Part shown: one piece after another, positions 1-64,000 of the stretch
Position numbering within the stretch: the stretch's first letter is position 1
How the letters are laid out: the number at the start of each line of letters is the position of its first letter
Assembly (NCBI GenBank): GCA_965242865.1
Contig: CBDETK010000013.1
Location: forward strand, 2,368,001 to 2,432,000
DNA from: Candidatus Latescibacterota bacterium
Lineage (GTDB): Bacteria; Latescibacterota; UBA2968; UBA8231
Length of the DNA stretch: 64,000 nt
Direction of reading: 5' to 3'
Translations under genes and position numbers: made by a program
Notes under the pieces: generated by a model
Databases searched by the model: none
What the model saw: only the letters and a program-made list of their open reading frames with translations
Told to the model about the DNA's origin: nothing

Positions 1-2144
1 CACGTGTCCTGCGCCGCCAAGAGGTCGCGCACCACCGGCTGGACCGACGCCCCGACAAACGGGGTTGGCTCGCGCCGGGCGTCGGGAATGGTGTCCTTGG
101 CCCGCTTGAGCAGATCAAAGAGCCGCAAACGCCCCAAGCCGGCGTAGTCTCGCTCAAGGGTGAACATCGCGTAGTTGGTTTGATTGAACGCAGCGGTCGC
201 CGGCGCTTGCTCGTCCGTGCGCCCAATGGTCAGCCGCACCTCGGGCGCGAGATGGATGCCGCCGAAGACGTTGTAGCCCCGTCGGTCTGGCTTGTACGGG
301 TAATCGGGGAGATCGTCGTCTTCAAAGCGGTCGATATAGTGGTTGTTGTTCAAGTCAATGCCAAAGAGGAACTCTGGGCGATCGACGTGGTAGCGCAAAA
401 ACGGCTCGTCGTAGTCTGGGACGATATTGGCCGCGGTGGCGTTGTCGTTTTGGTTGAAGTCCGAGATGAAGTCGTTGTTTTGGTCCCAGCCGGGAAAGAT
501 GGCGCGGTCGTTGGTCGAGCCAAAGCGAATCCAGTCGGGGAAGCGGTCTTGGTCGTCGTTGTCATCGACGAACTCGTACCAGTGCCGCTGGGTATTGTCG
601 TATTGCACGTCGCCCGTGGCGCTGACCAAGAAGGCCGTCGTCGAATAGGCCGCGTCCATGGCATAGGCTTCGCCGTACAAGAAGTAAGGGAACGCATTGC
701 GCCAGACATTGAGGAACCAAGCGTCGGCCCCCTCCGCGGAGATCGCGTGTCTTTCGCCTTCGTTGAACAGCGCGGCATTGGGAAACTGGAAGTACCGCTG
801 GTTGCGGTCCCACTCCCCGTAGAAGTCAAAGCCGAAAACCCCGGTGCCCTTTAGGGTGAAGCCGCCGACTAGGTTGGCCGTGGGCAGCCCGTAGGAAAAC
901 TCAATTCGCTGCAAGTTCGTGATGTCCGCGACATTGCCCTCGGCCCGCCGCACCGCAATCAACGCGGGTTGCGCCGCGTCGATCCCCTCGGCGGTCAGGG
1001 GCGCGGGCGGGATGGCCCGCACGCCCGTCTGGCGGTCGGACCACATCTCGACCTTGAAGTCATTGGCCAGCACGTAGTTGAAATCCACCCCGACGATCGT
1101 CGTCGGGTCTGGGCCGATGTACGCCGGGTCGTTGAAGTCGTAGTTGACGATGATGCGCTCCGGGCCGTCCGCCGCTAAAAAGCCCGGCCGCCGGAACCCG
1201 CCGAAAAGGATCGGCCACTGCGACCCGGGTCGGACCACCTCCTGCAAGGTTGCCACCGTCTCGCGGCCAGTGTCGAAGTCGCGGCTGGTGATTCGCACAT
1301 CGTGGCTGAACAGGGCTGCTCCCCCTTCGTTGTCGTCGGGCGAATCGTCGCTCAAAATCACTGCAATCGCCGTCAGCGGGGCCGTGCTCTGCCCCGCAGT
1401 CAGGCTGCCCGCGACCCAGTCGCCGTTGAACATGTCGAGCAGCGTATTGCCGTTGCTGGCGTCGATCACTTGGGCGCCCAGCTCCACGAAATCCCCGAGC
1501 TGAAAGGTCGCCCGGCCGCCGAACAACGAGGTGATGTTGGTGTGGGTCACCGGCTCGGTAATCCCGCCCGAAAGCTGGGTGGAGCCGCGGATCGGCTCGC
1601 TGATGCGCGAGGCGAGAATCGTCGCTTGGTACTTGTCCGCGGCAAAATCTACTTGCACTCCGTTGAAGTCCGGCTTGGAAAAGGTCATCGGCGTCAGGGT
1701 CGTGCGAATCCGGTCGCCGACCGTAATCGCGTAGTGGTACTGCCCCTGCGAGTCGCCGCTGATGGTCACCGCGTTGAACCAGCGGTTGAAGCGCGTACTC
1801 TGAAAAATTCCACTGCCCAACGGCTGCGGCTGAAATTGCCGCCAGTCGTAGATCAGCCAACCGCGGGTGGTGAAATTGCCGTACACGTCGTAGAAGTAGT
1901 CGCCCTCGCGGGTGGTGTTGACGTAGCGCTCATACGGGGTGCGGGCGTAGTTGGAGTATTCCCACGGCCGCCAGCCGTAGTCGAAGAAGAGTTCCTGCGG
2001 CACGTACCACTTCTTGACGGCCGGATCGAGCGCACCAAAGAGCACGCCCGGGCCGGTCGGCTCAAACCGGACCGGACCGCCGCGCTGGCCCCAAGCCGGC
2101 AGGCCGGCGATCAGCACCAGCCCTATAGCGAACCATTTTCCCAT
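1..2144 (-). CDS. Large exported hypothetical protein, runs off the window start
   Basis: ATG at 2144, 6 nt after the upstream stop. Reads MGKWFAIGLVLIAGLPAWGQRGGP...KKWYVPQELFFDYGWRPWEYSNYAR; signal-peptide-like N-terminus, aromatic-rich. Absent from the ORF track, consistent with a stop outside the window. Confidence 0.8.
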   Translation of the reverse strand, partial: MGKWFAIGLVLIAGLPAWGQRGGPVRFEPTGPGVLFGALDPAVKKWYVPQELFFDYGWRPWEYSNYARTPYERYVNTTREGDYFYDVYGNFTTRGWLIYDWRQFQPQPLGSGIFQSTRFNRWFNAVTISGDSQGQYHYAITVGDRIRTTLTPMTFSKPDFNGVQVDFAADKYQATILASRISEPIRGSTQLSGGITEPVTHTNITSLFGGRATFQLGDFVELGAQVIDASNGNTLLDMFNGDWVAGSLTAGQSTAPLTAIAVILSDDSPDDNEGGAALFSHDVRITSRDFDTGRETVATLQEVVRPGSQWPILFGGFRRPGFLAADGPERIIVNYDFNDPAYIGPDPTTIVGVDFNYVLANDFKVEMWSDRQTGVRAIPPAPLTAEGIDAAQPALIAVRRAEGNVADITNLQRIEFSYGLPTANLVGGFTLKGTGVFGFDFYGEWDRNQRYFQFPNAALFNEGERHAISAEGADAWFLNVWRNAFPYFLYGEAYAMDAAYSTTAFLVSATGDVQYDNTQRHWYEFVDDNDDQDRFPDWIRFGSTNDRAIFPGWDQNNDFISDFNQNDNATAANIVPDYDEPFLRYHVDRPEFLFGIDLNNNHYIDRFEDDDLPDYPYKPDRRGYNVFGGIHLAPEVRLTIGRTDEQAPATAAFNQTNYAMFTLERDYAGLGRLRLFDLLKRAKDTIPDARREPTPFVGASVQPVVRDLLAAQDT

Positions 2145-2149
2145 GGCGT

Positions 2150-4414
2150 TCAATACGCCACGCCCACGCTCGCGACCGCTTGGGCGCGGCCCGTCTTGGC
2201 CTCTAGCGCAACCCTGAACACGTAGTGGCCCGGCCGCACCAACTCGCCCGCGTCCGAGCGTCCATCCCAAGGCCGGGCAAAACGCCCACTCTCCTCCAGC
2301 GCGTCGTGCAGGGTTCGCACCGGCCGGCCGGCCAAGTCGAAAATCGCCACCCGCAGCCGCGTGGGGCGGCCCACATTGGTCAGATCGTATTGCAGCTCGG
2401 CCCGGTCGTGGACGCCGTCGCCATTGGGCGTAAAGACCGGCGGCTGGGCGCGCACATTGATCAGCAGCTCGCCCGAGATGGGCACTTGCACGGACAGGTT
2501 GCCCTCAAACGGCGTGCCGAGCGCCTGCGCGTCGAGGTCGCCCTCGCCCAAATCGGCCGCATTGCCCGGCACCACGCGCTGCCCCAACGAGCCGGCCGAT
2601 GCAGTGTTGAACACGTGGCCGCTAAACGTGGTGCCAAAGCGCAGGACCGCGCTGGCAAAATGCACGCGCAATTCCGTGCCGTCCGCGCCCACGGTCGGGA
2701 ACTCGAGGACCAAGGCATCGTCGGCCACCTCTGCGATCGCAAAGGCGCCGCGCACCACCGGCAACTCCTCGAGCCGTGCGCCGCTGAAATCGGCCGCCAA
2801 CACCTCGCCCTCGGGCGGCCGGAGCTGCACCGCGCCGACTCGTTCCACCCGGAGCGGCGTGGCGATCCGCAGGCGATTAAACCCCCGATCTCGCCCGGGG
2901 CGGAACTTGCTCCGCACCGCGTAGGTAAACTCCGTTTCCTCGCCCAAGGCCGCACGGCGGGGGCCGATCTCAGCGATCAATTCCTCGGCCAGCGGCGAGG
3001 GCAGCGCGTCAAAGGAAAGGCCCCCGACGCCCGTGGCCGCCTCAAAGTCGTCGCTGGCGAACTCGATCATAAACTGAAAGTAGCGCCGCGGACCGGGCGA
3101 GACGATCGGCCCACCCGCGCCCTCCGCGCCCAAAGCTGTCGGGAGGACGATGCTGCTGGGGGGATAGGGCGGCGACCACGCGCTCCAGTCGCTCACGTCG
3201 TTGCGAATGGTCGCCCGCACGCCGCGCGGGAGCTTTTTGTAATCGGCCTCGCTCAGCGTCACCTGCGCCCGCTCGGCCGGCGACAGCGCGTTAAAGACCT
3301 GCATGGCGTCGCGCAAATCCACTTCCTCGTTGTCGAGGACCGCCTCGACCAGTGCTTGCAGCCGCTCATCTTCAATGTCTTGGGCGAATTTCCACGGCAC
3401 CCCAACCTCGTTCCTGCTCAGGCCGCTGCTGATTCCAGCGCCGCTGCTGACCCCGGCTCCATCGGCCTGCAACCCCACATTGCCCCCGCCGACGCGGAAG
3501 ATCGACTCCCCGGGCCGCACCTTGTTGAATTCCACTGGCTCGGGGTCTGTGCCCGTGCGCGTCCGCACCGCAATCCGCGATAGCTGGGGATCGCCGACCT
3601 GCTCCTGCACCCAGCGCAGCTGGCCCAACAGCGCCAGATCGCCAAAGTCGAAGATGTTGGAGATATAGACGGCCTCGGGCACAAAGCCCGTGCCGAAGAC
3701 TTGGAACTCGGCGAGATCAAACCCCAGCGCCGTCAGGGACTTGAGCCGCACAAAGCGCACGTATTGCGGCCGGATGCGCCGATCGACGACCGCCGCTTCG
3801 TTCTGGCCTTCGAGCACCACGCTCGTGCGGATGGGCACTCCCTCGCGCTGGGTATCGGGCGTACCGTCGTTGATGAAAATTTCAAAGCTGCGCATGAAGT
3901 CGTTTTGGAAGGGGAAATTCGGGGCGGGGAATTCGGGCGCGGCATTGCGCGGAAAAAAGCGGAAGCGATTGACGCCAAAGCGCGCCCCCAAGTCGAGGTC
4001 GATGATCAGCCCCAACACTTGGGCGCTTTTGGCGCCGGCGCTCAAGCGCAGGTCGAGCCCGCTTTGGCCGTCGTCGTCGATGAGCTTGGCCAACTCGCCG
4101 CGGACGTTGAGATTGTTGGGCGACGTGATCGAGCCGCCGCGCGCTTCGGTGTTGGCGCCGAGGGCGATGTTGAGCGTGGTATCGGCGCGTTGGGGAAAAA
4201 TCCAGTTGGCAAAATTGGCGGGTTCAAAGTCGATGACGCCGCCGGGCGCGTTGGTGCTTTCAACGCTTTGAGCGCTGCGAATGACCTTGGCTTGGATCGC
4301 GCCGCCCCCACCGCGCCAGCCCAGCCCATCCGCCCCGACGACGATGGGGTCGGCCGCAGCGGGCAGGCTGCTAAAGACAGCGATGAGGCCGGTGCAAAGG
4401 AGGGGATAGCGCAT
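2150..4414 (-). CDS. Secreted protein with discoidin-like segment and C-terminal FlgD Ig-like domain
   Basis: Signal peptide; 'PQYVRFVRLKSL..LAEFQVFG' (F5/8-like); C-terminus 'VFTPNGDG..IFDLAGRPVRTL..WDGRSDAGELVRPGHYV'. Confidence 0.8.
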   Translation of the reverse strand: MRYPLLCTGLIAVFSSLPAAADPIVVGADGLGWRGGGGAIQAKVIRSAQSVESTNAPGGVIDFEPANFANWIFPQRADTTLNIALGANTEARGGSITSPNNLNVRGELAKLIDDDGQSGLDLRLSAGAKSAQVLGLIIDLDLGARFGVNRFRFFPRNAAPEFPAPNFPFQNDFMRSFEIFINDGTPDTQREGVPIRTSVVLEGQNEAAVVDRRIRPQYVRFVRLKSLTALGFDLAEFQVFGTGFVPEAVYISNIFDFGDLALLGQLRWVQEQVGDPQLSRIAVRTRTGTDPEPVEFNKVRPGESIFRVGGGNVGLQADGAGVSSGAGISSGLSRNEVGVPWKFAQDIEDERLQALVEAVLDNEEVDLRDAMQVFNALSPAERAQVTLSEADYKKLPRGVRATIRNDVSDWSAWSPPYPPSSIVLPTALGAEGAGGPIVSPGPRRYFQFMIEFASDDFEAATGVGGLSFDALPSPLAEELIAEIGPRRAALGEETEFTYAVRSKFRPGRDRGFNRLRIATPLRVERVGAVQLRPPEGEVLAADFSGARLEELPVVRGAFAIAEVADDALVLEFPTVGADGTELRVHFASAVLRFGTTFSGHVFNTASAGSLGQRVVPGNAADLGEGDLDAQALGTPFEGNLSVQVPISGELLINVRAQPPVFTPNGDGVHDRAELQYDLTNVGRPTRLRVAIFDLAGRPVRTLHDALEESGRFARPWDGRSDAGELVRPGHYVFRVALEAKTGRAQAVASVGVAY

Positions 4415-4484
4415 GGGTGTTTGTTACGCTTTTCCGCCGAGCTTGTCAAGAATTCGCCGTGGCGGACGGGAAATTGCCCAAAAC

Positions 4485-4540
4485 CGTCATTGCCGCAGTA
4501 GAACGTCACCCCGTGCTCCGACACGGGGCGGGAATCCAGC
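4485..4540. repeat. Nested REP-like palindrome, copy 1 (copy 2 at 23329-23381)
   Basis: AGAACGTCACCCCGTG-N8-ACGGGGCGGGAATCCAGC shared by both copies. Confidence 0.75.
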
Positions 4541-4645
4541 AAAGGACCAAGCCGATATGGGGGTCGCCGGTGAACGGTTTAACTCAATCACCGTAGGTAC
4601 ACGACCCCTGCGTTAAGTCCGCCTTTTCTGCGGCTTCTGCTGAAT

Positions 4646-4697
4646 CCGGGATCGAGGGCGTCCCGCCCTCGACGAGGGCAAGATGCCCTCGATCCTT
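4646..4697. repeat. 52-bp REP-like palindromic element, copy 1
   Basis: Reverse complement of 12379-12430 with one mismatch; internal GAGGGC/GCCCTC stems. Confidence 0.85.
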
Positions 4698-4843
4698 CGG
4701 AGAGACGGGCTGTCGTGTACTTAACTCAACCACAAAGCGAGGCTTTTCTGCGGTTTTTGATTTTAGTGTTTTTGTCGGTGGGGGGTGCTCGTCGGGCAAG
4801 GACGATGAGATTGGGGCAATTGTGCAGAAGCGCGTCGCGTCGG

Positions 4844-5125
4844 TTAGGGCAAGCTCAACAGAATAAGCGTCCCCAGCGCGAGCAGGCTGGTGATCTGGAT
4901 GCCGACGAGCCAACAGAATTGCTTGTCGATCTTTTGCCGCAGTTCGCGCCCTTGTGCGTCGATTTCTTGCCGCAGTTCGCGCCCTTGATCGGCAATGGCT
5001 TGCTCAATGCGGTCCAAGCGGGCGTTGTTCTGGCGGCCTTGCTCAACGAATTGCTCGGCCATGCCTTCTAATCGCCCAATGCGGCGGTCGTGGTCTTGTG
5101 CTTGGGTTAGGGGTAATTCGGTCAT
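4844..5125 (-). CDS. Small coiled-coil protein with C-terminal TM helix (DUF1640-like)
   Basis: RBS-like GAAAGGAAAG; 11-aa repeat QGRELRQEIDA/QGRELRQKIDK (33-bp duplication); tail WLVGIQITSLLALGTLILL. Confidence 0.7.
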   Translation of the reverse strand: MTELPLTQAQDHDRRIGRLEGMAEQFVEQGRQNNARLDRIEQAIADQGRELRQEIDAQGRELRQKIDKQFCWLVGIQITSLLALGTLILLSLP

Positions 5126-5225
5126 GGGACTTTCCTTTCGTGTTAAGGTCGTTTTTTGACGTTACAGGAATAATGCTACAATGTCAATCAGTAGAAACAC
5201 AAGCAATATTGACACGCCGATTGAT

Positions 5226-6743
5226 ATGCTACCAAAATCCTTGTTTGTCGCCGCACTCTTCTTCAGCACCGCCTTGGATGCCCAGACGCCCGCGGCCGAT
5301 ACCACCATCGCCGGCCAAACCCTGCCCCTGCTCCCCATTGAGACCCTAATCGCCCAACTGCAACGTCCAGCCAATGCCATCGTTTATCGGCAGGTCGCCT
5401 TTGGCGGACGCCTGTTCGCGCCCACCTCGGGGCTGGACACCTTGCGGGTCCCTCTCCGCTTTGAGGACGTGCATTTTCTCGACGAAGTATCCTTTAGCCA
5501 CGTTGCGTTTCTCGCCCCGGTGCGCTTTGAACGCACCCATTTTGCCGGGGGCCTTTCCTTTGCCCAAGCGCGGTTTACCGACGCCTTTGCCCTCCGCGCC
5601 AGTCATCTAGCCAAGCACGCGACCTTCCAAAAAACCCATTTCCTCGGCGCGGCCGACCTGTCGGCGAGCCGCTTCGCGGGCACGGCCTCCTTTGTCGGTG
5701 CCCACTTTGCCGGCCAGCACGCCCACTTTGCCCAGACCCAATTCGACCACGCCGCCTATTTCGAGCAGGCCACCTTTGCCGCGCCCGCCACCTTCACCGA
5801 CGCAGCTTTCGCCGCAATCGCCGCCTTCAAGAAGACGGTTTGGGCACGGCCTCTGTCCTTTGCTGGGGTCCGCTTTGCCGACCAAGTGCTGTTTTGGGAC
5901 GCGCACTTTGCCGAAGAGGTGTCCTTTGACCGCGGACGGGCCGACGGGGCGATCTCCTTTGACCGGGCGCGGTTTGGGGGCCGAGCTTCCTTTGCCGACT
6001 TCACGTTTGCGCGGGCGGCGCGCTTTCGCGGTGCGACCTTTGGCCAAGCCCAGTTCGATGGAGCGTACTTCCGCGAGGCCGCCGACTTCAGCGAGAGCGA
6101 GGGCCGCGTCCTCCGCCTCGACGCCTTCTTCCACCGCTCCCTCGACCTGAGCCGCGCCGCCTTTGCCCGGATCGACCTGCGGTCGGCCGGCGCGGATTCG
6201 ACCTTTGCCTCCACCTGCCGCTTCTACTTGCACCAGCCGCGCTTTGGCCGCATCCAAGTGCGCTGGTCTCAGCTAGCCGGCCATCTCGCCGCGCCCGACT
6301 CAACCCACGCCGCCGCCCTCGACCCAACCTACGCCGCGCTGTGCCACCAATTCCGCGCCCAAGGCTTGGGCGGCGCCGCCGCGGCCTGCCGCGCCGAGCG
6401 CATGGACCACCAGCGCCTTGGCCGCGCCTATACCGATCCGGTGCGCTGGGGCCTAGTGCTGTGGCGGCTGAGTGCGGGGTACGGCACGGCCCCCGGGCGA
6501 ATGCTCGCCTCCATGCTCGCGGTTATCCTCCTCTTCGGCTTGGCGTACCGCGCCGCTGCGAGCGGCCCGAGCCGCCCCACCCTCGCCGACTGCATGGTCT
6601 TCAGCCTCTGCACCTTCCTCCACGTCAACTCCTCAGCTTGGGACGCGCCGGGCAAGCTCAAAATCCTCGCGGTCGTCGAGGCCCTACTCGGCTGGGTCGC
6701 CTTTGGCCTGCTGATCGCCACAGCTTGGGCCTACCTGCTGTGA
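5226..6743 (+). CDS. Pentapeptide-repeat protein with C-terminal two-TM potassium-channel-like domain
   Basis: Many 'F..A.F' repeats; C-terminal 'GYG..P.R', TM, 'FSLCTF', 'VEALLGW'; signal peptide from ATG 5226. Confidence 0.8.
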   Translation: MLPKSLFVAALFFSTALDAQTPAADTTIAGQTLPLLPIETLIAQLQRPANAIVYRQVAFGGRLFAPTSGLDTLRVPLRFEDVHFLDEVSFSHVAFLAPVRFERTHFAGGLSFAQARFTDAFALRASHLAKHATFQKTHFLGAADLSASRFAGTASFVGAHFAGQHAHFAQTQFDHAAYFEQATFAAPATFTDAAFAAIAAFKKTVWARPLSFAGVRFADQVLFWDAHFAEEVSFDRGRADGAISFDRARFGGRASFADFTFARAARFRGATFGQAQFDGAYFREAADFSESEGRVLRLDAFFHRSLDLSRAAFARIDLRSAGADSTFASTCRFYLHQPRFGRIQVRWSQLAGHLAAPDSTHAAALDPTYAALCHQFRAQGLGGAAAACRAERMDHQRLGRAYTDPVRWGLVLWRLSAGYGTAPGRMLASMLAVILLFGLAYRAAASGPSRPTLADCMVFSLCTFLHVNSSAWDAPGKLKILAVVEALLGWVAFGLLIATAWAYLL

Positions 6744-6871
6744 CGCACCCACTTCCCCCAGTCGAGTTGTAGTAGCCGGGGATAATCGTCTTTGTGCCGC
6801 CGAGCGAGAAAGGAGTATATTCTAGCGTATCGAGTACGGTGCGAAACGAAGTGATTCAAAGAAGGCATTAA

Positions 6872-7120
6872 ATGGACAAAACTTTCTTTTATTTGGAGAC
6901 CCTGTCGAGAGAGACTGAAAAATCCGAGTCCGAAGTAATGACCCTAGCGTTTCAGAAGGGGGTCCAACAAATGTGGCGGGAACGAGTTCTAGGACGCTAC
7001 CTGCGACGGGAAATCACCCGCGACGTAGCGATAGAAGGGGTGGGCGTGGATTGGGTGGAACTGGCCGAGCGTCAGCACCAAGCTATGATGGAGGATCTCG
7101 AGTGGGCCATGGGCGGGTAG
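6872..7120 (+). CDS. Putative antitoxin partner of the PIN protein
   Basis: 82 aa, overlaps the start of the downstream PIN gene; 'LGRYLRREITRDVA' helical DNA-binding-like segment. Confidence 0.65.
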   Translation: MDKTFFYLETLSRETEKSESEVMTLAFQKGVQQMWRERVLGRYLRREITRDVAIEGVGVDWVELAERQHQAMMEDLEWAMGG

Positions 7121-7602
7121 AACGCGCCGTGGCTGATGCAGGTCCCCTCATTCACCTACACGAGGTGGGACAAACCGATCTACTGAATGTATTCGATGTA
7201 CTCTGCATACCCGGTGCTGTGTGGGCAGAGAGTGTCGATAAAATCAATATTTCCCCATTGCACTTCAATAACGGACGACGTCATATCCTTGCTGCTGACG
7301 ACGTCAATCATTTCGTCCAAGCGCATTCACTGAGCAATTTGCACGCCGGCGAGCGGGAAAGCCTCTGCCTGTGCAACCAACTGGATATTCCCCTTCTATT
7401 GACTGATGATCTGGCCGTTAGGGAGGCAGCCAAGCGGTTATGCGTACGGCCTGTGGGCTCATTGGGCATAGTCGTTAGAGGATATAAACAAGGAGTTCTA
7501 CCCTACTCCGAGGCCGAGAAAATTCTCATAGCACTTTATGAGGAAAGCAGTTTGTTCGTTACACAAACCATAGTAGAAATCGCCATTGAGCAGTTGGCCT
7601 GA
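7102..7602 (+). CDS. PIN-domain toxin (DUF3368-like)
   Basis: 'AVADAGPLIHL', 'LHAGERESL', 'LLLTDDLAVR..A', 'GSLGIV'; GTG start behind GGAGGA. Confidence 0.8.
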   Translation: MGHGRVERAVADAGPLIHLHEVGQTDLLNVFDVLCIPGAVWAESVDKINISPLHFNNGRRHILAADDVNHFVQAHSLSNLHAGERESLCLCNQLDIPLLLTDDLAVREAAKRLCVRPVGSLGIVVRGYKQGVLPYSEAEKILIALYEESSLFVTQTIVEIAIEQLA

Positions 7603-7718
7603 ACTGGCGACCGAGGAGAACGCCCTCAAGGGATACTATGCCGACAGCCGGGGAGGATCGCCGGGCCGTGCTTCCACGACCACGGCGTCCTCTTGGCGGA
7701 CGGGCTCGTGCGCCCTTC

Positions 7719-7910
7719 TTATTGCGGGCGGTCTGCCACCAGCACCCCGCCGCTGGCCCAGTGCTCGCGCTCGCATTCTTCGAGCACGACCGTCGTTCCC
7801 TCGCGGGGCGCGTCGCAGGTATCTACGATGGCTTGGGTTAGGGCTTCAACTAAGGCCCGCTTCTGCTCGGCGGATCGCCCCGCGAGCATCTTCACGTTGA
7901 TAAATGGCAT
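7719..7910 (-). CDS. 4-oxalocrotonate tautomerase family protein
   Basis: 63 aa, MPFINVKMLAGRSAEQKRALV..EHWASGG; catalytic Pro1 after Met removal. Confidence 0.9.
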   Translation of the reverse strand: MPFINVKMLAGRSAEQKRALVEALTQAIVDTCDAPREGTTVVLEECEREHWASGGVLVADRPQ

Positions 7911-8048
7911 CGTCCATTCTCCGGTTTCGGTTTGGTGGTTGGTAGAAATGTTTCTCCGTCTGGGAAAGTACGAGTACGGGGCTTGTGCTCCTAATCGTTT
8001 TCCTGTATTGTGGACACTTCCTCTCAACAGGATCGAGTTAGAGGAAAG

Positions 8049-8330
8049 ATGAGTCCCAGAGTTATTAGAGAAGGCAGTCTCATTTTTTGGTTTCACAGTT
8101 TTGACGCACTCCATGAAAATCGGGCCAGTGTTCATGTGGGAAAGGGGATGCAAAATGACCGCAATGATGCCAAGGTCTGGATCGAACCTACTATCCAAGT
8201 CGCACGTTCTGGCCGTGTACTGAGGCCGCATGAACTAAACCGAGCACTGAAAATCATTGAGCAGAATCAGGCGTATTTATTGGAGGCATGGTATGAATAC
8301 AGAGGTAAAACAAACCGAAGAACGGATTAA
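8049..8330 (+). CDS. DUF4160 family protein (putative toxin)
   Basis: 'MSPRVIREG..FWFHS..ASVHV..AKVW..LLEAWYEY'; paired with DUF2442 gene. Confidence 0.8.
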   Translation: MSPRVIREGSLIFWFHSFDALHENRASVHVGKGMQNDRNDAKVWIEPTIQVARSGRVLRPHELNRALKIIEQNQAYLLEAWYEYRGKTNRRTD

Positions 8331-8619
8331 AGTGGAAAGATATGAGATCCCATATCCGGTTTCTGCATATACCTTTCCCCGAGAAGCCTCTATTCACCAC
8401 GTGCATTTTGACGATGTGCATATTCACATCGAATTAACGGATGGGCGCATCCTCTCCGTGCCCTTGCAATGGATTCCGACCCTCTATCACGCATCACCCG
8501 ATGAACGCGAAAAATACGAGATTGATCCAAGCCGCATGACGCTTTTATGGGACGCCGATAAGTGCGATATTAACGACGAACTCCATATCGCGGACTATCT
8601 CGGGTCTGGTCGTGCGTAA
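8293..8619 (+). CDS. DUF2442 family protein (putative antitoxin)
   Basis: 'IELTDGRILSVPLQWIPTLYHASPDER..YEI..W..DELHI'. Confidence 0.85.
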   Translation: MNTEVKQTEERIKVERYEIPYPVSAYTFPREASIHHVHFDDVHIHIELTDGRILSVPLQWIPTLYHASPDEREKYEIDPSRMTLLWDADKCDINDELHIADYLGSGRA

Positions 8620-8678
8620 GAATTTCAAATACTTGAGGAACTAGCCCGGCCCCAAACCCTCGACGTCATTGAGTTCGT

Positions 8679-10304
8679 CTGATTAAGTACTGCAAGATAT
8701 GGGGCCTCGCCAGCGCGCTCTGCGCTTGCGCCCCTCCAGACCCCCCAGCACCGCCAGTGCATTTCGCCGACGTGGGGGACGCCGCGGGCCTCGACTTTGT
8801 CCACTTCAACGGCTTTTCCGGCCAATACTACTACGTCGAAACCTTTGGCGCCGGCACCGCCTTCCTCGACTACGATGGCGATGGCCGCCTCGACCTCTAC
8901 CTCGCCAATGGCACGTACCTGACCGGTCCGCGCCCGGCTCAGCCGCCAGTCAACCGGCTCTACCGCAACGCGGGCGCGGGCACCTTCGCTGATGTCACCG
9001 CCCACAGCGGCAGTGCCGACCCCGGCTACGGCTTTGGCGTCGCGGCCGCCGACTACGACGCCGATGGCGACCCGGACCTCTTCGTCGCCAACTACGGCCC
9101 CAACGCTCTCTACCGCAACGACCAAGGCACCTTTGCCAAAGCAGCGGTCGGCGTGGGCGATCCGCGCTGGGGCGCCAGCGCCGCCTTCCTCGACTACGAC
9201 CGCGACGGCGATCTCGACCTCTTCGTCGCCAACTACGTGCGCTACGCCCTCAACGACGCCACCGTCTGCCAACAAGGTCCCGTGCGCGCGTACTGCCAGC
9301 CTAGCGCGTACGACCCCACCGGCGACCTCCTCTACCGCAACGACGACGGCGTCTTTGCCGACGTCACCGAGGCGACCGGCATTGCCCTCAAGGGCAAGGG
9401 ACTGGGCGTCGCGCTAGCCGATTACGACCGCGATGGCGACACCGACATCTACGTGGCCAACGACGGCACCATGAACTTCCTCTACGCCAATCAGCACGGC
9501 ACCTTTGCCGAGGTCGGCTTGACTGCCGGCACGCGCTACAACGAGCACGGGCATGCCGACGCCGGCATGGGCGTCGATTTTGGCGACTACGACCGCGATG
9601 GCGATGCCGACCTTTTCGTCACCAACTTCGCCTTTGAGACCAACGCCCTCTACCGCAACGACGGCCAAGGCCAATTCGCCGTCGCCACCCAACGCTTAGG
9701 GCTGGCCGATCCCTCGTACCGCCCCCTCGGCTTTGGCACCAAGTTTTTCGACTACGACCACGACGGCGACCTCGACCTCTTCGCGGCCAACGGGCACGTC
9801 ATCGACCGCATTGCGGAAGTGGATTCGAGCCAGACCTATCGACAACCCAACCAGCTATTCCGCAACGACGCCGGCCGCCGCTTTGTCGATGTCTCGGCTG
9901 CCTTAGGGCCGGATTTCCAACGGGCCAACGCCGGCCGAGCCACGGCGGTCGCCGACTACGACGACGATGGCGACCTCGACCTCCTCGTGACCACCGTAGC
10001 GGCCCGGCCGCGGCTGCTGCGCAACGACGGCGGCAACACCCGCCACTATTTGCAAATTTTACTGGTGGGCAAGCAGCACCCCGACGCCCTCGGGGCGCGG
10101 GTGGAGGTTGTGGCCGGCGGGCGGCGTCAAGTGCAGGAGCGCCAATCGGGCGGCAGCTATCTGGCCAGCCACGACCCGCGCCTACACTTCGGCTTGGGCG
10201 CGGCCACGAGCGCCCAAGTGGAAATCCACTGGCCAGACGGAACCCATCAGACCCTCACCGAGGTCGCCGCCAACCAATTGCTCAGAGTAGTACAACCGCG
10301 TTGA
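8679..10304 (+). CDS. CRTAC1/ASPIC-UnbV family FG-GAP repeat lipoprotein
   Basis: Repeated DYDxDGDxDL motifs; C-terminal 'GGSYLASHDPRLHFGLG..IHWPDG'; lipobox-like LCAC lies in frame upstream of the annotated GTG 8757 (true start uncertain). Confidence 0.9.
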   Translation: MIKYCKIWGLASALCACAPPDPPAPPVHFADVGDAAGLDFVHFNGFSGQYYYVETFGAGTAFLDYDGDGRLDLYLANGTYLTGPRPAQPPVNRLYRNAGAGTFADVTAHSGSADPGYGFGVAAADYDADGDPDLFVANYGPNALYRNDQGTFAKAAVGVGDPRWGASAAFLDYDRDGDLDLFVANYVRYALNDATVCQQGPVRAYCQPSAYDPTGDLLYRNDDGVFADVTEATGIALKGKGLGVALADYDRDGDTDIYVANDGTMNFLYANQHGTFAEVGLTAGTRYNEHGHADAGMGVDFGDYDRDGDADLFVTNFAFETNALYRNDGQGQFAVATQRLGLADPSYRPLGFGTKFFDYDHDGDLDLFAANGHVIDRIAEVDSSQTYRQPNQLFRNDAGRRFVDVSAALGPDFQRANAGRATAVADYDDDGDLDLLVTTVAARPRLLRNDGGNTRHYLQILLVGKQHPDALGARVEVVAGGRRQVQERQSGGSYLASHDPRLHFGLGAATSAQVEIHWPDGTHQTLTEVAANQLLRVVQPR

Positions 10305-10329
10305 TTTAATCTCAGAAAGGTCAATAGCG

Positions 10330-10536
10330 ATGAACAAGATGAACAAAACGCTCAATCCGCCCGCGACGATTGAAGAGGGCAAATCCTATCGCATTTACTG
10401 GTCTGACGAAGACGAGTGCTTCATCGGCTATGCTCCAATGGCCGGCGGCAATTGTTGTCACGGAGATACGCCCGCGGAAGTCAAGCGGCAGTTGGAAGTC
10501 ATCATGGAGCTTTGTCGCGAGCTTGAGCCTCATTGA
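10330..10536 (+). CDS. HicB-like antitoxin, no adjacent hicA
   Basis: 'YWSDEDECFIGYAP..CCHGDTPAEV'. Confidence 0.7.
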   Translation: MNKMNKTLNPPATIEEGKSYRIYWSDEDECFIGYAPMAGGNCCHGDTPAEVKRQLEVIMELCRELEPH

Positions 10537-12341
10537 CGCGCGGCTCCAGCTCGGTTGAACAAGCCCCCGTACAGACGCTGCAACCGCTCGCGCTCGGCCG
10601 GCACGTTATCGACCGCGCGTTGGAGGACGTGCGCCGCCTGTGCCCAATCGCCCACCTGCCCGTAGAGGCGGATCATCTCCACATAGACCCGTAGCAACTT
10701 GGGATTGGCCGCCAGCGCGGCCTCGTAGCAGCGAAAGGCCCCGGCGAGGTCGCGTTGCGCGATCCGCACGTGGGCTAGGTTGAGCCACGGCTCGGCCCGC
10801 TTGGGGACTTCGCGAGTCAGCCGAGCGAAAATTTCTCCCGCGCCCGGCAAATCCCCCAGCACCCCCTTAATGCCCCCCAGATTTAACCACGCCTGCCAGT
10901 ATTCGGGATCTTTAGCTACGGAACGCTCAAACGCGGCGAGTGCCCGCTGGTTGTCGCCAGCCTCGGCGTACGCGTTGCCCAGATTGTAGTGGATCGCCGC
11001 ATCCCCCTCCAGGTCCATGGGGGTTAGGTGGCTATTGGCCGCCAACGCAAAGGCCGCACAGACCACCAGGCCCAGCCCCAAGCTGCGCCAACAGCCCGCC
11101 CGCCCCCACTGCCAAAGCGTCCACAGCCCGTAGGCGGCAAAGACCACCAGCACCGGCAGCACTGGCACCCGGTAGCGCGCCGCCACAAAAAACGCGATCA
11201 CCCCCAGACCATAACTCAGCGCGTAGAGTAGCGGCCACGTCGGCCCAACTCGCCGCACACTCAGCAGCATCCCCCACAGCGCGAGCGGGGCCACCACGCC
11301 AAAGGGAAAGGCAATGCCCGCTTTCCACAACGTCGCCGACAGCACCGTTGAGTACGCGCGCCAGAAGTAAATCGGTTGGTTGCGCCCCCGCTCGTCGCCG
11401 TGCCAAAACGCGCCCAGCTTGTACCCCATCAACCCCAGCCACTCCGTCGGAGCCTCGCGGATATAGCCCCAAGCCCGCTTGGCAAAATAAGCCGACTTGG
11501 CCGAGGGCCGCTCAATCCCCGCCCGCGCCGGTTGAGTCACCAAATCGTCCCACTCCCACCCCGGGCGGATGGCCACGGTGGCCGCATAGTCGGGATTGTT
11601 GCCGATGTACAGGTTGATGCCCGCGTTGTAGGAAATCCCCACCCCGTCGCCGCCGATGGCCCAGTTGCGCCACGCCACCGGCGCGATAGCCAAGAGCACT
11701 CCCAGCGCGAACGCGCCGGCCCAGCCCAGCCGACGCGGCGCGACCCACAGCAGGACGACGGGCACGGCGACCGCAAAGGCCAGCACCGTCGGCACGGCCA
11801 GTGCCCCGACGCCAAAGGCCGCCCCGGCCCCCAAAAACCCCCACCAACTCGGGCGACGCCAGACGCGCAAAAGCACCACTAGGGCCAGCAGATTGACGAA
11901 GGTAGCCAAACAGGCTGGTAGCAGCTCGCCGTCAAAAAAGATCAGCGGCCCGCACAGCGCCGCGCCCAGCCCAGCCATACCCCCCACGGCCGGATTGAAC
12001 AAAGCGCGCCCGATCCACCAGCTCATCGCGCAGACCAGCGCCCCGAGCAGGGCCTGCCCCAAGCGCACGGCGTAAAAAAAGGACTCGCCAGCGAGAACCT
12101 TCACCGCTCCGAGGAAGTACGGGTAGAGCGGCGGCTGCCAAAACGGCCCCTCGCCAACGCCCAACCAATGGCCCGCCGCCAAGCGCACGGCGTGATGGGT
12201 GTAGGTTTTGGCATCGACCGCCGGATGGACAAAGAGCGGACTCGCGTCCAGCTCGAAGATGTAGGCCACCCGCACGGCGAGGGCGAGGACGAAGACGAGG
12301 CCCCCGAGATATGGAGAGCGAAGGTTGGCTACTCGGAGCAT
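10530..12341 (-). CDS. GT-C/PMT-like multi-TM glycosyltransferase with C-terminal TPRs
   Basis: 'DAKTY', 'FWQPPLYPYFL', many TM helices, 'RYRVP', TPRs 'IHYNLGNAY', 'AWLNLG'. Confidence 0.85.
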   Translation of the reverse strand: MLRVANLRSPYLGGLVFVLALAVRVAYIFELDASPLFVHPAVDAKTYTHHAVRLAAGHWLGVGEGPFWQPPLYPYFLGAVKVLAGESFFYAVRLGQALLGALVCAMSWWIGRALFNPAVGGMAGLGAALCGPLIFFDGELLPACLATFVNLLALVVLLRVWRRPSWWGFLGAGAAFGVGALAVPTVLAFAVAVPVVLLWVAPRRLGWAGAFALGVLLAIAPVAWRNWAIGGDGVGISYNAGINLYIGNNPDYAATVAIRPGWEWDDLVTQPARAGIERPSAKSAYFAKRAWGYIREAPTEWLGLMGYKLGAFWHGDERGRNQPIYFWRAYSTVLSATLWKAGIAFPFGVVAPLALWGMLLSVRRVGPTWPLLYALSYGLGVIAFFVAARYRVPVLPVLVVFAAYGLWTLWQWGRAGCWRSLGLGLVVCAAFALAANSHLTPMDLEGDAAIHYNLGNAYAEAGDNQRALAAFERSVAKDPEYWQAWLNLGGIKGVLGDLPGAGEIFARLTREVPKRAEPWLNLAHVRIAQRDLAGAFRCYEAALAANPKLLRVYVEMIRLYGQVGDWAQAAHVLQRAVDNVPAERERLQRLYGGLFNRAGAARQ

Positions 12342-12378
12342 CCGGCGATCCTATATCTGCTGGACTTTACTACCTTGC

Positions 12379-12430
12379 AAGGATCGAGGGCATCTTGCCC
12401 TCGTTGAGGGCGGGACGCCCTCGATCCCGG
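12379..12430. repeat. 52-bp REP-like palindromic element, copy 2
   Basis: Inverted copy of 4646-4697. Confidence 0.85.
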
Positions 12431-12491
12431 CACAGCGGCAACACCAGAAAATGCGTGCTCAAAGTAGGTGTCGCGTACTTAGGAACGCTTC

Positions 12492-15400
12492 TTACTTGAG
12501 CAGCAGCATTTTCTGGACGGCGTGGAACTCGTCGCCCGCCTGCAAGCAGTAGAAATACAGCCCCGACGACAAGCTGTGCCCGCTATCGTCGGTCGCGTCC
12601 CACTCCACTAAGTAGCGGCCGGCGCTCTGATGCTCGGCCACTAGCGTCCGCACCGGCTGACCGACGACATTGTACACGGTCAACTGCACGTTGGCCGCTT
12701 GCGGCAGCGCGTATTGGATCGTCGTCGCCGGGTTGAACGGGTTGGGATAATTGCTCGTCAAGGCAAAGGCGGCCGGCCGCGTCTGAAGCAGCATGGCCGC
12801 ACTCGCGCCGGTCGCGTCCGTCACCGTGTAGGTATAGACGGGCGCACCCTCGGCGGTCGGCGTCCCCGAGATCGTCCGCGTGATCGGGTCAAACGACACA
12901 CCCGTCGGCAGGGCTGGCGACAGGCTATACGTCAGCGGCTCAGTACCGCCGGTGCCCGCTGGCAGCGCGAAAGCCTCTACCGGCTGGCCGACGACGAATT
13001 CGCGGATGGTCGCTCCGTCGGCAGACGCCGTGGGTACGACCTTGCCCGCGCCCAGGAACTGGCTGAGCAAATCGCCAAACGTCAACGTGGCGTTGACCGC
13101 GATGGAAAAGGTCAGCGACGCGGTGGCCCCCGTTCCGTCGGTGGCCGTATAGGTGACGTCGACCGCCTCGTCGGTGGCGTCGTCGGGCGTCCCGGAAATC
13201 GTGCGAGTGGCTGCGTCGAACGATAGCCCCGCCGGCAGCCCCGACACGCTATACGTTACGTCGCCAGACCCGCCCGTCGCTTCCGGCAGTTCCATATCGG
13301 CAATCGCCGCGCCAGCGGTGTACTCTTGGTCCGCGACCGCCATCCCGTCGGCAAAGGCGAGCGGCGTGGCTTCCGGGGGCGTCGTCGTGGCAGCCCCAGC
13401 GTCGGCCAGCGTGATTTGGGCGGAGCCGCTCGTCAAGCCTGCCGCTGAGCCGTTGAGCGTGATCGTCTCGTTGCCTTCGTTCCCTCGGTCGAACGTCGGA
13501 TTGAGCAGCAAGATCAGCGAACCGGAGGTCGCGCCGGCCGGAATGACCAGCGAGGGATTGAACACCGCCGAATAATCCCAATCGCGCCGGGCCTCCGACG
13601 CCGGATCGATCGAAATGGTGACGGGGGTGGCCTCGTCCAGCACTGTGCCGTCCAAGGTCGCCGTGACCGTCAGTTCGATCACTCCCGCGGCGTCCTCGCT
13701 TATGGTGTGCGGCGACACGGACAGCGCCAGCGCCGTACTTGGCGTCTCGTCGTCGGCGATCTGGAGGTCGGTCTGCGCCGAACCGCCGGAAGCGGCGGCC
13801 TGTACGCCAACGTACTTATGGCCATCCACCTCGGCGTTGTCGATGGGAGCGAGGGTGAGCAGCGTCCGCCCTTGGGTCTCGCCGGCGGCCATGACGACCG
13901 AGCCGCCCAGCGCGGCCGTGTAATCCGCATCGCGCACGGCCGGCGTCCCCGTGCTGGGTGCGACAATGGTGAACAGGACCGTCTCGGCTTGGGTCGCCGG
14001 CGCGGCCAACGTCGCCGTCAGGAGGATGGCGGTCGTCGCCTCGTTCTCGCGCACCGACGCATGCGTCGAAGTCAGGCTAGCGACCTTCGCCGTGGGAGCC
14101 GGAGCCGACCCGATCTCAAAGGTCAGGCTGAGGGCATCGGTGTTGACCGGGTCGGGGGCACTGTCAATGACCGTGTAGATGACCGTGGCGGTATCGACCC
14201 TCGTCGGCGTACCTGACAGTGTGCGGGTGGCCGCGTCAAACGACAGCCCGGCCGGCAGGGTCGCCGACACGCTATACGTCTTGTCGCCGATCCCGCCGGT
14301 CGCGGCCGGCAGCACGAACGGCTCAATGGCCGTGCCGACCGTGTACTCAAACACCGTCGATACCACGTCCACATCGTCTGCGAAGCGCAGGACGCCCGGG
14401 GTCGTCGGCACCGTTGGAGTCCCACCTTTCAGCGTCACCACCGTCGTGGTGACCGCGACGTCTTCGTTGTTGTCGTTTTTGACCGGGCTTTTCAGCGCGG
14501 TCAGGCCCACCTTTTTATTGCCGCCCGCGAGCGGAGTGATCGACACGGTCGTCGAGCCGCTGATCTCGCCGGCCGGGATCGTCAGCGTCCGCAGGCGCGC
14601 CGTGTAGTCGGTGTCGCGGGTGGCCGCTTTATCCGCATCATCGAGGTCGCCATCGGCATCGGTATCCAACGTGACGACCAAGACCACGTTCACGTCCTCA
14701 TCGAAACTCTTGCCGTTTACGGTGCCGGTCACCGTAACCTCATCGGCCCCCGTGCCGACCAAGAGTTCAGCCGGCCTCGCCGCCAGCCTGATCTCGGAGG
14801 TCGGCGTCTCGTCGTCCACGATGGTGATCGTCTTTCGCGCCGCCGTTTCGTCCGCGCCGACCCGGGCGACCACATCGAAACTCCACGCCTCATTCTCCAC
14901 CGAGTTATCGACCACGGTGAGGGCGAGCACCGTCCCCGCCGAGGTTCGGCCAGCCGGAATGACGAGATCGCGCAGCGACACCGCGTAATCGATGTCGCGC
15001 CGACCCGCTTGCGGTTCAATGGAAAACGACACCCGCGCATCGTCCTCCAGGGCATTCTCCAAGGTGACTCTCAGGGCGATGGTTTGCTGGCCGCCATCCT
15101 CGCGGACCGTCGCCGGGGTCGCGGTCAGCCCGTCAACCCCTTTGAAATCCGCAAGGGGATCGGCCTTGATCGCAAAGAAATGGGGCGGCACGGAAACCAA
15201 CTGGGGCAAAAGGCTTTCAATCAACCCAAACCTTTCATCCTCCACCGGGTCCGACCGACCCTTGTCATGGACGAACTCGAGCTCGGCCGCCGCGGCCTCG
15301 GCGGCCGCCTCGCTGGGCCACAGATAAAAATCAGCCCGATCGGTAGGGCGCTGGCCATCATTTGCCGGAGGTGTAATCGCCCCATCGCCGTTTAGGTCCA

Positions 15401-16532
15401 GGCCAACTCGCGCTTCCCGAATGAGGCCGGAGCACCGCCCATCAAAGTTGACATCGTGTTGGGAAGGGGGGCCGGTGGAGGTGGGAGTGCAGCCGAGCTG
15501 GGCTTCTGTGAGCTGAATGGGCCGGGGCGGACTCTGCTCGGGCTCGGTAAAAAGCCACACCGTGTCTCTTCTACTCCCATTGAGGTTCAAGTCAACGCCC
15601 TTGAAAACCGCGGTGCTCTTGAGCACGATGCGCCCCGCTTGGCCTTTGGGGTCAATGGTAATCGTCGCCTTGGCCGACGTCCTACCCCGGCGCAGGCGAA
15701 GAGACGCCGACGTCGCCGAGTACTCTGTATCGCGCGTCAGAATCGAGTCGGCAGTAACATCCCCCGGAAAATCAGCGGCATCAACGCCCGCAGCATCGAC
15801 GAAAACCAAGGGAAAGGTCTGGTCCGACCCCAGCGGACCGCCGTTCAAGGTGGCCGTCACGGTAACTTGGGTCGGCCCCGCGTCCTTGCGCAGACTGGCC
15901 GGCGAAAACGAAAGGGCCAACTCACTGCTCAGCTTTTCGTCGTCCGTGACGCGAATCTCGGCTGGCGTAACGGTCTCGTCGCCGGCAAGGCCCTCAATTT
16001 TGAGGACCAGATCGGGATAGCGTTTGGGGTAGTCGTCGTCTAAGCTCCAAGGAATGGTGAACTCGTCGTAGGTGTTGTAAAAACCGCGCTCGTCATTGTC
16101 CTTGGGCGTGAGGGTAATCGTCCCGGTGGCCTCTTTCTTGCCTTTGGGAATCACGAGCGTCGGCAGGGTGATGGCGAAGCGGCTGTTGATGTGGGTGCGG
16201 CTATTGTACCAGTCTTTCCAATCGCCCCCCGGCCGAGTCGCCTGCGTATAGTCGAACCACTCGTTAGCACCATCAGGCACAAAACGGCCATTCTCGCGAT
16301 CAAGCGTGCCGCTGCCGGGCGTGGGAGCCGGACTGGAGCCGACAACCAAGGACACCGCCGTGGTCGCCGGTGCCTTGGCGTCCATTTTGGCGGTCACGGT
16401 GATTGCCATTGTACCGCCCTCCTCGCGCACCGTAGGCTGGTCCACCGCTAGGGTAATCGCCGCGAGCGCGACGCCAGCCCACCCCAACACCAAGCTAACC
16501 GCCAGCAACGCGAAGGGCTTTACCGACGGCAT
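12492..16532 (-). CDS. Large surface protein with Calx-beta-like and putative Ig (He_PIG) repeats and FlgD-Ig C-terminus
   Basis: Signal peptide MPSVKPFALLAVSLVLG; 'ITIVDDE'/'IADDE'; three 'LPAGLSFDAATRTISGTP'-type repeats; 'NYPNPFNPAT..WDATDDSG..SSGLYFY'. Confidence 0.85.
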   Translation of the reverse strand: MPSVKPFALLAVSLVLGWAGVALAAITLAVDQPTVREEGGTMAITVTAKMDAKAPATTAVSLVVGSSPAPTPGSGTLDRENGRFVPDGANEWFDYTQATRPGGDWKDWYNSRTHINSRFAITLPTLVIPKGKKEATGTITLTPKDNDERGFYNTYDEFTIPWSLDDDYPKRYPDLVLKIEGLAGDETVTPAEIRVTDDEKLSSELALSFSPASLRKDAGPTQVTVTATLNGGPLGSDQTFPLVFVDAAGVDAADFPGDVTADSILTRDTEYSATSASLRLRRGRTSAKATITIDPKGQAGRIVLKSTAVFKGVDLNLNGSRRDTVWLFTEPEQSPPRPIQLTEAQLGCTPTSTGPPSQHDVNFDGRCSGLIREARVGLDLNGDGAITPPANDGQRPTDRADFYLWPSEAAAEAAAAELEFVHDKGRSDPVEDERFGLIESLLPQLVSVPPHFFAIKADPLADFKGVDGLTATPATVREDGGQQTIALRVTLENALEDDARVSFSIEPQAGRRDIDYAVSLRDLVIPAGRTSAGTVLALTVVDNSVENEAWSFDVVARVGADETAARKTITIVDDETPTSEIRLAARPAELLVGTGADEVTVTGTVNGKSFDEDVNVVLVVTLDTDADGDLDDADKAATRDTDYTARLRTLTIPAGEISGSTTVSITPLAGGNKKVGLTALKSPVKNDNNEDVAVTTTVVTLKGGTPTVPTTPGVLRFADDVDVVSTVFEYTVGTAIEPFVLPAATGGIGDKTYSVSATLPAGLSFDAATRTLSGTPTRVDTATVIYTVIDSAPDPVNTDALSLTFEIGSAPAPTAKVASLTSTHASVRENEATTAILLTATLAAPATQAETVLFTIVAPSTGTPAVRDADYTAALGGSVVMAAGETQGRTLLTLAPIDNAEVDGHKYVGVQAAASGGSAQTDLQIADDETPSTALALSVSPHTISEDAAGVIELTVTATLDGTVLDEATPVTISIDPASEARRDWDYSAVFNPSLVIPAGATSGSLILLLNPTFDRGNEGNETITLNGSAAGLTSGSAQITLADAGAATTTPPEATPLAFADGMAVADQEYTAGAAIADMELPEATGGSGDVTYSVSGLPAGLSFDAATRTISGTPDDATDEAVDVTYTATDGTGATASLTFSIAVNATLTFGDLLSQFLGAGKVVPTASADGATIREFVVGQPVEAFALPAGTGGTEPLTYSLSPALPTGVSFDPITRTISGTPTAEGAPVYTYTVTDATGASAAMLLQTRPAAFALTSNYPNPFNPATTIQYALPQAANVQLTVYNVVGQPVRTLVAEHQSAGRYLVEWDATDDSGHSLSSGLYFYCLQAGDEFHAVQKMLLLK

Positions 16533-16533
16533 T

Positions 16534-18594
16534 CTATTCAAGCCGCACACTAACACCTTTTGCTCGCATGGCGGGGATGTGTGTGTTGATTGATGCTGTG
16601 CTGAGGGGATTGCTTCTCAGATCCAGGACGTGTAGGTTGGTTAGTTTGGCTAACGGACCCACGTCCTCAATCTCGTTCTCCTCCAGATGCAGGAGGTCTA
16701 TGGTCAGGCCGGCCAACGGACTTATATCCGAAATAGCGTTCCTGTCCAGGGTCAGCGTTCGCAGGTTGGTCAGGCTGGCCAACGGACTTATATCCGAAAT
16801 AGCGTTCCTGTCTAGGTTCAGCCTTTTTAGGTTGGTCAGGCCGGCCAACGGACTTATATCCGAAATAGCGTTCCTGTCCAGGGTCAGCCATTTTAGGTTG
16901 GTCAGGCTGGCTAACGGACTTATATCCGAAATAGCGTTCCTGTCCAGGGTCAGCCCTTCTAGGTTGGTCAGGCCGGCCAACGGACTTATATCCGAAATAG
17001 CGATCCAACCCAGCCCCAGCCCTTTTAGGTTGGTCAGGCTGGCTAACGGACTTATATCCGAAATAGCGGCCCTGTTCAGGGTCAGCCCTTCTAGGTTGGT
17101 CAGGCCAGCCAACGGACTTATATCCGAAAGATTATAGTTCGACATCAGGTTCAGCGCTCGCAGGTTGGTCAGGTCGGCTAACGGACTTATATCCAAAATA
17201 TCGTTAGCCGACAGGTCCAGCGCTCGCAGGTTGGTCAGGCCGGCCAACGGACTTATATCCGAAAGCTTAAAGTTCGCAAGCAGGTTCAGCGTCCGCAGGT
17301 TGGTCAGGCCGGCCAACGGGCTTATATCCAAAATATCGTTATTTCTCAGGTTCAGCGTTCGCAGGTTGGTCAGGCCGGCCAACGGACTTATATCCGAAAG
17401 CTCGTTCGCATGCAGAACCAGCGTTTCTAGGTTGGTCAGGCCGGCCAACGGACTTATATCCGGAAGCTCGTGCCAGTACAGATATAGCTCTCGTAGCGCC
17501 GTCGCGTGTTCAAGGCCGGCCAAGCTCCGAATGTCATCGGGCGATGATCGACGCGATCCTGACGCTCGGAGCACGGTCAAGCGAGCCAGATCCGCCGGGT
17601 AAAGGGGCTGCCCTTGCGTGAGCCCCAGCACCTCCCGCACCGCCGCCGCCAGATTGGCGTCGGCGAACTCAACGGCTACCGCTTCTGGGTCCGCTTCCCT
17701 TTCTATCACAACGGTTGCCGCGCCCGGGCCCTCTTCTTCCCTTTCGAAGACGTCCGTGTCGTCCGTGCCCACCCAGTACAAGTTGGGCAGGCTATACACC
17801 GGATTCATGTCCGCAATCTCGTTATTCCCTAGCTGCAGCCATCGCAGGTTAGTCAGGCTGGCTAACGGACTCACGTCCGTAATTTTGTTCCCCCACAGCG
17901 ACAGCGTGCGCAGGTTGGTCAGGCTCGCCAACGGACGCACGTCCGCAACCTCGTTCCCCCACAGCGACAGCTTCTGCAGGTTAGTCAGGCTCGCCAACGG
18001 ACGCACGTCCGTAATCTCGTTGCCCTGTAGCTCTAGCACTTGCAGTGCCGTCGCGTGTTCGAGGCCGGCCAAGCTCTCAATGTTTTTATAGCTCGCGTCG
18101 AGGTAGGTCAGGGACGCCAGATCGACCGCGGTAAGAGGCTGCCCGTCCGGGATATCTAGGGCCTCCCGCACCGCCGCCGCCAGATTGGCGTCAGCGAACA
18201 CAATAGCGTCGTTGGTTTCGGCTGGAGTGCTATCGGTTTCGCCGTCGGTCTCGCCATCGGTCTCGCCATCGGTTTCGTTGTCGGTCTCGCCATCGGTCTC
18301 GGGGCTATCGGGGTTTTCTATCGGCCCCTGCCCGCCCGCTTGGGTGCTATCGGCGACGGTCTGGGTACTATCGGTGTCGGTGGTCTGAGTGCTATCGGGG
18401 CTTTCTATCGGCTCCTGCCCGTCAGCCGCGATGTAGGTCTCGTCGTCCAAGAATTCGCACAAGGCACAGGTGGCTTTGCCTGCAGAACGAGAGGCCACCG
18501 GCGAGGAGGTCCGATCCGAGCAGCCCATCCAAGCCCCGACGACGCCCAAAAGGACGAACCCAAACAGGGTTTTTATCGATTTCAGCAGTGACAT
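16534..18594 (-). CDS. Internalin-like LRR lipoprotein
   Basis: Lipobox WMGC; two 'FADANLAAAVRE' caps; about 20 22-aa LRRs (L..L.L..N.ISDISPLA.LTN); RBS AAGGAG. Confidence 0.9.
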   Translation of the reverse strand: MSLLKSIKTLFGFVLLGVVGAWMGCSDRTSSPVASRSAGKATCALCEFLDDETYIAADGQEPIESPDSTQTTDTDSTQTVADSTQAGGQGPIENPDSPETDGETDNETDGETDGETDGETDSTPAETNDAIVFADANLAAAVREALDIPDGQPLTAVDLASLTYLDASYKNIESLAGLEHATALQVLELQGNEITDVRPLASLTNLQKLSLWGNEVADVRPLASLTNLRTLSLWGNKITDVSPLASLTNLRWLQLGNNEIADMNPVYSLPNLYWVGTDDTDVFEREEEGPGAATVVIEREADPEAVAVEFADANLAAAVREVLGLTQGQPLYPADLARLTVLRASGSRRSSPDDIRSLAGLEHATALRELYLYWHELPDISPLAGLTNLETLVLHANELSDISPLAGLTNLRTLNLRNNDILDISPLAGLTNLRTLNLLANFKLSDISPLAGLTNLRALDLSANDILDISPLADLTNLRALNLMSNYNLSDISPLAGLTNLEGLTLNRAAISDISPLASLTNLKGLGLGWIAISDISPLAGLTNLEGLTLDRNAISDISPLASLTNLKWLTLDRNAISDISPLAGLTNLKRLNLDRNAISDISPLASLTNLRTLTLDRNAISDISPLAGLTIDLLHLEENEIEDVGPLAKLTNLHVLDLRSNPLSTASINTHIPAMRAKGVSVRLE
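16700..17465. repeat. About 12 tandem 66/69-bp LRR-coding repeats
   Basis: Recurrent AGGTTGGTCAGGCCGGCCAACGGACTTATATCC core. Confidence 0.9.
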
Positions 18595-18813
18595 TTTATG
18601 CTCCTTATGGATAGAGGGTAGAAGAAAGGCTCCGTACGCGACAGTACCGGCCAGCCTTCCAAGGATTGAGATTGATAATCGATCCTAGACAAATGACTAA
18701 TGGTTTGGGGTAGTCGTTGTCAAGGAACCAAAGAATGATGAATCGCCGCGCATCAGCGCAACGATCATCCAGCCTTTGAGTGAGGCGAAAAGATCGTAGT
18801 CTAACGAAAAAAT

Positions 18814-18862
18814 GGGGGGGGGGGGGGGGGGGGGGTAACTGCTTGTCTTTCAACGACTTACG
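18814..18862 (-). promoter_or_regulatory. TAA-N4-TTG-N5-CAA-N4-TTA palindrome plus C22 tract upstream of the LRR operon
   Basis: G22 at 18814-18835 and palindrome at 18836-18860; same architecture at 23581-23619. Confidence 0.6.
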
Positions 18863-19165
18863 GCATTCATTGAAGGTAAAATATCGGCACTGGCAGGACG
18901 AGGGGGGCGGCGCGGCAGGCTGGGCCAGCGGCAACGGCATCGCCAATGTGGAGTGGTTTCTCATCGTCTAATCCATCCGACAAGCGGAACCTTCAGGGCT
19001 ACCAGTCAAGCTCAATGAAACGCCAAAGAAATCGTTTTGTCAAGAACTCGTCTCGGCCAGCCCCGCTCGTTTCGCTGGCCTTGACCCGCTCGGCAACCGA
19101 CTCAACGAGCACGACGAGCAGCGCATCCGGTTGAAGGAAGGCAAAAGGCGATTTTCACCGATTAG

Positions 19166-21859
19166 TCACAGCCGAGGGTCAACCGGCTCGCTTTCCAACG
19201 CCAAGACCCCAAAGACGCATTCGTGTACCCGGCGCAAGGGCTGCCCGGCGACAAACCGCTCCAAGCCCTCCACCCCCAGCGCAAATTCCCGCAGGGCCAG
19301 TGCCTGCTTGCCCTTGAGGTTGCGGTCGCGCAAAAGCTCTAGGTGCTCTGCGTACTCCGGGCCGTAGATCAGCCGCAGGTATTCGCGGCCCCGGCACTTG
19401 AGCGCTGGCTGGACGAGGCCGCGCCCGTCTGTGCAGACGAAGTCTAAGGGCTTGGAGACGAATCCCTCGCTGCCGCTTGCGGTCCGTTCCTCCCACCACC
19501 GGACTGCTTGGCCGGTGCTGTGCGTATCGTCTAAAACCACGCGCCGCCGATCTATCGCACTCAGCCAATCCGGCCCGGCCGCGCAGAGCTGGTCCAAAAT
19601 CTCCAAGTGCCACGCATGGGTCTGGCTGCTGTAGCCTTGCCCTTGGTTGTAGCCTTGCCCCTGGTTGTAGCCTTGCCCCTGGTTGTAGCCTTGCCCCTGG
19701 TTGTAGCCTTGCCCCTGGTTGTAGCCTTGCCCCTGGTTGTAGCCTTGCCCCTGGTTGTAGCCTTGCCCCTGGTTGTAGCCTTGCCCCTCTGTGGGCAAGT
19801 GGACTCGGCCTTCCGTAGCCAAGAGGTGAAAGGGAGCCAATTTGAGATCGTCGAGCGAGCGCACGGGCCAGCAATAGGGGCGATAGGCCGCGGCGTAGTG
19901 GGCCACGGATTCGGCCCGGCCGCGGCAACGGCTCAATAGATCGCCTACAGGTACGCCCCGTGCGGCCGCCTGCTCCAGCGCACTCGCGGCCGCCGCCAGT
20001 GCCATCCGCGCGGCCGCGCCCACGGCTGCGTACTGGCCTTTGAGTAGCGGCTCCGCCTTGGCCGACCAAGGCATGATCTCGGCGTCGAGTATGGCCCAAT
20101 CCGTCGCCAGCGTCCTCCACAGCTCGCTGCGCTCAAAGGCCCGGCGCACGCAATCCAAGAGCTTCGCTTCCAAATCTGCATCCGCAAAGAAGCGGCGGCC
20201 CGTGCGCGTGTAGCAGATGCCGGCACTACCGTCCTCTATGCCAAAGTGCCGTTGCGCGGCCGCCGGGTTGCGGCAGACGACCAGCACGGCCCGCGAACCC
20301 ATCTGCTTCTCCTCGCAGACGAGCTCGCGCACGCCGCGGCGGCGATAGTATGCGAAGACCTCGTCCGGGTGTTCGAGCAAGTCGGGGCGGGTGCTGGTTT
20401 GGGGCGGGGCCATCGTCGGCGGCAGATAGACCAACCACCGCGGATCAACGGCGAAGCGGCTCATCACCTCTAGGGCCGCAGCCGCCCGCTCCGCATGGAT
20501 GGCAATTCGACCCAGCAACCGCGTCTCCACGCGCCGCCCGCCGGCTACATCCGCTAAGTCGAGCACCTCGTCGCGCGTCTGTTGCACCGCCAAGGGGCGC
20601 ACCGGATCGGCGTATTGCGCCTCGGCCGGGACGGATACGAGTTCCAGCTCGGGATAGCGCAGGGCCGTTAGCTCGCCGCCAAAGACGCAGCCGGTGTCGA
20701 TGTTGATCGCGTTGTTGACCCACTCCGGTCGCGCCACCGGGGTGTGTCCATAGACGACGCGGGCGCGGCCCCGGTACTCGGCCGCCCAATCGCGGCGCAC
20801 CGGCAGGCCAAATTCGTCCTTCTCGCCGGTCGCGTCCCCGTACAGGGCAAACGTCCGCACGGCCCCCGAGGCGCGACCAGCCATTTCCTCCTTCATGCCG
20901 GCGTGCGCCACCACCAGCGCACCTTGATCGAGGACGTAGTGGCTGACTAGGCCGCCGAGAAAGGTCTCGACCTTTTTCTTGAACTCGGTCGTCTCGCCGG
21001 CGAGTTGGGCCAGCGTCTCTTTGAGGCCATGGGTGCGTTGGACCTTTCTGCCCTGTAAGGCCCGGACCAACCGCGCATCGTGGTTGCCCGGTACGCACAG
21101 GGCAGCCCCCGACTCCACCAAGCGCATAACCAGCGCGAGGACGCCGGGGGCATTGGGGCCGCGGTCCACCAAATCGCCGACAAAGACGGCCTTGCGCCCC
21201 GGCGGCGGCTCCACCTTTTCCCCGGCGATGCAATACCCCAGCCGGGCGAGCAGGGCCTTGAGTTCGGCGCAACACCCGTGTACATCGCCGATGATGTCAA
21301 ACGGGCCGCGCTCCTCGCGGCGGTCGGGCCACAGCTTTTCCCGCACCACTTCGACCCGCGCCACATCTGTGGGCGAGCGCAGGGCAAAGGAGCGGCGAAA
21401 GCCCTCGCGCTTGAGGCCCTTGAGGCCGCGGCGCAACTGGCGGTGTTGTCGCGGGATCACGTGGGAGGGCAAGTCGCGGTCGGTGCGCTCGGCCGCGCGC
21501 TCCTCGCAGAGCGCACGAGGCAGGTCAAAGACGATGGCCACCGGCTGGGCGTGATAGCGCTTGGCCAGTTCTACCAGCGGCTTGCGCGCTTCGGGCAGGA
21601 CGTTGGTCGCATCGACCACGGTCAAAAGGCCCCGCGCCAAGCGGCGAGCGGCGACAAAGTGCAGGGAGGCAAACGCATCGCCTGTGGCCTCTTGGCTGTT
21701 TTCGTCGTCGGCGACCAAGCCGCGAAAAAAGTCTGCGGAAAGCACCTGAGTCGGGAGGAAGTGCGTGCGAGCAAAAGTCGATTTGCCCGCGCTAGAGACG
21801 CCGATTAGCACCACCAGCGAGAGGTCGGGGATTGAGAGGCGGATTTTCTCGTCAGCCAC
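19166..21859 (-). CDS. pnkp: Polynucleotide kinase-phosphatase-ligase (bacterial Pnkp)
   Basis: P-loop GVSSAGKST; metallophosphoesterase GDVHG/GDLVDRG/GNHD; ligase EEKQMGSR; C-terminus ESEPVDPRL. Confidence 0.95.
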   Translation of the reverse strand: MADEKIRLSIPDLSLVVLIGVSSAGKSTFARTHFLPTQVLSADFFRGLVADDENSQEATGDAFASLHFVAARRLARGLLTVVDATNVLPEARKPLVELAKRYHAQPVAIVFDLPRALCEERAAERTDRDLPSHVIPRQHRQLRRGLKGLKREGFRRSFALRSPTDVARVEVVREKLWPDRREERGPFDIIGDVHGCCAELKALLARLGYCIAGEKVEPPPGRKAVFVGDLVDRGPNAPGVLALVMRLVESGAALCVPGNHDARLVRALQGRKVQRTHGLKETLAQLAGETTEFKKKVETFLGGLVSHYVLDQGALVVAHAGMKEEMAGRASGAVRTFALYGDATGEKDEFGLPVRRDWAAEYRGRARVVYGHTPVARPEWVNNAINIDTGCVFGGELTALRYPELELVSVPAEAQYADPVRPLAVQQTRDEVLDLADVAGGRRVETRLLGRIAIHAERAAAALEVMSRFAVDPRWLVYLPPTMAPPQTSTRPDLLEHPDEVFAYYRRRGVRELVCEEKQMGSRAVLVVCRNPAAAQRHFGIEDGSAGICYTRTGRRFFADADLEAKLLDCVRRAFERSELWRTLATDWAILDAEIMPWSAKAEPLLKGQYAAVGAAARMALAAAASALEQAAARGVPVGDLLSRCRGRAESVAHYAAAYRPYCWPVRSLDDLKLAPFHLLATEGRVHLPTEGQGYNQGQGYNQGQGYNQGQGYNQGQGYNQGQGYNQGQGYNQGQGYNQGQGYSSQTHAWHLEILDQLCAAGPDWLSAIDRRRVVLDDTHSTGQAVRWWEERTASGSEGFVSKPLDFVCTDGRGLVQPALKCRGREYLRLIYGPEYAEHLELLRDRNLKGKQALALREFALGVEGLERFVAGQPLRRVHECVFGVLALESEPVDPRL
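19631..19788. repeat. 18-bp tandem repeat, 8 full copies plus a partial, in frame within pnkp
   Basis: GTAGCCTTGCCCCTGGTT units; encode (QGYNQG)8. Confidence 0.95.
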
Positions 21860-23231
21860 CGCGGGCCTCCGCAGAGAAAATCGCCAGCTGCGTTGGCGTG
21901 CCTAGCGCGGGGTGCGCTGGGCCAACGGGCGCGAAGCGCACGGCATATCCATAGCGTTTTCCCACCTGCTTTGTCCACGCTTCCAGTTCCGCCCGCCGCC
22001 ACTCAAAGCGGTGGTCGGGATGGCGAAATGCACCGGCCGGCAGCGCACCCCAACGGGCATTGTATTCGGCGTTGGGGGTGGTTATCACGACCGTACCCGG
22101 GCGGGCGAACTCGAACACGGCCCGCTCGCAGGCCCGCAACTGGGGCGGATCCAAATGCTCGACGACCTCCACCAGCACTGCGGCGTCGTACCCGCTCAAC
22201 CGGGCGTCGCGATAGGCCAGCGACCCTTGAAAAACCGCGACCTGTTCGCCGCGTGGCAGCCTTGTGAGCCGCTGACGAGCCCGCGACAGGGCTTGCGGCG
22301 ATACATCCATGCCCACCACTTCGGCGAACTGCGCTTCCGCCGCCAACCGCGCCAGCAGCTGCCCCTCTCCGCAGCCGAGGTCCAGCACCCGCCGGGCCCC
22401 GCTCGCCTTGAGCACCTCAACCACGGCGGCCAGCCGCTGCTGGTTCAAGCTCAACTGCTCTTCGAGTGCCTCTTCGCCCGCGTGGTTTTCGGCCTCCCCG
22501 CCTTCCTCGGCCAAAAGCCGCGACAGCGCAGCTTGCTTGAGACCGCGCTGGTGCTTTAGGTAGCGCTCGACAACGACCTCGCGCAGGGGGTGGTCGGCCA
22601 GCCACGGCTCGCCTCGCCGCATCAACTTGTCGATCTCTTCCTCGCCCACGTAGTAGTGCTTCCCGTCGTCGAGCACCGGTATTAGCACGTACAGATGCGC
22701 CAGCACTTCTTTTAGTGGCCGCACACCCTGGAGCGCGACCTCGTAATAGGGACTTTTGCCCCATTCTAAAAAATGCTCGTCGAGCAAGGAGCCGCTAGCC
22801 TCCACCGCATATCCCAACGGCTCAAAGAGGCCGTGCAACAAGCCTTCGCCGCCCCGGCAGGGCAGGGCACTCACGCTCACTTGCAGCGGCAGGGCCGTTT
22901 CTACGAGCTCGGCTCGTTCTCGGCACTGTCCATTCAGGGCCGAGGTAAACACTCGGGCCATGGCTACGCTGATGAAAGAGGAGGCCGCGTACGGACGGTC
23001 GTTGACATAAGACGCCAGCGCAAAGTCCGAGGAGGCCGAGTGCCGCTTGAGCGCGGTTGGCTCTACATCGAGGAGCAACGCGGCCGTGCAGCGCTCAGCC
23101 GAGGCTTCGGGATAGAAGACGTGCGCTGTCCCAAAGGGCAGGTCAAAGGCTTGGGCGCGGCTTGGGTGCTTGTGCAGGAGGTAGCCCAAGTTCGTAGCGG
23201 GTTGATGCGTGGTCGAAATCGTCAGGAGCAT
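21852..23231 (-). CDS. hen1: 3'-terminal RNA ribose 2'-O-methyltransferase Hen1
   Basis: MLLTISTTHQPATNLGYLLHKHP; YVNDRPY; VLDLGCGEG; EVVEH; FRHPDHRFEW; overlaps pnkp start. Confidence 0.95.
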   Translation of the reverse strand: MLLTISTTHQPATNLGYLLHKHPSRAQAFDLPFGTAHVFYPEASAERCTAALLLDVEPTALKRHSASSDFALASYVNDRPYAASSFISVAMARVFTSALNGQCRERAELVETALPLQVSVSALPCRGGEGLLHGLFEPLGYAVEASGSLLDEHFLEWGKSPYYEVALQGVRPLKEVLAHLYVLIPVLDDGKHYYVGEEEIDKLMRRGEPWLADHPLREVVVERYLKHQRGLKQAALSRLLAEEGGEAENHAGEEALEEQLSLNQQRLAAVVEVLKASGARRVLDLGCGEGQLLARLAAEAQFAEVVGMDVSPQALSRARQRLTRLPRGEQVAVFQGSLAYRDARLSGYDAAVLVEVVEHLDPPQLRACERAVFEFARPGTVVITTPNAEYNARWGALPAGAFRHPDHRFEWRRAELEAWTKQVGKRYGYAVRFAPVGPAHPALGTPTQLAIFSAEARGG

Positions 23232-23328
23232 GGGCTTGTAGAAACGAGCCGTAAGGAGATCGTGTCAACCTCGGAGTTGGGCAGTTCCGCTATTTCGCCG
23301 ACAAGTTGGGGGCAACTTCCTGCAGCCC

Positions 23329-23381
23329 CATTCCCGCGAAAGAACGTCACCCCGTGCCCCGAAACGGGGCGGGAATCCAGC
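23329..23381. repeat. Nested REP-like palindrome, copy 2
   Basis: ATTCCCGC..GCGGGAAT outer stem enclosing CCCCGT..ACGGGG. Confidence 0.75.
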
Positions 23382-23580
23382 CTCGCGTCCGCTGAGGGCT
23401 TAGACGAGTTCCGTCAAGTCGCTCTGCCGAACCACCGAAGATTGCTCTAGTCGCTTTCAGGTATTTACATTCAAAAGGCTCGATAGCAAATCGACGCCAG
23501 CACGAAAGCCTGCCAAGCACCATAGCATAACTATAACTCGGTTGGCCTCCTTTGGGGCAATTTAATTGTTAGATAATTAT

Positions 23581-23619
23581 CGTAACTCATTGAAAAACAA
23601 TAATTTATCCCCCCCCCCC
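23581..23619 (+). promoter_or_regulatory. TAA-N4-TTG-N5-CAA-N4-TTA palindrome plus C11 tract
   Basis: CGTAACTCATTGAAAAACAATAATTTAT followed by 11 C (23609-23619). Confidence 0.6.
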
Positions 23620-23666
23620 GAAAATTCGGTCCTGGGTTTCGGAATCGTCTGCCCCAACTGCTATTT

Positions 23667-25073
23667 GTGGTGGCCCTTGCGCTGGCGGCCTACGCCTACG
23701 GCTGGCTTAGTCTCCGCTACGAGTTATTCCCCTACCCGGTCATCTCTGATGGCATAAAGACCTTGCGGACGTTGCACGGTGTAAATAAAAACAAAGAAAA
23801 GGAAGTCGGCGCATTCAGGCACTTCTCCGACGCTGTGTCACCGGAACGTGCGACCGCCAACCGCTTCCAGTTCGTGGCCGGCGATTCCCTCAGCGGTCCG
23901 GTGCTGTGGCAGGGCGGACGCTACCAGTTCCTCGAGTATTGCCCCGACGAGGGATGCTTAGCAGTAGAGTACACCGCCACCGGCGGAGTCGCCCATGCCT
24001 ACCCACTCCGCCCCAATGAACTCGAACAGGCCGCCGCCGCGGCCCACTCCGACGAATTCCCCTACGAGCTATCCCCCGCCACCTCTTTCGCTAGAGATAC
24101 TCATGTATTCGGCATATCACGATACGCGAATGGCGACCTGCTGGTGGTTTTTCACAATAAAAATACTGCTTTCCCCTCTGGCGCGGGCGTTGCGCGGATC
24201 GACCGCGACGGGCATCCGGTCTGGTTCCGGCGCGACTACAGCCATCACTGGCCGCATATCGAGGCCGACGGCGTCGCGCTGGTGCCCGGCCTGCTGATTG
24301 GCAGCGAGGACATATCCTTTAAGGGAGGCCCAAGATTACGATGGACCCGCACACTTAGGTGTACCGGGAACCGGCCGCATCTCGACACCATAGGCGTGAT
24401 CGACGGGAATGGACGGCTCCTAAAGCGTATCAACTTGATCGACGCTTTGCGCGATTCTCCATTCGCGTACCTCATGCAATCCACCTCGAAGCCCGGAGGG
24501 GCTGGATCGCCGTGCGATCCCCTTCACCTCAACTTCGTTTACCGGCTTGGGGCCGACGCTGGCGGTACGTGGGGCCTCGCGCCGGGCGACCTCGTGGCGT
24601 CCCTACGCAATCTAAGCGCATTTGCCATCCTCGATGGCGAATCGGGGCGCGTCAAGCGGCTGGTCCGCGGGAGTTTCTTCTACCAACACAGCGTCCAGCA
24701 CCTAACGGGCGCGACCTTTCTGATGTTCGACAATTTCGGCCACGATGGGACTCACGGCCCCTCGCGGCTGCTCATGATCGACCTCGCCGATGGCCGGGAG
24801 ACGACCATCTTTCCCAACGACCAGACGCCCGAACCCCTGCAAAACCTGTTCTCCGACGCCCAAGGCGTAATCGACATCTCACCTGACCGCCGGCGGGCGA
24901 TGGTCTCATTCACTGAGCCGGGCATGGGCGTAGAGGTGCGTCTTGCCGATGGCGCGGTGCTGAACGTCTTCCATTCCCTGCACGATGTGTCGAACTTGGA
25001 GCAGTTCCCCGAAAAACGGAAGCAACGAGCCACCAGATTCAGAATGAGAGGACTTTACTACATCCGCAATTGA
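23667..25073 (+). CDS. Arylsulfotransferase-like (ASST family) exported protein; 5' end possibly frameshifted at poly-C
   Basis: 'YSHHW', 'DPLHLN', 'ASLRNLS', 'QH', 'FDN'; N-terminal TM segment continues in frame back to the C11 tract. Confidence 0.75.
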   Translation: MVALALAAYAYGWLSLRYELFPYPVISDGIKTLRTLHGVNKNKEKEVGAFRHFSDAVSPERATANRFQFVAGDSLSGPVLWQGGRYQFLEYCPDEGCLAVEYTATGGVAHAYPLRPNELEQAAAAAHSDEFPYELSPATSFARDTHVFGISRYANGDLLVVFHNKNTAFPSGAGVARIDRDGHPVWFRRDYSHHWPHIEADGVALVPGLLIGSEDISFKGGPRLRWTRTLRCTGNRPHLDTIGVIDGNGRLLKRINLIDALRDSPFAYLMQSTSKPGGAGSPCDPLHLNFVYRLGADAGGTWGLAPGDLVASLRNLSAFAILDGESGRVKRLVRGSFFYQHSVQHLTGATFLMFDNFGHDGTHGPSRLLMIDLADGRETTIFPNDQTPEPLQNLFSDAQGVIDISPDRRRAMVSFTEPGMGVEVRLADGAVLNVFHSLHDVSNLEQFPEKRKQRATRFRMRGLYYIRN

Positions 25074-25087
25074 GGAGGAGCGAGTCA

Positions 25088-25279
25088 ATGAACGAGGAAG
25101 GCATCGTCATGGCATACATTGGCCCCGGAGCGGGCTTGGCGTCCATCGGGGCCTTGCTGACCCTGCTAGGGGCGGTAGGGCTGATGGCGTTGGGGTTTAT
25201 ATGGTATCCAGTCAAGCGCGTAATTCAGAAGTGGAGGGAGAGGCGGGCCGAGAAAAAGTCCGTAGAGCCTACCAAGTAG
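25088..25279 (+). CDS. Small single-TM protein
   Basis: RBS GAGGAG; 'AYIGPGAG' + TM + 'WYPVKR' basic tail. Confidence 0.7.
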   Translation: MNEEGIVMAYIGPGAGLASIGALLTLLGAVGLMALGFIWYPVKRVIQKWRERRAEKKSVEPTK

Positions 25280-25347
25280 GGCCGGTGCCGGGCGAGCTCC
25301 ACCTGCACCGCAGTCCAAGCACCTAATCCCACGACCGCTGCCAATCG

Positions 25348-26811
25348 CTAAATGTCGTCAAAGGGATAGAGTTTGCGACCCAGTCGCTTAAAGGCCAGCT
25401 TGCCCTCGGCCGGCGCGTGGACCGACGGTTCGGAAATTACCTGAATCTGGCCAGCCCACGGCTCAAAACCAGCGCGAAAGTGGGCCGCAGACTTGACGCC
25501 GACATAGCGCATCTGCTTCGGATCCAAACCCAAGGTGCGAGAAAACGCCGTGCAAAACGGTTGCTCGCGCTTGTTCACCAACAGCACGTGTACCCCGCCC
25601 GTGCGGATGTGGGCCGAGCGGCCCATGTTGCCGTCTAGGCCGGCGTACATCGGCCCGTCGTAGCGAAAGGGGCCGTCGGTCAAGGCCACCACCTCGGCCC
25701 GCATGGCGCAAGGCTCGCCCTGCAATGGGGACGACTTGCCGCCCACCGCTAAATTGAGCACCGCACCAACACCGGCCTGATGGCAAGCGGTCACCGCTTG
25801 GGGATCGACCATGTACAGGACGCAGGCGTCTTGCAGGTCAGCCGCCAAAAAAGCCCGCAACAGCCCCGTGCTGTCGCCGGGCGAGCCGCCGCCGGTATTG
25901 TCGTTGCGGTCGGCCAAAACCACGGGGTAACGACCCGTCCTTTCGGCGGCTTGCAGGGCTTCTGCGGTAGAGGGCATGGCCGCCTGCCAAGCGGCCCGGT
26001 GCTCCCAAATCCAAGCGGCCAGTTCGTCAGCGCACGATTGGGCTAGGCCGGGGTCGTCGTCCGTGGCCACGTACACTGAGGCCCCCATATCGGGAATGTC
26101 GGCCAATGGGAAGCAAGTGGCGATGGAGCCACAGACGACCCCGGGACGCGCCTCAATCCGGTGCAGGTATTCGATGGCTTGGCGCATGGGCGGATGGGCC
26201 GTCACTTGGTTCATGCCCCAGACTAGGGGCAGTTGGTGCAAGGCCAGGGTCGGCCGCAGACCTTCCCGCACCGTGCGTACTAACACATCGGCGCACTCGC
26301 GGCCTCTGGCGGCCATATCGACCTCTGGATAGGTCTCCCGCCCAATCAGCACATCAGCCGCTTCGATCATGCCTTGCGAGACATTGGAGTGGATGTCCAG
26401 TTGCCCGACGATGGGCACATCCGGGCCGACCAACTGGCGCACGGCCGCTAGGATATGCCCGTCGGCGTCGTCAAGGCCCTCGGCCACCATGGCCCCGTGC
26501 AATTCCAGTAACACCCCGTCAATGGCACCCGCCGCCTCAATGCCGTTGAGCAGCTCGCCTACGAGCCCGTTGAAAATGGGGCGAGGCGTCGGGGCACTGG
26601 GGTAGGCTTCGGCCAAAATCGTCGGCACCACGGCAAAGCCGTGCGCCTCGGCCCCTTCGATAAAGCCGCCGATGGGTGTATTGGCCCCGGTAAAGCGCTC
26701 GACAATTTCCGCTCCGTGGAGATAGCTGCGCTCCCGGAAACTGTCCAACGTGGTGGCTACGTTGGTGAAGGTACTGCTCTCGTGGGCAATGCCGCCGATC
26801 GCTACGCGCAT
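25348..26811 (-). CDS. M81 family metallopeptidase (MlrC-like)
   Basis: 'HESSTF', 'LHGAMV', 'DIHSN', 'TYPEVD', 'DNTGGG', 'VKSAAHFRAGF'. Confidence 0.9.
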   Translation of the reverse strand: MRVAIGGIAHESSTFTNVATTLDSFRERSYLHGAEIVERFTGANTPIGGFIEGAEAHGFAVVPTILAEAYPSAPTPRPIFNGLVGELLNGIEAAGAIDGVLLELHGAMVAEGLDDADGHILAAVRQLVGPDVPIVGQLDIHSNVSQGMIEAADVLIGRETYPEVDMAARGRECADVLVRTVREGLRPTLALHQLPLVWGMNQVTAHPPMRQAIEYLHRIEARPGVVCGSIATCFPLADIPDMGASVYVATDDDPGLAQSCADELAAWIWEHRAAWQAAMPSTAEALQAAERTGRYPVVLADRNDNTGGGSPGDSTGLLRAFLAADLQDACVLYMVDPQAVTACHQAGVGAVLNLAVGGKSSPLQGEPCAMRAEVVALTDGPFRYDGPMYAGLDGNMGRSAHIRTGGVHVLLVNKREQPFCTAFSRTLGLDPKQMRYVGVKSAAHFRAGFEPWAGQIQVISEPSVHAPAEGKLAFKRLGRKLYPFDDI

Positions 26812-27011
26812 CTGCTGCTCCTTTCTTGGGTCATCTCGGCTCCAAAAGCCGCTGTGTAGCCGTATAGTAGGTCGAATTCTGCATGGGCACAAACAGGGGG
26901 GCCGATCCGCTTTAATGGACATTTTCAAGTCGAGGATTTACCTTCTAGGGTGATTCGTTCCCAACCCTATCAAAGGTAGGAAAAATGTCCCAGCCCCTAA
27001 GGAGGCCTCCC

Positions 27012-27899
27012 ATGATCCAGCTACCCAAGTCCATCCTCGGCATCATTGCCGTCGTCTTCGTCCTATTCCTCGTCAGCCCGCGCTTCTACCAAAGCGTCCC
27101 GGCTGGTCACGTGGGCGTCGCGACCCTCTTCGGCGAAGTCCAGTCCGAGTCTTTCACTGAGGGCTTGCACATCCCGGTCAACCCCCTCTACGAGTGGCAC
27201 CTCTTTGACGTGCGCCAAAAGACCCATTCCGAAACCTCCAACGTCCCCAGCCAAGACCAGCTGCAGACGAAGATCGACGTCAGCGTCCAGTACCGGCTCG
27301 TGTCTGACGACGCGCCGCGCATCTTGCAGGAGACGGGCGGTATTGAAAATGTCCGCGCCGTTCAGATCGTGCCCAAGCTGCGCTCCCTAATCCGCGAGCA
27401 AGGCAAGACCATCAAGCGCGCCGAGGACTTCTTTTTGGAAGCGACCCAGACCACTTTGCAGACGGCCCTGCTCGAAGGGCTGAAGGATTACCTCCAGCCC
27501 AAAGGAGTCGCTGTAGAGGCCGTGTTGATCCGCGACATCTCGCTGCCGCCCTTTATCACCAAGGCCATTGAGGCCAAAAAGGAGCGCGAGCAGGAAGTCG
27601 AAAAGCAAAAGGCCGAGCTGGAGCGCTTTACCACCGAGCAAAAGCAGAAGGTCGCCTTGGCCCGAGCCGAAAAGGACGCGGCCGAAGCCGAAGCCGAAAA
27701 GCGCCGCCTGCTCGCCGACGCCCAAGCCTACGAAATCACCAAGATCAACGAGGCCATCGGCCGCAATCCCAACTACGTCAAGCTCCAAGCGCTCAAGTCC
27801 CTCGAAGCCATCTCTAAAGACCCGGCCGCCAAGGTCTATTTTATCGATGGCACCAGCCCGGCACCGCTGCCGCTGATGCACCTAGGCGACGCCAAATAG
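27012..27899 (+). CDS. SPFH/prohibitin family membrane protein
   Basis: N-terminal TM; 'VPAGHVGV..FGEV..EGLH'; 'AIEAKK' coiled coil. Confidence 0.9.
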   Translation: MIQLPKSILGIIAVVFVLFLVSPRFYQSVPAGHVGVATLFGEVQSESFTEGLHIPVNPLYEWHLFDVRQKTHSETSNVPSQDQLQTKIDVSVQYRLVSDDAPRILQETGGIENVRAVQIVPKLRSLIREQGKTIKRAEDFFLEATQTTLQTALLEGLKDYLQPKGVAVEAVLIRDISLPPFITKAIEAKKEREQEVEKQKAELERFTTEQKQKVALARAEKDAAEAEAEKRRLLADAQAYEITKINEAIGRNPNYVKLQALKSLEAISKDPAAKVYFIDGTSPAPLPLMHLGDAK

Positions 27900-27901
27900 C
27901 C

Positions 27902-28990
27902 ATGCCGGCCAAATACCGCGTTGGCGTCATCGCCTCGGGCCGCATTGCCCGCGAGCACGGCCGCGGTTGGGCCGAGTGCGAGCACACCGAAATCGTCGCC
28001 TGTGCCGACTCCCACCCCGAAGCGTTGGCCAGCTACGCCGCGGATTTCGACGTCGCAAAGCAATACCTCAACTACCGAGAGATGCTCGACGTGGAAACCC
28101 TCGACATCGTCAGCGTCTGCTCTTGGGACCCTCAGCACGCGGAAATGTCCATTGCCGCCTGCTCCCGCCGGCCCCGAGCCGTGCTCTGCGAAAAGCCCAT
28201 GGCCGTCTCCTTGGGCGAAGCCGAGGCCATGGTCATCGCCGCCGAGCGCAACGACGTCAAGCTGGCCATCGGCCACCAGCGCCGCTTTTACTCTTCGTGG
28301 CGCGAGGCGCGGCGGATGATCGCCGACGGAGCCATCGGCAAACCGCAGCGGCTGTGGTCAGCGGTCAAAGCCGGAATGATGAACACCGGCACCCACTGCA
28401 TCGACTTCCAGCTCTACGCCCTCGGCGACCCGCAGGCCGAGTGGGTCATGGGCGCGGTAGAGCGGCACACGGACCACTTCGTCTTCGGGCACCGGGTCGA
28501 AGACCGCTGCGTGGGAATCATCGGCTACCCCGAAGGGGTCGAGGGCGTGATCGAAAACGAGATGAACGACATTTATCAGGTGGGGGCTACCATCTACGGC
28601 GAGGACGGCACCATGGTCGTCAGCGACAACAGCCTGCGCTATATGACGGCCCGTTCCGGCGACTGGCAGGACTTCGCGCCCACCGATGAGGCCAGCGGCT
28701 ACGGCAACGCCTTCGTCAATCAGGCTTATGGAATCTGCCGCTGGATCGAGGGCACCTTCGACGATTACTATGGCAAGGCCGAGCACGGCAAAGCCGCCAC
28801 CGAGATCATGATGGGCGTCTATGAGTCGGCTCGGCTACACGAGCGCGTGGCTCTGCCGCTGCAAACCCGAGACAACCCGCTCGACGTCGCCGTCGAGGAG
28901 GGCCGGATGCCCGTCACCCGACCCGGCCCTTGGGACGAGCGTTCCTTTCTGGTGCGCGGCGAGGGCATGAGCTGGGTCAGAGACCAATAG
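27902..28990 (+). CDS. Gfo/Idh/MocA family oxidoreductase
   Basis: 'CEKPMA', 'GHQRRF', 'GTHCID'. Confidence 0.9.
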   Translation: MPAKYRVGVIASGRIAREHGRGWAECEHTEIVACADSHPEALASYAADFDVAKQYLNYREMLDVETLDIVSVCSWDPQHAEMSIAACSRRPRAVLCEKPMAVSLGEAEAMVIAAERNDVKLAIGHQRRFYSSWREARRMIADGAIGKPQRLWSAVKAGMMNTGTHCIDFQLYALGDPQAEWVMGAVERHTDHFVFGHRVEDRCVGIIGYPEGVEGVIENEMNDIYQVGATIYGEDGTMVVSDNSLRYMTARSGDWQDFAPTDEASGYGNAFVNQAYGICRWIEGTFDDYYGKAEHGKAATEIMMGVYESARLHERVALPLQTRDNPLDVAVEEGRMPVTRPGPWDERSFLVRGEGMSWVRDQ

Positions 28991-28992
28991 TC

Positions 28993-29772
28993 GTGCAGCT
29001 CGGCCTCTTAGTTACCAATTTGCGCGAGCTTGAAGAGTCGGCCGACTGGGACTTTGACTACCTCGAAGGCTTTCCCGGGCTGCTGGGGATCGATGCCGAC
29101 GATCTCCAGACCGAGCGGGCGTGTCTAGCGCTTTTGGAAAAACACCCGTTGCAGATGAAGACGATGTGCGGCTTTATTCCCGATCCGCAGGGGCGCGGGC
29201 TGATGGTCGTCGGCCCCGACGCGAGCTTGGACCGGCTACGTGCCTTTGTGACGCGGGTCTTCGACCGCATGCAGCGGGCCGGAGTTGAGGTCATCGGCTA
29301 TGGGAGCGGTGGTTCGCGCTGGGTGCCGGCCGGTTTCGACCGCAACAGAGCGCGTCAACAGGTCGCCGACTTCTTGCACCTGTGCGCGGACCTCGGCGAA
29401 CCGCGGGGCGTCAAGGTCGCGCTCGAGCCGTACAATCGCGACGACGCCAACCTGCTCAATACCGTGTCCGAAGCGACCGAGTTCATAAAGGATGTCAACC
29501 GTTCCCACGCCAAGCTGATGGCCGACTTTTTCCACATCAAGCTCAACGGCGAATCCTTTGACGCGCTCAAAGAAGCCGGGCCGCACCTGATCCACGCCCA
29601 CCTGGCCGAACCGGGGCGCGGCCGGCCGCAAACCACGCCGGCCGACCACGCGCTCTTTCTACAGACGTTGCTAGCATCCGGCTACGACGGGCGAGTAACC
29701 CTGAGCGGTGCGCTGCCGGCATACCCCGACGACGGTGCGACCGCCATCGCCCTCAAGACAGCCCTCGCTTGA
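28993..29772 (+). CDS. Sugar phosphate isomerase/epimerase (TIM barrel)
   Basis: 'ALEPYN', 'ADFFH', 'HAHLAE'. Confidence 0.85.
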   Translation: MQLGLLVTNLRELEESADWDFDYLEGFPGLLGIDADDLQTERACLALLEKHPLQMKTMCGFIPDPQGRGLMVVGPDASLDRLRAFVTRVFDRMQRAGVEVIGYGSGGSRWVPAGFDRNRARQQVADFLHLCADLGEPRGVKVALEPYNRDDANLLNTVSEATEFIKDVNRSHAKLMADFFHIKLNGESFDALKEAGPHLIHAHLAEPGRGRPQTTPADHALFLQTLLASGYDGRVTLSGALPAYPDDGATAIALKTALA

Positions 29773-30434
29773 AGGTCCCCTCGTTTGCTTACCGCCGCAT
29801 GGTCGATCTTTCGCGGCCCATCACGCCATCGGAAGGTCGCTTCATCCACTATCGCACGGCGCGCGTACCCGTTGACGACCCGCCGACCGACCGCTGGTAC
29901 ATCACCACCAGCATCGAGATGGGCGGTCACGCCGGCACCCATGTCGAGGGGCCGTTACACGCGGTACAAGGCGGCCCGGCCATCGCCGATCTCGATGTCG
30001 AGTGCTTTTTCGGCGAGGCCATCGTCTTCGACTTTTGCAATGCGCCGCTGGGCGAGCCGCTTTCGCCAGCGCAACTCCAACGGGCCGCTGACCCGGGTGG
30101 AGGCGTCCGCCCAGGGGACATCGCGCTCTTCCGCTTTGACTGGGATCAACGGGCGACCGCAGGAGCTTATCCGCCGTACCCTTCAACCGCGGCCTTGCGC
30201 TGGCTCGTCGAGGCCGGCGTCAAACTAGTCGGCATCGACACCCCCGGCTTAGACATTCCGGGCGACCGCAGCCTACCAAACCATCGCGTACTCTTCGCAC
30301 ACCGCATTCCCCTGATCGAAAGCCTAGACCGCTTGGGCGACCTGCGCCAACCTCGCGTCTATCTTTTCGCCCAGCCGCTGCCAGCGGCCGCAACCGACGC
30401 CATTCCGCTGCGCGTACTCGCCTTTGAAGGGTAG
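29769..30434 (+). CDS. Cyclase (kynurenine formamidase-like) family protein
   Basis: 'HAGTHVEGPLH', 'VGIDTP', 'NHRVL..LIESL'. Confidence 0.85.
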   Translation: MKVPSFAYRRMVDLSRPITPSEGRFIHYRTARVPVDDPPTDRWYITTSIEMGGHAGTHVEGPLHAVQGGPAIADLDVECFFGEAIVFDFCNAPLGEPLSPAQLQRAADPGGGVRPGDIALFRFDWDQRATAGAYPPYPSTAALRWLVEAGVKLVGIDTPGLDIPGDRSLPNHRVLFAHRIPLIESLDRLGDLRQPRVYLFAQPLPAAATDAIPLRVLAFEG

Positions 30435-30584
30435 ATAAGGCCCGCGCCGGAGGTTCCCGCCGTTGGCAGCTATCCGATGCTGTGCGTGCGAATCGAGCCG
30501 GTTTCGTTGACAAGGGTACAGACGATTTCGACCTTAAAAACGTAGGAGACGAGGGCATAAGCAGACCCCGCCTTGGAGACCCTG

Positions 30585-31340
30585 ATGACCGTCATTCACA
30601 CAACCGACGATCTGATCCACCTGCTGAACGAAAACGACGAGTTCCGCCAAGCCGTCCGCCGCCACGTTCTCAGCGACGAGCTGCTTCAGCTACCCGAGCG
30701 GTTTGCCAAGTTCGAGACGCGCGTCGAGAGCTTTATTGACGAGCAGCGGCAGTTCAATGAGGAGCAGCGGCAGATTAATGAGCGGGTGGATCGGCGTTTC
30801 GACAGCATCGACAAGACCCTTGACGAGCAGCGGCAGTTTAATGACGAGCAGCGGCAGTTTAACAAGGATCAGCGGCAGTTTAACCAGCGAATGGAGACTG
30901 CTATCGGCGAATTGCGCGGCAAAGTAGCCCGACAGGTGGTCGGCGCACACTTCCTAGAGATCTGCGACGGCATGGGCTTCCAGTTTAAGGGGCTCTTGAT
31001 GAGGCGGGACCTCGGCCAGTTGATTTTCCAACGCAAACCCGCCGAGACCGCCGACATTCCCCAAAACCACCGGCGCAGCTTTGTTCGCGCCGATCTGGTC
31101 ATCGAGGTCACGGACTCCGCGGGGGCTATCCACTATATCGCGGTCGAGGCTTCCTACACGGCCGACCAACGCGATACGAGCCGCGCCCAGCGCAACGCCG
31201 CCCTACTCACTCGGTTCACGGGGCATCCCGCCCACGCCGCCATTGCCAGCGTCCGCAACGTCCGCGAAATCCAGCCGCTGATCGACAACGGCGCGGTGTA
31301 CTGGTACGCCCTCGACCCCAGCGACTTCACTCCCGAGTAG
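30585..31340 (+). CDS. Coiled-coil protein with EQRQFN heptad repeats and PD-(D/E)xK-like C-terminus
   Basis: 21-bp GAGCAGCGGCAGTT repeats at 30741-30885; 'ADLVIE..YIAVEAS..DTSRA'. Confidence 0.7.
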   Translation: MTVIHTTDDLIHLLNENDEFRQAVRRHVLSDELLQLPERFAKFETRVESFIDEQRQFNEEQRQINERVDRRFDSIDKTLDEQRQFNDEQRQFNKDQRQFNQRMETAIGELRGKVARQVVGAHFLEICDGMGFQFKGLLMRRDLGQLIFQRKPAETADIPQNHRRSFVRADLVIEVTDSAGAIHYIAVEASYTADQRDTSRAQRNAALLTRFTGHPAHAAIASVRNVREIQPLIDNGAVYWYALDPSDFTPE

Positions 31341-31408
31341 GCCCCGGCCCGCTGCGTCTGGGCTTGAGTGCTGGTCGCAAACTCGCGCAACAAATCGCGT
31401 CTTGGGGA

Positions 31409-32428
31409 TCAGAAGTCATTCCGCACCCTCTCCGGCAATCCCGATCGAAGGGAAGCCCAACACGCAAGCCCGGTGGCGACCACCCTAGCCCCCTCGCGGA
31501 CCCCAACCCAAGGCTTTGTGCCGTTCAGGACGCAATCGGCCATGTGCCGCATCATGACGATCATCTCGCTAGCGTGGCCCCGCATGGATGAAAATTCGGC
31601 GGCTATCGTGTGCGCCGGCAGGTCGCCGGTTGGATCGAGGCTCTTTATTCCGTTGAGAATGGTGCCACGGGTCCCATAAACGGTCAGGCTATTCGTCGGG
31701 ATGTCGTGCGGGTGTACGACGCCGAGGAAGTTTGCGATGCGTCCGATCTTGCCAGATGTAAACTTCACATTGATGACGAAGTTGTCCTCTTGGGGATACT
31801 CTGGGGCGACGCCGCTGCGTAGCCCGTAACAGTGGACTTCGTCGATGTCGCCCATGAACCAGCGCAGCAGATCGATGGGGTGGCAGGCACCGCCCAAGAT
31901 CAGGTCTTGCGGCATCTCGACTCGCCAAGGGGAGTATTCGTAAACCGGGCGGAGGTCGTGAACGTAGTGGGCCTCGGCCATGAAGAGGTCGCCGATTTCT
32001 CCAGCGTCGCAGGCGCGCTTCGCTTCGATGAAGTCATACCGGCCGCGCAGACTCTGGGTGACGAGCAGCACTTTGCCGGCTCGGTCCACGGCTTCCACGA
32101 CTTGTTCGACCTCTTCCATCGTGTACACCATCGACTTGGTGACCATCACGTGTTTGCCCGCGTCGAGCGCGGTCAGGATCTGCTCGGCGTGGAGGGGGCC
32201 GGGCGTGTAGATGCCGATGATGTCGAGGTCACTGCGCGCAACCAGTTCGTTGAAATCAGAGGTCAGGGCGGTGATCCCGAATTCGCGGCCAAGCGCTTCG
32301 AGTTGGTCCTGCTGCGGGTCGCACAGGGCGGTGACGCGGATCGGCAAGGTGCTGTTTTCTGGCTGATTGGCGCCGAGCAATGTCCGGCCATGGCCAAGCC
32401 CGGCGACGCCGATGCGGAGTCGGCTCAT
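31409..32428 (-). CDS. Gfo/Idh/MocA family oxidoreductase
   Basis: 'IGVAGLGHG', 'HVMVTKS', 'GACHPIDL'. Confidence 0.9.
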   Translation of the reverse strand: MSRLRIGVAGLGHGRTLLGANQPENSTLPIRVTALCDPQQDQLEALGREFGITALTSDFNELVARSDLDIIGIYTPGPLHAEQILTALDAGKHVMVTKSMVYTMEEVEQVVEAVDRAGKVLLVTQSLRGRYDFIEAKRACDAGEIGDLFMAEAHYVHDLRPVYEYSPWRVEMPQDLILGGACHPIDLLRWFMGDIDEVHCYGLRSGVAPEYPQEDNFVINVKFTSGKIGRIANFLGVVHPHDIPTNSLTVYGTRGTILNGIKSLDPTGDLPAHTIAAEFSSMRGHASEMIVMMRHMADCVLNGTKPWVGVREGARVVATGLACWASLRSGLPERVRNDF

Positions 32429-32466
32429 TTCGTCTCTCCCGTTGATAGTGCTGTTGGTCGGCGGAA

Positions 32467-33687
32467 CTACGGGCGGATCGCGGCCTGCCAACTGGCGATG
32501 AAGTCGGCCGTACCGTAGTTCGCAGGCATCTCATTGAAGTAGTGCTTCATTGGGGTGGCTTGAAAGCCCGGCACAAAGTGTTCTGTGTCCGCTTGGAGCA
32601 GGGCTTCGAGCGGACTGAAGCGATCCCAAAGCAACCGCGCCTCATCCGGGGTGAAGCGGTCGGCGAATTGCGGCCCCCAGTTGAGCGTGATGGGGTGCTT
32701 CCCGAGGACGCGATTTCGGAGGTCTTCGGCAATTCCATCAAGCGGGGGAGCCTTTTGCAGGCGGATCGCAAGCGCGGCCTTGCAGAGAAAGACCGTTGAC
32801 AGAATTCTGCCTTTCTCGGCCCGCTCTGGGTGGAGGCCGTTTAGGGCACTCAAATACGCGGCACCATCGCCAGCGAGAACGGCTCGCAGAGCCGATTCCG
32901 TATGCTGCTTCATCTTCTCACTGCGGTCGTTCCAGCGCGTGAACGCCGCCTGTGCGTCCGCGGAGAGGTGGTCGGTAAACGAGAACTCGTCTATTGAAGT
33001 ATAGGTCGAGAAGCCGCCGTGAACGGTTCGCCGCATTTTGGGGCTGTAGTTGCTGCCCCAGTGGAGAATCGGGAGGATATAGACGACGCCGTCCCCGGCT
33101 TTGAGGTGCGTCTGGACGCCTTGGGACAACGGGCCGCACGGATCGGCCAACATCGCTTCGTTCTCTGCCGGCGTATTCAGCCGCAGATGGCTGCCCGGTA
33201 TCACCCACAGGACGCTATCTTCGTAGAGCGGGATATTCCATTGGACGTAACGCGGACCGCCTTCGAGGATGTCGTCGATATAGCCTTGGAGCGGTGCCGT
33301 GTCGATCGGGTGGAGATCGCGGTGCCATTTTGCCGGGCCGTGATCCCGGACGGGATTGCACATCATCATCATTTCGGTGACGGCTCCGTCCGCTATATCG
33401 AGGAGCTCGGTGCTGACGCCATGGATGTTCTCCTCGAGCCAGACCTCAACCGCTGGCGCGGTCTCTGGGTCAATCTGATGGACGAGGGGTGCTCTTGAAA
33501 GCTGTAGGCGCGGCTGCGGCGCGGTCTCCCACACGCCCCCTTCCGCACGCTCGGCCTTCCAATTCTCGCGCTGGCGGTTGACGAGCGTCTCGTACGCCTG
33601 CCGGACGTGTGCGAGTTTGTCGCGTGGCACGGCTTCCTTGACGATGAGGTAGCCCGTTTCCAAAAATTCGTCGCGGTTGAGCTTCAT
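32467..33687 (-). CDS. Phytanoyl-CoA dioxygenase (PhyH) family protein
   Basis: 'FLETGYL', 'WHRD', 'LWVIPGSH', 'LKAGD..ILHWG..RRT'. Confidence 0.85.
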   Translation of the reverse strand: MKLNRDEFLETGYLIVKEAVPRDKLAHVRQAYETLVNRQRENWKAERAEGGVWETAPQPRLQLSRAPLVHQIDPETAPAVEVWLEENIHGVSTELLDIADGAVTEMMMMCNPVRDHGPAKWHRDLHPIDTAPLQGYIDDILEGGPRYVQWNIPLYEDSVLWVIPGSHLRLNTPAENEAMLADPCGPLSQGVQTHLKAGDGVVYILPILHWGSNYSPKMRRTVHGGFSTYTSIDEFSFTDHLSADAQAAFTRWNDRSEKMKQHTESALRAVLAGDGAAYLSALNGLHPERAEKGRILSTVFLCKAALAIRLQKAPPLDGIAEDLRNRVLGKHPITLNWGPQFADRFTPDEARLLWDRFSPLEALLQADTEHFVPGFQATPMKHYFNEMPANYGTADFIASWQAAIRP

Positions 33688-33784
33688 GGTGAACTCCGAG
33701 CAGGATAGAGGAGCGTTTCTTGACTTTCGAGATGTTTTCGTTGTACTTTCGATTTCCCTAATAGACTAATAATAGAGCAATCTA

Positions 33785-34920
33785 TAGCAATCCGAAATGC
33801 CTTGAAAGGTTAAGGTTTTCTTTTTATGTTGTCATTTCGTTTTCTATCGTCCCTTTTTCAGGAGTGTTTTCAGCTGGTTTCCGATCGTTCTTTATCCAAT
33901 TTTATCGCCAGCAACCCCGACGCCCGTGAACTCAAACGTGCGGTCGCGGTTCAGATGACTCTGTTGGGGGTCAAACAAGGTATGATTCAAGCGGTGCTCG
34001 GCGTTCCGTCGGGGTTCATCCGTACGTGGAAGAAGCGGTATCTATCTGAGGGGGTCGAATGCTTGCGCTTAGGCTATAAAGGCTCGCCGTCCTATTTGTC
34101 GGCTGCTCAGCGGGCGCAAATCACCCGCTGGTTAGCCACCCCATCACAGCCCTCGGTGGCGTCGTTGGCCTCCTATATCCAAACGCAGTTCGGCGTGGTG
34201 TATCGCTCCTCACAGCGTTACTACGCTCTGCTCTCGCAGGCGGGCTATCGTCGGAAGAAGCCCCACGCCCGTTCGTCCCAAGCCGACCCGCGCCAAGGGA
34301 TCGCACGGCGCGCTGAGATAAAAAAAAACTAGCCGCGTATATGCCAGATCTCCAAGCGGGGCGTTTGAGTGCCTTTTTTGTCGACGAGTCGCATCTACAC
34401 TGGGGGGATGCCTGTGGGTATGCTGGGGGCCGGTCCGACCAACGGCTTAGGGTGTGCATGGACAACGCCCGTCAACGCCAGACCTATTATGGGGCTTTGG
34501 ATGTCGTCAAGGGCACCTTCCTGATGCAAAGCGATCCTAAGGCCAACGCGCAGCATACGGTGGACTTTATACGCTCTATACAACAGCGTCGTCCCGGTCA
34601 ACGGTTGTTGATTTTTTGGGATGGAGCTTCCTATCATCGTCAACAGGCCATGCGCACCGTTCTCGAAACGATACAAGCGGACTGCACGCCGGATCAATGG
34701 AAGATATGCTGTATGCGATTGGCCCCTTATACACCGCAAGAAAATCCCGTCGAAGATATTTGGTTAAAAGGGAAAACTTTTGTGCGTACCCATGCCTTGT
34801 GGACTACAAGCTTTGAACAGGTCAAAGACCTCTTTGTCAAGGGAATTCGGCGAAAAAAATACTCCCAGTTCCCTAAGTTACAGCAATATATAACATCTCT
34901 TGAATAATTTAGAATTGCTA
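33785..34920 (+). mobile_element. IS630-family insertion sequence
   Basis: Imperfect TIRs TAGCAATCCGAAAT / ATTTAGAATTGCTA, each flanked by TA; split transposase. Confidence 0.9.
33826..34907 (+). CDS. IS630 transposase; orfA 33826-34332 and orfB to 34907, joined by a -1 frameshift at A9
   Basis: HTH orfA ending EIKKN at A9 (34320-34328); DDE motifs VDES, WDGASYH, NPVEDIW. Confidence 0.88.
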
Positions 34921-35546
34921 TAGCGAAGAAGTTGGTCTTTCTTTTTTTCGACTAGTACCTCGCCGATGACGCTGCTGTTGTATTGAAATCGTGCGCCGAT
35001 AAAACTAGCGGCGGCCAAGCCGTTGGCGAGGGCATCCGGCATTTTGGTCAGTTCGAGATTGCCGTCGCGTTCAATCAGCTCGCCGGAAAACGATAACGGC
35101 TCTTGTTGCGCGGCTTTCTGCACCGTCCCATCGTAGCGCAAGTAGTGCTGGCCAGATGAAGCCGAAGAAGATGATGGATCACTCGGCGGCACCGCGCTCT
35201 GTATTTTGGTGACAAGGGGCTCGCACGGAGCCGATATGGCCAAGGTTCGCTTTGTGGAATCACAGTAACGCGCCTCCAATGTTATGCGTTGGTTGAAGTC
35301 GAGTTTGTGAAAGAGAGCAGATAAATCGGCGAATTCGCGAACTCCATAATTGCGGAAGGTCTGTATTTGCAGGGGCAGTTGCATATTGGCAGAACCAGAC
35401 AAGAGGAATATCGCTTCCAAAATGGAAGTCTTGCCTACGTCGTTTGCGCCGAGCAAGATGTTGAACGTTCCCAAGCCATCGAGATCGAGGCTCGATAGCC
35501 CGCGAAAACCTCTAATTTTGAGCGCGTCCAAGTGTGTGTGTTTCAT
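34921..35546 (-). pseudogene. AAA/ABC-type ATPase gene truncated by IS630
   Basis: 'IRGFRGL', Walker A GANDVGKTSILEA; interrupted at the TA before any Walker B. Confidence 0.8.
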
Positions 35547-35590
35547 TGAGCATCCCTTGGGACTGGGCTATCAGTACGGGCTTAAAATGC

Positions 35591-35621
35591 CGTAGGGAAG
35601 GGTTGCAAGCCCTTCCCTACG
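35591..35621. repeat. 12-bp perfect stem hairpin (GTAG-type REP or terminator)
   Basis: CGTAGGGAAGGG-N7-CCCTTCCCTACG. Confidence 0.6.
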
Positions 35622-35644
35622 CATAATTCACACTCGTTTGCACA

Positions 35645-36055
35645 CTACACTTCAAGCACAAAATCGGGATCTGACATGTTCTTTCTGAACTCGGCGAAAT
35701 CCTTTAGCGGATTCTCTTGAATGATACCGAGAGTGCCGTTGAGAGCTGTTTGCAGTTGCTGGTCATTACCCGTGTCCACCGCCCGATGCAGCAGGCTGTA
35801 GAACTGTTCCAGTGCGCCCTTGCGCTCTGCGAACCGATGCTCAAAGTAAGAAAGGACGACTTCCTTCTCGTTGTTGAGTTCGGTGACAATCGCGGCGCGC
35901 TTGGCCCAGATGTATTCCCTCTTTGTCTGCTCCTCTTGGCGCGTATTGAGGTATTCTACTGCCTCGGTAACAACAGCCAAGACGTTGACAGCACTGACGA
36001 CTTTGCCACCGCCTTTCGCCACAGTTGAGCCGACCTTCCTCAGAGCTTGTGACAT
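35645..36055 (-). CDS. Helical hypothetical protein
   Basis: 136-aa ORF in lower-GC DNA, 15 nt after the upstream gene. Confidence 0.75.
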   Translation of the reverse strand: MSQALRKVGSTVAKGGGKVVSAVNVLAVVTEAVEYLNTRQEEQTKREYIWAKRAAIVTELNNEKEVVLSYFEHRFAERKGALEQFYSLLHRAVDTGNDQQLQTALNGTLGIIQENPLKDFAEFRKNMSDPDFVLEV

Positions 36056-36070
36056 AAGTTGTACAATCCC

Positions 36071-36967
36071 TTAGTTAAGAGTGATGTTTCCGTTTTTATC
36101 GACGAAAGTGACATCAAGAAGTTCGCCTAGGGCCTTTGCCGTGCGAGCGACTTTATAAGCGTCCTCGAGGTTTGCCGGGGAGCTTTGGTCAAGCAAGTTC
36201 TGAAGTGCTCGGTCTGCTTGGTCGGTAGCCTCGTGCAACTCATCTACCCGGCGCAGTACAATTTTGACCACTGCCAGTTGCTGCTCCATCTTCGCCTCAG
36301 CTACGTCCATCTCAGCGATTTTCTTCTCTACCTCCGTCTCGACTTTTTCAGCCTTGGAACTGGCGAAAAATCCTGCCACCAACAAGGCCGGTCCGACGAC
36401 GAGTCCGCCGAGTACCATAGTACCGGCTGCCACGCCGCCACCGCCGGCAGCAACTGAGCCACCGCCCAACCAAGCGAGTGTTGCGCTTTTGGCCGCCGCA
36501 CCGCTAAGGACCCCTATTGCTGTGCCTGTCGAAGCCGTGCCAAGCGCACCAACTAAGCTGTAAACACCTGCTGCTGTCGCCACGCCCGCAGCCCCACTGC
36601 TAGCAAGGCCGCCGAGCACTTCAGCCGCCTGTACAGACGCACTCTCCCACTCAGCCAATTGCTGAGGCGTAATTTTAAGTCGCTGCTCCAAGTCGCGGTC
36701 GCGAATCTTCGCCTTCTTTAGAAAATCTACGGCCCGTCCCAGCGTAATGAGTGCTTTGAGCCGCCGCTTTCCGAGGGAGTCGAACTTCGCATCTGCTGTC
36801 TGCCCCCAACGCTTATAGCGCCGCTCAGCATTTCTGTACTGTCTGAGACGACGGTCGTAGTGTTCTTTAGCGTTTCTGATTTTGTCTTTGGCATTTAGTA
36901 CCATAGCACCGCCGCCTAAAGCACTCGCAACGGCAGCACCTACGGCAATAATGATTGGAAGTGGCAT
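36071..36967 (-). CDS. Coiled-coil protein with long Gly/Ala hydrophobic hairpin (glycine zipper)
   Basis: RBS AAGGAG before MPLPIII; 'ASTGTAIGVLSGAAAKSATLAWLGGGSVAAGGGG'. Confidence 0.8.
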   Translation of the reverse strand: MPLPIIIAVGAAVASALGGGAMVLNAKDKIRNAKEHYDRRLRQYRNAERRYKRWGQTADAKFDSLGKRRLKALITLGRAVDFLKKAKIRDRDLEQRLKITPQQLAEWESASVQAAEVLGGLASSGAAGVATAAGVYSLVGALGTASTGTAIGVLSGAAAKSATLAWLGGGSVAAGGGGVAAGTMVLGGLVVGPALLVAGFFASSKAEKVETEVEKKIAEMDVAEAKMEQQLAVVKIVLRRVDELHEATDQADRALQNLLDQSSPANLEDAYKVARTAKALGELLDVTFVDKNGNITLN

Positions 36968-37184
36968 GACGAATACTCCTTTAGTGAAAGGGGATGATCT
37001 GTAGTTGCTCTTTGCAAATAAGTCGTAGATATAGTACGCGGTCTTTCTTTGCAAAGTCAAGACTCAAAAAATCGGCCCTCCAACCGCCCATTTTCCCGCG
37101 CACGGCTGGCATCTGCGGCCCGAGTCCCTATCTTAAAGCCGCCTTTGCGGGCACATCGCCCGCGTTGCCAAATAGGACGCATCT

Positions 37185-38522
37185 ATGGACAGCGAACAAC
37201 GCAGCATCCGCGAGGCCCCCACCCATTTCGGCGGCCTCCTACGTAACATCGGCCCCGGCGTCATCGTTTCGGGATCAGTCGTCGGCTCAGGCGAGTTGTT
37301 GGTGACGACGCGGATGGGGGCCGAGGTCGGCTTTGTCTTTTTGTGGGGCGTGATCTTGGCCTGTTTGGTCAAGTTTGCGATACAACTCGAATTGGGTCGG
37401 CAGTGTCTGTTGCGCAAAAGCAGCACCGTGCAAATCCTCGACCAAGTGCCGGGCGTACGCTGGCGCGGCACCTCGTGGATCGCGTGGCTCTGCGTGGCAG
37501 GCTACTTCTCGGTGACAGTGGCCGTCATCGGCATCTTGGGGTCGGTGGCTGGGCTGATGGGCGCGGTGTTTCCCTTTGCGCCCGAATCAGTGTGGGCGGT
37601 AGGGCTGTTCCTCGCCATGTCGGTCTTGCTCTGGCGGGGGCTATACGGCGACTTGGAGAAAATGGTCTCCGCGCTGGTGGCGACCTTCAGTTTGGTCGTC
37701 GTCGGCTCGGTGCTCGCCCTGCAAGGCACGGGCTACGCCATCAGCAGCGCGCAAATCGCCTCGGGCTTTCGCTTGGCCATGCCGGCCGAAGGCGCGTTTG
37801 TGGCCCTCGCGGTAATGGGGTCGGTCGGCGCGACCGCGGTCGAGCTGTTCATGTATCCCTATTGGATCGTGGAAAAAGGCTACCCGGATTTCGTCGGGCC
37901 AAAAGACCATAGCCCGGCATGGCAGGCGCGATACCGGGGTTGGATGCGGGTTTTGATCACCGATGCCGGCGTGTGTACGGGCATTGCGCTGGTGGTCACG
38001 TGCGCGTATTACCTGCTGGGCGCGTCCGTGCTCAATCAGCTACAAGTCTTGCCCGAAGGCATGAAAGTCGTTGAGCAAGTCTCGCTCATTTTCACCGAGA
38101 GCATTGGCGGCTGGGCGTACTATCTCTTCATGTTCGGGGGGTTTTGCACGCTCTTTTCCACGCTGCTGGTCTTTGCCGCTTCTTCGGGGCGGATCGGCGC
38201 GGACTTTCTGCGGCAACTCAAGGTGCGCGCGCTGGCCGGAGAAGCGGGTTATCGCCGCTGGGTCCGCATTTTCCAAATCGGCTTCCCGTTTGGCTGGCTG
38301 CTCTTCATATTGTTCGACCCGCACACCCTCGACTTTGTGCTCAAAGGGGCCAACGCCAACAATCTGTTGCTCATCCCCATGGCCTACGCCGTGCTGCACT
38401 TAGCCATGCGCACCCCGGCCGACGAGCGCATGTCGCTCAAGACCGAGCTGGCCTTGCTCTTCACCTTATGGGCCATCATCAACTTCACGGCGATCAATCT
38501 GTTTAAGTTGGCTGGGCACTAG
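37185..38522 (+). CDS. Nramp-like family transporter
   Basis: 'IGPG..VVGSGEL', about 11 TM helices, 'YPYW', 'TLFST'. Confidence 0.85.
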   Translation: MDSEQRSIREAPTHFGGLLRNIGPGVIVSGSVVGSGELLVTTRMGAEVGFVFLWGVILACLVKFAIQLELGRQCLLRKSSTVQILDQVPGVRWRGTSWIAWLCVAGYFSVTVAVIGILGSVAGLMGAVFPFAPESVWAVGLFLAMSVLLWRGLYGDLEKMVSALVATFSLVVVGSVLALQGTGYAISSAQIASGFRLAMPAEGAFVALAVMGSVGATAVELFMYPYWIVEKGYPDFVGPKDHSPAWQARYRGWMRVLITDAGVCTGIALVVTCAYYLLGASVLNQLQVLPEGMKVVEQVSLIFTESIGGWAYYLFMFGGFCTLFSTLLVFAASSGRIGADFLRQLKVRALAGEAGYRRWVRIFQIGFPFGWLLFILFDPHTLDFVLKGANANNLLLIPMAYAVLHLAMRTPADERMSLKTELALLFTLWAIINFTAINLFKLAGH

Positions 38523-38690
38523 CCGCTGGCGGCCCTTTTTTCGCTGGGCTTACTACTCGGCCCGGCCGCCGCCGCGAAAACCCCTCATTCCGCTTCGGCA
38601 GAATCCGCACCCGCTTGGGCCGCTGGGCAATCCACTCTCGCCGCCATTTCCGCCGCGCCATGTCCTCGCGCTCCTTTCCGGTAGTACGCC

Positions 38691-39440
38691 TTACTGTATT
38701 TTCAACATATCCTCGTAGCGCAGCCCAGTGCCCCCGAAAATGTCCAGGGCCGCGCCCACCGTAAAATCCAATTTCCCTTGGCCGAGCCGGGCGAGAATCT
38801 CGAGGTCCGCAGGGCTGCACACGCCGCCGGCATAGGTCGTCGGGATGGGCGCGATCTCGCCCAAGAGCGCGACGAGTTCGGCATCGACGCCCTGCTGCTT
38901 GCCTTCGACCCCGGTGGCGTGAATGAGGAATTCGCTGCAAGACTCGGCGAGGTGTGCCAAGGCGTCCGCGCTGAGTGCCAAGTCCGTGGCCTTTTGCCAG
39001 CGGTCGGTCATCACCACGTAGCACCCAGCGCGTTTGCTGCAACTAAGGTCTAAGACCAGCCGCTCGCGCCCCACCGCCGCGACCAGTTGCGCCAGTCGGC
39101 CGCGGTGAAGTTGCCCATTGCGAAAGATATGGGAAGTGACGATCACCTGCGCGGCACCGCGGCTGAGCCAAGCCGCCGCATTGTCCGGGCGAATGCCGCC
39201 GCCGACCTGCAAGCCCCCCGGGAAGGCGGCCAGTGCCTGCGCGGCCGCGGCCTCGTTGCCCGGGCCGAGCATGATGACGTGGCCGCCGGCGAGCTGGTCG
39301 CGGCCATAGCGCGCCGCAAAGTAAGCAGGAGGCTGGGGGGCGATGAAGTGGGTTTGGGGGGCCATGCCGTCGCGCAAGCTGGTGCCGACGATCTGCTTGA
39401 CGCGCCCCTCGTGCAGGTCAATGCAGGGCCGGAAGCGCAT
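38691..39440 (-). CDS. hisA: ProFAR isomerase, His6/eukaryote-type HisA
   Basis: 'FRPCIDLHEGRVKQIVG', 'GGHVIMLG', 'LVLDLSC', 'DRWQ', 'EFLIHA..VEG'. Confidence 0.9.
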   Translation of the reverse strand: MRFRPCIDLHEGRVKQIVGTSLRDGMAPQTHFIAPQPPAYFAARYGRDQLAGGHVIMLGPGNEAAAAQALAAFPGGLQVGGGIRPDNAAAWLSRGAAQVIVTSHIFRNGQLHRGRLAQLVAAVGRERLVLDLSCSKRAGCYVVMTDRWQKATDLALSADALAHLAESCSEFLIHATGVEGKQQGVDAELVALLGEIAPIPTTYAGGVCSPADLEILARLGQGKLDFTVGAALDIFGGTGLRYEDMLKIQ

Positions 39441-40537
39441 CAGCGGTCGCAGCGGTACTCGGCGATTGCGTCCTCGTCGAGACTGACGCCGAGGCCTGGG
39501 CCAGCGGGCGGGAGGATGTACCCGTCGGCGATGGGCAGGTTTTCGCGGATGACGTCTCCGCGGTGATAGACGCAGCCGTTCACGTCGCTGGCGTAGCCCA
39601 AGTTGGGCATGGCAAAGGCGAGGTGGGCTTGGGCGGCCGTGCCGATCCCCAGCTCGGGCATACTGCCGATGATGCAGGGTACACGCGCCGCTTCGGCAAT
39701 GGCGAAGATGCGCGCGGCCGCACCCAAGCCGCCGGCCTCGGACACGTACACGTTAAAAACGTCAACGGCTTGGTGGCGGATGCAGTTGAGGGCGTCGGCC
39801 GGCGTCCAGACGCTCTCGTCGGCCATGATGGGCAGGGAGACGCGCTCGCGCACAAAGCGCAATCCCTCTAAGTCGTCGGCTGCCAAGGGCTGCTCGACCA
39901 ACTCCAAGCCGAAATCCGCGATGGCCTCGATGTGGCGCACGGCTTCCTTGGCCGAGGACCAGCCCATGTTGGCATCCACGCGCAGGACGACCTCGTCGCC
40001 GACGGCGCGGCGCACGGCTGCGAGCGCGGCTAGGTCGGCGCGAAGGTCTCGCCCGATCTTGACCTTGAGGGTTTTGTACCCTTCGGCCACTAGGCTCTGC
40101 GCTTGGGCGGCGATGGCCTCGGGGTCGCCCATGGACAGGGAATGACTCAGCAACACCCGGTCGCGGACTAGGCCGCCCAGCAGTTGATAGACGGGTACGC
40201 CGCAGGCTTTGCCGACCAAGTCGTAGAGGGCCATTTCAATGCCGGCCTTGGCTGGGAAGGAGCGGTGCAACGCTCGATTCATGCGGTCGGCGAGCTGGCG
40301 AATGCAGCGCGGGTCCAAGCCGCAAAGCACCTCGGCGAGCAGCCCGTTGATGGCCTCGCTTTCCCCGCGTCCGCGGCGGTCCCAGATGCTGGAGGCTTCG
40401 CCGAGGCCGGTGAGGCCGGCGTCGGTGTGGACCAAGACGATGGCGTTTTCAGAGGCTTGGTGCGTGCCGAGGCTGCTTTGGAACGGCTGCGGCCTTGGCA
40501 CGCGCACGGGTATGGCTTCGACGTGGGTAATTTTCAT
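39440..40537 (-). CDS. Muconate cycloisomerase/mandelate racemase family enolase
   Basis: KxK 'LKVKIG', 'RVDAN', 'EQP', 'ADES'. Confidence 0.9.
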   Translation of the reverse strand: MKITHVEAIPVRVPRPQPFQSSLGTHQASENAIVLVHTDAGLTGLGEASSIWDRRGRGESEAINGLLAEVLCGLDPRCIRQLADRMNRALHRSFPAKAGIEMALYDLVGKACGVPVYQLLGGLVRDRVLLSHSLSMGDPEAIAAQAQSLVAEGYKTLKVKIGRDLRADLAALAAVRRAVGDEVVLRVDANMGWSSAKEAVRHIEAIADFGLELVEQPLAADDLEGLRFVRERVSLPIMADESVWTPADALNCIRHQAVDVFNVYVSEAGGLGAAARIFAIAEAARVPCIIGSMPELGIGTAAQAHLAFAMPNLGYASDVNGCVYHRGDVIRENLPIADGYILPPAGPGLGVSLDEDAIAEYRCDR

Positions 40538-40541
40538 GGGA

Positions 40542-41105
40542 TCAGGCGAGGCGATAGATGCTGAGGGTGGTGTTGCCGTAAGCCCGTTGCTCGACGAGCG
40601 CGAGGCCACCCGTCCGCTCGGGCACGGCCGAGTCGATGGGGTGCTGCACGAACAGCAGGCCCTCGTCGTTGAAGAGCGGGGATTCCCCAAGGGCTTCGAT
40701 TAGGCCCAGCAGCAGCGGGGTGCCGCAGTAGCGGGCGTGGTACGGGGGGTCGGCGTACACGATGTCGAAGCGGCGTCCGGCCGCTGCCAGTTGGGGAATG
40801 AGGTGTTGGGCCTTGAGCGAGTACAGGCCGGCGACGCCCGCTCTCCATTGGTAAAGCAGGGCGCGAATCTGCCGCCGCCGCCGGTGGTCGGGCTCGTTGA
40901 TCTCGACGCTCGCGCCCCGGCTGAGCGCTTCGAGCCCCATCTGGCCCGAGCCAGCACACAAGTCGAGGAAGGTGCGGCCCTTTAAGTCCGGGCCGAGCAT
41001 GGAAAATACGGCTTCTTTGAGGCGCGTTGAGGTGAGGCGGATCTGGCGCAGGCGGTGCCCGGAGGGAATCTGCCGACCGCGATAGGTTCCAGTGACAATG
41101 CGCAC
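40542..41105 (-). CDS. rsmD: 16S rRNA m2G966 methyltransferase RsmD family
   Basis: 'MRIVTGTYRGR', 'FLDLCAGSG..LEALSRGA', 'ADPPY', 'YGNT'. Confidence 0.85.
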   Translation of the reverse strand: MRIVTGTYRGRQIPSGHRLRQIRLTSTRLKEAVFSMLGPDLKGRTFLDLCAGSGQMGLEALSRGASVEINEPDHRRRRQIRALLYQWRAGVAGLYSLKAQHLIPQLAAAGRRFDIVYADPPYHARYCGTPLLLGLIEALGESPLFNDEGLLFVQHPIDSAVPERTGGLALVEQRAYGNTTLSIYRLA

Positions 41106-41223
41106 GGCTAAGCCTTGGGTTGGAGTTGAGCGGGGGAAAAAGTATCGCGGTTGGGCATGGCAGCGTCAAGTTGTGGGTTGCGGGCGACGGGATAAGTTTG
41201 AAATTTGCAAAGAGGAGTTCGCA

Positions 41224-42372
41224 ATGGTCGCAGAACGATACGATGTCATCGTCGCTGGGGCGGGCGGCATGGGGAGTGCCGCGCTCTACCACTTGGCGCG
41301 GCGCGGCGTGCGCGTGTGCGCTGTAGAGCGGTTTGGCATAGCCCACGACCGAGGGTCTTCGCACGGGGACACCCGCATCATTCGCAAAGCCTATATGGAG
41401 CATCCCGACTATGTGCCCTTGTTGCACCGGGCCTACGCGCTGTGGGAGGAGCTAGCGGCCGAAGGGGCCGGGGAACTCTTGGCTCGCGTCGGGCTGCTAG
41501 TCGCGGGCGATCCCAACGCAACGGCCATGCAGGGACAGGCCGCTTGTTATCAGGCCCACGACCTGCCGCACGAATCGATCGACGCGGCAGCCCTTGCCAC
41601 CTGCTACCCCAGCTTGGCCTTGCCCGCGGAGTGGAGTGGCTTTTACGATCCCTTGGGCGGTTTTCTCCGGGTCGAGGAGGGCGTCCGCCGGCATGTCGCA
41701 TTGGCCCAAAAGCACGGCGCGCAGCTCTACGCCGGGGAGGCCATGCTGTCGTGGCGGAGCGACGGCCAAGAAGTGGTAGTAGAAACCGAGCGACGGTGCT
41801 TGCACGCCGCGCGGTTGGTGCTCGCGACCGGGGCTTGGGCGGTGCCGGAACTGCGCCGGCTGGGCGTGGCGGCGCAGGTCGTCCGCAAGGTGCAGTTGTG
41901 GTATCAAGGACGCGGCTTGGCGCAGTACGCCCGCGGCGCGTTCCCCTGCTTCTTCTTTGCCGATGGCGAACAGTACTTCTATGGCTTTCCCGCTGAGCCG
42001 CCGTGGGGCCTAAAGGTGGCCGAGCACAACGTGTCGCACGACCCGGTAGCCGACCCGCTCCGCCTCAATCGCACCTTGACCGCCGACGATCAGCCCGCCG
42101 TCCTCAACGTTCTCGCACGGTTTTTCCCCGCACTGCAACCCAAGCTGAGCAGGTACGCAGCCTGCATGTATTCGCTGACGCCGGACAAGCACTTCGTCTT
42201 GGACATCCACCCCGAATGCCCGGCCGTGGTGCTCGGCGCGGGTTTTTCCGGCCACGGCTTTAAGTTCGCGCCGGTGGTGGGCGAAATTTTGGCTGAATTG
42301 GCGTTGGCAGGCGCTACCAACCATCCCATCGAATTCCTGCGTCTTTCCCGCTTTGCACAAAGGAGGTCGTAA
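41224..42372 (+). CDS. solA: N-methyl-L-tryptophan oxidase/monomeric sarcosine oxidase family
   Basis: GAGGMG; 'GSSHGDTRIIR'; 'CMYSLTPD'; 'GHGFKF'. Confidence 0.85.
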   Translation: MVAERYDVIVAGAGGMGSAALYHLARRGVRVCAVERFGIAHDRGSSHGDTRIIRKAYMEHPDYVPLLHRAYALWEELAAEGAGELLARVGLLVAGDPNATAMQGQAACYQAHDLPHESIDAAALATCYPSLALPAEWSGFYDPLGGFLRVEEGVRRHVALAQKHGAQLYAGEAMLSWRSDGQEVVVETERRCLHAARLVLATGAWAVPELRRLGVAAQVVRKVQLWYQGRGLAQYARGAFPCFFFADGEQYFYGFPAEPPWGLKVAEHNVSHDPVADPLRLNRTLTADDQPAVLNVLARFFPALQPKLSRYAACMYSLTPDKHFVLDIHPECPAVVLGAGFSGHGFKFAPVVGEILAELALAGATNHPIEFLRLSRFAQRRS

Positions 42373-43149
42373 ATGGATTTAGGACTGAAAGACAACGTTG
42401 CGCTGATAACCGGAGGGAGTCGGGGGATTGGCCGGGCGATTGCGTTGGCGCTGGCCGCCGAGGGGTGCAAGGTGGCGATTTGCGCCCGCGACCAAGCGCC
42501 GCTCAAACGCGCATTGCAGCAGGTGCGGGCCACAGGGGCCGAAGCCATCGCCGAGGTCGCCGATGTGCGCTCGCGGTCGGAGGTGGAGGCCGTTGTTGCG
42601 CGTTGCGTGGCCGAGTGGGGCGGCGTGGACATTTTGGTCAACAATGTAGGCGGAGCGGCCGGCGGCCAGAGCCTGCTCGAAACCGCTGACGAGGACTGGG
42701 CGGAGACCTTTGACCTAAACGCGCTCCACGCCGTGCGCACGACGCGGGCGGTGCTGCCTTACATGCGGCAGCGCGGCCGAGGCGCGGTGGTGATCGTCTC
42801 GTCGATCTCGGGCTGGAAGCCCGGCCCCAAGGCCCAGTATGGCAGCGCGAAGGCCGCGGAGATTTTTCTCGCTGGTGCGCTGGCACTGGAACTGGCCGAA
42901 TGCGGGGTGCGGGTCAATGCGGTCGCGCCGGGGTCGATATTTTTCCCCGGCGGTGGGTGGGCGCGGTTTCAGGAGGAGCAACCCGACCGCTTTGCCCAGT
43001 TTGTGGACCGGGAGCTGCCCGCCGGGCGCTTGGGGACGCCCGAAGAGGTGGCAGACGTAGTGGCGTTTTTGGTGTCCGAGCGCGCCAATTGGATCAATGG
43101 AGCGATGATTTCCGTGGATGGGGCGCAGGGCCGGCCGACGGCTTTTTGA
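42373..43149 (+). CDS. SDR family oxidoreductase
   Basis: TGGSRGIG; NNVG; YGSAK. Confidence 0.92.
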   Translation: MDLGLKDNVALITGGSRGIGRAIALALAAEGCKVAICARDQAPLKRALQQVRATGAEAIAEVADVRSRSEVEAVVARCVAEWGGVDILVNNVGGAAGGQSLLETADEDWAETFDLNALHAVRTTRAVLPYMRQRGRGAVVIVSSISGWKPGPKAQYGSAKAAEIFLAGALALELAECGVRVNAVAPGSIFFPGGGWARFQEEQPDRFAQFVDRELPAGRLGTPEEVADVVAFLVSERANWINGAMISVDGAQGRPTAF

Positions 43150-43170
43150 CGAGCGGGTGCGCGGGCGCAA

Positions 43171-43745
43171 TCAACGCAGCAGGGTCCTCAACCGATTCAG
43201 CAGTGCTTCGGCGTGCGGACAGGCGTCTTCGACGAGGGCGGGGTCAACCCGCGCCAGCAACTCAAAAGAGACTTTGCCCTTGGCATAGCGCGTAGCGCAA
43301 TTGGCGGTGGCGCGTTTGAGCGCGTCGAGGACCGTCGCCTTGGGGACAGCTTCTAACGGTCGCCATTGCTTGAGCGCGTTCTCCCTAAACTCCGCGCCGA
43401 AATAACGCTTCAATAAATCGCGATCCGCCAAAAGCCAAGTCTCCATGACCTGCACCATCAGAAAGCCTTGGTCTGCGTCAGCGTTTGGCGGACAGTTCCA
43501 GCCATCGCGTGTTTGCAAGTGCTGCCAGACCGAGTACTCCGCCGCAACGGAACTCTCGCTGTCCACTAGGAGAAGCGGTACGCGTTTTGGGTCGGGGCCT
43601 TAATCGCCCTTGCAAAGAGATCAAAAGTTCGCTTGCGTCCGCCTCCACGCACGACTCGCGGCTTAGTCGCCCACGAGCGTCGGAAAAGGCTTTCGAGTTG
43701 CTGGTTTCCGTCTCCACCGCCTTCGATATAGATGACGGCTCTCAC
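43171..43745 (-). pseudogene. DUF4276-like protein, frameshifted near 43585
   Basis: GTG overlapping the ATPase stop gives MRAVIYIEGGGD..PRVVRGGGR; continues in another frame as VPLLLVDSE..MVQVMETWLLAD..YAKG. Confidence 0.7.
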
Positions 43746-44938
43746 CAGCGATTACCGCCGAGCTCTCCCGAACTCCAGAGATCGCCGAGGCTGTACTCGT
43801 GCAACCAAGTTTTCAATCTCGCGCTGTCCAACCGCTCGAACCGCGACTCACCGTTCTCCTGCTCGCACACTACGACGCTCGACGGATGGTCCGACAGCGC
43901 GTCAACCAACATGTGCGAGTGGGTAGTGACCACAATCTGCATGCGCTGAGCGGCATCGACGAGCAATTCCGCAACCTGAGCGACGACATCGGGATGAAGG
44001 CCCAACTCCGGATCCTCAATGGCGACCAAGGAAGGCGGCTCGGGATGCAGTAGAACGGCCAGCAGGCACAGGTAGCGCAGGGTGCCGTCGGACAGGCGGC
44101 TCGCCGGGATCTGACGTCCGCCCCGTTTCTCCAAGAAAAGCGACACCGTCCCACCCGTCACCGGGCAATTGACGTCCACGATGCCGTCAAAGAGTTCCTG
44201 CAACGCCGAGACAAATTTCTGCTTGTGCTCTCTCCGGAAGTGCGACAGCACGAGGGCCAAATTCGTCCCGCCTTCGCTCAGGAAATCGGAGCGGTCATGC
44301 GTACTCTGGTTCTGGCGCAACTCTGCCGCAGGACCGAATGACCAATTTCGATACAGGCAAATGCGCTCGTATTGATTCTGTAGGCCGTGCAGCGCGGGAT
44401 ACGTTTGTGCGTCGCGGACCTGAGACAGAACCGATTCCTCCGGCTTTTCTCTCTCGAGGTTAGTGAGGCCAAGCAGTTCTCCTTCATCGGAAGAAAAAGG
44501 GCGAATCCTTCTCCCTCTTATTCTTCGAGGCTCAGTCTGGCTATCGAACTTGTGAAGTCCATGATAAAGGCGATAGGAGAACTTGGTCCCCGCGCATTCA
44601 ATGCGCTCGTCAGTGACTTCAAAATGTCCACCGTGGTCGGTAAATTCCAGCACGTGTCGTAAGGGACTATCCTTCTTGGGATCGTCAACGGTGACTTCTA
44701 TCGTTGCCTTGTGAGGCGACTCGTCGCCCTTCCAGAACCATTCCCAGATTCCACCACTTCGCTTGATCAGTCTCGCCAGTTCACGCGGCGCAGCCCTCAG
44801 CAAGGCCAGCACTTCGAGCAGGTTGGATTTTCCCGCACCGTTCGGGCCGATCAGGACGTTCAGCGGTTCCATCGGCAGGTCGATCCCCTGCGGCCCGAAG
44901 GACAACAGTCCTGAGACTTTCAGTCTATGTATCATCAA
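43742..44938 (-). CDS. AAA_21-type ATPase
   Basis: GPNGAGKSN; LSDGT; IEDPELGLHP; TTHS. Confidence 0.9.
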   Translation of the reverse strand: MMIHRLKVSGLLSFGPQGIDLPMEPLNVLIGPNGAGKSNLLEVLALLRAAPRELARLIKRSGGIWEWFWKGDESPHKATIEVTVDDPKKDSPLRHVLEFTDHGGHFEVTDERIECAGTKFSYRLYHGLHKFDSQTEPRRIRGRRIRPFSSDEGELLGLTNLEREKPEESVLSQVRDAQTYPALHGLQNQYERICLYRNWSFGPAAELRQNQSTHDRSDFLSEGGTNLALVLSHFRREHKQKFVSALQELFDGIVDVNCPVTGGTVSLFLEKRGGRQIPASRLSDGTLRYLCLLAVLLHPEPPSLVAIEDPELGLHPDVVAQVAELLVDAAQRMQIVVTTHSHMLVDALSDHPSSVVVCEQENGESRFERLDSARLKTWLHEYSLGDLWSSGELGGNRW

Positions 44939-44984
44939 GCGAAGCTACCTAACGCCATAACGAGGCATAATGCGCCCTTGCTTG

Positions 44985-47900
44985 TCATCGGATCAGGGCC
45001 ATTTTGCCCACGACGATGTGCGGTCCCGCTACCAGCCGATACAGGTACACGCCGGACGTTACGGGGTGTCCGTGTTGGTCTCGTCCGTCCCAGTAGAAGG
45101 TATGATAGCCCGCTTCCAACGCGGTGTCCACCAAGGTATGCACGACTTGCCCGGCGACATTGTATAGGGTCAGCCGGACGGGGCCGCTGGCGGGTAGCTG
45201 GACGTGTAGGGTCGTGGTCGGATTAAATGGGTTGGGGGCCGCTCGGGCGGCTAGGGCTGCGTCGGGCAAAGCGACCTTGGCCGCGGGGGCTTCTTCGGTC
45301 TGATCGCCTTCGCCTGCCGCAGTCTGCTCGTCCTCGGCGGGTGCTTCCGCAGTCTGTTCGTCTTCGCCTTCGGTCTGCTCGCCCTCGCCTTGGCCCGCCG
45401 CGGTCTGATCTTCTTCGTCGGACTCGTCTTCGTCGGGTACTTCCGCGGTCTCGGTCTCAGGTTCCTCGTCCTCGGTTTCCTCGGCGGGCTCGTCCTCGTC
45501 CTCGTCCTGTGCGGTGCCCGACGCGGCAACGACCGTTGACGAAAGGCGACTCGCTGTCTGCGCGCCAAAAGCGTCTGTATAGGACGCACGCGCCCTAAGC
45601 TTCTTCCCGACCATAGAGCTACCGACCGGCCAAGTGTACGACAGCGACCCGTTGGCCCCTTCAACCTCCGATTCCAAAACAAGCTCTTCGTCGGCAGTGC
45701 CCGACGCGGTAGTAATGGACAACCTCCACCGCAGCCCCGTAATCGGCGTGTCCGGGTCTGAAAGCGTCGCCGTCAGCCTCGAACCCGCCCGCGGCGGATC
45801 GGGCGATAAGGACACACTCCCATCGGTGTTTGTCCGCGGCGCGGCGGTCACCGTTGATGAATATGAACTGGAGGCGGTCTGTGCGCCGAAGGCGTCCGTA
45901 TAGGAAACACGGGCTTGGAGTTGCTTGCCGACCCACGAACTGCTCACCGTCCACGTTTTCGCTGGCAACCCGTTGGCGCCCTCCACGGCTTGCTCCTCCA
46001 CCCAATCGGATTGCCCTTCTGCTCCCGAAGGGGTCCGAGAATGCAAACTCCAACTCACCCCCGTAATCGGCGTGTCTGGGTCTGAAAGCGTCGCCGTGAT
46101 GGAACTACCTGCCTGTGGCGTCGTTGGCGACAGGGACACGCGGCCGGAGGTGTTGGGTTTGACGGGCGTGGCCGAAGCGGACACCGCCGCGCTGGTGCCC
46201 TGTCCGGTGACCGCATGCACCTCGAAGGAGTAGGCCGTGCCGTTGGTCAAGCTCGTCACCGTCTTGCTCGTGGCTGTGCCGGTGCTGGACCAAGAAGACC
46301 AACTGCCGCTGGACGACTTGTAGCGATACTCATAGCGGGTGACAGACGCGCAGTTGCTGCCCGATGGCGCACTCCAAGAAAGCGACACCTGCCCATTGCC
46401 CGGCGACGCCGAAAGCGACGACAGACTACACACCACCGGCGGCGGGGCCGTGATCGGCAACGACTGGTCACTCTGCGCCCGCCGACCCGACCCGTACCCG
46501 TCCGTATAGGAGGCGTACACTCGGATACTATACCCAACCTTCGTACGCGAAATGGGGATCTTCCTCGTCGCCGTGGTGGCGGTGGTGCTGCCGGTGACGG
46601 CCTCGTCTGCGGTCTCCTCGGACGCGCCGGTCGCGCCAAAATAGGCCCAACTCCACGACACCCGACGAATAGACCCATCCGCGTCCGACAGCGTGGCGGT
46701 CATCTGCCCCCCTGCTTGGGGCGGATTCGGCGACAGACTGATGCGGCCGGGCGTGTCGGGTTGCACCGGCGTGGCCGACGCCGACACCGCACGGCTGGTG
46801 CGTGGCCCGGCCACGGCGCGGCCTTCAAAGGAGTAGGCCGTGCCGTTGGTCAAGCCCGTCACCGTCTGGCTGGTGGCCGTGCCCGCACTCGTCCAACTCG
46901 ACCAACTACCCCCGGACGCCTTATAGCGATAATCGTAGCCGGTGACTGTGGCGCAGCTACTGCCCGACGGCGCATTCCAAGAAAGCGACACCTGCTGGTT
47001 GCCCGGCGACGCCGTAAACGACGACGGGCTACATACCGGCGGCTGCGGCGTGGCCTCGGCTGACGCGGCGGTCCCGTCGCCGTAGCTATTGACCGCCCGC
47101 ACCGCAAAGGAATACGCCGTGCCATTGGTCAAGCTACTCACCGTCTGGCTGGTGGCCGTGCCCGCACTCGTCCAACTCGACCAACTGTCGCCAGCGGTCT
47201 TCTTGTAGCGGGATTCGTAGCGCGTCAGCACCGCGCCGCCCAGCTTCAACGGCGCATCCCAAGAAAGCACCACCTGCCCGTTGCCAGCGACCGCATCCAA
47301 GTTTCGCGGCGCACTCGGCGGGCCGACCACTGCCGCGGTCGTGTCGCTGCGCGCCTGTTGGCCACCATGGTCATCCGTATAGGACACCGTCGCCAGAATA
47401 CGCACCCCCAAAAGCACGGCCCGCACCTGCAACGTCGATGACAACGCCGCGCTGGGCGGAGGATCGGCCCCGTTGGCCCCCGACACTCCCGACGCGCTGT
47501 GATACGACCAACTGAAGCGGACATCGGTCGGGTTATCTGGATCGGTCAACGTCGCCGTCAGATCGTCGCCTACCTGCGGCGCGGTCGTCGATAACGACAC
47601 ACGGCCCTTCGTATCCGACGGAGCTTCCGGCGTGGCCGACGCCGACACCGCACGGCTGGTGCGTGCCCCGGCCACTGTACGCACTTCAAAGGAATAGGAC
47701 TGGCCGTTGGTCAAGCTCGGCACGGTCGCGGTCGTCGCCGTGCTGGGGCTGGACCAATCCGACCAACTGCCGCCAGCCGCCTTGTAGCGGTATGAGTAGC
47801 CGGTCACCGTGGCGCAAGTGCTCCCCGATGGCGCATTCCAACTCAGGGATACCTGCTCGTTGCCCGGCGACGCCGTAAACGACGACGGACTACACACCTC

Positions 47901-50900
47901 GGTCGGCGTCGCCGCCGCCGAGGCAACCGTGCCGTCGCCGTAGCCATTGACTGCCCGCACCGCAAAGGAGTACGGAGTGCCGTTGGTCAAGTCCGTCACC
48001 GTCGCGCTCGTCGCCGTGCCGGCACTCGTCCAGTTCTCCGGCCAGCTACCGCTGGTCTTCTTGTAGCGGTACTGGTAGCTGGTGATCGCCGAGCCGCCGA
48101 TTTTCAAGGGCACTTCCCAAGCAAGCGCCACCTGCCCATCGCCGGCCGTCGCCGTAAACGTCCGCGGCGCCCACGGCGGCCCCACCACCGCCGATGTCTT
48201 GGGGCTTTGCGCCTGCTGCCGACCATAATCATCCGTATAGGACACCCGCGCCCGGATCTGCAACCCCAAATGCACTGTGCTTACCCGCAACGGCTCCGAC
48301 TGCACTGCGCTGGGCGGCGGATCGGCTCCATTGGCCCCCGACACCCCCGCCGGCAGGAAAAACGCCCAAGTAAACCCCACATCGGTCGGGTTATCCGGGT
48401 CGGTCAACGTCGCGGTCAAGTCGTCGCCGACCCGCGGCGTGGTCGTCGAGAGTGCCACACGCCCTTTGGTGTCCACCGGCAACGTCACCGTATCCGTCCG
48501 CGTCGTCGCCGACCATCCCCCGCCGTTGCGTGCCCGCACTTCAAACCGATAAGACCCCCCATCCACCAGCGGATGCCGCACCGTAAACGACCGCGTCGTT
48601 GCCGCTGTGCCCATGGACAGCCATCCCCCCCCACGCGGTGATCGGCTCCAAAATCTGGCCCCGCTTATACTGCCACTCGGCGATGCTGGTGTGCGTCGGC
48701 CCGGTCCACCGAAGCGTCGCCTGTCGGATGCCCGGCGTGGCCGTCAAGCCCGTGGGCGCGCCCGGTGGCGGTTGCACCCCCGCCACCCCCGGCAGCGTAT
48801 CCGACCAGGCACTCACCGTCTCGCCTACTCGCGCCCGCACTCGGTAGCGATAGCGGCGGTCGGCATCCACCCCTGGATGCACATAGGGCTGTGCGCCGTG
48901 GGCCTGCTGCGTCGTCCACGCCGAAGGCCACGACCCGCCGTCATACGGCTTGCTCTGCCCCTCCACCTCATAGCCGGTCGCCGACGCCACCGCCGACCAA
49001 GCAACCTTCAGTGCCGGACCCGCCTGCACTGAAACCGAACCGCCCGTGGGCCGAGCCAACCACGGCGTGACCGTATTGCTCACCGCCGAAGGCCGCCCGC
49101 CGCCGGCCCCATTGACCGCCCGCACTTGAAACCGATAGGCTTGACCCGCCGTCAAGCCTTCTACCGGGGCCGACCACCCCGCCACGGCACTACCGCTGAC
49201 CGTCGCGTCCTGCCAGTCCCCGTCCGTATCGGCCCCCTCCGCCGTCACATCCCGATACCGCCACTTGATGATGCTGGCGTGATCCGGCCCCGTCCACCGC
49301 AGCGTCGCCTCGCTCGCCCCGGCCTCGGCGGTAAACCCCGTCGGCGGACCCACCCCGGGCTGAACCCCCGCCAAAGGCTCCGCTGCCGACCACCCACTCT
49401 CCAACTCACCTACTCGCGCCCGCACCTGATACCGATACAGGCTATCCGGCGACACCCCCCGGTGAACATACCGCCGCTGGCCGACGACCTCAGACGCCAA
49501 TGACGTCCACGTTGAAGGCCATGTGCCGCCATCAAAGGGTTTGCTCTGCCCTTGCACCGCGTAGCCCGTCGCTGCCGCCACCGCCGACCACTCCACCCGA
49601 ACCTGCGTCCACCCCGACCGAAACGACACCTCCGACGGCGCAACCGGCACACCGACCACCGCCCGACTTGGATCACTTGCGGACATCCGTTCCGTGTTGG
49701 GATCGTGCCCATCGCGGTAGCGCACCGTCGCCTGCAACTGCCAACCCACATCGCCCGACACCGGCGTGTAGCTCGATAGCTCAGGATACGCCGAGGCCGC
49801 ACCCGACACCGACGATGAAGCCCCCGACACCCCGGCCCCAATCGCTTCCCATGTTCCCGTTGTGCCCAACCGACGCTGCCACTGCCAAGACGCCCCGGTA
49901 ATCTGCCCATCCGGATCGGTCAACCCCGCCACCACCCTCCGACCCACTTCCGGCGGCAGCCCCCCGTCAGCACCACCTCCCCATCCTCATTCTGATTGAC
50001 GACCGACACCGACACCCGCAGGCTGTCCGACAGCACCGCGTCGGAGACCTTCACCCACACGTCGTAGCGCGCTTGGGCTTCATAATCGGCCGCATTCGCC
50101 AAATGGAGTTCCCGCGATGGCTCCGCCCCCGGCGACGCCGGCTCCTTCAATTCAAACGCACTCGCATCCGTGCCCGTTACGCTCCACGTCAGATCGTCGC
50201 CATCCGGGTCGCGGCCGATATAAGTGCCCAACAACCACGGGGCGAGGCTGTTTTCGGCTATGTCCACCGACGCCGGACCCGACACCGACGGGGCACGGTT
50301 GGAGGCCGGGCGCACCGGCGAAGTCAAAGCACTCGTCGCCGACGCTGCACCAAAAGAGTCTGTGTAGTCGGCTTGGAGGCGCAGGGACTGCCCTACGCGG
50401 CTGCTGGGGATGGTCAGAGTCCACGTCTGCGTCGCTTCTGACGCCGGCCCGGTTACACCGCCGCCGTCCGAGGCACCCTCATAGTGGGGCGTCCAATACA
50501 CCGGCTCTGCAATCCCATCTTCGTCCGACAACGTCGCCGTGAGGGATTCCTCCGCTCGCGGCGCGGTCGTCGAAAGGCTAACGACACCGGCATCGTTGGC
50601 ATCGGTAACCGACACGGTAACCGACACGGACACGTCGCCGATGGACACCGACACCGCGTAAGTGTTGTTCTTGCCAGCGTCGGCAGGCTGCTCAAAGTTG
50701 GGAGGAGGATCCTTGAACTCGAGGGGGCGCGATGTCCCCTCCTCTTTCAACCGAAAGAAGCGCGCATCCGTCCCCCCCAACTTCCACGACAACGCCGAAC
50801 CACACCCCGCACTCGCCGTGTACGTGCCTACCGCCCCAAGGGCGTTTTCCGCAAATGTCGGAGCCGTCGCCCCCGTCAGCGAGCAGACCGGTGCCCGCGG

Positions 50901-53900
50901 CGTCACCGCATCGCTCACCGCCGACGGCTGGCCATCCCCCGCTCCATTGACCGCCCGCACTTGAAACTGATAGGCTTGACCCGGCGTCAAGTTGTCCACC
51001 GTGGCCAACCACTCCGTTGAGGCACTACCGCTGACCGCTGCGTCCTGCCAACCCCCCCGCGTATCGGCCCCCGCCGCCGTCACATCCCGATACTGCCACT
51101 GGGTAATACTGGCGTGATCTGGACCCGTCCACCGAAGCGTCACCTGACCAGCCCCCGCCGCCGCCCGAAACCCCGTCGGAGCACCGACGCCGGGCTGGAC
51201 CCCGGCCGCATCCGGCACCAGAGCCGACCACCCACTCACCGACGCACCCGCCCGCGAGCGCACCTGATACCGATATAGGCTATCCGGCGACACGCCCCGG
51301 TGGGCATACCGCAGAGCGGTGATGTTGGTCGCCAATGACGACCAAGCCGCCGGCCAAGGGCCCCTATCAAAGGGTTTGCTCTGCCCCTGTACATCGTAGC
51401 TCGTCGCCGACGCCACCGCCGGCCACTCCACCCGAATACGGCCCCACCCAGCCGTCACCGACGCGGCCGGAGGGCCGAACACCGCCGCACTCGTGAACCC
51501 CTCGGCACGTTTGTTGGGGCCATGATTGTCGGTGTAATGCACCGACGCCCGCAGGTAATAGCCTACGTCCGACGCTGGGGGCGTGTAGCTCGAAAGTTCG
51601 GGATAATTGGTCGTCGCGCCAGTCGCACCAGCGGGCACGGACACGGGTTGCCACGAGGCGGTATCGCTCGCCCAGCGATGCCAAGCCCAACTCGCCCCGG
51701 TGAACGTCAGCCCCTCGTCCGGATCGGTCAGACGCGCCACCAACGGAACCCCTACCTGCGGTGGCTGTGGCGACAGTGCCACCGAACCGGCTTCCTCCAC
51801 ATTCACCACCGACACTGTGACCAACAGGGTGTCCGACACCGCCCCATCACTCGCGCCGGCGGCCCCACTCAAGGGCACATCCCGAACCACCACGCCAACA
51901 TCGTAGGTCGTTTTATACCCGCCGCCCGCCAACGGCACCTCATAGTTGGGTGGCTCCCGAAACTGCAAGGTGCGCTCGTGGCCAGCGTTGCCCGACGTTT
52001 GAACCAAAGTGAAACTGCTCGCATCGGCCCCAATCAAAGACCACACCGGCGCGTTTGGATTCGGATCGGTGTTCCGGTAGACGCCGACGGCAACCGGATC
52101 GGTGGCATTTGGATCGGTGACTTCATTCACCGATGGCTTCGCCGCCCCTTCAATCCTCTGGGAGAGCAAGTCAACCGTCGCCGAGGCCGCCTGTCCCTTC
52201 TCATTATTCGTGGTGACCGCCCGCACCTTGAAGGTATATATCCTGCCGCTCAAGTCCTCAATCGTGGCCGTGATTGTGTCATTGTCATTGTTCTTAGTCC
52301 AATCAAGCTCCGACCAAAGCTCGTTCTCGTCTTCGTCAAGACTCCCGTCGCTATACTCATAGTCGGTGATTGTCGCCCCATTAGAGGCCGGCTCCGACCA
52401 ACTCAAATTCACCTGCTTCGCAACCGTTGCTGTTGCCGTCAAGTCCGTCGGTGCCGAAGGAATAAAGCGAATATCGACGCTCACCACCCCATTGGTTTGC
52501 CTAATGTTCCGCACCGCGATCCCTGTGAACACATCCTGAATATTGCCATTGTAGCCCGCTGTCGAGGGGTTGCTATACGGCGTGAACTCCTTGCCAGGAA
52601 CCCATACATCGGTCGAGTCGCCTATGTTGCCGTTGTGATCCGCTGTGTAGGTCGAGTCCGCCGACCAGTAATCCAGATTATCGCCGCCTACCGTAGAGTC
52701 CGGTTTATTGCTAGGGAATCCCTTATCAGTAAAAAGTCCGTCGGCGCATTCCACATCAACGCGCTTGTGCTTTTCGTTTTGGTTGATATCGGATGTGGAA
52801 CCGTTGACCCTAACAATGGAATCGTCAATGTGCCAGATCAACAACCCGCTCCGCGGCAAGAAGTCATCGTAGTAGCTACCAGTACCACTCTGCCGATTGG
52901 ACAACAGGAAATACTCGTCGCTTCTACTAGGCACCTCGATCTTGTACACCTTGCCATTATCAGAGTTGATGTCGGGGATGGTTACCGTCGTGTCAGACGA
53001 CACGGTCTCTACTTTACTATCTAGCCAGCCCACCTCAGCCCGCGACCACGCCGACAGGGGAGCCGGGCCGTCTGCAATACCCTCTACCCGCATGTAGCCC
53101 TCGCCCCCGCGGCCCATCACCCCCCAGTAGCCAATGCCAGCACTCTGAAAAGGATAACCAGCAACGCCGGTAGAGTCTTGAGAGGTGGATCGAATATGCG
53201 TCCGGTCATAGAGTTCGGGTAGCCCCATCGCATGCCCGTACTCGTGCGCCAGCACCCCCACCATGAAAGGAAAACGGTTATTCCAATCCGACGTAATGAC
53301 CTTGTCAACTACTGTCCCATCACTTGCGGTCCAACTGAAACCGGGACTCTCTAGAACTGTCCCATCGTAACGGCACGCTTTATTACCTATCCCAGGCGGC
53401 GTAAACACGACGACCATGTCGGCGTCTGCAAAATTAATATCAGAATCCGCGTCAGCACTGTTGAGCACAGCACGGGTAAAAGCTCTCACAGCAGCCGACC
53501 AAGCTGAAAGCGTACAGCCGCTGCCAGGGCCCCAAGTAGGCTTACTGGTGCCTTCATACCATTTTTTTAAAATATCGACGTTGGTGCTTGCCAAATGCAG
53601 CCTCCCATACGACATCTCTTTGAAATAGTGTGCCAGACTGCCCACAGCTGTCGAGTCCACAAGCTGAGTGCTGCGACGGGTCGTATTACCGTCTCGATCT
53701 GAGAATTTGTAAGTATTCAGATTCCTTTCATCCGCTTCGCCCGCAAACTTCCCAAACAGAATCAGCAACTTGATCGGATCCGCCGCCGTGCTACTCCGGT
53801 AATTACCGGCGTGAGACGATAGACCCGTCACCCCTGCCCCATCAAGACCATATCCACATACAAAGTCTTGACCATGTACGGTCACTGCATACAGGCTTAA

Positions 53901-53924
53901 AAGCATGAAGACGCGAAAAAGCAT
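44985..53924 (-). CDS. Cassette A: giant M6 metalloprotease-FN3/cadherin-like protein with FlgD-Ig C-terminus (2979 aa reconstructed; two opposite 1-nt indels)
   Basis: ORFs 49920-53924, 48541-49947 and 44985-48614 are collinear with the unbroken paralog 55025-60211. HEYGHAMGLPE; FN3 'YRFQVRAVN'; acidic linker; 'PNPFNP..WDGRDQHG..SGVYLY'. Confidence 0.85.
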
Positions 53925-54054
53925 AATATCCCTCCCAAAAGAGCTTGTGTGCCGATGGCCTGCTCCATATAATAAATGATAACATAAGATAAGGGAAAAG
54001 CCGCGGTCAATGGAGACCTTCCGTCTTATTCCTCTTCAAAAGGAGTTTGGCCCT
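53925..54054. promoter_or_regulatory. AT-rich divergent promoter region of cassette A
   Basis: Shares AAAAGAGCTTGTGT, ATAAGGGAAAAGCC and TTCCTCTTCAAAAGGAGTTTG with 60212-60339. Confidence 0.65.
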
Positions 54055-55053
54055 ATGGTAACTCAACGAACCCGTCTAGTAGTTCCCTTGGTGCTGTGCG
54101 CCCTGTTGTTGCCCTCGTCCTCAGACGCTCAAGACGAAGGCGGCTTTGAGGGAAGCCCAACAGATTTTCTCCCATTGCAGGTCGGTAATCAGTGGACCTA
54201 TACGCACTGGTATACCAACGGCCTTTACAACAGATTTGAAATCGTAGAGGGGGTCGTAAGACAATATGCCGGATGGGGAATAAAAGCTTCATATGATCCC
54301 TTGGGCCCCGAGTGGACATGGATACAGGCGATAGCAGAGAAATCCGGGTATCCTTTAACCACTCAGTATGATCTTGAATCACCATTATTCGACCTCCTCT
54401 CTTATATCGAGCTCGAGCTAACCATTGAAATTACCCATACCGAGACGATTGAGGGCCATACGTATTTTGTCTTTAGCGAGCCAGCCTACGATTGGCCACC
54501 CGTGCCAAACCTCTGCTTGGCCGGCCAGAAGGTGCGCTTCTCCGATGCGGGTGTTCTACTCATTCGCAGGAAAGAGCAAGACATCCCCGTATATGACTTT
54601 GCTCAGGCTCATATCGACAAGGACTATACCACGCCAACATATCCTGTGCTATATGACGCACACGCTCCGGTCGCGCTACCACTTGCAATTAGTCGTTCCT
54701 CTTGGGATGCAAGGCAGAGACACACTTGGCGTTGGTTTTATCCTCCTCCATTAAAGTTCGGTCCGGCATTCGTCTCTTATTTTAATGTACGGATGCTATG
54801 GGTGCGGATAGAGCATAATAATTTTGGCTCGCCTTGGTTAGGTGACGTTTATTTTTTAGCAAACTATGGGCTCGCCCGATACGAACTATTTGAATCAGGG
54901 CTTGGTTGGGCTCGAGTCTTTGAGAATTCTCTTGCGCCGGTTTCGGCGGTTATTGGCGGCAAAGAGATCGCCTATCCCTATGTTTTTGTTGGGACCAGTG
55001 TCCAGCCTACCTCTTGGGGCCAACTCAAAGCGCGTCACGGGCAGGAGCCATAG
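54055..55053 (+). CDS. Cassette A partner: secreted hypothetical protein with TSWGQLK tail
   Basis: RBS AAGGAG; signal peptide; 'DFLPLQVGNQWTY'; ends TSVQPTSWGQLKARHGQEP. Confidence 0.85.
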   Translation: MVTQRTRLVVPLVLCALLLPSSSDAQDEGGFEGSPTDFLPLQVGNQWTYTHWYTNGLYNRFEIVEGVVRQYAGWGIKASYDPLGPEWTWIQAIAEKSGYPLTTQYDLESPLFDLLSYIELELTIEITHTETIEGHTYFVFSEPAYDWPPVPNLCLAGQKVRFSDAGVLLIRRKEQDIPVYDFAQAHIDKDYTTPTYPVLYDAHAPVALPLAISRSSWDARQRHTWRWFYPPPLKFGPAFVSYFNVRMLWVRIEHNNFGSPWLGDVYFLANYGLARYELFESGLGWARVFENSLAPVSAVIGGKEIAYPYVFVGTSVQPTSWGQLKARHGQEP

Positions 55054-58000
55054 GGCTGCCGCTCTCATAGAACATTGACGACTGCACTGCGCTGGGCGGC
55101 GGATCGGCTCCATTGGCCCCCGACACCCCCGCCGGCAGGAAAAACGCCCAAGTAAACCCCACATCGGTCGGGTTATCCGGGTCGGTCAACGTCGCGGTCA
55201 AGTCGTCGCCGACCCGCGGCGTGGTCGTCGAGAGTGCCACACGCCCTTTGGTGTCCACCGGCAACGTCACCGTATCCGTCCGCGTCGTCGCCGACCATCC
55301 CCCGCCGTTGCGTGCCCGCACTTCAAACCGATAAGACCCCCCATCCACCAGCGGATGCCGCACCGTAAACGACCGCGTCGTTGCCGCTGTGCCCATGGAC
55401 AGCCATCCCCCCCACGCGGTGATCGGCTCCAAAATCTGGCCCCGCTTATACTGCCACTCGGCGATGCTGGTGTGCGTCGGCCCGGTCCACCGAAGCGTCG
55501 CCTGTCGGATGCCCGGCGTGGCCGTCAAGCCCGTGGGCGCGCCCGGTGGCGGTTGCACCCCCGCCACCCCCGGCAGCGTATCCGACCAGGCACTCACCGT
55601 CTCGCCTACTCGCGCCCGCACTCGGTAGCGATAGCGGCGGTCGGCATCCACCCCTGGATGCACATAGGGCTGTGCGCCGTGGGCCTGCTGCGTCGTCCAC
55701 GCCGAAGGCCACGACCCGCCGTCATACGGCTTGCTCTGCCCCTCCACCTCATAGCCGGTCGCCGACGCCACCGCCGACCAAGCAACCTTCAGTGCCGGAC
55801 CCGCCTGCACTGAAACCGAACCGCCCGTGGGCCGAGCCAACCACGGCGTGACCGTATTGCTCACCGCCGAAGGCCGCCCACCGCCGGCCCCATTGACCGC
55901 CCGCACTTGAAACCGATACTCGCGCCCCGGCGTCAAGCCCTCTACCGTAGCCACCCACTCCGTCGAGGCACTACCGCTGACCGTCGCGTCCTGCCAATCC
56001 CCATCCGTATCGGCCCCCTCCGCCGTCACATCCCGATACCGCCACTGGGTAATACTGGCGTGTTCCGGCCCTGTCCACCGAAGCGTCACCTGACCAGCCC
56101 CCGCCGCCGCCCGAAACCCCGTCGGAGCATCAACGCCGGGCTGGACCCCGGCCGCATCCGGCAGCGGGTCCGACCACTCACTCACCGCCGCATCTGTCCG
56201 CGAGCGCACCTGATACCGATACAGGCTATCCGGCGACACCCCCCGGTGGGCATACCGCAGAGCGGTGATGTTGGTCGCCAATGACGACCAAGCCGCCGGC
56301 CAAGGGCCCCTATCAAAGGGTTTGCCCTGCCCCTGCACATCGTAGCTCGTCGCCGACGCCACCGCCGGCCACTCTACCCGAATACGGCCCCACCCAGCCG
56401 TCACCGACGCGGCCGGAGGGCCGAACACCGCCGCACTCGCCGCACTCGCGGCCGTCCGTTCCGCGTTGGGATCGTGCCCATCGCGGTAGCGCACCGTCGC
56501 CTGCAACTGCCAACCCACATCGCCCGACACCGGCGTGTAGCTCGATAGCTCAGGATACGCCGAGGCCGCACCCGACACCGCTGATGAAGCCCCCGACACC
56601 CCGGCCCCAATCGCTTCCCATGCTCCCGTTGTGCCCAACCGACGCTGCCACTGCCAAGACGCTCCCGTAATCTGCCCATCCGGATCGGTCAACCCCGCCA
56701 CCACCGCCGTGCCCACTTCCGGCGGCAGCCCCCCCGTCAGCACCACCTCCCCATCCTCATTCTGATTGACGACCGACACCGACACCCGCAGGCTGTCCGA
56801 CAGCACCGCGTCGGAGACCTTTACCCACACGTCGTAGCGCGCTTGGGCTTCGTAATCGGCCGCATTCGCCAAATGGAGTTCCCGCGACGGCTCCGTCCCG
56901 GGCGACGCCGGTTCCTTCAATTCAAACGCACTGGCATCCGGGCCTGTTACGCTCCACGTCAACTCGTCGCCATCCGGGTCGCGGCCGATATAAGTGCCCA
57001 ACAACCACGGGGCGAGGCTGTTTTCGGCTATGTCCACCGCCGCCGGACCCGACACCGACGGAGCGCGGTTGGCAGCCGGGCGCACCGGCGAGGTCAGCGC
57101 ACTCATGGCCGACGCCGCGCCAAAAGAGTCCGTGTAGTCGGCTTGGAGGCGCAGGGGCTGCCCCACGCGGCTGTTGGGGATAGTCAGCGTCCATGTCTGC
57201 GTCGCTTCCGACGCCTGCCCGGTTACGCCGCCGCCATCCGAGGTGCTCTCATAGTGGGGCGTCCAATACACCGGCTCTTCAATCCCATCTTCGTCCGATA
57301 GCGTCGCCGTGAGGGATTCCTCCGCCCGCGGCGCGGTCGTCGAAAGGCTAACGACACCGGCATCGTTGGCATCGGTCACCGACACGGTCACCGACACGGA
57401 CACATCGCCGATGGACACTGACACCGCGTAAGTGTTGTTCTTGCCAGCGTCGGCAGGCTGCTCAAAGTTGGGAGGACGCTTGAACTCAAGCATCCGCGAC
57501 GTGCCCGTCCCTTGCAACTCCGCAAACGCACTCGTATCCGTCCCCTCCAACTTCCACGATAACGCCGAACCACACCCCGCACTCGCCGTGTACGTGCCTA
57601 CCGCCCCAAGGGCGTTTTCCGCAAACGTCGGATCCGTCGCCCCCGTCAGCGAGCAGACCGGCGCCCGCGGCGTCACCTCATCGCTCACCGCCGATGGCTG
57701 GCCGTCCCCCGCTCCATTGACCGCCCGCACTTGAAACCGATAGGCTTGTCCCGGCGTCAAGGCGTCCACCGTGGCCAACCACTCCGTTGAGGCACTACCG
57801 CTGACCGCTGCGTCCTGCCAACCCCCCCGCGTATCGGCCCCCGCCGCCGTCACATCCCGATACTGCCACTGAGTAATACTGGCGTGATCTGGACCCGTCC
57901 ACCGAAGCGTCACCTGACCAGCACCCGCCGCCGCCCGAAACCCCGTCGGAGCACCGACGCCGGGCTGTACCCCATCCGCATCCGGCACCAAGGCCGACCA

Positions 58001-60211
58001 CCCACTCACCGACGCACCTGTCCGCGAGCGCACCTGATACCGATACAAACTATCCGGCGACACCCTCGTGTGCGTCTCCCGCCGAAGCGACGACCTATTA
58101 TTGGGGATCCGGCCAGCGGTGTTGGTGGCCAGCGACGACCATGCCACTGGCCAAGGGCCCCTATCGAAGGGTTTGCTCTGCACCTGCACATCGTAGCCCG
58201 TCGCCGACGCCACCGGCGTCCAGTCCACATGAATCCGGCGAAACCCAGCCGTCACCGACGCCGACGGAGCCGACGGCACCGGCGTCGCCGCCGCGGAAGC
58301 CCACCCACCTGACCCCGACGCGTTGACCGCTCGCACCTCAAACGTGTACAGCGTACCGGCCGCCAACCCCCCCACTATCTGGATACGGGCCGTGGAGCCT
58401 TCAGCCACCGGCGTCCGGGCTGTCCATGTGCGCCCCCCATCAAGGCTCTGACGATACTCATACCCGGTGACCGCTGAACCCCCATTGGGCATCGGCGCGG
58501 CCCAACCCAGTGTCACCTGACCGGCACCCGCGTCCGCCCGAAGGTTCTCCGGCGCCAGAGGCAGAAAGACGATGTCGGCCTGCATCACCCCGTTGGGCCG
58601 AGCCTGAATGTTCCGCACCGCGATCCCTGTGAACTCATCCTGCAGATCGTCGCTATAGTTATTCCTCGTACCATTGTTACTGTAGCCCGCTGTCGAGGGG
58701 TTGGACGTCGGCGTGAACTCGCCAGAAGTCCACACATCACCCGCGTCGCCTAGGTTGCCCCGGTGCTCATCCCGCCAATCCTTGTCGTCCCCCGTCCAAT
58801 AGTCCAAGTTGTCCCCGCCAGATTCAGTATTCTTTGTTGGGATAAGGGTAGTGCTAGTCGTACCAGGAGCCGCATGATCCCAAAGCCCATCAGCGCACTC
58901 TACATCAACGCGCTTATGCTCTTCAATCGCATTGACATCGCTTCTTGAATAAGGATTTATATTACCTTGTGTTATGATAGGGCGATGGGGTTTTACGTCG
59001 TCGTCGATGTGCCAGATCAACAGCCCGCTCGCCGGCGCGTGGGTGTCGTAGTAGCTGCCAATACTACTCGCTGTCCCGTTATATGTATTCTGCCGGTTAG
59101 ACAACAGGAAGTACTCGTCACTTTTACTAGGCACCTCAATCTTGTACACCTTGCCATCATCGGAGTTGATATCGTGGATTTGCAGGGTCTGATCTCCAGC
59201 CACAGTATCCAACCGGTCATCCGTGGGACTATCTGTGATCCAGCCCACCTCTATCCGCGACCACGCCGACAGGGGAGTAGGGCCATCTGGAACACCCGCC
59301 TGCTTCACGTATCCGTCGGCACCTTTACCCATTACCCCCCAGAAACCAACGCCGGCACTGTGATTATCATAATCGGTACGGCTAACGCGAATGTTGGTGC
59401 GGTCATAGAGTTCGGGTAGCCCCATCACGTGCCCATACTCGTGTGCCAGAATCCCCACTAAAGAGGGGAAGCTGTCAACTTGATCTCCCGTGATGATCGT
59501 TTCCACCGTTATCTTGGCTTTGGTAGGATCATTATCAATGTAATCATTAGTTGAGTGACTGAGCTCGTAAAAAACTGTCCCATTGACTTTGCACAAATCG
59601 CCAAAATCACTCGGAGTAAGTACCGCGACTAGGTCAACCTTTCCGTCCCCATCGCCATCATAGTCGTTAAAGTCAACGTCAGTATCGGCAGCTCGGACCA
59701 CGTCCAAAGCAAAATCTTCTACAGCATCCGCCCAGCCTCCCACACCACGACCATCAGGACCGAGACAATCCGCCGCTGTTCTAAGACCATAGTCGGCCCG
59801 CGTCGTTTTTGTCATGGACGACACATACACCGTTCCCGCAACTGTTTCGCGGTTGGGAGCCTTAAACGACAACTTCCCATACGACATTTCGTTCAAAAAA
59901 TGCGGCAAGCTGCCCGTATGACTTGGATTAAAGAGGTCCGTGATGGATTGATAATCGTTCGCAGCTCGAGTTCGACCGTAGAGTTGCTCAAAGTTTATGC
60001 CACTCGCAACATCCTTGAGCTTCCCCACCAAAAGCAACACATGGACCGGCTCGGTCCTATTGGGGTCAACCCCACGGTAGAAGTCAATATCCGCATGGTG
60101 GGCAGACGTGCCCGACACATCTTCCCCGGCAAGACCAAACCCGCATACAAAGTCTTGGCCATATACGCTGGCAGCATACAGGCTAAGTAGAGTGAATACA
60201 CGAAAAAGCAT
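55025..60211 (-). CDS. Cassette B: M6 metalloprotease-FN3/cadherin protein, 3'-truncated
   Basis: Signal peptide; QDFVCG; HEYGHVMGLPE; stalk homology ends near 55080. Confidence 0.88.
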   Translation of the reverse strand: MLFRVFTLLSLYAASVYGQDFVCGFGLAGEDVSGTSAHHADIDFYRGVDPNRTEPVHVLLLVGKLKDVASGINFEQLYGRTRAANDYQSITDLFNPSHTGSLPHFLNEMSYGKLSFKAPNRETVAGTVYVSSMTKTTRADYGLRTAADCLGPDGRGVGGWADAVEDFALDVVRAADTDVDFNDYDGDGDGKVDLVAVLTPSDFGDLCKVNGTVFYELSHSTNDYIDNDPTKAKITVETIITGDQVDSFPSLVGILAHEYGHVMGLPELYDRTNIRVSRTDYDNHSAGVGFWGVMGKGADGYVKQAGVPDGPTPLSAWSRIEVGWITDSPTDDRLDTVAGDQTLQIHDINSDDGKVYKIEVPSKSDEYFLLSNRQNTYNGTASSIGSYYDTHAPASGLLIWHIDDDVKPHRPIITQGNINPYSRSDVNAIEEHKRVDVECADGLWDHAAPGTTSTTLIPTKNTESGGDNLDYWTGDDKDWRDEHRGNLGDAGDVWTSGEFTPTSNPSTAGYSNNGTRNNYSDDLQDEFTGIAVRNIQARPNGVMQADIVFLPLAPENLRADAGAGQVTLGWAAPMPNGGSAVTGYEYRQSLDGGRTWTARTPVAEGSTARIQIVGGLAAGTLYTFEVRAVNASGSGGWASAAATPVPSAPSASVTAGFRRIHVDWTPVASATGYDVQVQSKPFDRGPWPVAWSSLATNTAGRIPNNRSSLRRETHTRVSPDSLYRYQVRSRTGASVSGWSALVPDADGVQPGVGAPTGFRAAAGAGQVTLRWTGPDHASITQWQYRDVTAAGADTRGGWQDAAVSGSASTEWLATVDALTPGQAYRFQVRAVNGAGDGQPSAVSDEVTPRAPVCSLTGATDPTFAENALGAVGTYTASAGCGSALSWKLEGTDTSAFAELQGTGTSRMLEFKRPPNFEQPADAGKNNTYAVSVSIGDVSVSVTVSVTDANDAGVVSLSTTAPRAEESLTATLSDEDGIEEPVYWTPHYESTSDGGGVTGQASEATQTWTLTIPNSRVGQPLRLQADYTDSFGAASAMSALTSPVRPAANRAPSVSGPAAVDIAENSLAPWLLGTYIGRDPDGDELTWSVTGPDASAFELKEPASPGTEPSRELHLANAADYEAQARYDVWVKVSDAVLSDSLRVSVSVVNQNEDGEVVLTGGLPPEVGTAVVAGLTDPDGQITGASWQWQRRLGTTGAWEAIGAGVSGASSAVSGAASAYPELSSYTPVSGDVGWQLQATVRYRDGHDPNAERTAASAASAAVFGPPAASVTAGWGRIRVEWPAVASATSYDVQGQGKPFDRGPWPAAWSSLATNITALRYAHRGVSPDSLYRYQVRSRTDAAVSEWSDPLPDAAGVQPGVDAPTGFRAAAGAGQVTLRWTGPEHASITQWRYRDVTAEGADTDGDWQDATVSGSASTEWVATVEGLTPGREYRFQVRAVNGAGGGRPSAVSNTVTPWLARPTGGSVSVQAGPALKVAWSAVASATGYEVEGQSKPYDGGSWPSAWTTQQAHGAQPYVHPGVDADRRYRYRVRARVGETVSAWSDTLPGVAGVQPPPGAPTGLTATPGIRQATLRWTGPTHTSIAEWQYKRGQILEPITAWGGWLSMGTAATTRSFTVRHPLVDGGSYRFEVRARNGGGWSATTRTDTVTLPVDTKGRVALSTTTPRVGDDLTATLTDPDNPTDVGFTWAFFLPAGVSGANGADPPPSAVQSSMFYESGSPMAPARDAL

Positions 60212-60339
60212 AATATCCTCCTAAAAGAGCTTGTGTACCGGTGTATTTTCATTGTATATATATCATATCTTAACATAAGGGAAAAGCCCGGTCAATGTTG
60301 GCCTTCAGTCCCGTTCCTCTTCAAAAGGAGTTTGACCTA
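60212..60339. promoter_or_regulatory. AT-rich divergent promoter region of cassette B
   Basis: Homologous to 53925-54054. Confidence 0.65.
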
Positions 60340-61299
60340 ATGGTAACTCAACGGACGCGCCTCGTGGTCTCGCTGATGCTATGCGCCCTATTGGCCCCGC
60401 CTGCCACCGCGCAGGAAGAAGGAGGCTTTGAGGGAAGCCCAACCGATTTCCTTCCGTTGGAAGTAGGTAATCAGTGGACTTATACGCACAGGTATTCTAA
60501 TAGGGTTTACGGCAGCCACGCGGTCTTTTTCGACTACGCATACGACTTGGATGCCTTTGATCCTTTGGCCTTGCTAATTGATCGGCTGACGATGGAGATA
60601 CCTGGGTATCCTTTATCTCCCGGTTTGGCAGATTCGGTAAAGCCACTTGACGACCTCAGATCCCCCGGCGCACGAGAGCTAACCATTGAAATTACTCATA
60701 CCGAGACGATTGAGGGCCATACGTACTTTGTCTTTAGCCAGCCAGCATACGATTGGCCGCCCGTGCCTACTCTTTGCTTGGTTGGCCAGAAGGTGCGCTT
60801 CTCCGATGAAGGGGTGCTACTCATACGCCAGCCGGAGCAAGACATTCCCCTATATGACTTTGCTCCGCCTTATAAATATGACTTTGCTCAAGTTCATGGC
60901 GACAAGGACTATACCACGCCAGCATATCCTGTGCTATACGACGCACACGACCCGGTTCGACTACCACTGCGTGTACGTCGTTTCTCTTGGGACGCAAGAT
61001 TGAGAATCCGTTGGCCTTTGTTTTATCCCCCCCCAAGGAGCTTCGGGCCGGCCTTCGTCACTCGTTTTACTGTTAACCCTGGATTGGGGAACGTTTATTT
61101 TCTAGAAAACTATGGGATCCTCGGATACAGTATATGGTACCCAGGGTGGGATAATGTTGCAATCTTTTCAAATTTTCTTACGACGGTTTCGGCGGTTATT
61201 GATGGCAAAGAGATCTCCTACCCCTATGTTTCTGTAGAGACAAGGGTTCAATCTACCTCTTGGGGCCAACTCAAAGCGCGTCACGGGCAGGAGCCATAG
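60340..61299 (+). CDS. Cassette B partner: paralog of 54055-55053
   Basis: Same conserved blocks; ends TRVQSTSWGQLKARHGQEP. Confidence 0.85.
   Translation: MVTQRTRLVVSLMLCALLAPPATAQEEGGFEGSPTDFLPLEVGNQWTYTHRYSNRVYGSHAVFFDYAYDLDAFDPLALLIDRLTMEIPGYPLSPGLADSVKPLDDLRSPGARELTIEITHTETIEGHTYFVFSQPAYDWPPVPTLCLVGQKVRFSDEGVLLIRQPEQDIPLYDFAPPYKYDFAQVHGDKDYTTPAYPVLYDAHDPVRLPLRVRRFSWDARLRIRWPLFYPPPRSFGPAFVTRFTVNPGLGNVYFLENYGILGYSIWYPGWDNVAIFSNFLTTVSAVIDGKEISYPYVSVETRVQSTSWGQLKARHGQEP

Positions 61300-64000: not shown

Follow-up and report, generated by a model that had tools for sequence, protein, structure and literature searches.

What are the two similar exported proteins encoded beside giant metalloproteases in this Latescibacterota contig, and what might they do there? 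The window, the whole stretch of 64,000 nt analyzed here, carries two paralogous genes, each transcribed divergently from a giant protein with a protease head. The initial annotation took them for a scaffold with diversified binding surfaces, as expected of immunity proteins or inhibitors tracking a variable protease. Our tentative reading, to which we give a probability of about 0.38, is that each is a cognate partner that restrains a giant M6-type head by binding it. The argument draws on these features:

44985..49947, minus strand: two FN3 open reading frames (468 and 1209 aa; Pfam) continuing giant 1 after frame breaks
49920..53924, minus strand: giant 1 (P0004), 1334 aa, type-1 M6 head (PF05547, 25.6 bits; TIGR03296, E 2.8e-27)
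53925..54054, no strand: AT-rich divergent intergenic region between head 1 and partner 1 (sequence)
54055..55053, plus strand: partner 1, predicted secreted open-barrel protein, 332 aa (ORF, translation, SD, 100%-identical 332-aa entry)
54994..55050, plus strand: C-terminal tag of partner 1, TSVQPTSWGQLKARHGQEP (sequence)
55025..60211, minus strand: giant 2 (P0003), 1728 aa, type-1 M6 head (TIGR03296, E 1.1e-28; fn3, E 2e-46)
60212-60339: the counterpart divergent intergenic region for pair 2 (sequence)
60340..61299, plus strand: partner 2, paralog of partner 1, 319 aa (ORF, 61% identity to P0001, SD)
61240..61296, plus strand: C-terminal tag of partner 2, TRVQSTSWGQLKARHGQEP (sequence)
61271..64000, minus strand: 3' part of giant 3 (2206 aa in the genome), whose HEWGH type-3 head lies beyond the window (coordinates)

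Both partner genes probably start 15 codons inside their longest open reading frames, which begin at 54010 (P0001, 347 aa) and 60295 (P0002, 334 aa). We prefer the ATGs at 54055 and 60340 because AAGGAG lies 8–9 nt ahead of each. The initial annotation had already chosen 54055, and a 332-aa database entry is 100% identical to partner 1. Minus-strand promoter-like sequences at 54010-53981 and 60295-60267 are consensus matches only.

The partners belong to a family that profile libraries do not name. P0001 and P0002 share 216 of 356 aligned positions by BLASTP (61%, E 9e-136, 31 gap positions), and the four motifs quoted in the initial annotation occur in both. That annotation recognized no family, rightly: Pfam and NCBIfam searches of both proteins returned no matching model. 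Of 1.84 billion cluster representatives, 269 belong to the family, and all sources that bear a name are Latescibacterota-type MAGs. Judged by its sequences, it is an undescribed, Latescibacterota-restricted family of about 280–350 aa (up to about 560; mature size about 290–310 aa), predicted to be Sec-exported. Read by eye, the signal peptides end in SSSDA before QDE or in PATA before QEE (family consensus PAxAQ) and lack a lipobox, [LVI][ASTVI][GAS]C; the signal looks to be of SPase I type.

Structure models predict an open beta-barrel of about 12–16 strands for both subfamilies (AF2, partner 1: pLDDT 82.1, pTM 0.77; second-clade model: pLDDT 76.7). The Foldseek search that the initial annotation proposed found its best match in 4fvs, the putative lipoprotein BDI_3050 (E 1.2e-3, probability 0.99), with LppX at E 3.3e-3. 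For both clades 4fvs_A is the best structural match (Z 9.2, rmsd 5.6, 174 aligned; Z 8.6, rmsd 4.6, 167 aligned), followed by LppX, LolA-superfamily and YmcC-like entries; 3fzx (BF2203, YmcC-like fold) reaches Foldseek probability 0.63–0.69. We take 4fvs and 3fzx to belong to PF21347 (DUF3108_like). The N-terminal motif D-[YF]-[FL]-P-[LI]-x-[VI]-G-N-x-W-x-Y recurs in two PF21347 proteins of the phylum, and hhalign of A1 against two such proteins gives a weak profile link (probability 65%, E 6e-5, 200 columns), with 25% over 16 columns against one PF21347 protein. The nearest named protein-atlas cluster also carries PF21347, at a score of 0.76–0.77 that serves as a lead only. None of 109 family members matches PF21347 or PF11306 at E <= 1, and genome scans with both models retrieved no member. 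DUF3108-type families have no known function, so no mechanism transfers from them.

The barrel is also reminiscent of lipid and lipoprotein carriers. The LolA/LolB superfamily has an open 11-stranded barrel with a helical lid, and the partner models appear to share with LolA, LolB, LppX, LprG and RseB an unclosed barrel with helices on its open face. Many LolA, LolB, LppX and RseB chains score Z 4.5–6.5, a range that the tool itself calls common. Profile searches of the partners found no sequence match to this superfamily, from which they differ in being larger, tagged at the C-terminus and linked to proteases.

The neighboring giants carry M6-type heads on long stalks. The head of giant 1 spans about residues 1–497, with HEYGH at 227, and sits on an FN3/cadherin-like stalk; in giant 2, HEYGH at 257 is followed by FN3/cadherin-like repeats. 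The heads have the HExxHxxGxxD zinc site of M6 enzymes, with H227, E228, H231 and D240 invariant or nearly so, and sources name their homologs M6. P0004 exceeds the PF05547 cut-off of 22 bits and P0003, at 20.5 bits, falls below it; the TIGR03296 matches of both (96.3 bits for P0004) lie under the cut-off of 110.8, and type-2 heads match more weakly (E 2e-7 to 2e-12). Full-length head homologs carry PF13860, and the genome encodes a type IX secretion system (T9SS; SprA, E 1.5e-144; 149 FlgD_ig matches). The frame breaks at the 3' end of giant 1, where P0004 parts from the P0003 sequence, and at about 45030-45212 (C13:2413030-2413212) the last continuation frame bears a T9SS C-terminal domain of FlgD_ig type. 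The 3' end of giant 2 runs 29 bp into that of partner 1, and giant 3 ends at the same junction, with a 29-bp overlap with partner 2. The tandem units were duplicated en bloc and have a junction in common.

Beyond the window, gene order ties the family to such heads. A head adjoins 43 of 75 family genes, usually with the partner just upstream and an overlap or a short gap. Nine of the 14 members in this genome lie beside a giant whose N-terminus carries HExxH, six with the head next downstream and three divergent. Among 61 members in 40 loci of other genomes, the head is next downstream on the same strand in 30 and adjacent otherwise in four more. Partner and head abut or overlap (gap 0 or negative) in 11/12 type-2 pairs and stand 1–98 bp apart in 10/11 type-1 pairs. 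The partner tree splits deeply (support 100) into a clade with 18 type-2-linked and no type-1-linked members and another with 19 type-1-linked members and one type-2-linked, the distal gene of a tandem pair. Adjacency recurs across genera and in three families of the phylum, and one member (L076) is located upstream of an S8 subtilase with a FlgD_ig tail. Adjacency and the match of partner clades to head types together support a specific tie between the family and protease heads, and with it the protease link that the initial annotation had drawn.

A gene of about 300 aa that travels with a giant T9SS surface protein also recalls PorP/SprF partners, in which the SprF gene lies downstream of its cargo. 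We rejected this identity: neither P0001 nor P0002 matched a PorP/SprF model in Pfam or NCBIfam at E <= 1 (PF11751 and TIGR03519, as we take them to be), the strands fall short of membrane-barrel length, and the gene is found on the upstream side of the giant, before its N-terminal head.

Constant and variable blocks alternate along the partners. Comparison of P0001 with P0002 gives 79–89% identity in C1, C2 and C4 and 23–30% in V1 and V3, as follows:

Residues 44-70, C1: 24/27 identical
Residues 71-135, V1: 15/66 identical, 9 gap columns
Residues 136-195, C2: 53/60 identical
Residues 196-258, C3: 45/71 identical
Residues 259-305, V3: 14/47 identical, 13 gap columns
Residues 306-347, C4: 33/42 identical

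Across 109 family members conservation follows the same block pattern, with a mean top-residue frequency of 0.75–0.82 in C1/C2 and 0.22–0.38 in V1–V3. Between P0001 and P0002, pN is 0.05–0.06 in C1/C2 versus 0.40–0.53 in V1/V3 with pS alike between blocks (0.32–0.59), so the contrast is one of amino-acid change and not of overall divergence. In the models, the conserved blocks are barrel strands and the variable blocks are inserts and loops on the barrel. The alternation of constant and poorly alignable, indel-bearing blocks on a conserved scaffold, as first described from the sequence, thus holds. The aromatic enrichment ascribed to the variable segments does not: aromatic residues make up 12–24% of variable and 10–22% of constant blocks, and 14–15% of the whole protein.

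What shapes the blocks is only partly what the initial annotation expected. Estimated by block as it had suggested, dN/dS is 0.04–0.26 in C1/C2, and the barrel core is under purifying selection; in the variable blocks dN/dS is about 0.7–1.4, a range equally compatible with relaxed constraint and with diversifying selection. Mosaic gene conversion among tandem paralogs, seen in both partner and head, makes up much of the pattern. The expected tracking of the protease by the variable segments failed to appear: in 15 partner/head pairs, including one that is not strictly adjacent, the divergence of the head is matched by the variable blocks (Mantel r 0.56) no better than by the constant ones (r 0.53), and this speaks against our preferred reading.

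Every family member ends in a short tag, TSV[EQ]xxSWGx[ILV]K, in which W336 and K340 are invariant across 109 sequences. The tag also ends 59 proteins in this genome from at least eight unrelated families, among them lectin-like, FGE-like and beta-helix types. The partner 1 model shows a short helix at 336–342 on a low-confidence linker. The tag is a candidate new signal of the sorting type.

The closest known system, by analogy, is the potempin/KLIKK-peptidase system of Tannerella forsythia. Potempins are beta-barrel inhibitors of T9SS peptidases, encoded immediately upstream of the peptidase they inhibit and co-transcribed with it, with a stop codon that overlaps the peptidase start or lies within 5 bp of it; they are described as outer-membrane-anchored lipoproteins with a lipobox signal, 98–132 residues long, with a 5-stranded OB fold or an 8-stranded up-and-down barrel (PMC9890683). 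The likenesses are a small, secreted protein of beta-barrel fold whose gene directly precedes that of a T9SS-secreted peptidase, with stop and start overlapping or nearly touching, one partner type per peptidase type, a sorting element shared among diverse partners (a signal peptide there, a C-terminal tag here), orphan copies, and more than one peptidase class (here M6-like heads and one S8). Outside the window, the potempin gene order is thus reproduced. The size, fold and signal are not: the partners are far longer, form an open LolA/YmcC-like barrel and lack a lipobox, so that any anchoring would be through the C-terminal tag. They also occur away from proteases, and the window pairs are divergent rather than bicistronic.

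On this analogy, partners 1 and 2 would be cognate partners of giant M6-type metalloproteases that in full-length relatives end in a T9SS C-terminal domain. Partner and protease would be made together, from a partner-then-protease operon or, as in the window, a shared divergent promoter region. By binding the head, the partner would keep it latent or away from surface proteins of the cell itself. Loops of the barrel would fill the active-site cleft, much as potempins fill that of KLIKK peptidases, and the tag would hold the partner at the cell envelope or route it there. The block pattern would combine core constraint, relaxed or diversifying inserts and gene conversion. An inhibitor role is plausible in these terms; the immunity protein first proposed finds no support in the toxin-immunity sense. 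Several observations weigh against restraint of the head by its partner. The barrel is not among known peptidase inhibitor folds, and those of its relatives with solved structures are carriers of lipids or lipoproteins, or proteins without a known function. Members away from heads number 27/61 elsewhere and 5/14 here; the genome encodes three further M6 homologs that lack such a partner; and the window pairs form no operon, with giants 2 and 3 lacking a T9SS domain. Cys23, close behind the signal peptide, is also almost invariant in type-1 heads and could serve them as a latency switch of their own, although mirolysin has both a cysteine switch (PMC8259862) and a potempin.

The members away from heads bring other roles into view. 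Of the 27 elsewhere, 22 have no head nearby. The other five follow a SurA-like PPIase and precede a ~950-aa family without a Pfam match, which has 37 ORFs in this genome; CBM9-like tagged proteins take the same place in the cassette. This position, the lectin-like, FGE-like and beta-helix bearers of the tag, the lipid- or lipoprotein-binding fold relatives (a Riemerella haemophore scores Z 5.5) and variable blocks that do not specifically track the head would all suit a surface binding subunit. Like SusD, hemophores or TbpB, its barrel would capture a peptide, a lipid or another hydrophobic ligand, as substrate or as product, and pass this on to the protease or an outer-membrane barrel, with the inserts setting ligand range. 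We consider this possible but doubtful, since the clade/head-type match and the tight stop/start overlaps indicate a specific protease tie rather than a common ligand. A broader proposal, which we think rather unlikely, makes the partners one arm of an undescribed, phylum-specific envelope sorting system: a 16-residue tag would route or dock dozens of unrelated small exoproteins, lectin-like and enzyme-like ones as well as the barrel partners, to neighboring giants, and the protease partners would form a new class of large beta-barrel inhibitors. The cell surface would then consist of matched pairs, each of a small tagged subunit with a giant that is a T9SS protease or an outer-membrane protein of ~950 aa.

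The fold similarity to the LolA superfamily (Z 5–6.5), the SurA-like PPIase next to the partner in barrel cassettes and the very large exported proteins that are the common denominator of the downstream genes instead evoke a periplasmic carrier or export helper, a LolA-like chaperone that escorts or primes its giant neighbor. We judge this unlikely: the conserved tag, shared with lectin-like and enzyme-like exoproteins, suggests that the partner is itself cargo, fast-evolving inserts would be unusual for a housekeeping chaperone, and PotA of the analogous system is reportedly dispensable for secretion (PMC9890683). The partners could also have no direct functional tie to the proteases, as an amplified tag-bearing surface family duplicated along with the giants and diversified in its variable blocks under phage or host pressure. 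Block-wise copying of the tandem units, gene conversion in partner and head alike and the members without head neighbors all fit such a history. We regard it as quite improbable, given that adjacency recurs across genera and that co-duplication alone would hardly yield the clade/head-type match and the overlapping frames.

If the partners do bind and restrain the heads, the potempin principle would reach beyond one oral pathogen, into another phylum of the same superphylum and onto an unrelated, much larger fold. It would hold for the stalked M6 giants of sponge-associated bacteria, give a DUF3108-like barrel its first function and offer a handle on how uncultured symbionts control proteases at the host interface. 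Apart from the inhibitor question, the shared C-terminal tag stands as a candidate new sorting signal.

Partners 1 and 2, the two paralogous barrel genes of the window, belong to a family of exported open barrels in which the core is conserved, the inserts vary and a C-terminal tag is shared. Their longest open frames are:

54010–55053, + strand, partner 1, 347 codons
60295–61299, + strand, partner 2, 334 codons

AAGGAG lies 8–9 nt ahead of internal ATGs at 54055 and 60340, and a 332-aa database entry is 100% identical to partner 1, so the proteins most likely have 332 and 319 aa, the lengths and starts proposed in the initial annotation. Both carry an N-terminal signal peptide without a lipobox (MVTQRTRLVV...A, then Q[DE]E). 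They are 61% identical (216/356, E 9e-136), and each contains all four motifs quoted in that annotation.

Constant and variable blocks alternate along the partners, as first observed. Identity between the two is 79–89% in constant blocks C1, C2 and C4, 63% in C3, and 23–30% in variable blocks V1 (residues 71–135) and V3 (259–305); indels fall in V1, C3 and V3. Because conserved and variable blocks coincide across 109 members, the pattern is a property of the family and not peculiar to the window pair. The description of the variable segments as aromatic-rich did not hold, aromatics making up 14–15% throughout with no concentration in the variable blocks. Pairwise Nei-Gojobori comparison of the three closest paralogs, a crude measure given poor V alignments and dS nearing 1, yielded dN/dS of 0.04–0.26 for C1 and C2, 0.30–0.56 for C3 and C4, and 0.73–1.38 for V1 and V3, with one further value of 3.8 on only 34 codons. 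Partner copies are also patchworks among paralogs: the final 42 codons of partner 1 are DNA-identical to a paralog at genome position 2442220, its V1 resembles that of an unlinked paralog at 696975, and V1 of partner 2 resembles that of 2442220. The protease heads described below show the same mosaic. Block-wise dN/dS and patchwork copies together indicate, at the level of sequence, that three things produce the alternation: constraint on the core, fast change in the inserts and conversion among paralogous genes.

The family is undescribed. Partners 1 and 2 had no Pfam or NCBIfam match at E ≤ 1, and none of the 109 members matched a relevant Pfam family. A 5.8-billion-protein index held 202 relatives of similar length, all unnamed or 'hypothetical' and all from Latescibacteria-type MAGs, two of them labelled Gemmatimonadetes; exhaustive profile search of 1.84 billion representatives returned only 269 at E ≤ 0.001. 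All 10 family loci found in species genomes belong to Latescibacterota MAGs, of which one bears the label Gemmatimonadetes. Of 168 genomes of the phylum, 32 carry the family; the window's own taxonomic family accounts for 28 (of 75 genomes) and its genus for 17 (of 30). In the window's genome 14 members are clear and one more is weak. Literature searches on Latescibacter, DUF3108, T9SS and peptidase inhibitors gave nothing on the family among the matches listed.

Structure prediction points to a divergent open barrel of the LolA/YmcC/DUF3108-like kind, with membership in a described family not established. An AlphaFold2 model from the 109-sequence alignment (pLDDT 82.1, pTM 0.77) is all-beta, V1 forming a small meander plus two helices; a second model, of a short subfamily (59 sequences), reached pLDDT 76.7. 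The top solved match of both was the putative lipoprotein BDI_3050 (4fvs_A), with VIA-align Z 9.2 (rmsd 5.6, 174 aligned) for the first and Z 8.6 (rmsd 4.6, 167 aligned) for the second. Foldseek matched the second model to 4fvs_A (E 1.2e-3, probability 0.99) and gave no match to the first at E ≤ 0.001. DUF1849, vitellogenin/ApoB barrels and 12-stranded membrane barrels came next. Sequence search of solved structures reached a best E of 0.91. A protein atlas placed both clades of the family near the PF21347 DUF3108_like cluster (score 0.76–0.77, a lead only), and two PF21347 proteins of the phylum share the family's N-terminal motif D[YF][FL]P[LI]x[VI]GNxWxY. The family profile aligned to these two by hhalign at 65% probability over 200 columns, and to a single PF21347 sequence at 25% over only 16 columns. 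We ruled out an outer-membrane barrel, since most strands have 4–10 residues and there is no terminal aromatic signal; autotransporter and porin barrels nonetheless appear among the structural matches at Z 5.5–7.

The C-terminal tag is a candidate sorting or docking signal and may be new. Its positions in the partners are:

54994–55050, + strand, tag of partner 1
61240–61296, + strand, tag of partner 2
Elsewhere on the contig, for example, 62181–63206 and 4740899–4741852

W336 and K340 of the tag are invariant in the family alignment. Among 4494 greedy gene calls of the genome, WGx[ILVM]K occurs 73 times, 59 of them within the last 25 residues, and TSV[EQ]xxSWGx[ILV]K followed by 3–8 more residues forms the C-terminus of 59 proteins. 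Aligned on the W, these read [PAG]-T(46/59)-S(33)-V/I(52)-E/Q(40)-x-x-S/T(53)-W-G-[QR..]-[LIV]-K; in 54 of the 59 the chain ends 8–13 residues past the W, and an N-terminal hydrophobic stretch is present in 52. Nearly all the N-termini resemble signal peptides. The carriers form at least eight groups without BLAST relationship: one with 21 members (one of them with a CBM9-like match), one comprising the 16 barrel partners and their relatives, one of five ~224-aa proteins (one with beta-helix/NosD-like matches), and several further small groups. In other genomes, 51 of 61 family members bear the tag. String searches of the literature with SWGRIK and the like found no such tag.

The partners sit among giant genes whose products have a signal peptide, then an M6-type metalloprotease head (HEYGHxxGLPxxYD), then fibronectin-III and cadherin-like repeats:

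49920–53924, − strand, giant 1 (P0004)
53856–53858, − strand, Cys23 of giant 1
55025–60211, − strand, giant 2 (P0003)
61271–64000, − strand, giant 3, continuing beyond the window

Each partner diverges from one giant across about 130 bp of AT-rich DNA and overlaps the next tail to tail by 29 bp. With PF05547 (cut-off 22 bits), P0004 passes at 25.6 and P0003 falls short at 20.5; TIGR03296 matched the giants at E 1e-28 and 3e-27 with scores under its cut-off, and head homologs are named M6 by their sources. Every giant adjoining a family member in the genome has an HExxH head, of type 1 (HEYGH), type 2 (HEIGH; TIGR03296 E 2e-7 to 2e-12) or type 3 (HEWGH). Such a neighbour accompanies 9 of the 14 members, and three other M6 homologs of the genome have no partner. 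Directly past the signal peptide, type-1 heads carry a nearly invariant QDFVCG; of 25 aligned sequences, at least 90% have F21 and C23. By analogy with mirolysin, whose Cys23 is a cysteine-switch latency element according to PMC8259862, Cys23 of type-1 heads may play the same role. We rejected a toxin–immunity arrangement: the giants are N-terminal proteases on adhesin-like stalks, with no C-terminal toxin domain seen.

The genome encodes a SprA homolog (E 1.5e-144) and has 149 matches to FlgD_ig-type C-terminal domains, which also close the full-length relatives of the heads. Within the window, such a domain (45030–45212) is reached by the leftmost giant alone, provided that two frame breaks are read through. 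Four giants of the tandem array, with giants 2 and 3 and a type-2 giant further on, share the stop point ...ESGS(P)MAPARDAL*, which lies between a few and about a dozen residues inside an FN3 domain, on the strand opposite the 3′ end of a partner, and leaves them without a T9SS C-terminal domain. The common stop point implies tandem copying of units after one truncation.

55025–55053 and 61271–61299, − strand, shared stop junctions; 14157–14351 in fetched locus L013
49920–49960 and 48541–48614, − strand, frame breaks in giant genes; about 14300–16200 in L013

P0004 continues into a 468-aa and then a 1209-aa open frame, and the type-2 giant is broken twice. A net +1 indel at 49937–49959 in contigs from other runs may reflect assembly error or strain difference, an uncertain comparison that paralogous repeats confound.

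The family descends together with the giant M6-type proteases of this T9SS-bearing phylum, and its subdivision parallels theirs. Elsewhere in the phylum we surveyed 40 loci from other genomes with 61 family genes. A head lies next downstream on the same strand of 30 (14 type 1, 14 type 2, 2 type 3) and is adjacent in another orientation to 4; 5 lie behind a two-domain PPIase and upstream of a ~950-aa family without a Pfam match, and 22 have neither context. By longest-ORF starts, on which these gaps hinge, the distance is 0 or negative in 11 of 12 cases for type-2 heads and 1–98 bp in 10 of 11 for type-1 heads. A quick maximum-likelihood tree of 75 partners, all rows kept, splits into two clades with support 100: one has 18 type-2-linked, 1 type-3-linked, no type-1-linked and 15 unlinked genes, the other 19 type-1-linked, 1 type-2-linked, 1 type-3-linked and 20 unlinked, its lone type-2-linked gene being the distal member of a tandem pair. 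None of 200 shuffles gave head-type labels as tightly clustered; since kin share labels, the coupling is demonstrated at the deep level alone. The absence of any direct tie between partner and protease is quite improbable. Fused head–partner forms were absent among proteins of 609–2000 aa, an absence that is weak evidence; an apparent fusion at locus L079 was rejected, being a fragment of a head whose frame runs on into a partner gene with its own signal peptide.

The link to the protease is strong, and this part of the original interpretation stands; an inhibitor role and head-tracking by the variable blocks, which it also proposed, are unproven. Across 15 type-1 pairs, one of them not strictly adjacent, partner–head distances correlate at r 0.56 for variable and r 0.53 for constant blocks; this is linked descent, with no sign of specific head-tracking by the variable blocks. 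Our tentative preference, at a probability of about 0.38, is that the partner would bind its head and, by analogy with potempins, keep it inactive near the producer's own envelope, while the tag would retain or route the partner. PMC9890683 describes potempins as beta-barrel proteins encoded directly upstream of T9SS peptidases, with stop codons that overlap the peptidase start or fall within 5 bp of it; they are co-transcribed with the downstream peptidase, which they inhibit, and have a sorting element in common among themselves. Of the main rivals, a ligand- or substrate-binding surface subunit is somewhat unlikely. Many LolA, LolB, LppX, LprG and RseB chains appear among the structural matches at Z 4.5–7, values which, like those of the other further matches, lie only slightly above the range the tool calls common, and a LolA-like export helper is unlikely.

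Other arrangements occur around the family and in the window. Long members (429–494 aa) have the barrel, about 150 extra residues and then the tag; they lie between the two-domain PPIase and the ~950-aa family, which has 37 ORFs in the genome (loci L056 2276–11117, L058, L059 and L067; contig 1540204–1542376). Locus L076 (6470–11586), from a different family of the phylum, has a tagless 232-aa member and, 206 bp downstream of it, a 1403-aa S8 subtilase carrying FG-GAP repeats and a FlgD_ig tail. Small proteins of 232–257 aa that bear the tag precede type-3 giants (contig 2435909–2437374, just past the window; L052, L057, L087). They are paralogous to the N-terminal ~230 residues of the giant they precede and form a second type of pair between a small tagged protein and a giant. 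Other window genes include:

12492–18594, − strand, 686-aa leucine-rich-repeat protein adjoining a 1354-aa He_PIG protein with a FlgD_ig tail, another eukaryote-like-repeat surface pair
19166–23231, − strand, Pnkp/Hen1 RNA repair pair: 897-aa kinase-phosphatase-ligase (PNKP_ligase E 6e-163) and 459-aa methyltransferase (Hen1_L E 8e-109)
43742–44938 and 34878–35546, − strand, AAA_21/AbiEii-type and AAA_15 ATPase genes adjoining the giant array, which may be defence or mobile-element remnants

The system looks like a new form of the theme of a peptidase plus an upstream barrel partner, carried out by an undescribed family with a different fold and with a tag that is perhaps a new sorting signal.
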